NCBI GenBank assembly: GCA_976226885.1
Contig: OZ320315.1
Coordinates: 25,234,001-25,298,000, forward strand
Source of the DNA: Iphione sp. A-MEVVRFRX5
Taxonomy: Eukaryota
DNA: 64,000 nt
Direction of reading: 5' to 3'
The stretch's first letter is position 1. Every line of letters starts with the position of its first letter. This document shows, in pieces, positions 1 through 64,000 of the stretch. The translations under genes and the position numbers were made by a program. The notes under the pieces were generated by a model. The model had not been told where the DNA came from. It ran no database searches and saw only the letters and a list, made by a program, of their open reading frames with translations.

Positions 1-1448
1 TCAAATATAAAGGTCCAAAATGTATAATTTCGATTCAAAGGGCAGGTGTAACTCATAACAAATTATCAGAACATTAATGTTTAATTTGTACAACACAATT
101 ATAGCAAGAGCGAAATAAGCACTAACTGCAGCCAAGTGTCTTTAAGGTTGTACCATTTGACCTATTTCCAAGCGGATGTGATAAATAGCATCACCTGTCC
201 AACTTGCATATCATTTAAAGTTCATGTACATCGGGAATAAAATTTCTTCATAAAATACAAATTGGATGTGACTTGGTATTACACTTGTAATAACATCTTG
301 TAATATGGAAAAAGCGAAAACCGATAATGCAAATCACAGCACATGTCCAGGACCATTATCACAAACAAAATAAAAAAAAAAATGGCCAACCGCATTGATA
401 ATGACCTTCCAATCCACAACCGTGATACGCAGTGTGATTGACTACATAATGTCAAATACCACAGTATAGATAACCATATAAAAAAAAACGGTTAGATGAA
501 ATCCTGAAAAGGGCTCACCGATTGCTTGTTGATCCACTGTTATTGTCAAGGCTCCACTTCAAAGAAACAAAAGGACCATCGCCTCCACCAATTAATCTAA
601 TCGGGACTGCTGGTATTGGGTCTGGATGAGATTCTGAGGGTCCACGTCCACCTACAAAATGCTAGTACCGGGAACAAAAAAATAATATCAATAATATCAT
701 TAGATTAATAGAATGAGTATTAACTCAAGGCGTTCATCGACATCCTATATGTCTGTTTCGCAGATGCGATACTTGCGCTTTAGTGCAGTAACAACACACT
801 CAAAAACATAGGGTTGCTAATAAAGTGAGAGCAAAAAGTAAATGTAAATGTGCAAACCTCTTCAGGGAAAAGAACATCATAAAAGTCGAAGATAGTTTAA
901 TGAACTCACCTTTGAACATAGATATCGACTAGTCCCGATTTTATCTATATTCAACTTGAAGTACGGTTTCCCGCATGCGGCAATCCACTGCATACATTTT
1001 TTTCTCTCTTTTCATGGCTTTGGAAAACGTTCGAAATAAATGCCGCCACTAAGATGTTCAGGATACCTCTCGTCAGAATTACAATGCAAATACTCACATC
1101 TCTTAACCATGATTACTTGTTGGTCTTAACATAAAAGGAGTGTGAACCATCATAGCACATGCTTGGTAGATGTAAACATATAGAACTATGACATTGTCAT
1201 AGTTTACTACAATCCGATTGGCTGTCAAAATCAATTACATGGTACTGAACTCTCATTGGACGTTACATTTACTTCGCAGAAAGCTGGCAATCAGTCTTTT
1301 GTTGCTATGGCTTATTGTATTCTATTACATGACCCTTCAGAAGAGGTAAGAGCTTTTCATGGTGAACGAGATGTACCAGAATTATTGTGAGAGTGACAAT
1401 AATGAACCCTGATAATGTAATCCGTCCCTCAGCTTTTCATTTTCCACC

Positions 1449-2506
1449 GCTTAACCCTAAGGGTGGGCCGCAGGGTGGGCCACAGGGTGGGGCACAGGGT
1501 GGGGCGCAGGGTGGGGATCAAGATGACCGATTTCCCCAGGGCCCACGGGGTAATGCGTGATGTACTGATGATGCCGCCTTTCAGCAGTGCTTTCTTGGAA
1601 TTGATCGTAACTTAACTACGGTAACTGATAATTTAGTACTGCAAGGAGCTAGGCAGGGTGTTACTAGTTTCGATGGAAAGCCTTAATATTTTAAAACCTG
1701 GATGAAGTCCATCAAACATGCGGCTCAAAGCTATATTAACACTCCTTTAGTGGCAGTCAGGTTTAAACAGAAGTTGGCACAATTGACAGCACAAGGATCA
1801 GTGGCCGACTTCATCATTAGGTACTTGGAAGAACAAGGTGATAGGCTGAGACCACAACAACCTGGAGCGGACAAGCCACAGTTAACTCCCGAGGTGTGGA
1901 TAGAGTTTAAGGCTAAACTATCACATTGCTTTGGGGAGGTTTTTGATCCAATACACGCTAAGGGACTTCTCTGAAAGTGTAAGCAGAAGTCAGATGAAGC
2001 CGTGTATGTGTACTCAGAGTGGTTGCTGGATCTGGCTCATGACGCTTTCGAGGACAACGAATTAGAGCAGCCAGCAGTACAACTGTAGATGGTGGAGTTT
2101 TTTTTTAGGTGACTTAAAGAATCCTAAGCTAGCCCACAAGGTTATTCATGAGCGACCTACTAAATTTATGGATGCCTTCAAAATGGCCGGAGGAGAGACG
2201 GAGGTGCTCCGCCATTTTACATTTCAGAGGCGAGATGAGCATACTCCTATGGAGGTGGATGTGATTGACACTGAGCGGAAGTGAGTAGTGACCATGAATT
2301 GCTATTGTTGCAGTAAGAAAGGGCATTTCACGAGGAATTGCTATGCCGCAAAAGGAAAGCAGCCCAAGGGACAGGGTGGGAATAATTCTTCGGCAGCTGG
2401 GGCAGAGACGCTGAGGGGGAAGAAGGTTCAGTGTTACAACTATAACAAGTTCGGACACTACCAGTCGCAGTGTCTGGCTGCCTACAGCTCCCCTCAGGGA
2501 ACTTAG
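1449..2506 (+). pseudogene. gag: Gypsy gag remnant with two zinc knuckles
   Basis: CYCCSKKGHFTRNC and degenerate CYNYNKFGHYQSQC in ORF 2288-2506; capsid-like helical fragment in ORF 1702-1974. Confidence 0.8.
1459..1518 (+). repeat. 12-bp tandem repeat x5 (cagggtgggNNN) encoding (QGGP/A)n in the gag N-terminus
   Basis: Units read directly at 1459, 1471, 1483, 1495 and 1507. Confidence 0.9.
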
Positions 2507-2519
2507 GTCTCTAAGCAGG

Positions 2520-2923
2520 ATGTCAGGAACAGAACGTCCTACAATACGAATTCAGGTGGGGCCCTTTGGCTATCGGGCTCTCCTGGATATGGGTGCAGAT
2601 GTATCCATTGTACAAGAGGACATTTATCAGCTTTTAAGCAAAAAGGGGTTGGCCCGAGAAGTATCTGACCATGCGTCTACTCATAATGGGTTGGCAGGGG
2701 TGTGCTGGAACAATGAGTCGTGGCACAAATTTGGTTTCGATTTCAACAAACAACCTTTGCTCTAGATTTCCAAGTGTTGTCGGATGTGCATCACATTTTT
2801 ATCTTGGGATGGGATTGGTTCGGTCAGCACCCTGTGCAGATTCGACCAGGACAGCAGAAAGTACGATGTGGTGAGTTGACAATACCTATAATTGGTGAAC
2901 AGCAGATGGGAGCTATTGTCTGA
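2520..2923 (+). pseudogene. Retroviral-type aspartic protease remnant
   Basis: ALLDMGADVSIV (D-T/S-G-A-like motif) in 2520-2765 and ILGWDWF in the frameshifted 2720-2923. Confidence 0.85.
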
Positions 2924-3277
2924 GCAGTTGACAATGCAGTTATTCCTGGGGGGACTATGTCAGTGATTAGAGGGCAGAGGTTATTGAGAGATCCCACCAA
3001 GGATGGATGTCCCGCCATCGTGGCTGGGGTGAAAGAGGGCTTATTGATCCAGGAACCTGGAGTCATGGTGGCTAACTGCCTAATGTGTTTGCAGACTCGC
3101 ACGGTCCCCATTATAGTCACCGATGCCACCACACGAACCTTTGCCATATGAACGGGCAATGTGATTGCGGAAGTGGAGGAGGTAAGTGGCAAAACTGTCC
3201 GGGAGATAGGTCTCATTCAGACTAGTCCTGAGCCGGTGGAAAGAATGATCCCAGAGGCAGCTACTACAGTGTAAGAA

Positions 3278-4560
3278 TTGAAGACTCTGAATGCGCATCT
3301 TTTTGCCAAATCAGATATGGAGCTAGGGCAGACCCATCTCCTGACTATGGACATTGACATGGGACATTATGCTCCCAATGTGCGGAAGCCTTACCATACC
3401 CGACTGGCCCGACAGGTAGTCATGGAAGAAAAGATTCAAGATATGCTCAACGCTGGTATAATCTAGCCTAGTCACAGCCCATGGGTGACTGCCTGGAAGA
3501 AAAGATTCAAGATATGCTTGATGCTGGTATCATCTGGCCACTGCCACGTATTGATGATATATTGGCCAGGCTTTGGGGTAGTACCTACTTCTCTACCTTG
3601 AACTTGCAGAGTGGATACCATCAGGTGCCAATGGATGAATCGTCAAAGCCAAAGACTGCATTTGCTTGTCATGTGGGGTTGTTCTAGTTCAATGTTATGC
3701 CTTTTGGGTTGTGTAATGCGTCGAGTGTCTTCTGCGAATTTATGGCCAAGCTGTTGCATGGAATAAACGGAACCTTCACTACGGCCTACATTGATGACAT
3801 TTTGTTGTGGTCGCCAGATGAGGCAACCTACCGATGTCACTTGCAAATGGTTTTTGACCACTTGCGACAAGCTGTTCTCAAAGTGAAGCACAAAAAGTAT
3901 GAGTTTTTTACTATGCAGATTTGTTACTTGGGGTATGTGGTGATACCTGAAGGGCTGCAGCCTGACCTTGCTAAGGTAAACAGTATTACCAACCTGGATC
4001 CGCCTCATGATATGAAGGGTGTGCGGTCAATCATCTGAATGGCGAGTTTCTATCGCAGGTATGTTCCTACCTTTGCACAAATAGCAGAACCACTCATGAC
4101 CCGGAAGCATGCTGAGTTCAAATGGACTGATGCGTGTCAAGTGCCTTTGACGAATTAAAGGATAAGCTGAGTCATCCGTCCATATTGGGGTTCCCTCGAT
4201 TCGATAGTCTTCATCCTGTACACAGATCCAAGTGATGCTTGCATCGGGGCCGTGCTGGCCCAGGAATTTGTTCACGGAGAATGTCCCATACAGTATATGT
4301 TGCATCATTTAAGTGATACCCAGAGAAGATGGCCTGTTATAGAAAAGGAAGGGTATGCAATTGTGTCAGCCATACGCAAGTTCCAATCATATTTGTACGG
4401 ACACAAATTTATTGTGAGAACTGACCATAAACCTTTACAATTCCTATTTAAGTCTGAGCAGAAATATGCAAAGGTGCAACGATGGGCTATGCAGTTGTCC
4501 AAATACAATTGCGAAATCGAATATATACTGGGGAAAAAAATATCCCTGCTAATGCTTTGA
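3278..4560 (+). pseudogene. pol: Gypsy reverse transcriptase and RNase H remnant
   Basis: PLPRIDDIL, LNLQSGYHQV, KTAF, MPFGLCNA, AYIDDIL, YLGYVV; RNase H EKEGYAIV and VRTDHKPL. Confidence 0.95.
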
Positions 4561-4747
4561 GTAGGCTCTGATCCAACCGGGCGGAGGGTGAGTCTGAGAT
4601 GGAGGCCACTCTGCTAGAATGGACAGATATGGATGTGGCGTCAGGGGCACTTAGTGACACTTCGTCTGTTCAGAGCCTGTGAATGTTCAAATACCCAAGA
4701 CCAACTCGGAGGGAGAGGACATGCCTTTGATTCACAAAACGGACTTG

Positions 4748-6557
4748 CTAAATATGGAAGTGGAGAGGGCACAAGTGCAAGTCCCTGTGTGCCAATGGCT
4801 GAAGGAGAGGCCAAGGTTTTTGTGACTTGAAGGGCTTTGGTACTATGTAAGCCAGCGTCCGGAAGCTTGGTTTCGGTTGCTGGTGCCACAAGTATTCCAT
4901 AATATGGTACTCAATCAGCAATATGTTCGATTGGGGCATATGGGGATTGATAAGACGTATGATCACATATGGGGGCTGTATTATTGGAAAAATATGTATG
5001 CAAATGTTGTGAAGTACATCAGGGCATGTGTGGAGTGTAATACATAGAACCTGAGGAAGCAATTAAGACCTTTGCAGGAAAGGTTGCGGTTGATACGTGT
5101 GGACTGTACCCTGAGTTTGAGTATGTATTGTCCTTAATCAATGTCTATTCTGGATGGCCTGAGAGATAAGAAGGCCATGACGGTCGCACAGCCTCGTATG
5201 ACAGACATCATACCATGGCATGGGTGTCCGGTGGTATTGTTGTTAGATAATGGGATGGAATTTGTTAACAAGATTGTCACCAGACTCTGTAAGAAACTCA
5301 GTGAAGTGCATATCACCTCAAGTCCGTACCATCCAGAGGCAAATGGTAAGGTTGCGCGTATGCACCTAGTGTGGAATGAGATCGTAGCAAAGTTGACCTT
5401 GAGTGATATTGCGCGCTGGGAGGAAATGATTCCCTTTGCTTTGTTGGTAATGCATGAGTACTAGTGAGTCAACAAAGTATACTCCCTTTTATCTGCTGCA
5501 TGCACGGGACCCAGTGTTGCCTTTGGACACCTTGTTCCAACCCAGACTTCAGTATTATGGGGAGGAACATCATAAGGTGGCATTGCAATTGCAGCAGCAA
5601 GCCATGAGAGTGGTATGCTGGAATGTCGCCAAGACGCTGCAACACATGAAAAAGTATCATGATCGGCAGGCCACTGAAGTGTCCTTTGAGATAGGGGATC
5701 CTGTCTATGTGTAGAATCCCCTACGTAAGCACAAGGTGGATATGATATGGCAGCCATACCACCACATCATGGAATGGATGACTCCTGTCAATTTCGTGGT
5801 TAAGGATCAAATAGCGGGGAAGTTGAGTAAGGTTCACAGTGACCACCTTCGATTAGCAGACCTGGCCTGGAGGATACCTCCTGGGGAAGGCAGAGATGAG
5901 CAACCGCGTCGATGTGTTGCATTAGCCAGGGATACCTCTTCATCTGACTCAGACTTAGAGGAGGAGGGTGTATCAGAGAGTGGCTCTGAGTTCTCTTCAG
6001 AAGACAAAATCCTGTTAGCCCAACTGTTTGGAAGAGAATGGCAGCATGACTTGCTGCAGAGAATCAACCTGAATCCCAAAGCAGAAGGTGGGGTTGAGCT
6101 GGAGGGCCCCGCAGTTAGCGTGAATCTACCAATACAGGCGCATAGTCCTGTTGGTAGCTGAGACCATGAGTTGATGGTCACCAGTCAGGAAGGAGGGTCA
6201 GGAGGTTTGCTGAACCATGCGGAAAGGCAATCCGAGGCCAGTGTTCCGACCGTGACACCGGTCGACCTGATGGACATCCCAGAAGATACGCAGGAGAAGG
6301 TAGTTAAGCCTCGTGTGACATGAGTGCCTCGTTAGGAGGAAGGTCATGGGTTGCCCCCCTACCGAACACGATCAGTAGTCAAACAAGAGCAAGGCAAAAC
6401 TGAGGAAGTACTGTCGGGCTTGACCAGACCAACACGTAGAAGTTTAGATGAAAAGATCCAACAAACTGTGGATGCTTTAGTTGACGTGTTATCCCAGTTA
6501 GATGAAGTTGCCGATGTATTGCGAGCAGCACTGGGAATAGAGAAGAGTGGACCATAA
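4748..6557 (+). pseudogene. Gypsy integrase remnant plus acidic C-terminal tail
   Basis: LLDNGMEFVN, SSPYHPEANGKVAR, TKYTPFYLLHARDP, FEIGDPVYV, VHSDHLR; tail LPPYRTRS. Confidence 0.9.
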
Positions 6558-6593
6558 TTAATATGGTGCTCTTCTTCTGTTCCAGTTGAGCTC

Positions 6594-7543
6594 ATGATCC
6601 TGATGCTTTTGATATGGGTGTGCCAATCTGAAGAAGGGTCCTTGGAGAATGTGATTTTCAAGAAGCAGCTTGATGTGAGATCAGTGTTGTCAACATGACA
6701 TATCGACCTTGTGTCCGAGTATGACCAGTATAAGGAAACTGGTTATATGCTGCAAGACAGACTGAATCAAACTCGTCATAGGCTCCTGCAGACGGCTTAT
6801 TTGGTAATGCCACCCTGCCATCGCTTTAGTGACTGCACAAGGGCAAAACGGTGGTGAAGACCCTGATGAGATCCCAGTTGGACAGGGCAAATGTTTTACT
6901 TGAGCAAATACATCAGGCATTGCAGAGGATTGATAACATTGCTCGGTTAGGTGTCCACAAGAACATGCCGTAATAGCAGCAGGGGTGGTAGGACTGATAA
7001 CACTGGTAGCAGGAACAGCTGCTGGATTCGGTGTCATGGGAAATGAGATACATATCATAAAAAGTTGAGTGGGACAGCTGGAGTGACAACAGCTGGAGAT
7101 GCTGACTATTATGGGTGACATGATGACAGTGATTAATCAGACTCGAGTTGAGATAAGACGAAACCATGAGGGGGTTAACAAGCTGATTCAAAATTTGAAG
7201 CTAGTGGAAAACGATCTATGGGAGGCATTGCAGAGCACTAGCTACATTACATCACAACTTATTCAGCATATCAATACTATTTTGAATGCTAAATGCTACT
7301 TCTCACATTTTGAATACCAATCAAAGGCATGGGAAGGGGCTGTGGTCAGACTTGAGGCTTGGCTGGATCACTTGTTGGGAGCCCATCTGACACTGGAAGT
7401 GATCCCAGCCACTGAATTGAAGAACATCAATGTTGCCCGACAGTTGCCGCCAACACTGCAACTTCCCTATGATGCTGACGATGTCTGGAGCTATTATAAC
7501 ATTCTAGAGACTACAACAGTTATTTTTGAAGGCCAGATCATTA
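6594..7543 (+). pseudogene. env: env-like class I fusion glycoprotein, N-terminal part
   Basis: Acceptor-like cttcttctgttccag ends at 6585. Signal-peptide-like MILMLLIWVCQS starts at 6594. Hydrophobic fusion-peptide-like AVIAAGVVGLITLVAGTAAGFGVM at 6967-7038 is followed by the heptad-rich ORF 7099-7560. Confidence 0.75.
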
Positions 7544-7680
7544 CTATCTCCCTTACATAGGCACAACACAAAATACATTTGGCAAAAAGTTACTCGTTTT
7601 ATTCATGAGCATCAAGCGGCCATTTCTAGGCCAAATACAATGTACATCAGTGTATATACCACACTTTTTATATTTTAGGC
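7544..7680. repeat. Ngaro split direct repeat B2 (137 bp; partner B1 at 7894-8030)
   Basis: Direct comparison shows one mismatch between the copies. Confidence 0.95.
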
Positions 7681-7770
7681 TTACAATACATCATGCTTGG
7701 ATAGCTATGTACAGATAATATAGGTTGACATGGAGGTCAACCGACACCTGAGTTGAGGGGTGGGTGGTGG

Positions 7771-8030
7771 TAAGTAACGGACCCACAGCTCGCTAGTTCA
7801 GACTGGATGCACAGCCCGCCAGCTGCGTGGTTATAATGGCGAGCGTGGGTGCCTCCATCTCAGGAAATAACGCAGAACTATCCAGTTCCCAAGCTATCTC
7901 CCTTACATAGGCACAACACAAAATACATTTGGCAAAAAGTTACTCGTTTTATTCATGAGCATCAAGCGGCCATTTCTAGGCCAAATACAATGTACATCAG
8001 TATATATACCACACTTTTTATATTTTAGGC
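7771..8030. repeat. Ngaro internal A2+B1 junction
   Basis: 7771-7894 matches 11795-11919 and 7894-8030 matches 7544-7680. Confidence 0.95.
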
Positions 8031-8072
8031 CAGGCATTTCCCCCTAAGCAGTCACAAGACTGAGCAGCCTTT

Positions 8073-8967
8073 TTAAAAACCTTGGCTGCTTGACGTGAAT
8101 CCTCCTCTCGTTGGGCATACACAAGAACAGAGGGAGCACTCACCCATGTGCCCGTGACAATATGTTTGATAATGAGGTGCCCGCTTTTTGGAGGGCCACT
8201 GCCCCTCCCCTCCTGAAGCTATGAAGAGAGAATATATCTTCTTTGTAGCCCAGTTGTCTATTGAATAACCTGAAAACATCCCCAATCTGCTTTGTGGTGA
8301 TGGGTAGCATTGAGAAAGGATCACAAAACAGGGGCTGTGTTGGTGATAATCGCGGAACAACCTTAAACATACCAGATAGAGCGGCATACGGACATGTTGG
8401 GGTGTCTGTCTTTGGAAGAAATATTCTCCTTTGGCCGCTCCTGTCTATTGTCTTTGACCATTTTACCACTATCACCACATGCCCGTCTGCGAACGTTTCA
8501 TCACCCATGGTTAGCTGCTTGTTCGGATCAAACATTGCTTGGGTCCTTGGGGCAACATTTGATTGTCGCAGAAGTGAATAGTAAAGAAGTGAAAACACTG
8601 CTTTGAACACCACGCCCAGGATGCCCATTTCTTTCAACTTGTGAGTTGACCCCATCAGGTGCTGGAGGGAAACAGGTGACTTCCTGTTTACTACATGGTT
8701 TAAGCACTTTGACACAGCTTTTATTGCTACCTGTACTTGATAATCTTCGATTACCCTGACTGGAACCTCCAGCCTGCATATTCCGACCTTGACATTGCTT
8801 ATATACTGAGCAACTACAGCTGGCGAGAGCCCTTGGCTCACCAAATACTCAATGAATAATAGCACATCAGTCATTTGAAGTCTGAAAATGGTGATGTTAT
8901 ATATATGACAGAACCCAATAAATGTGGAGATATGCGATATTCTCCTGCTATGCGTTGCCTCTACCAC
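8073..8967 (-). pseudogene. Tyrosine recombinase (frameshifted near the C-terminus)
   Basis: LLRQSNV (catalytic R), KWSKT, SLHSFRRGGA (HxxR). After a frameshift near 8150 the frame reads GTWVSAPSVLVY with the catalytic Tyr at 8117-8119. Confidence 0.93.
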
Positions 8968-9037
8968 GTCCTGCCTCTGCCTCCTTGCTGCGGATCTTGC
9001 AAGTGGAAGTAGTCGCTCATCTTAAAAATACAAAGAA

Positions 9038-10700
9038 TCATGCATTCAAGATTTCAGTTAATGTGTGATGTGAGGGATGCATCCTGGACATACATTCGTT
9101 GTTGTCCATGAACCTTCGAGCAATCACAAAGTGCTTTCTGCTATTGTACATTCTAGACAGAGTATTGGCGTACACCATTTTCTCTCCTGGCACGTGTGTG
9201 AACTTAAGCATTATCCCATGAATCATCGCTTGGTACCATGTGAACCACACAATCGATGCTAGATCTCGGTCCCTTGCCCTTGAGTTAGACATGGCCCATA
9301 TTGTTGCCATGTTGTCACAGTGCACCTCTATGACTGACCCTTTGGGATAATGACAGGCTAGGATGTGTACTGATAGAGCTAAGTTTGCTGCTTCCAGCTT
9401 AGAAATTGACAATTTTTTGAGTAGCTTGTTTTCGTATTGCATAGAAATGTGTGGATGAGTAACCTCCCTTCCCTTGAGGACAAGCATCTACTGATATTAC
9501 ATTGGTTACGCCTGGGCTTACAAAAGGGGAGATGCCATTATATGCGGGCATTTATTTTTGGAACCACAGCATGTCCTCTCGTACTCTTGGGGTTAGACAG
9601 ATCTCATCAACTTTTCTTGCTACTGCATCCCTGTACTCTGCCAGTAACTCACATATGAATAGTCTTGCTGGAGGTAAACACGTGCTGACAAAGTTTATGA
9701 ATCTCTGAACCTGTCTTATGGAAAGAGAGTCCCTCCTACATATTTCTTTGGCAGCACTTTGGGCTTTCTTTTTTTCAGTCTTTGGGATGGAAAGGGTTCT
9801 AGCTGAAACATCAACCGTTATGCCCAGCCAAGTGGCCGAGCTCGCAGGGGGTGAGCATTTTTTCTCTGCAACCTTTAGCCCTAGGTTATGCAGGGTTTGC
9901 TTTGTTAAAATATATGCCTTGTTCGTTGCATCTAGTGTTTTGCCTACTATTACATAGTTGTCTAAGTATGCTTTAACTATTACATCTTCACATTTCGATT
10001 GAATGAACTGGATAATTTTTAATGACAACATTTGCAGGTATTATGAAGACATGCACATTCCAAAAGGTAATGATACATCAAATTAGAATTCATTTTTTAC
10101 ATTGAAAACAAGCAACGGCCAGTCTAATGGATCTATCCTGAAATTTCTATATGCTCTACTTATATCAACAGTGGCTATGTGAGCTATATCAGGGAACTTG
10201 TTTACTTCTTGCACGAGGTCGAGGGGGGTCTGGAGGGACATTGTATACTGATAGTCAAACAAATAGTGCCTTGGAATGCCCTCGTTGAACTGTGACATGC
10301 TCAGGTCAATAACAACATGTCTTTTCTCGGAGCCTGCCTTCGGCCTGGTTAGAATAGGACTGACTGCACAGTGAGAGAATGGCTTAACTATTGAGGGTTT
10401 ACTAATTGCATTACATAATGTTTCTTCCGTTATGTAGTCAAGTACACTTTTCTTATAGTCATTGGCCGACTTGTAATTCGAAATCAACACGTCTGGTACG
10501 TAAGTTCATGTATACCCAAGCTGAAAGCCAAATTTAATTCCATTAATCAGTATGTTATCAAGCTCTGTAGCTTGATCAATTATCTGCTCCCATTCCTGGA
10601 AAACAAGTGAAGAGGTTAGTGGGATACAACATTCAAATGCATTCAGTAGGCCTGAAGATTTAACAGCATTTTAAATTTAAATGAGGTGAGTGTCATTGGT
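9038..10700 (-). pseudogene. DIRS/Ngaro-type reverse transcriptase and RNase H (broken)
   Basis: VDISRAYRNFRIDPLDWPLL, KAYLDNYV, TWLGITVD; RNase H HCDNMAT and HVPGEKMVYANTLSR. Confidence 0.93.
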
Positions 10701-10872
10701 GGACGTTATTGTGGGCCAATCATGAACCCTTGAATATATCAGTGAATACACCGTTACAGGGTTTGCGTTTGTATCACAATCAATGTGATCTAATAGGACT
10801 TTTAGATCAGTATCTGAATCATTCAGGACTGCTGGTTGTTGTAGCTCTGCCAGCTGTCCCTCTGGCCGTTTT

Positions 10873-11770
10873 TTACTCTTTGTCCACTTTCAGAGCCCTC
10901 TTCTTGTGATGACACTGTTCTAACTTGTGGTCCAATGTCTTGCTGAGCACATAAAAACAGTATGGACACAAATGTCGGAATGTCACCCCCACCTCTGTTA
11001 GCTCATCCTTACTCTGGCATTTTGCTGTATGCCATGCTGGGCAGATCGTAGCTAGGTCCTTGTCTGGTCTGCCTTCAGCCCTCCTACTATAGAGGTATGA
11101 GTTTATGGCTTTACACTTAAGCTTATCAATCCTCATTGAGTCGGTCCACTTGATTTGCCCTAGGTTGATGGATTCCCAGACCTCGGTGACCCACTTGGAT
11201 ATGGGGTCCCAGTGCATTGAACCAGCCTCTTCTACTGCCTCCCTGAGGTGCTGAAGGATAATGTCCTTGTTCTCACCCGGATATTTGTCATCCAGGTACA
11301 ATGCAACAGTCCCAGCCACATATTGGTGTAATGTAAGCTTCCCCATTTCGGTCTTCTGCCCCTTTAGCATGTGAACATAAGTAGTAGGAGTAGACTTTTT
11401 AGGGTTCTTACCTGTGGCTGGGACTATGTCAGGGTACATTGTAGAGAGTAACTGATGTATGTGGTTGCTTGCTGACGCCTTGATCTGTTCAGGAGTTTGG
11501 GTAGCCTCCTGTGTCCACATTCTTGTCGTCCTTATCGGCCTTGTCCTCGTCTTGCTCTGTATCTTGGTGCTGGTCTGAGATACCTGCCTGGCTAGCCTTA
11601 GCTGGGATTCTCGTCATTTTTGTTGTGGGCTTCTTCTTTTTTCCCTTCTTGCCATTAGCCTCCTCCAATAATGTAATTCTTCTCATTATTTCCTTGAGGA
11701 TTTTTGTTTGTTCTGCCATCTGGTTTGCCTCAGCCATTGCGTTGGATTCGAATCTCAACGGTCGTTTCAT
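10873..11770 (-). pseudogene. Ngaro ORF1 (gag-like) with C-terminal Cys/His finger
   Basis: Two overlapping ORFs upstream of RT; ICPAWHTAKC...HLCPYC...H...C motif typical of DIRS ORF1. Confidence 0.75.
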
Positions 11771-11794
11771 GGCTCGAGCTAAGCGTTGTCGCGC

Positions 11795-11919
11795 TAAGTA
11801 ACAGACCCACAGCTTGCTAGTTCAGACTGGATGCGCAGCCCGCCAGCTGCGTGGTTATAAGGGCGAGGGTGGGTGCCTCCCTCTGGGGAAATAACGGGGG
11901 AACTATCCAGTTCCCAAGC
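11795..11919. repeat. Ngaro split direct repeat A1
   Basis: About 91% identical to 7771-7894 by manual comparison. Confidence 0.93.
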
Positions 11920-12120
11920 ATCTGTGAGTGTCTCACTGGATGACCCTATGGCCTCCTATACCATGTATGAAGCCATGAATATTCCAGAACGTATTCAAAT
12001 TGGATGAGCTGTACAGTTCAATCTTGAGTTCATGTACTTTGGCATAAATAAGGACTGATGACGCTATGGCATTGCCACTACAGAGGAACTTGTTCAATTG
12101 TAGCACAAAATGCAAACACC
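11920..12120 (+). pseudogene. env: env-like gene, middle part resuming after the Ngaro insertion
   Basis: Removing the insertion restores the frame FEGQII-T-SVSVSLDDPMASYTMYEAMNIP...YFGINKD. Confidence 0.75.
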
Positions 12121-12930
12121 ACAAGTCAGGTTCAAGTCAGCCTTTATTCTTCTTCAGCATCTAATCAGTACAGCTAGTCAGCATTTCATCAACAACCGGG
12201 CAAGTCCGACCAAACACGACGGACCACCAACCCTTTATACCAGAGTGACTGGATCTAGTCCTCCATCAGATGTCAAACATACAATGGGTCGTTAAGCTTT
12301 TACACTCCTGATGTCACTAACACCCCGCATCCAGGGTCGCGCCTAAGCATCGCTTATATATTATCTTGTTTGTTGTGCCTCTGTGCCATGTGAAACAAGT
12401 ACTAAGATACCGTGTGAACTAAGAAGACTTTAAACGATCAGGGATTCAATTACTGTTATCGCTGATACCATGAAGAATTGCGAAGTAAGTGAAAGAACAC
12501 TTCCTGCGTGTAACAAACCAAATTTTTGTCCACATCATTACCTTACTCTGCAAACGGCCTTACTTCCAATTCTTATAACTATACACTGTGCAGTCATTGT
12601 ATTCATCAATAGCCTTTGACACACAATCATTATGACTATTCTTAGTACAACATTGACTCCCTTTATTTGGTTTATTTCGGCAAACACTTGTGATGTCCCA
12701 ATACATCATCATCGTATTCATAACTGTGTTACACAATGTTAACTTAGGGAAGGGTCTTGTTTAGTCTTTTCACTGGTTTATGAGCTGAACATGCACTCAG
12801 TATTGTGTGATGGCTATCTTCTGTGGAGAACTGGAGTGAATGCATAAACTGTGCCAACGAATAAACAATGTTGAACAATGTGTCAATGACTCAAGCTATA
12901 TATTTGGATTGAGGGAACTGGGTAGTTACT
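12121..12930. other. 810-bp unclassified insertion within env, flanked by ACACC direct repeats
   Basis: acacc at 12116-12120 and 12931-12935; removal rejoins the env frame (MQT-PTDLSLHIQC). Confidence 0.45.
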
Positions 12931-13380
12931 ACACCGACGGACTTGTCATTGCACATACAATGTGTGAATGGGAGCGCTTATTGCCGTAGTGTGCTAGCAC
13001 CATTTGCGCTTGTCAATCTGCCCAATGGTTGTGGAGCAATTGTGGACCAGATGTCCTTACCTATGTATTATCTGCAGAGGAGTGAATACGAGGTTGAGAG
13101 GGACCCTATAGTGTTGCAACTGGGTTGGTTGTGAACGAATTGCTGGTGTGGACCCCGAATATGCCTGAAGCTCCCAACTCAACAGCCGGAATGCATCCGT
13201 TGCCCACCATGCTAGAGTCTGGCATGGCCGATATAATGCAGCCTATTAACAAATTACATGATCAGGTCGCAAATAGCCCACTCCTACCAGGAGTTTCCAT
13301 CACGTCCACGATAATTTTGGCTTGAGGTGTATTGAGCTCCGCTTTGACTTTGGGAATGTGTTGTTATTGTTGATTCTGTA
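12931..13380 (+). pseudogene. env: env-like gene, C-terminal Cys-rich and transmembrane part
   Basis: LHIQCVNGSAYC...LPNGCGA; ITSTIILA*GVLSSALTLGMCCYC is a TM segment followed by Cys cluster. Confidence 0.7.
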
Positions 13381-14812
13381 GCAGGGAAGGTGGACACCCA
13401 GACCAGAGTGTGAGTACGGGAACGTCAGGATTGGTGAGTGGGTCAACCGGAATTACCTTTAATTTAGGGGAAACCTGTACTAACAATAATTCCGACCAAG
13501 ATGTTCGACCTACTAATGCTGCTGTCACTGCTGTCCCAACAGTTAGAGGTATTTAGACCGGAACCAAACAATGGAGCAATTGCTACTGCTCCTAGGAAGT
13601 ACCCCTTCTCAGTGTTTCATTAAGTGGGATGAGAGTCCATAGTTGGCAGGTGGAGAGAATTTGAAAAAAAACTATGTGTATTGGCCAATAAATGTGCTGT
13701 TGTGTAATTGTTTAATCAAGAATAATGATAAGAGGATTACAACAGTAATTAGGGTACAATATCATTGTGCATATACCTGGAGAAGTGTAATCTGCAAACA
13801 AGCTGTGAACACCTGTATCATATTTTCGAAAAGGGAGGGCATAAGATTGGGTTGCCAGGGAGGAGAAGGGAGCCTCCACTTTGTACATATTGTTTCGGAG
13901 ACTCCTTCTCACTCCTGTGGACCCCTGGTCCGAACCTTAGGGCACCAGATTCTTTCTTTCTTCTTCTCAAATTTCTCCTTCCCCAAGATCGCTGATCAAA
14001 AGTGGGCCAGGTTTTAACCTGTAACCCCCCTTGTGGAAGTGTTTTCTCATGGTCACACAGTGAGTCAGAACTGGTGAATGCTCCAAGTATTTATGGTAGT
14101 GTTCTCGGATTTCTATTCCTCTTCTTTTATCCTTCACTTGCACTCAGAAGTTATTGACTCCCTGAGAATGAACTACAGATGCATGGAGATATTGAATGTC
14201 CAGAGTGTGGGTGTATCTCCCTTCTGGCGTTAAGCTGTGCATGTCGCCATCTTTGTGCAGTGAGCATTCTTATTATAATATACTTTATCTTGTGAGGGAT
14301 GGGTAATGGTACCCTCAGTTATATATTTCAATGTGCCAATGACAGACATCGAGACATCAATCTGAATGTAAACACTGTCTGTAACATAACTGTTTTCCTG
14401 TACGGATGATCACAGTAACAGAATATAATGCAATCTGGCGACCTAACATGATGCCTTCTTCCAGTAGCATGTGCCGGATCAGGAATTGGCTGGGTTGATT
14501 CTGCGGTAAAACGAGGGCCGCATGAGCTGAAATGGTTCCAGTATGTATCAAAGCTAGTTTGATTTGTTCAGAAGATGATGATGCGAGTTGTGGCTTAATT
14601 TCTTTTCTGTACTTGATGTGCCTGTGTAATGGGGCATTGCTCTCAAGAGGGGGAGGGATGTAAACACAGTACTGTTAGTATTAAGTTTCTATGCATGCAA
14701 AAGGGAGTACTGTGTATGCAAAGTGTATAGTTATAAGTTGTTAAGAAGGGCCTTTAAAGAGAGATGTAGTTGAAATTTTTTCGTTGGCATATGTGACGCT
14801 GTTTTTGTAAAC

Positions 14813-15049
14813 ATGTTGATTCCTCATCTTATTAATGAGGTGACAATTACATTTGATGAAAGAATCAATACTCTTCATGATAAAGTTGCCCGAAACCCCT
14901 TGATGCCAGGCACTTCACTGTTATCAACGATTATGTGGGTCCTTGGAGGACTGAGTTCAGCATTGACCATATATGGCTGTTGCTATTTTTTTTTTAACAG
15001 TTTTATTTATCCTGGATATTTACACTGTAGTGTTTGCATCCAGCAGTAG
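14813..15049 (+). pseudogene. Second, diverged env C-terminal/TM fragment
   Basis: INTLHDKVARNPLMPGTSLLSTIMWVLGGLSSALTIYGCCYF aligns with INKLHDQVANSPLLPGVSITSTIILA*GVLSSALTLGMCCYC. Confidence 0.75.
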
Positions 15050-16199
15050 CATTCATTTCTTCAACATTAAAGTCTTTTATTATGCCTTATGTAGGATGTT
15101 TTAACAATAACTGTATCGCTGTAATTGTAGTATCGTCTAAGTATGACACTTTCACAAAGTATGTTATTTGCTCATAATTCCTTAGTCATATAGACACTCA
15201 GTACTGAATTTCATCCAGTCTGTTTGTGAAAAAGATGATGTGGTAGCTTTCAGTTTTATCACATTATTAAAAGTATCAACCTGAATCACATTCAGTTGTA
15301 GATGTTGTTTCACAAGATTGATGCCTCCACACTACTGAATTACATCCAGTGGTGTTCGATCGTCCATTGTATATATGGTGTTTTGGGCAGGATGAGGGTT
15401 ATTTCTTATGTGTGTCTCCAAGTCACTCTTGTTTCATAATGGCTAATTTGTCATGACAAGAATGTAGCATATGTTGCTCAATCACATAACATCTGTTGCA
15501 GTAATAGTCTTTGTTTTATACCTACTTGTCACAGTATGTCAGTTAAGCTGGGACATTGATAATCATGGCGAGATTCCTCTCTCTCCTTTTCTTTTTCAAA
15601 ACATTTCTGTATTGGTTATATAGAAGCCAAGTTTCCCAACCCTGCTGGTCGTTCCACAAACTAACACTTTTGTACATAGGACTATATTTAAACTTTTCAT
15701 GTTTCAGTCTGAGTGTCATTAATTTCCATTTTGCTTTTGACCCAGTCTTTCTGCATGCAGACGTTGGTTTATCACAGTCATACTGGGATACATTTCAATC
15801 AAAGTCCAGTTGTAGTTTTAACAGACGTAACAAAGTACAGTTGCTGTTGTAACAATATTCATCCTGCCCCATTTTTAAGGTGACCATATCTGCATTGGTC
15901 AGCATTACTAGGTAAAGTTTCCTTCGTCAACTCATTAACTTAAAGTAAATATTATTCTCATTCAGTAGGACACACTGACCATAGTCAATTATAGGGAGTA
16001 TCATAGTATGCAATATTTTCATTGCACATTGAAGGTCCATGTACCTCCTGATTATTATGTAGTACCTTATTTTTTGTGTACCCTTATGCAATAGTTGTTT
16101 AATAAATGGCTCCCATGTTCAATGGTGGTTAATCGTTACATAAGTATTTCATTTTTGTCACTTGCTTGATCTTTATGCCACCTAGCCTTAAGTTTAAAC

Positions 16200-17200
16200 T
16201 ACTGTTGTTTTACTATACGATAGCTGCATACATGTTGTTTTAGTTGTCTTAATTATATCCTGCTGTCATTAGCCCATTTTTCTAGATTTGTCAGTTCTTT
16301 CTACATCTTGACCTCTGCTTCTTTCAAAGTCCTGTCAGTGGCTATTAATGCCACATCATCTGCATACATCAGACACTTGCAATGCTGTAATGATTGCGGT
16401 AGGCTATTAATAAAAATCAGGAATAATGTAAGGCCCAATACGGACCCCTGAGGTGCGCCACATCGTACATTTTTATATTCAGAATAGTCTCTATCAATTT
16501 TAACCCTCTGTTTTCTATCTTGTAAATAAAGAATAAACCTGTCCAATTTAATTTCAAAACCCATCCCTTCCAGTCTATCGACTTTTATTTTATGAGAAAT
16601 AGAATTGAATGCTTTAGAAACATCAATAAATGCTATTACAACCTTAAATGCTTCATTTAATTGTAGGTGGGCATTGTTAACAATCTCAGTTATTGCTAGA
16701 TCTGTTCCCCAATTTCTCCTGAATCTGTACTGTTTATCTGACAGCAGATTATTTTTTCCAGGTAGTCATGCACCCTATCGTTTATAAGTGATTCAACCAT
16801 CTTAGCGATTACTGATATTGTACTTAAAGGTCAATAGTTTAAACAGTCATTCCTATCACCTGCTTTATAAATCGGTACTGCATATTTTCCAATCTTGCGG
16901 AACCACACATTTATCAAAACTGCTGTGTATTATATGTTTCAGTTCATATATTTGTTTTGTTAAGATATGTTTGAAGACTGCACCTGGGATATCTCCTACT
17001 TTAGTTGCTTTGTTTTCAGAGATACTGGCTATTTCACGATGTATCTCCTCTAAGGTTATCTCCACCGACCTAAAATGTTTGCCACAGTTTGCCACTGTGT
17101 ATTCCATATTTTTTTCCAACCGACTGGCAATGTTCTATCTCGCACTTATGAAGGCTTCATGAATTTTCATTGCCACATCTGCATTACTTAGTATAGGTCC
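16200..17200 (-). mobile_element. LINE (CR1/L2-like) RT fragment
   Basis: CGAPQGSVLGLTLFLIFIN and MYADDVALI in 16301-16564; KATKVGDIPG and VPQDWK in 16865-17119. Confidence 0.92.
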
Positions 17201-18393
17201 ATCTGTGGTTTGCTTTTGTGAAATTCGCGTTGCCGTGGGAGCACGCAGGGATTCACTTTCCCCTGGGATCGTAATGGGGGTTAATGTAGGGACAGAACAC
17301 CTCTGGTATGGGACTACTTTCAGGTCCTGTACTTCCTTCTTCTCCTTCTTCCTTTCTTCGATCCAAAGGCTGTTTCAGTCTCGGGTCACAATCTGATGTC
17401 CTTCTTCTCTGTCCCCAATCAGGGCTCAATAAAGTTGTAGTACCATCAGAGCAGGGCTCAATAAAGTTGTAGTTCTGTCAGAGCGTCCTGTGTTGATGCA
17501 CTTTTTGTGTTGTTTCATGTGTTGGTAAAGACACCTTCAACAAATGCTATCATACAGTAGTAGAGGTTGGAGAAGGGATATGACAAGGAGTCCTGGTGTA
17601 CAGTTTCCAGAGGGTTTTTATTACTGAGCACATCGATGGGATGATGCTCTCCCCTCCTGACACCACAAGATAGTACAATGGGTATGTGGCAGACTTAACT
17701 TACTAGGGTAGATGCCAGACTTAGGAGTCAGACCAGAGCCTCAGTCTTGCAGTCCCAGGCAGGAGAGCCAGGGTTCATGTAATAGATGAAGGGAAGGGCC
17801 CGGGATGGCCCTAGGCAGGCTGGCTGGCTGGAGTCCTGGATGGCTGTCTGGCTGCCTGGAGAAGACTGGAGGCCTGGAGGCTTTTGGGTGCAGGAGAGGT
17901 CTGGTCTGATCTCAGCCGCCATCTTCAGGTGTGGATCCCAGGAGCGAGATACCCAGGGGAGGTGTGCATGCTCCTTATATCCTACCCTGTCCCTGGCTAC
18001 TCTCTTCCTATTGGCTGAGGGACGGACTGCCCTGATTGGCCAGTAGGGGAAGAAGGGCTTCTTTGATTGGCTCGCATAAGTAAGTACCCAATGCCTAAAT
18101 GCCAGAGGATCAAAGAAATTCTGAGAGGTCATAAAATGAGGGCTATAAACTGGCCTTAAACCAAAAAGGCAATAAAATTTGGACTCAGAACCATAAAACC
18201 TGGTACTGCCCGGGGAGCGTGAAGCCAGGCTCTTCGAAGTGGCCGACATCTGGTATTGGGTCATAAAAAGGGATCATTCTGTTATGGTATGTTAGCTCCC
18301 TTTGGCTGGGGTCATAAAAAGGTAGCAATTTGTTTTGATGTGCTTGCTACATTCCGGCTAGGTCATTAAAAGGTAGAAATTTCTCTGATCTGC

Positions 18394-18736
18394 TTAACTA
18401 CATTCCTGAGGGGAGTATTGGTGTCTCTGGGGTGGGGGTGTGTGTCTGTATGAGTGTGTGTGAGTATATGCCAGCGAGTTGGTGCAAAAGGGCCTAAAGA
18501 GAGTTTCAGTTTGTTTTTGTATGGAAAAATCGATATTTGAGGGAGTTGTTGATTTAACACTTTGGAATTCCTTCTTTTGGTTTTTGTAGGCCTGATTCTC
18601 TTTTAAGGTTATCCCAGAATTTGTGCGGATCGTTTCTATGACAGTAACATTTCTCTTCCAAGTAGTTCTTTCTTGCTTGAGTAACATTAGTCTTTACCTC
18701 ATATTTCTGCTGGAAAGGCCTTTCTATTGAAAACAT
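18394..18736 (-). mobile_element. LINE ORF2 linker fragment
   Basis: ARKNYLEEKCYCHRNDPHKFWDNLK resembles the EN-RT linker seen in the other LINEs in this window. Confidence 0.6.
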
Positions 18737-19154
18737 CAGTCATAGACTTATGTAGAAGATGAAGGAAAGGAAAATTAACATGGAGAGTATACAAGCTAAT
18801 AAAGGTGTGAATTAATTCTCAATAAAGAGGCTGTCAGTCCAAGTCCAGCTTCACACTGTTTTATTCCAAGGATCCTAGCCTTTATATAGATATCAATTCT
18901 GGTCTAATCTCTCTACAGTTCTATGAAGAAGTATAAAATCAACACATACCTGCTATTATGTTTTGGTTAAATTTGAATGAATTACTATCATGATGTCTTA
19001 TTTCTCACCTTTTGACCCCATACCACAGGTTGAACATTGTCCAAGGCACCCAGCAATAGGGCAATTATGACCTTAGGTTTAAGCTAGACTGAGGTTTTTA
19101 AGGAGAAATAATTATAATGAACAACACAAATGTTCTTGTAATATTTGTATCATC

Positions 19155-19861
19155 TTATGCTAAGTATCTCATAGAGTTCATTACTGAAAAGACAAAATCA
19201 GTTCCAATTGGAACATCTACATTTGTAAACATCCTTCTTGTCCTGTGAATTTCCTTTGTTATTCCCATCTTGTTGAACATTTCAATTGCAATGGTGTTTT
19301 CATGAATTACCAGTGCCTCAATTTTGGTAGTAATAGGAATATTCTGAAGCAATTTCCACATAAGGAACATGGCAATTGCTTTATTATCTGCATAGATTGG
19401 CATAAGACAAAAATATTGTGACTTTTCCTGTAGAGTACCCCATCCCACAATGTTTCCATTCACTAGTGCAACTGTGGAAGTATAAGCAGACTGGATACAC
19501 CAATTTAGGGAAGTACGGCGATTCAGTGGTTGAATTTTTCTGTCATACTCAATAATTTTTTCGAGTGGAACAGATGAAGCTGGAATCATTTTGATTGTTT
19601 CATCAGGCTTGTCCTTAATGGTTATTTGTGCCACTTGAAATTGATAAAAATATAAAGTTAATGTTGATATGTTAAAACCCCTTGCAGCATACATGCTCTG
19701 CATATTCCATGTTGAATTCATGCCAACATTTCTATTACCCAGAGCCTGGTAACTTTTCTCAAACACTTGACTACCAATACCTTGTCTTTGCAGTGACTTT
19801 TCAGTGCGATACAAGGCCATGAATCCGTTATTTTCATCCAATACCATTGCAGAACAGCAAC
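19155..19861 (-). CDS. GNAT-family N-acetyltransferase (two-domain, YitH-like), exon 2
   Basis: Motif A QRQGIG, MYAARGF; second degenerate GNAT domain (GWGTL, LMPIYAD, LVIHEN). Acceptor ctaacacag ends at 19862; no internal stops. Confidence 0.88.
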
Positions 19862-20265
19862 CTGTGTTAGAGGCAGCAAAAAGTACATGGTCACATATAC
19901 ATGATTATTTTTAAACTATTAACAAGCTTTGTCAATAACTCATAGTTCTCTCATAATTTTGAGGCTCAGAATTGTTTCTTTCAATTATATTACCTGCATT
20001 CAAAAAAGAGCATTACTTTAAAGATGACTCCAACTTGGCATGAGGATTGTCATTCACTAGAAGGTGGTAATGGTTAGGTGATAAAATGGTAGTATAGAAG
20101 GACAGAGGCACACTATCATTGAGAACTGTTACATTCAAAGACAATTGAAGGATGAAGAATATTCCAGCTTCTTAGAGGTCAGTCAGTTCACAATGGTTTG
20201 CTTGATCTTGCAGATTTATAAAGCTTTTAATGCTTATATTAGGAGCCATTGATAGAAGTACTTAC

Positions 20266-20473
20266 TTATGATTTTCCTATCCGGTAAGGAAGCTACAAAG
20301 AATCCTTTTGGATAGAGGTTATAGCATGCTGCAATAAACTGTATACTTTCATTCCGATCTTCCTCCCTGGCTAAAGTCAAAAGTCCTTCAAAATCCTTCC
20401 TGGTTGCTAGCCTGATAGTATAGTTTACTCTGGTTGAGATATTCTTGAATAAGAGCTTATACACTAAAGCCAT
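20266..20473 (-). CDS. GNAT acetyltransferase exon 1 (start codon uncertain; frame is open to 20641)
   Basis: YTIRLATRKDFEGLLTLAREE...YPKGFFVA is a GNAT N-terminus. Phase-1 GTAAGT donor at 20265 joins exon 2 in frame (KII-S-CCSAMVLD), giving 304 aa from ATG 20473. Confidence 0.8.
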
Positions 20474-21424
20474 CCTAATGTGTACTGTCAGTTGTTCTAC
20501 AGGCACACTGAGGAAAAATTCATCTGACTGTCCCACTGACACACATTCTTTAGATAAATATTTAGAAGACATCACAATATAACAATGGTCCATGCATGGT
20601 GATGAAGTAGACCACATCAAGTAGGCTCTGTTTAGTTTCAATTTATTCAGCAGATACAGGTTGCTAAATCACCAGAGAGCATTATTGACTCTAGACTTAT
20701 AAACTCATGATATGTCGTGAACAAGTGTGTCCCTAGCGAAGAAAGACCTTTCTCTGGATTAAACCAGAAAGGAATAATCAAACCTTACCAGCATGACAGG
20801 GCAGGCAATTCTAAGGGATAGTACAGCTAAAGGCTCATGGACAGATTTATGAAACTTCAGTGATATTTGCAGATGCTGGGGAAGACATGATCTTAGGGAA
20901 CAACTTCCTCTTAGATCAAGATGTCATTATTAATTTCCTCGGGCAAGAAGCAGAAATAGGAAAACATACTCACTAATTGTTGTTTAAGTCAGATAATAGA
21001 ATTAAGCACGCAATTGATGATGCTCAAAAAAGATGCATTTGTATGGCTTTCAGGTATGAAACAAGGACAGTCTTCTTCCCGGTAAGAAATTTGTAAGATT
21101 TTGAGGAAAGGAAGGCAAGGATGTGTTATCAAAACTTATAGTCTTGCACCATATTTAAAGGGCACTGCTCTGACTGTTACTGGCACAGGAATGACAAACA
21201 ATGGATTCCAACTAATGAAACAGTATGAATAACCTTTTGGTACAATACATTCAAAACTTATTGGCAAAATGTACTTATGATACACAGAAAAATCTTCTGA
21301 CTATCAATTACCTGAAACTTATCCCATTGGCTAGACAAAAACCAACTTAGAATGTGAGATTATATCAAATGATGAATAAAGATTAATAGCTAGATAAATA
21401 GGTAGATTTCCTAATTATCAGCAA

Positions 21425-22200
21425 GTGAAATCAACTGAACAGGATAAAAAGGATGATATCCCGAATATCCAAATTAAAAATATAACAGGCACCACCATAA
21501 CTACATTGAGAGTCACTGGATTAGGACACCAAGTTACAGCCTCCAGGGATGACTGCAAATATGTGGACAAGTGTAGGAAGGGCAGGGGGGGCGGGGGATG
21601 GCACTGGTGATTTATTATAAAGAGAGGTTCATCCTTCAGAAGGTATGCAAGTTCTCCTCCAATGCTTCAAAGTGTCAGATGCTTGCTGTTAGCCTGAAGC
21701 TCGGCCGTTATTGAATATTGAATATTTCATTGACCTTCACCGTGGATACAGAGATTTCACAGCACAATTATTGGTGAGGAGAAAAGAAATACACAAACAT
21801 AATAAAAAGATAATTGTTAAGGTTAACATAGGTAAGCGTCAATGCTGGATTTCAGTAGTTCGGCATACCTGAATGACACATTCAATCATTGTAAGCAGTT
21901 GATTGACACAGCATGATGACTCATACGCTACTTGTAATTGCTATAAAGATAGATACTCCATGTAAGCTTGCATTTAGTCACTTATCCATAGGCTAGAGCA
22001 GATTGCTACCTGGTAAACTTACATTAGACAAGAGTCACATTCATGACCAGATCACTCACCATATCAAAAAGTACTACATGGGTGATTCTGTAACAGATTC
22101 ATTTACTCAGTGGGAGCTGCATAATAGGTTGTGTAGATAGTTGCCAGCTAATACAACAGGAAAGATTTCGTTATAATTGCTGGTACCCATCGAACATCAT
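21425..22200 (+). mobile_element. Highly decayed LINE endonuclease remnant
   Basis: RKGRGGGG followed by LVIYYKE and KQLID resemble APE-endonuclease motifs; heavily broken. Confidence 0.4.
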
Positions 22201-22642
22201 GTCATATTGAAAGTGTTTGGAGAGAAAGTAGAGGATCCTGCGTGTTAGAGACCAGTCAGTCCTTCCCAGCCCTGCTAGGATGGCTCTTTAATGAGCTCGG
22301 CTAATACTTCCATTTTGGTTTCGGTAGCCTTTCGGCCTGCTTTATTTCCGATGGTAGCCCATTCATTCACATTCCACCACCCCTCTGTAGGACAAGCCTC
22401 TGGCAAATGCTGTGCTTTAAGGTTTCATTGCCCGGCCTCTGGGGCCTGCACCACCCCTGGTTTTGGGGGCTGGGGCTTTGCTCCTGAGTTTCTTATGACA
22501 TGAGATGGTGGAACGCATGAAGGCCATGGTCATCGTTAATGGTATCCACTCTATCCATGTTTAGAATTTCTTTGACTCGCCTGGCACTAAAGAACTCACT
22601 TGTTTGAATTACCAGTCTGGCACAGCAGTTGATGTGGATTTG

Positions 22643-22960
22643 TAAGGCCCCAAAAAATAGGTGTTTCGACCACCCAAAAACCTAGGTAGGGAGGGGGGGT
22701 TTAGAAATTTTCTTTCCTCTGGTTTTCATTAATAATAAAGACAATATGAAGAAATGTGATCAATTTTGCATTTTTTTATTGAATTTCAATGGATTTTGTT
22801 GTTTTCCTAGTGAATTTACCAAAACCACATGCTGTGAAAAACATGTATCTAAGAAAATTCAGCCTTGGAAACTCCTTGGGACCAAAAAAGTTTTAGGTAG
22901 GGTGAGGTTTTACCAGGTAGGGGTGGGTTACCAGAGACACACCTATATTTTTTTGCCTAA
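22643..22960. mobile_element. MITE-like element with imperfect ~25-bp terminal inverted repeats
   Basis: Left taaggccccaaaaaataggtgtttc versus reverse complement of right end ttaggcaaaaaaatataggtgtgtctc; no coding capacity. Confidence 0.6.
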
Positions 22961-24059
22961 GCCAAGCAAATCACCAGGCTGCTTCACTCTGTACTGAAGC
23001 ACTGCAAAGTAGTACAGGTGGTTACCAATCAAAGCTTTAAAGCATGCTGCCAATTGGAGAAAACTCTTCATCCTATATAGTTGGATGGCAGTGGCAACAG
23101 TTGCATGCTGCATTCTCAATCCATGGAGGTTGAGGTCAAGGTCCATGGGGGTGACTCTAGCAACCTTCAAGGCATCCGGATAGGAGCTATTGACCCATAT
23201 CCTCCCAAACAACCAGCTGAGGAAATCAAGGTTTCCCAACAATGCCAGTTTCAGGATCCATGGTGGAATGCCATCAATCCCTGAGGCTTTGTTGGTTTTT
23301 ACCTTGCTAACAAGGGGCCACAGCATCACAGGAGTGGGATCTGTTACAGCCAAGACCCCCCTAGCACCCACGAGATGGGTGCAATATTGGGTCGAGAAGC
23401 CGGGGGGGTGCAATATCGGGTCAACTAATCTTTCCACTGAGTCCACAAGGTGGTTGTTGAATTTGTGTGACAGTTTTGATAGATCCCCCCCTCACAGAGT
23501 CAGGGTCTATTGGGAGGACTGTATTAGTCCTGTCCTTCCCAACAGCATCATTTAGGACACCTCAAAGCTGTCTTGGGTCTTCTTTAGAATCTCTGATATG
23601 CTGATGCCAGTACAGGCACTTTTTTTAAATGAGGGTATTTTTATCCTTTACACTAGAAATTTGTAAATGCGCCTGTTATTCCAGTCAGGCATGCTCTTGT
23701 GCTCACGCATTTGGCATATCAAGGCCAGTTCCCCCTTGCAGATGGAGGAAAAGCAGTCCCAGGCCTTAGAGTGGTCGCCAACCATTGCAAATCCTTTGTC
23801 ATGCAGTTTGTCAAGTAGTTGTGGCATATCAACAAAATGCTATCGTCTTACCTGCACCTTTGTTCTAGAAAGGCCCTTCACTCCTTTCTTCAGGTAGAAG
23901 GCAACAGGCCAGCGGTAACTGACCAGCGAGTGCAAGATAGTGGCCTCAATGAGATTTTCACCTAAAAGCCAGATGTGATTAGTGACTTACAATCGTGCTG
24001 CCTTATACCATCTGCACCAGGTCAGAATCATTGCTCAGATTGGTTAACAATATAGCTAC
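22961..24059 (-). mobile_element. Decayed LINE ORF2 fragment (EN end, linker, RT start), split by the Gypsy insertion
   Basis: KVKTNKASGIDGIPPWILK...PDALKVARVTP in 22943-23446; endonuclease remnants continue at 36188-36600. Confidence 0.75.
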
Positions 24060-24347
24060 TGTAATTTAATGGCTGACTTCCTCACTTGGTGTAATCCAAC
24101 TAAGTCCAACTCGCTTAGTTACTCCACTATAATTCCAGTGATATTTTATCCAAGTCCTAACTCCAGGATAATTCTCTGTTAAATCTCCCACTTGGTAGAT
24201 CCAGCTATGTCTAGTGCTATCCTGTCTCAGTTCCTTCACTGTAGTCCCAGTGCGGTTACATCCAAGTGCCAACCCTAGGTAATCCAAGTGGGTTTGTTAC
24301 ATCCCCAAATCAACAAGGTCCACTAGTGAGGTCCAAGTGCAAACTGT

Positions 24348-24353
24348 TTTATT
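24348..24353 (-). terminator. AATAAA polyadenylation signal in the 3' LTR
   Basis: tttatt on +, about 20 nt downstream (minus sense) of the LTR TATA box. Confidence 0.6.
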
Positions 24354-24609
24354 GGCCACACAGGGCCCATATTTATAGTCAAACTCCTGGTCGCGTGATC
24401 AATACAATGTATCAGTCATGGAATAAAAAGGCTACAACATTCCAAAGACTTTTTTTTTTGTCTACCAATCATATTGCAGGTGCCTTGTCATCCAGGGTCC
24501 AAGGTGACCTTAAACATCCTATATGCCTGTGGTACCACAGGCCATTCAGCATAAATGACTGTGGTGCCCCAGGCAGTCCCAAGCTCACCCTCCAGTACAC
24601 ATGCACCAA

Positions 24610-25262
24610 GGTCTTAGAGTTCATCAAGTACGACATAAGTGACTGTGGTGTCACAGGCAACGTTACTACAACCACCTACACAACTGTGTGGCCACAGGCA
24701 ACATTACTACTAAGTCTTAGAGTTCATCAAGTGCAACACAAGTGGCTGTGGAACCACAGGCAGTATTGCTATTACGTCTTAGAGTTCGCTAAGTACAACA
24801 CGAGTGGCTGTGGTGCCACAGGCAACATTACTACTAAGTCTTAGAGTTCATCAAGTGCAACACAAGTGGCTGTGGAACCACAGGCAGTATTACTATAACG
24901 TCTTAGAGTTCGCTAAGTACAACACGAGTGGCTGTGGTGCCACAGGCGACATTACTACTAAGTCTTAGAGTTCATCAAGTGCAACACAAGTGGCTGTGGA
25001 ACCACAGGCAGTATTACTATTACGTCTTAGAGTTCGCTAAGTACAACACGAGTGGCTGTGGTGCAACAGGCGACATTACTACTAAGTCTTAGAGTTCATC
25101 AAGTGCAACACAAGTGGCTGTGGAACCACAGGCAGTATTACTATTACGTCTTAGAGTTTGCTAAGTACAACACGAGTGGCTGTGGTGCCACAGGCGACAT
25201 TACTACTAAGTCTTAGAGTTCATCTACCATAACATACGTGGCTGCGGCGCCACAGGTAACAT
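24610..25262. repeat. U3 tandem array: 62-bp monomers in 124-bp A/B dimers, each with a CTGTGG-NN-CCACAG palindrome
   Basis: Dimers start at 24714, 24838, 24962 and 25086, with a partial unit at 25210. Confidence 0.97.
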
Positions 25263-25274
25263 TGTCACATTACA

Positions 25275-25287
25275 CTCTCCCCACCTT
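25275..25287 (-). other. Polypurine tract
   Basis: AAGGTGGGGAGAG immediately upstream of the 3' LTR on the minus strand. Confidence 0.9.
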
Positions 25288-25349
25288 AAAAATAGTCTGC
25301 CGGGGGAAGTGAAAACCTGTTTCCCTGAGAAGTACATCCTGAGCCAATA

Positions 25350-26000
25350 TAAGCCTCCATAGAGGGTCACAGTTGATCTACTAACTCCTTGGATAAATAC
25401 TAGTAAATTTAGCAAAGCCTCCATAGGAGGTAATGGTCACCTAAGCAGCAAACTTTTCCTAAGTATACAAGTTAATCATTTAATCTGGCAAAGCCTCCCT
25501 AGGAGGTAGTGATATCACAATAACCCAAAAGATCACAGATTAACATCCCAGTAACTTTAAGAGCCTTACTCTTTTTGTGGGGGTACAGTCCCCCTTTAAT
25601 TTTACTGTTAACGTCCTCACTCTAACAACCCTTGAGTAGATGTGGGTAAATCTGACAAAGCCTCCGTAGGAGGTAGTAATTGTCTAGGTAACACAAGATA
25701 TCACAATAAACAAAAGATCACAGCTTAGCATTCCAGTAACTGTAACATCCCTGCTCTTTTTGTGGGGGTACAGTCCCCCTTTCATTTAACTGTTAACATC
25801 CTCTACCTGTCCTCCGAGTACACAGGTTAAAGCTATCTAATCTGGCCAAGCCTCCATAGGAGGTAGTGATTAACAAACAACATCAGTAACAAGGGTATAC
25901 TAGCGCAAAAACTCGTCCTATCACATGGCATACATCTCAACGATTTTTTTCTGGGGGTACAGTCCCCCTTTCAGTTATACTTATCCAACATCTTTTACAA
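25350..26000. repeat. Degenerate ~170-190-bp repeats in the 3' untranslated region
   Basis: aagcctccNtaggagg-type motif near 25351, 25415, 25491, 25658 and 25848; ggggtacagtccccc near 25579, 25766 and 25953. Confidence 0.75.
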
Positions 26001-26059
26001 TCCACCCTGGCAGTTCCTTGTCATTACTCTGGGTAGATTCCCAGCTCCCCCCCTTTTTC

Positions 26060-26503
26060 CTAAGCCGCGCGGGAATCATGGGTCATTGTGGTGTCAGGGG
26101 TCGGGCATGGGGCAGAGTTAACGTCAGTCGTCGGCACTCGGATCTGAACGGGAGGTGCCCCCATACATATGTCGTATATTGTTGGCTGTGTACTCTGCCG
26201 ATGGGCGCGGACCTCCTGAACCTCACGTTGCCACCCGGGATCGTAGATTCGCGTTTTACTGGGCCCCCATCGCATGGACTCTAGCACTCGTTCGGCGGCG
26301 TCGATGGTCTGGTTATGTGTTGAAAGTGTGGAGTCCAGTCGCCCCCAGTCTTGGGAGATAGGTAAAGACACCCCCGGCAGCAGCAGAGTAGGTCGTTGGC
26401 ACAGGGGCTCCAGAAGAGTGCCGGGTAGGGCCTCCTCATCCTCCGCTAGGCACAACACCCAGGCAAGGGCTGCCCCTGCCATCAGTCGCTGCGCCCCAGT
26501 CAT
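26060..26503 (-). CDS. Hypothetical accessory ORF, probably the detached C-terminus of the zinc-finger gene
   Basis: ATG lies 1 nt after the ZF ORF stop; the same frame extends upstream to 26650 with one TGA at 26527-26525. Confidence 0.45.
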   Translation of the reverse strand: MTGAQRLMAGAALAWVLCLAEDEEALPGTLLEPLCQRPTLLLPGVSLPISQDWGRLDSTLSTHNQTIDAAERVLESMRWGPSKTRIYDPGWQREVQEVRAHRQSTQPTIYDICMGAPPVQIRVPTTDVNSAPCPTPDTTMTHDSRAA

Positions 26504-26504
26504 G

Positions 26505-27614
26505 TCATGCCACCGACGTGGGGGTCAGGTAATGGTCGGCGGCAGACGAACAGCCGCTGGGACCACACTGGCCCTCATGGCCGGCTGGTGAGGTCGAATG
26601 AGACCGTCCAGGACGTCCCGCATCCTCCGGGACATGGGTTTCACGAACTCCTTGCATCAGGTGCCCTCCTGGCAGGGTTGGCGACGTGGGGGCATCTCCT
26701 CCCTCCCCGGGCAGGAGAAGAGGATCGGCTGTCGCGACTGCCCCCTCCGGCTCTGTGGCTGCGCGCAGCTGTGCCAACACAGCATCAAAGTCCTCCACCT
26801 CGGGTAGGCCGGCCCGCTCCTCTCCAGATGTGTCGCCCCCTACCGGTAGGTCTGCGGGAGGTGTATACGGTACCACTGGGAGGTCCAGCTCGGGAAGGGC
26901 TGGGTTTGCCTCTTCCGGTGCGCCCACCTCTGGTTCACGCTCAGGCTCGATTACTTGGTCTGCCTGCGCCTCGGGCCCCAATGGCTCAGGGCCTTCCCCG
27001 TTCAACCCTTGTGGCTCCAGAGGGGCCGGAGGAGCTGGAGCAGGGTCGGGGACTGGGGGATTTTGTACCTCTGGTGCAGCACGGCCGTCCCCCTCAAGAC
27101 CTCCTTCTGCTCCCTCCCGTGGGGGAGAGCCCAGTCGTACATATCGAGGGAGTGGGGGTGGAGCTGCTCGTCGGGGGCACGTGGCTAAGTAGCTCATGAT
27201 CTCCTCCTCCCCCAGGTACCCTCCTTCTTGTCGTCTCAGTTGGGCCTTACATAACGCCGCTGTAAGTTCGTCATCTGGCACAGCGATAGTCTGTCCCCCC
27301 AGTGGGGCTACATCATACAAGGGCCGGTACAATTTCTTGGTCAAACCTAGCGCTACTACCCAGGGGTGGTAGTTCCTCTGGTGGGTCACCCAGTAGTGCT
27401 CATCTGTGATGTAACTGGGGCACCAGAGGCACATCATGTCCCTCCCTCGTTTCCCGTGATGCTTCTCATCCAGGTGACGCTCAAAAGAGGGGCCCTTGAA
27501 GAAGGGACGCTTGCGGGGTAGGCATAGCTCGCACAGCTTTACCCCTGGGGGAAGGGGTCCCTCAGATTTCCAAGTAAGCGGGAGGCGGGGTGTTGTAATT
27601 TTCTCCCGCGGCAT
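26505..27614 (-). CDS. Accessory protein: two C2H2 zinc fingers plus Pro/Glu-rich acidic region (putative transcription factor)
   Basis: C28-x2-C31-x15-H47-x4-H52 and C62-x2-C65-x12-H78-x4-H83 (27533-27366); 369-aa open frame in element sense orientation. Confidence 0.78.
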   Translation of the reverse strand: MPREKITTPRLPLTWKSEGPLPPGVKLCELCLPRKRPFFKGPSFERHLDEKHHGKRGRDMMCLWCPSYITDEHYWVTHQRNYHPWVVALGLTKKLYRPLYDVAPLGGQTIAVPDDELTAALCKAQLRRQEGGYLGEEEIMSYLATCPRRAAPPPLPRYVRLGSPPREGAEGGLEGDGRAAPEVQNPPVPDPAPAPPAPLEPQGLNGEGPEPLGPEAQADQVIEPEREPEVGAPEEANPALPELDLPVVPYTPPADLPVGGDTSGEERAGLPEVEDFDAVLAQLRAATEPEGAVATADPLLLPGEGGDAPTSPTLPGGHLMQGVRETHVPEDAGRPGRSHSTSPAGHEGQCGPSGCSSAADHYLTPTSVA

Positions 27615-27689
27615 GGTAGGTCGTGTCGGTAACCGGTCAGTCTTGGCTCGGTCAGTCGTGGCTCGGTCGGTCGTTGGCCGTCCGCAGTC

Positions 27690-28590
27690 AACTGTGGGGT
27701 CGCAGAAGCACTCACCAGTCCGGGGCGGTGTGGCTGTGGGGGCACAGTCAATAATCGCCAGACTCGTTTGGTCGGTGTTAGAGCTAGTGTCCCCCCGCAG
27801 TGGTCAACTCCTATCTCTAGCCCAGTCGCTTAGCCCTCGGTGGTACCCCCTGCGGGCCCGCAGTCCAAAACAAAGTGTAGATGTCCCTGCGGGGTCACAG
27901 GCGTAATTACCAACCTGACTGTGGGGGCGCAGTTGAAGTCAGCGGCCGGCGTCCTCGTCGAAAATTTCAAGCGGTAGACCTCCCTGTGGCACCAAAACCG
28001 CGATAATTCCTCTCTCCTATGCTGCCTGACGACCTTTCTCGCCTTTCTATCTTCCTCTCTTCAACTGTACTTTCAGCCGGTGTTGGGGTTCTTGGCTTTT
28101 CCTCTCTTCACTGAATTACGGTAGAAGGGGTTCCCCAGAAACGAAAGCGAGGCTGGCGGATGTTTGGGTTGTCCGCTTCCGGGATTCCCCCCTTCTTGAC
28201 TGTGGGCCCCCAGTCACCGAGTCGTTTGTTGACTGTGGTACCACAGCCTCTGATTTCCTGCTTTTCTCCCATTTAACCCCCCTTTTAGAGGTTTACTCGG
28301 CCTCTCTCCCTACGAATTACGCTGAATCTGGGTAGAGATGTCCCCTCGGCCTGCGTCCCCGCAGTTCCGCTGTCGTAAGTTCCGTGTCGCTGCGGTTCCA
28401 CAGTCGTATCGCAATTACGCAGTTTCCCGCTCGACTGCGGCTCCCCAGTCAATTCCATCTGCTCGCTGTGGTTCCACAGTTGAATTGTCAATGTGATTAC
28501 GCAGTTTCCCACTCGACTGTGGTTCCCCAGTCGATTCCATCTGTTCGCTATATAAGGGCGTGCGATCGGCGGCTACCCGTCAGTCCGACA
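27690..28590. promoter_or_regulatory. Internal control region with 12 CTGYGG-NN-CCRCAG palindromes, ending in a + strand TATA box and Inr
   Basis: Sites with at most 1 mismatch at 27692, 27734, 27850, 27887, 27919, 28200, 28233, 28351, 28390, 28435, 28466 and 28517; TATATAA 28549-28555; TCAGT 28580-28584. Confidence 0.75.
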
Positions 28591-28614
28591 CTAGACCTCA
28601 GGCAGTACACATCA

Positions 28615-28748
28615 ATGGAACTACCAGCATACCTTGCAGGCCTCTCCCAGGGAGGGGCCTTTCTACCAGAAGACCAGGAGAGGTGCCCTCCTGTGGGAGA
28701 GGATTACTTCCCTGAAGAGCAGAAAGGTTATCCCCCCATGGAGGATAG
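28615..28748 (+). CDS. Antisense accessory gene, exon 1
   Basis: ATG 28615 is the first ATG after the TATA/Inr. AG/GTAGGC donor at 28749 is phase 2 and in frame with exon 2. Confidence 0.65.
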
Positions 28749-28870
28749 GTAGGCACTTACATGCAGCTAGGGGCCTTCTCCAGTTACCAATTGCCATGTT
28801 GGATTTCCTGAGGCTGGTTACTGATGTTCCTTTGGAGGTTCCAGGTGAGTTCCAGGTTTTTACAGTCACT

Positions 28871-28901
<31 letters not shown>

Positions 28902-28927
28902 CACCCTTCTCCTGTTCCTCTTTTCAG

Positions 28928-29627
28928 ATCTCAGCCCCCGGATCCGTATTTTCGTTTCATTGACGTGGGCACTCCTGGGCCTACCATAAGGGTGTACGGG
29001 TTGCACCCCATGTCCACCCATCCGCTGTACATTCCAGCTCCGGGCAACATCCGATTGTACGGCCCGGATCATTGGGTGGGCATCTCCGTGCAGCCGGTGA
29101 TCCAGCCAGTTCTTCCCCGCAGCGACGATCCTCTGTGGTCCCGCCAGGACTCGGTGTCCCCCGACCTCGGTTTGGGAGAGGTATCCAGCTACCTCGCCTC
29201 CCTCGACAAGGTCGAATCCAGCCACACTGATGAGGACGACTGGTCTCATTGTTCGATGACCTCCAGTCAGCTGGACCCCTGGCCCTCCTCGAGCTCTGAC
29301 GTCAGCGCCTCGCCCTCATATAGCTGTTCTAGCGGTGTGGCCTCGTCCACCGAGGTTGACTCTACGAGCACTACCTCCTCCGCCACCTGTCCTCGGTCGC
29401 CCTGCCCGGAGGACACGAGCTCGCCGGTGGACACGCCATCCCGCTCGCCTGCCCCATCCAGTTCTCCTGATGTGGGGCCAGTCCTCGGGCGGGCTTCCCT
29501 CTCCTCCTGGCCGGCCGATTTCCTGTCTTCGTGGTACCCCGACCTGCAGCCCGGGGACCTGGCATGGCATCCAATCCTAATCTCCGACGAGGACGAGGAT
29601 GAGGATGCCCCTCCCTCCTCTTCTTAA
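28928..29627 (+). CDS. Antisense accessory gene, exon 2 (Ser/Asp-rich protein ending in PILISDEDEDED)
   Basis: Branch-like CACTAAT 28867-28873, poly-T tract, TTTTCAG acceptor ending 28927; open to TAA 29627; ATTAAA at 29751-29756. Spliced product is 277 aa. Confidence 0.7.
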
Positions 29628-30518
29628 GTGGACTTTCCGCTCGACCATCTGTACATAGACTCATCCCGCGACCGTAACTTGTGTATATATGACTTTCATC
29701 GTCCGCCACTCGCAGTTGCTACCCACTTCGTTCCATGGTTGGTGATTTGAATTAAAATTTGTTCATAGTTCAACTGCCTCTCAGTCTTTCTTTTGTTCTA
29801 GCACGGCCCGCCCAGAGGACAAGGACCGCAGCTCGGTTTCCGTCGTCCCCCATCCCGAGTGCCTCGCTCCTTCCAGAGGAAAAGGACGGCAACTCGGCCA
29901 CCCCCTCATCCAGAGGACATGGACTGCAGCTTGGTCTTCTCTCCCGTCCAGAGGACACATACCGCAACTAGGCTTCTTTACTTCTTCTGCCTGCCGTAAT
30001 GTTTCCCGGAGGAATGATGCCGACATCATCCTTCGATCTCTCCGCGTCTCTTACACCGAACCGTTTCGAGCTCCACGGCTTCCTGGACGTTCTCTCCCTA
30101 CCCGTTCCACAAACTTTTTGCGTGCTCCAGGGTGTTCGTTTCCCTCGCCAGGCCTTTTGAGCAACTCCAGGAGGTCCGCCCTTCTCCATGAACTTTTGGG
30201 CCGGGTAAACCCCAGGATGTTCATCCTCCTCCAGGGAATTTCTGAGCGTGACATGCGCTTCCGGGCGTTCCCTAATCGCCCCACGGACTTTTTGAGTGCT
30301 ACCAGGGAGGCCTCCCCTCCCACAGGTCGTTGCCGGTTGATAAACCCTCAGGCCACCTGTGACGCCTCTGGTTGTTATTTCGAGCCTCAGTGGCTCCGGG
30401 CCGTCCACCGCTCCCCACGAACCATTTCGAGCGCAGCCAGGATGTTTGTCCTCCTATCTTCAGACTCATATTTGAGTCTCCAGGACACCCGTCTCGAACG
30501 TCTTCTTCGCCCATCTCC

Positions 30519-33269
30519 TTATTCCGGCTTCCTATACGGAGACCCCGCCACCGCCGTCTGGGGCGGAGAGCTCCGGGGTAATTGTTCCCCGCGATACAAC
30601 CGTAATCGATTCCGATGTACTACTCTCGGCCTCGCTTGTTTAGAGCGTTGCACAATCAGTCGTTCATCATCCAGAGCTCGGATAACTAGCCACGGCCCTG
30701 ACCAGGGGAAGTGAATCTTCGGGCTTCTCCCTTTTGGTGGCTGTGCCTCATGGAGCCATACCACCGCCCCCGCCTTCAAAGCTTCCCCCTTCATTCTCCG
30801 ATCATAAGCTCGGGCCTGAGATCGAGCCGCCGTCCTCAGGTTCTTCCGGACTCTACCGTATGCCTCTTGAAGTCGTCGCAACATTTCCCCTACTGGGTCA
30901 GGTAAGTCTTCCACCTCTGGGTTTTTCGACGGAAGCCCGTCCATCGCATGCACCGGAAGAGTAACCTCACGTCCGAACATCAGGTAGTTCGGGGTGTACC
31001 GGGTGCTAGCTTGTGGTGAAGCCCTATACGCCATCATGAGGAAAGGGAGTGCTGTGTCCCACTCCTCTTGGCTCTCGTGGCAATGTGCTTTGATCATCTT
31101 CCCCAAGGTCCGGAAGCTACGTTCAATGAACCCGTCGCTTTGCGGGTGTCGCGGGGTGGTCCTGGTCTTCTTGATGTGCAGATAGTCACAGAGGGCCGTG
31201 ATGATCTCGCTGCAGAAATTTGTTCCCTGGTCACTGTGCAGCTCGTGGAAACAACCATAGCGAGCGATTACCTCCTCGGCTAGGATCCGGGCGATCTTTG
31301 GGGCTTTCTGGTCTGGTAGGGGGAACGCCTCAAGCCACTTTGTGAAGTGATCCCCCACCATCAGGATGTAGCGGTTTCCTCGCGCAGTTAGTGGCAAGGG
31401 TCCGGCCACATCCATTGACCATCGTTCCATGGGTTCCCCCGACAGGTAAGTTTTCAGAGGCACCTGCGGCCGGAAAGGATCCCGGTTGAGCAGGGCACAG
31501 TGACAGTCTCTGCACCAGGCTGCGATGTTCCCTGTCATCCCCGGCCAGTAATAGGCGAGGGCTACCAGGTAGGTAGTTCGTTCGGCAGCTAGGTGGGCTC
31601 CCATCTGGCCAGCATGTACTTCCTTGAAGGCTTTTTCTCGAAGGGCGACTGGCAAGACCACCTGCAGCCGGGAAGGCTCCCCGCCAAGTCCTGTCCACTT
31701 CCTCTGCAGCAGACCTCCGCTCACGGTAAGTCGGCTCCACTGTCTCCAAAGGCTCTTCGTTGCAGCCGACGCTGGCGCCACCCACTCCCAGGCAGGCTGT
31801 TGGGGGTCCGATTCCATAGCTATAAGGATTGGCCCTACTTCCTCATCTTGGAGTTGGGCCATCCGTAGTTCCGGATGTCCAGTTCCTGTTGACTGGCTGC
31901 GAGTCACAGCTCGTACTTTTTCTGTCACTGCGTCTTCCGTTAGGTGTTTTTGTTTGCATTGCCTACAGGTTTTACGGGAGAGGGCGTCCGCATTTGCATT
32001 CAAGCGACCCGCTCGATGCTCCAGTTGGATGTTGTATTGTCCCACACGTTCCAGCCAACGGGCTAGCTGCCCCTCTGGGTCTTTAATACGGCACAGCCAA
32101 CTTACCGCCCCATTATCGGTCCGCACTGTGACTTCTTGTCCGTACAAATAAAAGTGGAAGTGTTTCAGGGCCGCCACCACAGCGAGCAGCTCTCTACGCA
32201 TCACGCAGTATCGTCGCTCTGTCTCGCTCAAGCTACGACTGTAGTAGGCCAGTACCACCTCTCGTTCCTCCTGCCTCTGGGCTAGTACAGCCCCAATGCC
32301 CACATTGCTGGCGTCGGTATCCAGGAAGTACCGCCCCTCTGGCTGTGGGTATCCCAGTATTGGGCTAGATGCTAGAGCCGCCTTCAGATCCCAAAATGCT
32401 GCCTCTTCCGGGTCTCCCCAGGTAAATCGCGTCTTAGTACCGGTCAACTTGTGCAGAGGAGCGGCCACATTGGCGAAGTGTGGCACATACCGGCGGTAGT
32501 AAGAACAGAGACCCAGGAAGGCTCGCACTTCTGTCGTGCAGGTCGGGGTCGGCCACTCTTCTATACTCTTCGTCTTGCTGGGATCGGTGGCCACCCCCTT
32601 CAGTGAGACGATGTGCCCCAGGAAGCCTATCTCTTGCAGGAACAGCTGACATTTAGAGGGCTTGAGTTTGAGCCCAGCCGCAGCTAGCCGTGTCAGCACC
32701 CGATCCAAACGAGCTATGGTTTCTTGGAAGGTCCTCCCAAAAACCAAAATGTCATCCAAGTACACTAAGCACTGTTCCCAGGTCAAGCCGCGCAACACTG
32801 TATCCATTAGTCGTTTGAAGGTTGCTGGGGTGTTAATCAGACCGAATGGCATTACCGTAAATTCATGCAACCCAACTGAGGTGGAGAACGCCGTTTTCTC
32901 CTGGTCTTCTGGGTGCATCCTGACTTGCCAGTAGCCAGACGCCAGGTCAAGTGAGCAAAAGTATTTGGCCCCCGCCAGGGTACTCAGGGAGTCATCGATC
33001 CTGGGCAAGGGGTAGCCGTCAACCTTCGTCTTTCCATTTAGTTTTCGATAGTTGACACAGAAGCGAGTGGTGCCGTCCTTCTTTTTTACCATCACCATGG
33101 GGCTAGACCAAGGACTGCTGCTTTCAACGATTACCCCCAGATCTTTCATCTCCTTAACTAGTTTCCGCTCTTCCTGTCTCTTGAAAAGGGGGAGTCTCCT
33201 CGGGGGTTGTTTTATAGGATGGCGGTCCTCAGTGAAAATGCGGTGCTGTACCACATCTGTGCGCCCCAA
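30519..33269 (-). CDS. pol: Gypsy pol: RT, RNase H, integrase
   Basis: YPLPRIDD, LDLASGYWQV, MPFGL, VYLDDIL; RNase H DTDAS, ELLAVV, TDNG, NADALSR; integrase HHCC, DVAG, HSDQG, HPQSDGFIER; WSGPW. Confidence 0.97.
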   Translation of the reverse strand: MGRTDVVQHRIFTEDRHPIKQPPRRLPLFKRQEERKLVKEMKDLGVIVESSSPWSSPMVMVKKKDGTTRFCVNYRKLNGKTKVDGYPLPRIDDSLSTLAGAKYFCSLDLASGYWQVRMHPEDQEKTAFSTSVGLHEFTVMPFGLINTPATFKRLMDTVLRGLTWEQCLVYLDDILVFGRTFQETIARLDRVLTRLAAAGLKLKPSKCQLFLQEIGFLGHIVSLKGVATDPSKTKSIEEWPTPTCTTEVRAFLGLCSYYRRYVPHFANVAAPLHKLTGTKTRFTWGDPEEAAFWDLKAALASSPILGYPQPEGRYFLDTDASNVGIGAVLAQRQEEREVVLAYYSRSLSETERRYCVMRRELLAVVAALKHFHFYLYGQEVTVRTDNGAVSWLCRIKDPEGQLARWLERVGQYNIQLEHRAGRLNANADALSRKTCRQCKQKHLTEDAVTEKVRAVTRSQSTGTGHPELRMAQLQDEEVGPILIAMESDPQQPAWEWVAPASAATKSLWRQWSRLTVSGGLLQRKWTGLGGEPSRLQVVLPVALREKAFKEVHAGQMGAHLAAERTTYLVALAYYWPGMTGNIAAWCRDCHCALLNRDPFRPQVPLKTYLSGEPMERWSMDVAGPLPLTARGNRYILMVGDHFTKWLEAFPLPDQKAPKIARILAEEVIARYGCFHELHSDQGTNFCSEIITALCDYLHIKKTRTTPRHPQSDGFIERSFRTLGKMIKAHCHESQEEWDTALPFLMMAYRASPQASTRYTPNYLMFGREVTLPVHAMDGLPSKNPEVEDLPDPVGEMLRRLQEAYGRVRKNLRTAARSQARAYDRRMKGEALKAGAVVWLHEAQPPKGRSPKIHFPWSGPWLVIRALDDERLIVQRSKQARPRVVHRNRLRLYRGEQLPRSSPPQTAVAGSPYRKPE

Positions 33270-33275
33270 GTCATC

Positions 33276-34112
33276 TCAGTCCCGGGCAAAAGTAAGGCTA
33301 TGTTTTCTTAGTAATCTTCTCAGTTGCCCCTGCTGTTCGGATGTAAGGGTCCCATCCGTAGGCTTCACCAACTCTTGGATGACATCCGCTACTGCCTTCC
33401 TGATTGCATACACACCTTTCTTGGGGCTCGTGGGGATTTCCTCCCAAGGTTGGGTAGGCACCCCCACAGCAATCTGTGTCCCCTGCCTCAGGAATATCTC
33501 TGTGTCGGTGGTATTCCACATGGGCAAGGTCGACTCAACAAGGCATCTCATCCCAACAACCCCCTGTCTCCACTGCGACTCTAATAGTCCTTCTACCATC
33601 AGGGGTGTCTCTCCATGGTGGTTAATGAGCACAGCTAGCCCTGCCCCAGCCGGTAATGTCACGTCATGGGCCACTCGTACCTCTGTCTCCTGTCTAGCCA
33701 CTCGGCAGCACCGATTCAGAGCTATCTCTTTTCTGGCAAGATCAATCACTGCGCGGTGTTGACACAGAAAGTCGCTTCCCAAGATCCCATCCTCTTCCAC
33801 CTCCGCTACTAGGAAGGAATGACTAAAGCTCTCCCCTGCTATCTCCAGTACACAGGTATGATGCCCTAAGGTAGGGATAAAATGTCCCCCCGCCCCAGTG
33901 ATACGTGTCGGGGACCCTTCTCCCTCCAGGCCAGGGACCACACAGGGGTTAACAATGGATACCTCAGCACCAGTGTCAATCAACAGTTCTACTGACCTTC
34001 CATCAAGGCTCACCTTCAGCCGTGGTCCCTGACCTGGTTCCATTGTAGTCCCCGTTAGTGTTATTCCAGTCGTACCATCCCGGCCTAGTTGGCCGACTGG
34101 GATCCGTTTCCC
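33276..34112 (-). CDS. Aspartic protease (reached by -1 frameshift); in frame with RT but separated by one TGA
   Basis: LLIDTGAEVS, GILGSDFL; frame is open from the slippery site at 34112; TGA at 33278-33276. Confidence 0.92.
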   Translation of the reverse strand, partial: GKRIPVGQLGRDGTTGITLTGTTMEPGQGPRLKVSLDGRSVELLIDTGAEVSIVNPCVVPGLEGEGSPTRITGAGGHFIPTLGHHTCVLEIAGESFSHSFLVAEVEEDGILGSDFLCQHRAVIDLARKEIALNRCCRVARQETEVRVAHDVTLPAGAGLAVLINHHGETPLMVEGLLESQWRQGVVGMRCLVESTLPMWNTTDTEIFLRQGTQIAVGVPTQPWEEIPTSPKKGVYAIRKAVADVIQELVKPTDGTLTSEQQGQLRRLLRKHSLTFARD

Positions 34113-34924
34113 TGCAACTCAGGACAGTCCCGTCGAAAATGGCCGTCCTGCCCGCACTGGAAGCATTTTGTGTAGCGTGGCTTCCTGTTCCGTACTTCCT
34201 CTCGGGCCTGCATCTCCTCTCGGATTTTCGCGAGCTCCTTGTTAAGTTCCTCCATAGGTTTTGTCCACGCCGGAGTTGAGGGGGCCTGTACTACCTGTAT
34301 CTTCTTAGCGACGAAGCGCTCTTGGGTCTCCACCACCTGTACAGCGGCATCCAAAGTTGTACACTTCGCCTCCAGGCACTTGAGATGAAGAGAATCGGCC
34401 AAAGATCGTTGAAAAGCGGCTACGGCTGCCAGCTCCCGGGTCTCCCCGGACACATCAGGGTACGCACTCCTCACCAGACGTCTCACTCGATCGGCCAGGT
34501 CGCGAACGTCCTCGTCCTTTTGCCTACGGATACTGGAGAGCTTCTGCATGGCCACCACTCGGTCACGTCGCCTGCCGAACCGTCGCTCCAATGCAGTGAC
34601 TCGTGACCCGTAATCCTGCTTATCCTCTGGCGGTAGATCCCCATAATACATTCGCGCAGGGCCAGTGAGTGACAGTGTTAATGCGGAACAGCGGGTATTC
34701 TCATTCCACTTGCAAGCGTCCGCCCACTCCGTGAATTGGCCTATCCAACTGTCCCAATCCACAGTCTTACCATCGAAGCGCTCTGGCTTCATGGCATTCA
34801 TTTTCAATGGCTGCTCAGGGGCCAGTTCAAATTGCTCACCTTCTTCCTCATTGCTGCCCGCTGGTGCTGGGCTAGGAACCCGAATCTGCACTTCGTCGTC
34901 CACTGCCACGTAGTGTGTAGCCAT
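34085..34924 (-). CDS. gag: Gypsy Gag
   Basis: PERFDG capsid-start motif, helical capsid region, CFQCGQDGHFRRDC knuckle. Confidence 0.96.
   Translation of the reverse strand: MATHYVAVDDEVQIRVPSPAPAGSNEEEGEQFELAPEQPLKMNAMKPERFDGKTVDWDSWIGQFTEWADACKWNENTRCSALTLSLTGPARMYYGDLPPEDKQDYGSRVTALERRFGRRRDRVVAMQKLSSIRRQKDEDVRDLADRVRRLVRSAYPDVSGETRELAAVAAFQRSLADSLHLKCLEAKCTTLDAAVQVVETQERFVAKKIQVVQAPSTPAWTKPMEELNKELAKIREEMQAREEVRNRKPRYTKCFQCGQDGHFRRDCPELQGNGSQSAN
34106..34112 (-). promoter_or_regulatory. -1 ribosomal frameshift slippery heptamer G GGA AAC
   Basis: In the gag frame; a -1 shift enters the open protease frame (23 codons to ATG 34043). A cggcc/ggccg stem follows. Confidence 0.85.
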
Positions 34925-34936
34925 ATTGTCAATGTT

Positions 34937-34955
34937 AATCCCACCGCTGCCACCA
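34937..34955 (-). other. Primer binding site, tRNA-Leu
   Basis: TGGTGGCAGCGGTGGGATT, 1 nt after the 5' LTR, is complementary to the 3' end of metazoan tRNA-Leu (AATCCCACCGCTGCCA-CCA). Confidence 0.93.
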
Positions 34956-34956
34956 G

Positions 34957-36187
34957 TGTAATTTAATGGCTGACTTCCTCACTTGGTGTAATCCATCTAA
35001 GGAAGTAATCCATCTAAGTCCAACTCGCTTAGTTACTCCACTATAATTCCAGTGATATTTTATCCAAGTCCTAACTCCAGGATAATTCTCTGTTAAATCT
35101 CCCACTTGGTAGATCCAGCTATGTCTAGTGCTATCCTGTCTCAGTTCCTTCACTGTAGTCCCAGTACGGTTACATCCAAGTGCCAACCCTAGGTAATCCA
35201 AGTGGGTTTGTTACATCCCCAAATCAACAAGGTCCACTAGTGAGGTCCAAGTGCAAACTGTTTTATTGGCCACACAGGGCCCATATTTATAGTCAAACTC
35301 CTGGTCGCGTGATCAATACAATGTATCAGTCATGGAATAAAAAGGCTACAACATTCCAAAGACTTTTTTTTTGTCTACCAATCATATTGCAGGTGCCTTG
35401 TCATCCAGGGTCCAAGGTGACCTTAAACATCCTATATGCCTGTGGTACCACAGGCCATTCAGCATAAATGACTGTGGTGCCCCAGGCAGTCCCAAGCTCA
35501 CCCTCCAGTACACATGCACCAAGGTCTTAGAGTTCAACAAGTACGACATAAGTGACTGTGGTGTCACAGGCAACGTTACTACTACCACCTACACAACTGT
35601 GTGGCCACAGGCAACATTACTACTAAGTCTTAGAGTTCATCAAGTGCAACACAAGTGGCTGTGGAACCACAGGCAGTATTGCTATTATGTCTTAGAGTTC
35701 GCTAAGTACAACACGAGTGGCTGTGGTGCCACAGGCGACATTACTACTAAGTCTTAGAGTTCATCAAGTGCAACACAAGTGGCTGTGGAACCACAGGCAG
35801 TATTACTATAATGTCTTAGAGTTCGCTAAGTACAACACGAGTGGCTGTGGTGCCACAGGCGACATTACTACTAAGTCTTAGAGTTCATCAAGTGCAACAC
35901 AAGTGGCTGTGGAACCACAGGCAGTATTACTATTACGTCTTAGAGTTCGCTAAGTACAACACGAGTGGCTGTGGTGCCACAGGCGACATTACTACTAAGT
36001 CTTAGAGTTCATCAAGTGCAACACAAGTGGCTGTGGAACCACAGGCACTATTACTATTACGTCTTAGAGTTCGCTAAGTACAACACGAGTGGCTGTGGTG
36101 CCACAGGCGACATTACTACTAAGTCTTAGAGTTCATCAACCATAACATACGTGGCTGCGGCGCCACAGGTAACATTGTCACATTACA
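34957..36187 (-). repeat. 5' LTR (same palindrome array in U3 at about 35520-36175)
   Basis: Partner of 24060-25274; followed by the PBS. Confidence 0.98.
35286..35291 (-). promoter_or_regulatory. LTR TATA box (TATAAA)
   Basis: tttata on +, downstream (minus sense) of the palindrome array and upstream of AATAAA at 35267-35262. Confidence 0.7.
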
Positions 36188-36600
36188 CTACCCCGGCCCT
36201 AGAGCCAAGTCGAAGTAAAAATCACCCAGAACTATGAGGTCTTCTCTATGTCTCTGGCTATATCAGTTCAGGCAGCTGCTAGGGCAGTGAGAGAGTCCAT
36301 TACAGGATCATAAGGTGGAAAGTATACCAAAATAACTGATATGGGTTGCCTCATCCCTCTTTTGAGAGTGACTCTGAGAATCTCAGTCAATGAGCTCAGA
36401 CTAGTTAGGTCCAATTTTGCTACCACCTTCAACTCTGGTTTGTGGTAGATAACAAGGCCACCACCACTCTAATCCTGTCTTTTCTAATTACACAGTAACC
36501 ACTGATCTCAATCTAATTATCAGAATGACTGGATGTAAGCCAGGTTTCAGTAAGGCAACAGATAGCAACATCATTTGCTGCAAGATAATATGCCAACTCG
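36188..36600 (-). mobile_element. Decayed LINE endonuclease remnant (continues left of 24059)
   Basis: QPISVILVY, PPYD and VLGDFYFD fragments. Confidence 0.55.
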
Positions 36601-37233
36601 GGAGTCTTCTTAGGAAGACTACTTAAGTTTTGATTCACAATGTACAATCCTCACATGGTTCAAATAAGTGCACGGTTAGGTAGTTTCCTGCATGATCACA
36701 AGTATATGTAAGGAAAGCCCAAACCACCAACCCCCCCCCCCCCCAGTCGGAAGTCTGTCACAGTCACACGTATACTAGCAAATAGGCACAGCAATAAAGT
36801 ATTACAGACATGAAAGTCACAAAGTGGTCATGGGAAGAGTTGAGATGGGTCTTTAAATTCAAATTCCAATGAATTTATTAAATCCAACTTTTGCCTTTAA
36901 CAAGGCGTTTTTGATAGTACAGATCCAGTGAAATCTATATTAACACAGAGTTGTTATACAGTGATATTGTGAAACAAGTAATAATAAGAAAAAAAAAGAA
37001 AAAAGAAAAAAATATAATGATTTGATTGAGCTTAGACAGTAGTATCAATAATCATACTTTAAGGTTGCTAGCATCTTAGCAACCACACAGAATTCAGTCT
37101 TGTTGTGTTTATCCTTTTTTCTGGGAGTAATTGATTTTGTACCATACTGCAAGTACTACATAATTGAAAGTATCTTCTCCCGGCAACTGAGTCAACTAAA
37201 TATTTATAGTGTAGCTCTTTACTATTATTAATC

Positions 37234-37591
37234 TTGAGTGATTTAGAGTACTTGGTGTGTAAGGATCTCACTGCAAAACTGCAAATCCCAAATGACCACA
37301 AACCTGTGCAAGAAGTTCAAGATCAATCGATTAGAGGACCTTATTCACGTCAAAGGCCTTGCGACTATTCACGCACAGGTTGTCCTGGGTCTCCTAACCC
37401 TAGACAAGAAGACAGCAACAAGATCCGGTGAGGAAACCTGCATCACACTAACAAGGCCAAGGACCTGCACCTTTGGTTCCTCTCTGTGCTATAGGGGAGC
37501 ACACCTCTGGAATGGACTCCCAGTTCTCCTTAAGGAGTCCACTAAGCTCATGAAGCACATGAAGGAAGTGATTCGTCTGATGAGAACCTAA
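37234..37591 (+). mobile_element. 5'-truncated LINE ORF2 C-terminal fragment
   Basis: LTRPRTCTFGSSLCYRGAHLWNGLP is a typical CR1/L2 C-terminal motif. Confidence 0.75.
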
Positions 37592-37843
37592 AGGCTATCT
37601 CACCAGGGCTGTCAATTTGAGATCGGGTTCACCCAAAGAGCCGCCGTTACAAATGTTACTCATGTCCAGTGGTAGCCCAGTTCATAATAGTTCACAATAC
37701 TGTCTATAGCCTGTTTCTCCTACTACTGCACTAATTACTCACTACTAGTCATGCTGATACAAATCTGAGCTACCTAACACATGATCTTCCAAAATGTCTA
37801 GCCCTCTCTCCTATGTGTCTTTTCTTGACCTGGCAGCAGTGGA

Positions 37844-38290
37844 ATGAATACTACTAGTCAATTCGTAGCCATCAGTGTAGGACTCATTAGTATTGCCCAT
37901 ATGAAAAAACTCATGTCTAGCCATATTGTTGCAGCTATCCAGCTAAGGATATTTATGTGTCCCCGTGGTGTCAGGTTCACCATCACAACATGTTTTGGTA
38001 GCTCGTACAGAGACTACAACTTATGTCGTTCGCACTTCAGAGTTAGGCGTAGCAGCCATATAATATTGCAACGAATAATCAATGGATGCGTGCTAAATCT
38101 GAACATCATAAGGAAAATTAATCAACACAATGGCAGTGCTACAATTCCAATTGGTACACTAATCCACACCTGTGAGAATAACAGATATAGACATCGGTAT
38201 AACAGACTAGACGACGGGTGCCATCTATCAAGTAGGTATCAATGCAGAATGGCAATGTTAATAAAGACGTACATAAATACTTGTTGTTAG
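37844..38290 (+). pseudogene. SGNH/GDSL esterase C-terminal remnant
   Basis: RHRYNRLDDGCHL (DxxH block V) aligns with RHRLLRLRDGTHL in 50268-50759. Confidence 0.65.
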
Positions 38291-38565
38291 CACTGCCAGA
38301 GATAACCTGTTGCAGATGTCTAATATGTCGGGTGGTCATTTGTACGGTGCCTATGTATGTATATAAAGATATTTATAATATTTGTTAATCTGCTGATATT
38401 TGTTGATTTTTCGATCCGGACGGCACATATGACGATTATCATTCTAGCTTTCATGTTTAAAACTTGTTTATATTTCTTTTATTTTTTTATGTTAAAGGCT
38501 TTTCAGCCGGTTATTTATCATCTCATTATTTGCTGGTGTAGTAAAGAGAATGTTACATATACCTT

Positions 38566-41364
38566 ATGACCATACGGCTAGCCCATGTTAATGCTCCCAG
38601 TCTTCTTAAACATCTTGCTGAAGTTGAATTACTGCTATCTAACAATGCGTTTGATATAATAATAATAACAGAGACATGGTTAAGTCCATGTGTCCCAGAC
38701 TCTGCCATAGCAATTGACCAATATACCTCATATAGGAAAGATAGGGACAGTACTGTTTTCAAATCGGGTGGTGGAGTCCTTATGTATATCAAAAATGATC
38801 TGACTGAGTACATATCACAATATGATACTAAACTTAACAAAGATGGTGGTCATTACTTAATAGCCCTACAGTTTAAGGACCAAAAGAACTGTTTTCTGAT
38901 AATTGGCTGTTACAGACCACCTCGAGGATCCTTAGCTATATGCCTTGATGACGTACTATCTGCTGTGCAAGTGAAAAGAACTCCAAAAATTAAGGATTTT
39001 ATCTTAATAGGTGATTTAAATGTGGATATGAAGTCCGCCACATCGATAGGTAGAAATAGTACAGATGATTTTTTGATAGAGACCCACAGCACTCAGTACG
39101 TCAAGGAAGCAACCCGTATTACCAGTTTGAGTAGTACAACGATTGATGTAATCATAAGTAACAAAGGGGAAAAGATCCACAACGTACGAGTTCTGCCCAC
39201 TACATTTAGCGACCACTGTACCATTGAGTGTAGTGTTAGGACCTCATACAGGGATAGAAGGGTAGTTAATAGAAGATGGGTGAGGAAATGCCTGAGGCAG
39301 GACAAGCCGGAGTTCTTCATTGAAGCAAAAAAGGGCATAGGAGATATTTGCAGATATAACCTGAACCTAACTCTTAAATGGAAATACATTCAAGCTTTCC
39401 TTGAAAATCTATTTAACATGCATTACCCAAAAAGAGAAGTAAGAGTCAGAGGGAATATAAATCCCTGGATGACTGATGAGTGTCTTAATGCAATCAGAGC
39501 ACGTAATGCTATGTTTAAGATTGCCAGGGGCAGTGGTCGGCCTGAGGATTGGTCTAATTTCAGGAAACAGAAGGCGCAGGTAAACAAGTTATTGAGGGTG
39601 GCTAAGCGTAATTATATCATTAATGAAGCAATAGCACATCGTAAGGATGGACGTAAGTACTGGGCCCACCTGAAGAACTCACTCGGACTGGGTAGAAGAA
39701 ATGCTGACACAATTGTCCTAAACCATGACGGAAGTCAGGTGTTGGGTAGGGAAGTACCGGAGTTAATCAATACCTTCTTTTTGGGGATAGGCCAGAAGAT
39801 TGCAGCCATAACTAGGAAATATAATCCTGTACCAATCCCTACCGTGGACATAGGTCATGAGTTACAGTCGTTCGTAATAACAGATGAAGATGTTATAAAG
39901 GTATTAAAGGTGATCAACATCACAAAAAAATCCCAGATAGGTGATCTACCAACCTGGGTAGTAAAGAGAATTTTGATAGACAGTCATACCTTATGTGCTG
40001 ACTTATTTAGGTAGAGTGTTGAGACATGTTGTATCCCTGCTGAGTGGAAGCTGACATATGTCAAGCCATTGTGGAAGGGAGGTAAGCGTGACAGTATTGA
40101 AAACTATAGGCCAATCAGCCTGGTGAGTGTTATAAGCAAATGTCTAGAAAAGGTGATATTTGAGAAAATTATGGCATTTCTAGTAGACACAGACCGACTT
40201 AGTCCAAAACAACATGGTTTCAGGGCCTCATGCTCCACCGAGTCGGCCATAGCAGAGGTCACAAATAACCTACATCGGTCTTTGAACAAGGGGTCCTATG
40301 TGGCAGGACTATTTATAGATTTCAGGAAGGCTTTCGACTCGGTGGATCATGGGGTACTGACCAAAAAGATGAGTAATTTGGGTATTAGGGGTAAATGTTT
40401 AAGTTGGCTGAATGCGTATCTAACTGGTCGGGAACAAATAGAGTGTTGTAATAATGAGCAATCAGGAAAAGGTTTGATAACCTGTGGGGTACCTCAGGGG
40501 TCCGTCTTAGGACCCCTGATGTTCCTCATGTTCATAAATGATTCGCCAAACATCATAACGGAAGGGCTCTGTACTCTATATGCCGACGATGTTGCAATTG
40601 TCATAGAGGATAATTCCGTCCCAAGTCTAATTGAAAAGATACAACGAGTTGGTCAAAAACTGTGGACATGGTGTCTACAATCGAAAATGATGATAAATTA
40701 TGCCAAGACAAAATGTGTTGCATTTACCTATGGAAGGAAACCTTTTTTAGATGCTGGGTTGACAATAAGTTTGTCTCATCAAGAAATTGAAGTAGTAAGT
40801 GAAGTCAAATATCTAGGGATATGGCTAGATTACAAACTATCCATGACTACTACAAACATCAGCACTCTAAAGAAGGTTTATCCCAAGTATAACTATTTTG
40901 TGAAAATTAGGAAATATTTATCGACAATTGATGCAATACATCTTGCAAGGTCAATGATACAACCTGGTACTGAATATGCAACTATCGTGAACACTAATGT
41001 CAACTCCAGGTCATTTGTAAAATTGATGAGAGTAAGAAAGTGTATAGTAAATGCTGCCTTTGGATGGAGAAATTACACAATGGATGACATAAAAAAGGAT
41101 TATATAACAAGAAGAAACTGTCGGCTCTTGATCCTAGGATATGACAAGGCTAAATGGTTACAGAGAGCTGCGTATACGCGGCAACGAAACCGGAAACATA
41201 TTGAAGTACCCAGGCCTAAAAGAGAGGGATACCGTAGATCCATTGAGTATCAGTGCTCCATCTTATGGCAGACATTAAGTGATCAGAAAAGAAAGTTGAA
41301 AAGAAAGTTTTCAAGGACACTGTCCATGGTCTTGGTCGAAATTATCGTCTGTCATTTAAGGTAG
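38566..41364 (+). pseudogene. LINE ORF2 (APE endonuclease and RT) with one in-frame stop at 40012-40014
   Basis: HVNAPSL, ITETWL, GGGVLMY, YRPP, GDLN, SDH; NYRPISL, QHGFR, DFRKAFD, GVPQGSVLGP, YADD, YLGIWLD. Confidence 0.97.
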
Positions 41365-42040
41365 GTTGAAATGAAAAAAAAATAGAATTAATTAAAATGT
41401 GATCCAAAAAGACCACAAGATACCGTGTCCCACCTGTTAGATTCACGATACCACTACCAAGACTGCAAGCTTTGAATCCTATGAGTATTAGGATTAATCT
41501 GAACTGACTAAAAGCAAAATGTGTATGGAGCTAAGCTGCCACACATTTCAAGCGCACATTGGGCTTAGCTGCTGTGCGCGGTGTAACTGGTACACATGGC
41601 ATTTGATCTCATTTTTCTTTCATATCATATAATGTGTTCTCATTGTAAAGATGAAAGTGACTGGATAGACATACATTGAATGTATTTTAAGATTATCCAG
41701 AGGAAATAAAGATGTAAAAAAAAATGTGTGGCTAATATAGAGCAACTATTCTTGCCTGGATGATGTCTGCCACCTACTCTTAACTTGTATGTGGTGACTT
41801 CTTGACCAGCATTGTGCATGCTCTCGAAATAAGAATCAGTTGTACTTGTATGTGATATACCAGAGTATTTGTACTTTGTAACTACTGCCTTTCAATTGGA
41901 TGCTGAATAAAACACCTATATTATTGTGTCCTTATCACCCTTCTTTGTTTAATGTTCGTCAATTTCCTTTGTTCTACAAATGAAAGCTTTGTATTGCACC
42001 GAAGGTTGTTGGAATAAAAATCTTAAATCTTAAATCTTAA

Positions 42041-42480
42041 CATTTTGTTCTTGGCATTTTTCCTGCAGTTGCCTAGCTGCAAAAAATCATGTCTCCATCC
42101 TTTTGGAAGCCACATTGGCTTTCAGGTAGGAGGCCTTACTCAAGATGCATGACTAGGTGATTGATGATGACTCTGGCAAGAATTTTCCTTGCAATTCACA
42201 CAAAAGAAATGCATCTGTTGTTGTTCCAAGATTGATGGTTTCCTTTCCTTTTGTAGAGATGAATGATGTTAGCATCCTTGAACTCTTCGGGTATGATGGC
42301 CTTGTCCAAGATGTTTTGTAGGAGTGATGTTAGCTTCTCAAGTAGAATTGGACCTCCATGCTTATACACTTCAGCTGGAATGGCACCCCTTCCTAGTGTC
42401 TTTCCACTTGATAGCTGCTTGATGGCCTTTTCTTTCTTGTTGAAGAGGAAACCATGTTTAGGTCTTTGTTGATTGGTACC
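42041..42480 (-). mobile_element. RTE-clade LINE RT fragment
   Basis: Manual translation gives KAIKQLSSGK, AIPAEVYKHGG, IPEEFKDANIIHLYKRKGN, KILARVIINHL and FAARQLQEKCQEQN. Confidence 0.88.
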
Positions 42481-43451
42481 TGCATAAAAGGCTCATTAGC
42501 TTCATTGTTAATCTGGGAAGGTCAGTTTAGAACATTATCAAAGCGTTCATCCCAATGTAAAAGAATCTTTCCCCAATCTGTCAGTAATACATCTCCCTCT
42601 TCAGAAAGAATTGGGCTTGCACTGGATGACTGTGGCCTATATACTGTTCTCAGTCTGCATAGAAGTTTTTCATGTCATGTCTTTTTGCAAATCCTTGAAC
42701 CTCCTGGACCTAATTACATAACCACTGATTACTAATCCCTTAGACAAAGTCTGATATGATGCATGCATCCCAGTTGAATGCAATGCTAGCCAGTACCTCA
42801 GAAAAGTCTTTTATAAATGTTTGTATTATGCCTGTTGGACATCTGCATAGTTTACAAATATAGTTTGTATTATACTGACTGCTTTAAATGATAAAGTAGT
42901 ACATTCGATATCATCTCAAACAATGTTGAGTGGGTTATTGTTGGCTACTTTAATTCATTGATGATGTACTTATGTAACCCACCTCCTGCATTGCTTGAAA
43001 TTTATGGCATCTCTATCCTGCCAAGCAACAACATCAATTCATCCATTATATTTGAATTGTCAACATAAAAACAATGAATGTATCACAGTCTGACTACAAT
43101 TGCAGACTCATTACCTTTAAAATCTAAGGCTAAAAATGTCAGACAAAGTTGAGTTTAACACGTCCTCACCTTCTTTTACCAGAAATATAATTCCATGCAA
43201 CTTGATAATCAAAGGTATGTATAGAAATATAACACATGTTCTCTTAGATGCAGTGAAGTATTTTTTCACCAAAAATGTTATGCGTCATGTTGGTTATACA
43301 ACCCAACATACAATTTTTTAAATCAGTCTTTAGATATGTCCCTGGTATCTATGAATGTGGGGTTCAATCCAGAGACAAATAACTCTGTTTATGTCATTGG
43401 TTTTATAGCATAACAGAGACAGGTCATTGTTTCAACTGGTTTTTGCATATA

Positions 43452-43626
43452 CAGTAGAGTCTCTATTTGCGACCACACCAATTTCCATTCTTACTATTAC
43501 GGCCAGTACAGCCTGGAACAAAAGTTTGGTTTCCTACATTTAACAATACTCTATTTACAACCAAATTCACCATTATGACCAGTTAAGCTTGGTACCAAGG
43601 GGTGGTCGTAAATAGGGATTCAACTG
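43452..43626. mobile_element. Tc1/mariner-pogo-type MITE with TA target-site duplication
   Basis: TIR cagtagagtctctatttgcgaccac versus reverse complement cagttgaatccctatttacgaccac; TA on both flanks. Confidence 0.85.
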
Positions 43627-44791
43627 TACATAGTTTGAGTATTTTTCACCAGCATTTAAAACCCACAGAGTTTTCATCATGACACAACTTACTAATAAAA
43701 ACCCACCAACATTAAAATCTTATGAGTAGTCATTTCCATTTATTTGGCTTTGACCAGATTAACATTTCTTACATGCATATTGTAACAAAGTGTGTTGAAT
43801 GATATTATGGGACAATTCACATAACAGTTGGGAAGTGGTATGTTACAATAGGATAATGCCCTATCCTTAAGATACAGTTATGCTGCTATTACTAATTATT
43901 CTTTAATGGAGAGAGAGTTTCTTCTACAATGTACTGATATCAGTATATAAGCCTTGTCTGTGTGGAGAGCCATAGATAGTGTAACGTGTCAATGTCTGGA
44001 TGAGCTCTGGTTGTATTGTATTGTATTGTATTGTTCTTTATTAATCATTCTCCGTGCACAGAGTTCTCCATTAGTAATAGGGTGCATACAAACAACCGGT
44101 AAGTGCAAAAAAGAAAAGACAGATTCATATATGAGATACTTATTCAATTGTAAAAGTCATCTTTCTGTTGTCACAGATGAAATCTGCTAGTTTAAACAAA
44201 AGTTACAACATCACAGACAAACAAAGACAAATAAATGCTCGATTATTACAGTAGAAAAAAGGTCGCCCTTCGCACAGTTGATTCAATAAAATTTGTCTCC
44301 AGAAACTTGCAGCTGTTGGATTATTTCTTTAAGGTTTCAATGTCAAGAGAAGATTAAAGTTTAAATACCACCAAAGTCCAAATATCCTGAGATCTGTTTA
44401 AAAAAACATTTTGCAACATCGAGGATAAATATGTTGCTTTTTGGCAATCAACATGGAGCAACAATAACTAGGTACTAGTTAACCTCACGACTGAGGATAG
44501 TTGTACCAAAAAGTCAGTTGCGCATTTTGTAGTTGTGAAATTTACAATCAAAATTAGCATATATGCATAGTCGACAGCCTAAACATGCTGGGATATGTAG
44601 TAGGTGTAGTATAGATAGGTTTATCGAAACATGGTCATGCAACACAAATACAACCTTCTTGGCAGACATGTCACCTTCATATTGCTATGCACTTATAGAT
44701 TAGATAAAAAGGGGAAAGGGTGGGATTCATTGGTTGCAGCATCACTGAATTTTGCCAGCATGAAAGTTAGCTCCCAAAGGGCACCTCCGCC

Positions 44792-45200
44792 TCACTGATC
44801 AATGACTGATCTGGTTAGCCTCTTCAGTGTCTTCATGGCCATCGAAAGGTTATTCCATTTGCAGATTCCCTTGTAGGTAAGTGATCTAGCAAACAGAGCA
44901 GATTTTGGGCAGGCCACCTTACCTCTCATGCCGCCTCCTTTGCAGGTTACAGAGGTTGCCTCCATGGCTAGAAGCCCTTGGCGATACTGGTTGTGTATGG
45001 CCATTTATCCCCGGTACTCTACCATTTCGGCCACTCTCTCAATGCCATAGCGTCTATGGAGACCGCAGGCCAAAATAAAATCTCGTGTCTGCAAAGCAGC
45101 CCGACAGCACCTGTTGAGATGAACTTGGATTCTTACCAAGTCGGTTGCCAAAGGTGAAATAAACTGACAAAGATAAAGAATCTGATTCCCTCCAATTACA
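44792..45200 (-). mobile_element. 5'-truncated LINE C-terminal fragment
   Basis: LVRIQVHLNRCCRAAL and PKSALFARSLTYKGICKWNNL. Confidence 0.65.
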
Positions 45201-46494
45201 CTAAATAGTTGTGCATGGGGTGATCTTTCTTGTACATGCAGACTTTTTGGAGGATTGGTGAGATTATTGATTGCTCTGGCATGGGGAATCAAGCAATCTG
45301 TAATTGGCTTGCCATTACTCTTATGTACCCCCCTAGGGCATTCACACATCTGGGCTTAGCAGTCACCTCTGAAATAAAGCCAGACATTAACTCATCATGG
45401 ATTTTTTACATCGATCTGGTGGCAGAGCTCTTCATCTAAAATTAAATTTTAACTTTCACTGAAATCTGAAGTGTCACACCCCTCATCCATGATATCAAAA
45501 CATTTACAAGTGCCTTTCAACAAAATACAAGAGAGAGTCATCTGAAAAATATATTAAATTTCTACAAGGCTTCAGTCAGCACTCCATCACACCTATCAAA
45601 TAGATGCATTTACATGTCCCACACATACAGTTTATATAAATAGGCAACATCTTCTCAGAATTGTACTTTCTCACATACAATTCACCATTATCATTATCAG
45701 AAGAAGGGTACACCACAAAACCCTACAACACCTCCCTTGTCAGGAGAACGATCTCTTCTGAGTGCTGCCCATCAACAATGTCATCACACTCATAGTCTAT
45801 GCAAGTTAAGTGCAACTTCCCCTCATGGACAGGTATGGGATGTAGACGCATCTCCGATCGGGCTGATTTAATGCAGAAGAGACATTAGACCCATAGATTA
45901 CCATTATAATAAAATGCCTGGATTGTAGACAGTGTATTTTTGGAAGCATCCCCCTACAGGCAGCCATTGTCGCATGAATTTGGGGCTGCAGAGAGGCCTT
46001 AGAAGTAATTTTCACACATTTCCCTTGGTATCTCCCTATAGACAATGTGTTTTAGTGTGAATTTGGGGATCTAGGGAAGCCTCAGAAGTAATTTTCAAAG
46101 GTAGATGTGAATAACCCCTGTAGAAGAAATGCTGGTTCAAGCATCAAATTTAGTACTTTTTGGACTTTTAGTCATAAAATTTAGCACTTTTAAGACTCTA
46201 AATCATCAAATCCAGTACTTTTTAGACTTTTAGTCCTCAAATTCAGCACTCATTGGACTCCTACTCATCATTTTCTACTAATGATATCCAATCCAGCAAC
46301 AAGGATGCTTTGAAGCAGAACCAAGGGTGTCTGCAATTGGGAAGCTCAACTGTATCGGTAAAAGTCTGAAATCAATTTTCCTTCTCACACCCTTCAGTGA
46401 AAATGTCAGCCTTGTAATTAAAGGCATCATCATCAACATAAGTTGACTCACATTCATTGTCCTGAGTAATGTCCCTGTCTTCTCTATCAGTTAG

Positions 46495-47300
46495 TCAGTC
46501 CTTCAATGACGTTACTTTGGTTTTCGCTGTATATCCACATGTGGATTTACCCTGAAAACAATATGAAGGCTGATGTCCCATCTTGAGGAAAGTGATGCAG
46601 GCATTATGAAAGCAGCAGCTGTTGTCATCACAACCACCGTTGTTGTACTTAAGACAAATAGCAGACTGTTTCCTGGATTTCTTCTTAGAATTCCTTTGTT
46701 TCACCACCCCCACTGTTGCATCCAAGCTCAGGATACGATTCATATTAATGGTGTCTCAAAAGCTGAAAGTACCCAGACCTTTATCTCTTGCCTTTCCAAT
46801 CATTTCCCAGTTGTAGGAAATGAGGGCCTGATTTGTATGGATCCTTGTTGATGCACAATTAGCCATAAAGGATATATGCTCAACATTCCACAAGCCATCC
46901 TTCTTACTGGCTATAAGACTTCTCAGAAGGCCCTTGGGTTCCTCCATTAGATCCTCCAATCTCTCAATAGTGGCTTCACTAAGCCTGAGATCGTAAGCTT
47001 TTTATGGCCTTTACCATTCTTGAGCCTTCTCCTCTTAACTTCTCAGCTGCCCCCATCATTAGAATCAGTAGATGAGTCTTCCTCATGCAAGATTGACAAG
47101 CAGCTACTAGCATCAGAGGCCTTCTTCTTTTCATTTTTCCCATTGCTGGACAATAGTGGCTTCCAGCATGGTCACAATCCTTGTGAAGCCCTTCTTGATG
47201 TGAACATCTGCTGTATTATTCTTGAAAGCCTCTTCATAACCATTGTGTGAGGTCTCAGATTGCAGCCTGCAATTCTTCTCAACAAGGGCAATGTGTTTCA
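46495..47300 (-). pseudogene. Decayed DIRS-type ORF1 (gag-like) remnant
   Basis: ICLKYNNGGCDDNSCCFHNACITFLKMGHQPSYC resembles the DIRS ORF1 Cys/His finger; upstream acidic/basic low-complexity remnants. Confidence 0.55.
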
Positions 47301-48193
47301 TAGAACACCTCTTGCATTATTTCTTATTAAAGATGACTAAGCTCAACAAGATACATCTTGGCTCTGCAAAAGTAAAATATAGTGTAATGTTATGAAACAA
47401 TGATGCATAGTATTCATATTGATTAGCATCCAACAGTTGCTAGGTGATATTATAACATATATATAATGCTTATATGGACATAATATATACTACTCACAGT
47501 GGTGAACTGTCCATTACTAAACTGTATTTGTCTAAGGCAGGTATCATATACTAAAGAATTATACAGACCACACTCACATACCTAGAAAGGAACTATCGGT
47601 TTAGGTACCATACACCTGGGACTGGTTACTGCACCATAATTAAGTAAAGAACGATCTTAAAATCTAATCTATCCTATAGGGTAAGATTAAACTCACTTAA
47701 GCATGGTACGGTGTTATTCAGGAACAAGCCCCTGCTTATCAATGGACGTATCACTTAATTTCTAGAACTAATCACCAGATAGTACTGCAACAATGAAAAT
47801 GGCATTATGTATCTTCTTTGGTGATGTAAAAAGATCACTGTTCCATTAACTATGCTGATTGAATGTTTACAGTTCTCTTGCTTACAGAAATGCACCTGGG
47901 ATGATCAAAAGTTGACCATGAATAGCTGACACCAATATCTATTTGCATAGGAGGAGAGGTTTGAGTTTAGTGACAATCAATTATGGAATCTCAACAATAT
48001 GGACTCCTGCAGGTAGAGACGTGCTGGTCGGGTCGAGGAGGCGAGTTTGGTTTTATTGAGTGTATTCAATGCTGACCGTGTATTGAAATAGATTTAAAAA
48101 GGTGTATAGCGTGGTTGTGCACATACCTATAGTAGGTTTTGGATGTAGTACTGTATATTTATAGCATTATCTCGATGAAAAATACCCGACTGA

Positions 48194-60826: not shown

Positions 60827-62109
60827 TTAATGAATAATTTCTGGGCAAGAGACTTCCACTGAGATGTAAGTGACTGGACAGGGGGTAAAACTTGGAGACC
60901 CTGACTTTGTGGCCAGAGCATTGACTGATGATCGGAGGCGACCGCTTAATCTTACAGTCAGTGCCGGGGGCGGGGTCAGAGCTGTTTCAGGGAGATGCGA
61001 CTCAACCTCAGAAGTCTGGGGGCTTGGAAGTCCAGGGTAAATAAGGGGGTCATTCCCTTCAGGATCCTCTTTGGGATTCTTCCAAATAATTATCCTCTTT
61101 GTTCCTGGGGGAATGGTGAACTTTTCGAGTTGGACTACAGGATTCATGTCCTGTGCTTGATTGGCCTTACTAGGAGAGGGCGATTTACAAGTTCGTTCCA
61201 TAAAGTGAATTATACCCTCCTCTTTCTCGCTCTCAAGATCCTGAGTATCAGGAGAGGAAGAACCTGAGGAAGTTTGTTCCTCTGCCTGGGTGATTGAGGG
61301 AGATTCCTCCTCTCCCTGCCCTACCCTAGGCATGTCAAATCCGACGCCCAAGTCCTCAGCATCGAGTGGTCTATCCTCAGTCAAGAGCTTGTCGGGGGCA
61401 CCCACTTTGACAAATTCAGGGGAGGTCAACAAATCCTCCTCTTCCAGTGAAGTTGGAATTGCCAGAGAAGGATCCTCTTCTGGGATCGTGCGCATGGGAG
61501 TTTTCAGGAGAGGCAACAACCGGGTCCTTCTAGGAGGAAATGGGGCTGACTGAGCTGTGGAGTCCTGTGGATCTTGGACAAAACTGTACAGGGGTAATTC
61601 TTCATGGGTAAGATTCTCATTATTTATCTCTTTGTTGACCATAGGCCCCACAGTCCCCATTCGTTTCAGGCGGCTTGTAGTGACCGGCCTGGATAAATGA
61701 CGGTTTGTTTGAAGACACTTCAAATGAACTGTGGCGGGTGGAATTCGGTGATGGCATACGGGCTGTGATAAACTCGAGTGAGTTTCAGCTTAAGGGAGGG
61801 ATCCCTGAGCCGTGGCATGTAAAGCCAAACCACGTCTCCTCGTTTTAATTCAGGATTGTAGGCCTTGTCATCGAATTGGTCCTTCATGACGATGGAGTAT
61901 TTCTCTGCTGCCTCCTCAGAAGCCAAATGAGCCTGATGTTGTGTGTGTAGATGCTCACTAAACCTTTCCTGAACTGGCATTGGTTCATCCTCAGGGAGAG
62001 GGACAGAATTCATCACCGGGCGGCACGGCTCATAACCATTCAGAAGGAGGTAGGGGCTCTGACCAGTCCTAGTAGCCTTAGCTGACACCCATTGACGATA
62101 GACTTGCAC
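60827..62109 (-). pseudogene. Gypsy integrase C-terminal domain plus ~300-aa disordered acidic tail (frameshift near 61722)
   Basis: GPY/F-like region, then LKCLQTNRHLSRPVTTSRLK. Confidence 0.8.
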
Positions 62110-63443
62110 TCAACCCATAACAGAAAGTCGATTTCCATCTTACAAATTGCCCTTAAAGTTATTGAGACTCCTTCTCCTCCCTTCTTTCTCTTTTCACCCT
62201 ATATCTCTCTATTCTGACAACCTATAACTTTCGTGATCACATTCCCACAGTTTAAGCACTCATTTTACACAACCAGATATCCTACCTATAATAAAAAAGT
62301 TATTACGAGGCTAGAGGCATATCTACAGTAGAGCCAGTAGGCATGTGTGCCAGACTCGCAGGTCCGCTCTTGAGTCCCATACCCGTGCTACCACCCTCCT
62401 TGTCTGCTTATTTATGTATTTAATTTATTTACCTCTCTTCTTCCTCTGGGGTATACATGTATACCAAAGTATACACTAGCAGCATCCACACACCTATCCA
62501 TATGCACAGCATTCACACCCAACATATACACAACACATACCTGTCCACATTCACACACCCAGAATAAGTCTGTGCATTTATACACCCACATTTTCCTGCA
62601 TTAAACTTATACATGCAAACCAACCACGGCACGTTACCCCTCCTTGTCATGACACTCTCCCCTGGTGGACCAGTGGCAGGTCCGCAATGGTGTAATGGGA
62701 CGGGTATGCCCAGATCAGACGAACATGCAATATTAAAGACACTCAGCCCCCCCACCCTTTTTCCCTTCTTTTCACTCCCTCTTTCCTTTTCACTCCCTCT
62801 TTTCTTTTCACTCCCTCTTTCTCACCCTTTCTTTTAGAAGAATCATGACAATAAAATAAAAATATTATCAAGAAAATACTCCAGACCCTTTTTGTAATAC
62901 TCTTTACAGGACACTCCTGCTACTTCAGTTTTGTAAAAATATAGAGTGTCCATTAAAATAATACCTTGGCCTGGGCCCCACAAGAAATTGGCCTTTAGTC
63001 CACAAAGCATCGCAACCTATCACAAGTACATTCCTGACTTACATCGGCCAACCATCCTACACGTTCGCCCCAATGTCCCAGCCCTTCACCCATACCTCTT
63101 ATAAGACATCCTTAATGGACTAGGTTTACCACGCCATACCACCCTCTTTGCCATGGTACTTTCCCTGGTAGACCAGTGGTGGGTCTGGGGTGGTGTAGGG
63201 GTGGGACATCACAAGGTGACAAGGTCAACCGACCTTAGAGTAGATACTACACAAACACGCTAAACTCATACTATTAGGTCGATTCTTTAATTCGAGCCGA
63301 CTACACTACTGTGTTTCAACCAGGCCCCCGCTTCTTGATAAAGTATAACAAACAGTACAATTTTGTTTACTATAGCATCTTTTAATCTGGTCTACATATA
63401 TCTGGGCATAATAGAACCCCTTATCCCCTCGAGACACCTTAAT

Positions 63444-63539
63444 CCTCCTACCACAATTTTTACTTTACCCCCTACCACAAATTTTACTTTACTCCCCACC
63501 TCAATTTTTACTTTACCTCCTACCACAAATTTTCCTTTT
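63444..63539. repeat. 24-bp tandem repeat x4
   Basis: cctcctaccacaatttttacttta variants at 63444, 63468, 63492 and 63516. Confidence 0.85.
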
Positions 63540-64000
63540 TCTTAAATTAAGCATCTAAGGTCTCCCCACAAGACAATAAGTCTTCCTACAAGGAAGTCCA
63601 CGTACCTTCCCCTCTACATCGAACTTACGACCATAACATCTCATACAAAGCAACACAACACCCTGATAGGGTTCATAATCTGCCTGTATGGGGCTCCTCT
63701 CAGTCCTTGTCTGTCACCCTCTCCCTTCAAGGTAATACACGAGAAGGGAAATTACGATACTAAAATTACCACCATCACCCTCTCCTCCCTTTTCTCACTT
63801 CCACGCTCAGTCTAAGAAAACTACAACAAGAGAGAATAATTCCACTCATTACACATCCCTCGCACAAAATCAGATTTAACATACCAGCAGGATAGATATC
63901 TGTCTAAATACACCAAGGTGTCCGTCGGCCTCTCCAAACGAGGTTTCACAATTAACTAAAACACTCACAAAACCACACCATCCCCCTCCCCCTTCTATAA

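What the first reader, a model, noticed from the sequence alone, without database searches (positions are those of the whole stretch)
24527..36187. Gypsy element with an apparent self-encoded transactivator circuit: C2H2 protein plus one palindrome repeated in both LTRs and an internal promoter
Seen: CTGYGG-NN-CCRCAG occurs 13 times in each LTR, all upstream of the LTR TATA box (U3). It occurs 12 more times (at most 1 mismatch) in 27692-28530, where the sites are not part of the 62-bp repeat, so the motif is kept independently of its flanks. That region lies between the head-to-head starts of a two-finger C2H2 gene (27614, -) with an acidic/Pro-rich tail and an antisense gene (28615, +). Established: two C2H2 fingers read about 6 bp, the half-site length here, and foamy virus Tas acts on both the LTR and an internal promoter. 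Inference: a dimer of the element's own ZF protein binds these sites to form a feedback switch, giving complex-retrovirus-style regulation in an invertebrate Gypsy element. Alternative: many sites contain TGTGGT/AACCACA and could be host Runx sites, although several lack the Runx T.
Basis: partly seen in the sequence, partly recalled or inferred. Interest (0 to 1): 0.9.

Follow-up and report, generated by a model that had tools for sequence, protein, structure and literature searches.

The report
Gypsy retrotransposon with zinc-finger accessory gene
A young 12-kb Gypsy-type retrotransposon carries, besides gag and pol, a lineage-conserved zinc-finger gene and an antisense unit whose promoter reuses the palindromic motif of the LTR enhancer, which hints at self-regulation but does not show it.

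Summary
Window 24060-36187 is a minus-strand Ty3/Gypsy element with 1.2-kb LTRs about 99% alike, TG..CA ends and a 4-bp target duplication. CTGTGGNNCCACAG occurs 13 times per LTR at up to 1 mismatch, always upstream of the LTR TATA. The 12 internal sites (27692-28530) need up to 2 mismatches (6 at up to 1), against 0.06 expected. They share only the motif with the LTR.

New here: the "ZF gene" is a conserved third gene (ORF3) of this Gypsy lineage. It has tandem C2H2 fingers, an acidic linker and a novel C-terminal domain. It lies after pol in five relatives, one from a pearl oyster. The joint finger profile hits CTCF fingers at 1e-15.

- No relative has the palindrome, the internal cluster or the antisense unit.
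- In this copy ORF3 is split between frames.
- The only recognisable internal core promoter faces the antisense, intron-bearing unit.
- Half-sites follow TGYGG, the Runt-domain core.

One trans-factor probably couples the LTR and internal promoters. A host factor is somewhat more likely than the element's own protein. The feedback switch remains untested.

The parts
24056..24059 (.). Target-site duplication CTAC, left copy (right copy at 36188-36191)
   Evidence: Read directly.
24060..25274 (-). 3' LTR in element sense (1215 bp), TG..CA ends
   Evidence: Self-BLAST: 11 mismatches and 2 gaps against the other LTR. TATA-like box at 24377-24369 on the minus strand.
34957..36187 (-). 5' LTR in element sense (1231 bp)
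   Evidence: TATA-like box at 35291-35283 on the minus strand.
24527..25255 (.). U3 array of 13 palindromes CTGTGGNNCCACAG; 10 lie in a 62/124-bp tandem repeat (twin array at 35440-36168)
34940..34955 (-). Primer-binding-site-like stretch that begins with TGG, 1 nt after the 5' LTR
   Evidence: Read. No tRNA gene in the window to match it.
25275..25287 (-). Polypurine tract abutting the 3' LTR
   Evidence: Read.
34085..34924 (-). gag (279 aa) with a CCHC knuckle; no break seen
   Evidence: Pfam zf-CCHC 4.7e-06 and Retrotrans_gag. 29-37% identical to the gag of relatives.
30519..34043 (-). pol: protease (33750-34028), RT (32607-33089), RNase H (32034-32420), integrase (31143-31652). One frame of 1175 codons with one in-frame stop and no frameshift
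   Evidence: Pfam and frame count. Best relative is 53% identical. The pol frame overlaps the end of gag by 34 nt in another frame, as at a frameshift junction.
26060..27614 (-). ORF3, the lineage's accessory gene: tandem C2H2 fingers (27366-27533), acidic P/E-rich linker, then a conserved C-terminal domain. In this copy the finger part and the C-terminal domain are in different frames (at least one frame change, possibly one further lesion)
   Evidence: for the fingers. for the C-terminal domain. Codon usage of the finger part and of the C-terminal part matches gag/pol. The finger frame's length was reached by 0 of 1000 shuffles.
27692..28530 (.). Internal cluster of 12 degenerate palindromes (left half CTGYGG in 12 of 12)
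28549..28584 (+). TATA box plus TCAGT initiator-like core promoter that faces the antisense unit
   Evidence: The only such composite in 64 kb, 0.06 expected. Initiator consensus from PMC10290830.
28615..29627 (+). Antisense unit: ATG at 28615, exon 1 to 28748, GT..AG intron 28749-28927 holding a T29 tract, exon 2 from 28928 to 29627. The frames are compatible across the junction. ATTAAA at 29751-29756
   Evidence: Read by eye; no splice predictor was available. Exon 2 has no homologue and no Pfam hit. The open length is only marginal against shuffles (p about 0.05). The exons were not joined.
25330..26010 (-). 3' untranslated repeats (about 185-bp period) with small inverted repeats
   Evidence: RNA fold z-score -0.36.

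Best explanation
Window 24060-36187 is a recently inserted, nearly complete Ty3/Gypsy LTR retrotransposon on the minus strand. Its U3 carries a tandemly amplified enhancer array of 13 copies of a 14-bp palindrome made of two inverted CTGYGG halves.

The element belongs to a lineage that also occurs in the pearl oyster Pinctada imbricata and in several unnamed assemblies. That lineage has a conserved third gene, ORF3, after pol. ORF3 consists of two N-terminal C2H2 zinc fingers, an acidic low-complexity linker and a C-terminal domain of unknown fold.

Peculiar to this element is a 2.9-kb module between pol and ORF3. It holds an antisense, intron-bearing transcription unit with its own TATA plus initiator. 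Upstream of that promoter are 12 degenerate copies of the LTR palindrome, and the cluster ends 80 bp from the ORF3 start.

Inferred mechanism: the palindrome is the binding site of one trans-acting factor. That factor switches on the LTR (sense) promoter and the internal antisense, or possibly bidirectional, promoter in the same cells. An antisense intron survives retrotransposition, which explains how the unit can be carried.

The factor is more likely a host protein that reads a TGYGG core (Runt-domain type) than the element's own ORF3 protein, but the sequence cannot decide this.

Shown: anatomy, motif enrichment and ORF3 conservation. Inferred: promoter activity, the shared factor and its identity.
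For: - Element anatomy.
- Motif enrichment: 32 hits against 0.2 expected in the window; 12 internal hits against 0.06 expected. TGYGG density is 20 per kb in the LTR and the internal region, against 3-5 per kb elsewhere. No flank similarity between LTR and internal sites.
- Core promoter: the TATA plus TCAGT composite is unique in 64 kb and starts 19 bp after the last site.
- Antisense unit: donor, T29 tract, acceptor, frame-compatible junction and ATTAAA, read.
- ORF3 conservation: double CCHH on the sense strand after pol in 5 of 8 relatives, with all 8 zinc ligands invariant. The five-sequence profile hits CTCF fingers at 1.4e-15. Pfam zf-Di19 matches 4 of 5 members. The relatives-only profile against the window fingers gives E=0.0045. 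The shared C-terminal domain is seen.
- Host-factor leaning: the only variation allowed in the left half is T/C, which is the TGYGG degeneracy of Runx1 (PMC2952845). The sites are asymmetric. Relatives keep ORF3 without any palindrome array.
Against: - Only one copy of this element could be seen. The host genome is not in the collections, so selection on the motif, the module and the antisense frame cannot be measured.
- The antisense reading frame is barely longer than chance, has no homologue and its codon usage does not stand out. The unit may be non-coding.
- The two TGYGG cores are 2 bp apart, not the 4 bp shown for dimeric Runx1 (PMC2952845). Only 5 of 24 internal half-sites have the preferred T after the core. 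CAG at columns 12-14 is kept in 11-12 of 12 sites, which a monomeric Runt core does not explain.
- No transcription data were available.
Confidence: 0.55

Rival explanations
1. The element's own ORF3 zinc-finger protein binds the palindromes, as a dimer, in the LTR U3 and in the internal promoter. It activates both through its acidic tail, giving a self-encoded feedback circuit like a complex retrovirus.
For: - ORF3 is a real, conserved tandem C2H2 gene of the lineage with a basic finger region and an acidic tail. The pearl-oyster ORF3 has the same layout.
- The best structural matches are DNA-binding fingers such as CTCF, ZBTB and TFIIIA. Di19-type fingers belong to transcription factors (PMC13299491).
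- The cluster ends 80 bp upstream of the ORF3 ATG, and palindromes work in both directions.
- Foamy-virus Tas acts on both the LTR and an internal promoter (PMC8670036).
Against: - No binding evidence of any kind.
- Five relatives keep ORF3 yet have no palindrome array, no repeated 6+6 inverted repeat in the LTR and no internal cluster. The conserved role of ORF3 therefore does not need such sites.
- No TATA or initiator was seen on the ORF3 side.
- Site asymmetry argues against a symmetric dimer.
- By the usual contact positions, finger 2 carries acidic or small residues in most members (read; inference).
- The window's own fingers hit no Pfam model, and the only model had pLDDT 32.8.
- E3-ligase fingers (KCMF1, RNF125, ZFP91) match as well, so the fingers need not read DNA.
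- ORF3 is split in this copy.
Confidence: 0.17
2. The internal cluster is a relic without present function. It could be a captured host promoter with its small gene, or an old inverted piece of a U3, and it resembles the LTR array by common descent or by chance.
For: - The module is absent from all relatives seen.
- Residual flank similarity among internal sites shows growth by local duplication (families D7-D9).
- The same palindrome turns up in unrelated satellites.
- The antisense frame is weakly supported.
Against: - Flanks have diverged beyond detection from the LTR while the motif is kept.
- The left half is intact in 12 of 12 sites.
- The cluster ends 19 bp before a well-formed core promoter.
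- There are no terminal repeats or duplication marks of a nested insertion.
- The element moved as one 12.1-kb unit (TSD and matching LTRs).
Confidence: 0.13
3. The clustered sites act on chromatin rather than as an enhancer. They would be an insulator or anti-silencing array bound by a host protein, as with the twelve Su(Hw) sites of Drosophila gypsy (my own knowledge, not checked here).
For: About a dozen degenerate sites lie within 0.84 kb of an internal, transcribed part of the element. The number and layout recall that case.
Against: The same sites also form the U3 array directly upstream of the LTR TATA, and they sit directly upstream of a core promoter. That is the usual place of activator sites. 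Nothing here tests boundary activity.
Confidence: 0.07

Closest known systems
Foamy-virus Tas with LTR and internal promoter (PMC8670036, PMC4929722)
   Same: An accessory gene lies downstream of pol. An internal promoter region lies upstream of it. The same cis-sites occur in U3 and in the internal region.
   Different: No homology to Tas: no named hit in Pfam, PDB or the protein searches. The recognisable internal core promoter faces the opposite strand. Binding and activation are unknown. The host is an invertebrate and the element has no env.
Antisense additional ORFs between pol and the 3' LTR of plant Gypsy elements (Grande gene23, RIRE2, Retand; PMC7264820, PMC11963269)
   Same: An antisense unit lies between pol and the 3' LTR with its own promoter. 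It is an orphan protein with no database relatives. The region from pol to the LTR is long.
   Different: The host is an animal. The unit carries an intron. Its promoter reuses the LTR enhancer motif. It lies head to head with a sense accessory gene.
Diverse ORF3 genes of bdelloid rotifer LTR retrotransposons (PMC5408684)
   Same: A lineage-specific third ORF after pol in a metazoan LTR element, other than env.
   Different: The rotifer ORF3 types are env-like, GDSL lipase, DEDDy exonuclease, coiled-coil or transmembrane proteins. None is a tandem C2H2 protein.
Runx1/CBF sites, including the palindromic GM-CSF enhancer element (PMC2952845)
   Same: The half-site core is TGYGG with T or C at the third base. 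The arrangement is an inverted repeat. Repeated cores in a retroelement enhancer are a classic setting (my own knowledge).
   Different: The cores are 2 bp apart here against 4 bp in the paper. The preferred T after the core is often missing. Conserved flanking C and CAG are not part of the Runx core.
N-terminal C2H2 fingers of R2 non-LTR retrotransposon proteins (PDB 9nl2, 9dou)
   Same: A retroelement-encoded pair of C2H2 fingers. This is a weak profile match (E=0.02 with three sequences).
   Different: Those fingers are part of the RT protein and read the target site. Here they head a separate gene of an LTR element.
HTLV antisense gene expressed from an antisense promoter (as cited in PMC7264820)
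   Same: A spliced antisense unit at the 3' side of a retroelement.
   Different: That promoter lies in the 3' LTR and the product is a bZIP protein. Here the promoter is internal and the product, if any, is an acidic S/P-rich orphan.

Membership tests
Ty3/Gypsy LTR retrotransposon (Metaviridae) | Two LTRs with TG..CA ends flanked by a short target-site duplication | tested here: met
   LTRs of 1215 and 1231 bp with 11 mismatches; 4-bp CTAC duplication.
Ty3/Gypsy LTR retrotransposon (Metaviridae) | Domain order gag(CCHC) - protease - RT - RNase H - integrase | tested here: met
   Pfam hits in that order. The nearest proteins are named transposon 412, Ty3-I or K02A2.6-like.
Ty3/Gypsy LTR retrotransposon (Metaviridae) | Primer-binding site after the 5' LTR and polypurine tract before the 3' LTR | tested here: met
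   Read directly. The primer tRNA was not identified.
Errantivirus-type (env-bearing) Gypsy element | An envelope glycoprotein gene after pol | tested here: not met
   The gene after pol is ORF3 with zinc fingers. There are no env-type Pfam hits in any frame-open piece.
C2H2 zinc finger (tandem pair) | Two C-x2-C ... H-x3-5-H ligand sets with the hydrophobic core positions | tested here: met
   C-x2-C-x15-H-x4-H and C-x2-C-x12-H-x4-H. 0 of 20000 shuffles give two. All 8 ligands are invariant in 5 elements.
C2H2 zinc finger (tandem pair) | Significant match to a curated C2H2 model or to solved fingers | tested here: inconclusive
   The window protein alone has no Pfam or PDB hit. The profile with four relatives hits CTCF at 1.4e-15. 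Four of 5 members hit zf-Di19 or zf-C2H2_4. The relatives-only profile against the window gives E=0.0045.
C2H2 zinc finger (tandem pair) | Beta-beta-alpha fold | tested here: inconclusive
   The single-sequence model had pLDDT 32.8.
Complex-retrovirus type transactivator circuit (foamy Tas / internal promoter) | Response elements shared by LTR U3 and an internal promoter | tested here: met
   The same palindrome is clustered in both. This is sequence evidence only.
Complex-retrovirus type transactivator circuit (foamy Tas / internal promoter) | The internal promoter drives the transactivator gene | tested here: inconclusive
   The cluster ends 80 bp upstream of ORF3, but the only TATA plus initiator faces the other strand.
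Complex-retrovirus type transactivator circuit (foamy Tas / internal promoter) | The element's protein binds the elements and activates transcription | not testable with these tools
   No binding or expression data.
Complex-retrovirus type transactivator circuit (foamy Tas / internal promoter) | Homology to known retroviral transactivators | tested here: not met
   No such named hit in Pfam, PDB or the two protein libraries.
Runt-domain (Runx) binding site | Core TGYGG | tested here: met
   22 of 26 LTR half-sites and 16 of 24 internal half-sites. Core definition from PMC2952845.
Runt-domain (Runx) binding site | For dimeric binding, inverted cores 4 bp apart; preferred T after the core | tested here: not met
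   The cores are 2 bp apart. T follows the core in 12 of 26 LTR half-sites and 5 of 24 internal half-sites.
Runt-domain (Runx) binding site | Occupancy by the host's Runt protein | not testable with these tools
Antisense additional ORF of LTR retrotransposons | Antisense unit between pol and the 3' LTR with its own promoter, present in most copies of the family | tested here: inconclusive
   Position and core promoter are met. Presence in other copies could not be tested because only one copy was seen.

The most novel reading that the evidence does not exclude
A metazoan Gypsy lineage carries its own tandem-C2H2 regulator (ORF3). In this element ORF3 has been wired into a retrovirus-like circuit: its binding sites were amplified in U3 and seeded in a bidirectional internal promoter that drives ORF3 one way and a spliced antisense gene the other. 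This would be complex-retrovirus-style self-regulation evolved independently in an invertebrate retrotransposon.
Probability: 0.15. Interest if true: 0.85.

Novelty: new variant of a known kind. Interest (0 to 1): 0.55.

Why it matters
LTR retrotransposons are usually seen as gag-pol machines that depend on host transcription factors. Self-encoded transcriptional control is a hallmark of complex retroviruses.

A conserved zinc-finger accessory gene in an animal Gypsy lineage is a concrete candidate for an element-encoded nucleic-acid-binding regulator, targeting factor or host-defence antagonist. With the terms I used I found no description of such a gene.

The element in this window adds a rare animal example of an intron-bearing antisense unit inside an LTR element, with a promoter that shares its enhancer motif with the LTR. 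This gives a testable case of coupled sense and antisense control.

Even if the factor is a host Runt-type protein, the case shows how an element copies one host input onto two promoters.

Tried and rejected
**Homologue and structure searches**
- Homologues of the zinc-finger frame: word-index search, exhaustive search of 1.84 billion representatives with the first 160 residues, PDB, Pfam at E up to 10 and a metagenome scan. All were empty.
- Antisense exon 2: no homologue.
- Exact look-up of 15 window proteins: none is in the collection. Neither the host nor other copies could be reached, and there is no other copy in the window.
- The single-sequence structure model was useless (pLDDT 32.8), so no fold search was run.

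**Motif and repeat checks**
- A pattern scan of metagenomes for paired palindromes found five unrelated satellites and no element proteins. I judged these chance hits among tandem repeats.
- I looked for an LTR motif re-used internally in relatives. There was none; the L001 signal was three single 9-11-mers amplified by a tandem repeat.

**Ideas considered and dropped**
- A structured RNA in the 3' repeats: z-score -0.36. No Rfam family.
- A nested insertion or captured poly(A) tail to explain the 2.9-kb module. No terminal repeats were found, and no poly(A) signal precedes the A29 run on the minus strand.
- Troyka-type element: its termini are CG..CG with a 3-bp duplication (PMC12440569), and this element does not fit.

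- The joined two-exon antisense product was not built or searched. The exons were searched apart.

- I wrote them before I recognised pol and ORF3 as interrupted genes, and they bracket the breaks.
- Consensus lines printed by the alignment tools were not used.

Full report
**1. The element**

Self-comparison shows two direct repeats, 24060-25274 and 34957-36187. They are 1215 and 1231 bp long and differ by 11 mismatches and 2 gaps. Both start with TG and end with CA, and they are flanked by the 4-bp duplication CTAC.

All retroelement genes read on the minus strand. They are gag with a CCHC knuckle, then protease, RT, RNase H and integrase (Pfam). The element therefore runs from 36187 down to 24060.

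A stretch beginning with TGG follows the 5' LTR after one base. A purine run abuts the 3' LTR.

Breaks counted:
- gag: none seen.
- pol: one frame of 1175 codons with one in-frame stop and no frameshift.
- gag/pol junction: the pol frame overlaps the end of gag by 34 nt in another frame, as at a normal frameshift junction.

The nearest pol in 5.8 billion proteins is only 53% identical. None of 15 proteins of the window is in the collection by exact match. The host and further copies are therefore out of reach, and the window holds no second copy. Named relatives come from arachnids, insects and a bivalve, so an invertebrate host is likely but not shown.

**2. The motif**

CTGTGGNNCCACAG at up to 1 mismatch gives 32 hits in 64 kb against 0.20 expected. 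That is 13 in each LTR and 6 in 27734-28530. At up to 2 mismatches the internal count is 12, spanning exactly 27692-28530. Three more lie elsewhere in the element and one in the 52 kb outside. Simulation of the internal kilobase gives 0.06.

In element orientation all LTR sites lie 150-880 bp upstream of the LTR TATA (24377-24369 and its twin), that is, in U3.

Ten of the 13 LTR sites belong to a 62/124-bp tandem array. Inside that array the motif varies less than the rest (pairwise difference 0.037 against 0.174), but the column test is not significant (p=0.18). The LTR count mostly reflects amplification of one unit.

The stronger evidence is the internal cluster:
- Sensitive BLAST finds only 14-25 bp of similarity with the LTR, centred on the sites.
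- An 82-bp local duplication accounts for two sites, and weaker flank similarity among others shows old local duplications.
- Column counts show the plus-strand left half C-T-G-Y-G-G intact in 12 of 12 sites (T 8, C 4). All 9 other mismatches fall in the right half (two-sided p=0.004).
- TGYGG density is 20 per kb in the LTR and in the internal region, against 3-5 per kb elsewhere.

**3. The internal region**

On the plus strand, TATATAAG lies 19 bp after the last site and is followed 23 bp later by TCAGT. This composite occurs once in the window, with 0.06 expected. TCAGTT is the Drosophila initiator (PMC10290830).

An ATG follows at 28615. Reading by eye:
- a donor AG|GTAGGC ends a first exon at 28748;
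- a run of 29 T and a pyrimidine tract end in CAG at 28927;
- the frame of exon 1 continues exactly into the long open frame from 28928 to the stop at 29627;
- ATTAAA lies at 29751-29756.

No splice predictor was available. I searched the exons apart and did not build the joined product.

Support for coding is weak:
- the open stretch is only marginal against shuffles (p about 0.05);
- codon usage does not stand out;
- there is no homologue or domain.

The product would be an acidic S/P/D-rich protein. An intron can persist only in the antisense orientation of a retroelement, so the layout is coherent with a real transcription unit, coding or not.

On the ORF3 side I saw no TATA or initiator, only a 15-bp tandem repeat.

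**4. The zinc-finger gene**

The minus-strand frame from 27614 stays open for about 370 codons, a length reached by 0 of 1000 shuffles. Its first 160 codons use codons like gag and pol.

It holds C-x2-C-x15-H-x4-H and C-x2-C-x12-H-x4-H motifs; 0 of 20000 shuffles give two. The N-terminus is basic (pI 9.6) and the tail is acidic and P/G/A/E-rich (pI 4.05).

On its own this protein hits nothing:
- Pfam at E up to 10;
- PDB;
- the word-index search;
- 1.84 billion representatives;
- metagenomes.

The single-sequence model had pLDDT 32.8.

**5. Relatives change the picture**

I fetched eight related elements through their pol proteins. Five have a long region after pol: L001, L007, L008, L009 and L013 (Pinctada imbricata, GCA_033119305.1). 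In each of the five, the sense strand after pol encodes a pair of CCHH motifs 27-30 residues apart at the start of one ORF of 433-921 codons. No such motif occurs in any other frame or strand there. The three compact relatives (L010, L011, L012) have the 3' LTR 35-73 bp after pol and no such gene.

Finger evidence:
- Aligned with the window's fingers, all eight zinc ligands are invariant.
- The five-sequence profile hits CTCF fingers at 1.4e-15, and many classic DNA-binding fingers, and also KCMF1.
- Four of five members hit Pfam zf-Di19 (best 3.2e-07) and zf-C2H2_4.
- A profile of the relatives alone matches the window's fingers at E=0.0045.

The same ORFs share a C-terminal domain of about 150 residues with no Pfam or PDB relative. 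Its profile also finds L001 (1.4e-4). It finds the window too, but in a frame different from that of the fingers. Only profile columns 57-109 of 180 are matched there (hhalign 0.0011, hmmsearch 4.5e-4).

In this copy it is broken by at least one frame change and possibly one further lesion.

I found no description of such a gene with the terms I searched. Known animal ORF3 types are different (PMC5408684).

**6. What the relatives say about the circuit**

In the relatives ORF3 follows pol after 28-1390 bp. None has anything similar to the window's 2.9-kb module or antisense frame.

Their LTRs (0.7-6.6 kb) often carry tandem arrays. However:
- the palindrome is absent (0-1 hits at up to 1 mismatch in 10-21 kb);
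- no 6+6 inverted repeat recurs in any of their LTRs;
- no internal region re-uses an LTR motif.

The conserved role of ORF3 therefore does not depend on palindrome arrays.

**7. Which factor**

Runx1 reads the core TGYGG. Both TGTGG and TGCGG bind well. It can form a dimeric complex on inverted cores 4 bp apart (PMC2952845).

Here the T/C wobble is the only change tolerated in the strict half-site, which fits. The cores are 2 bp apart, which does not fit that dimer. The preferred T after the core is present in 12 of 26 LTR half-sites and 5 of 24 internal half-sites. The conserved outer C and CAG are unexplained.

For ORF3, the fingers are of a DNA-binding superfamily, but they also resemble E3-ligase fingers. 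The usual contact positions of finger 2 are acidic or small in most members (read; an inference from the general recognition rules). I rate a host factor somewhat above the element's own protein. Neither is shown.

**8. Verdict**

The thing is a new variant of a known kind, an LTR retrotransposon with sense and antisense additional ORFs (PMC7264820, PMC11963269). It has two unusual points. One is a conserved tandem-C2H2 ORF3 in an animal Gypsy lineage. The other is an internal promoter that shares the U3 motif.

The comparison with foamy-virus Tas and its internal promoter (PMC8670036) is an analogy of layout, not of homology.

**9. Limits and slips**

- The joined antisense product was not made.
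- I recalled a few short consensus strings and one textbook finger helix from memory while reasoning.
- I left them as they are and give no places here.

Noticed in passing
window 25330-26010: The element's 3' untranslated region is built of repeats of about 185 bp. They carry small inverted repeats: CCTCC-N3-GGAGG five times and GGGGG-N6-CCCCC three times. The latter resembles a 3-mismatch version of the palindrome. As RNA the region folds no better than shuffles (z=-0.36).
   Followed up: partly
window 29807-29976: Four direct repeats of 34-38 nt lie just beyond the antisense unit's ATTAAA.
   Followed up: no
window 27634-27678: A 15-bp tandem repeat (2.9 copies) lies between the ORF3 ATG and the first palindrome. 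On the plus strand it contains TCAGTC twice, like the initiator of the antisense promoter.
   Followed up: no
window 28873-28901: A run of 29 T (A29 on the element's sense strand) lies inside the proposed antisense intron. No poly(A) signal precedes it on the sense strand, so it does not look like a captured mRNA tail.
   Followed up: partly
window 38566-41364, 51664-53351, 49103-50029, 19155-19847: Neighbours of the element: a LINE-like pair of ORFs (endonuclease plus RT), a second split RT, an ORF with a NADAR domain and an ORF with a GNAT acetyltransferase domain. The window is rich in transposable elements.
   Followed up: partly
L008 999-7641 and 15833-22475; L009 1190-7244 and 16208-22264: Two relatives have very long LTRs of 6.0-6.6 kb, 99.95-100% identical, with 126-bp and 144-bp tandem arrays of 10-12 copies.
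   Followed up: partly
L003 725-1775; L005 21-304: The same 14-bp palindrome sits in every unit of two unrelated satellites in metagenome contigs (38-bp and 30-bp units). No retroelement proteins are nearby.
   Followed up: partly
L013 12663-14837 (Pinctada imbricata, GCA_033119305.1): The pearl-oyster relative has an intact ORF3 of about 700 codons that fills the whole space from pol to the 3' LTR. It has fingers, a long S/P/E/D-rich middle and the C-terminal domain. The element lies inside an annotated cytochrome P450 gene range on the other strand.
   Followed up: partly
L001 8343-9058: The U3 of the closest relative carries 13 copies of a direct-repeat heptamer (GGRACGA), mostly within 200 bp of the LTR start and upstream of its TATA. 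It is a different enhancer-like motif from the one in the window.
   Followed up: partly
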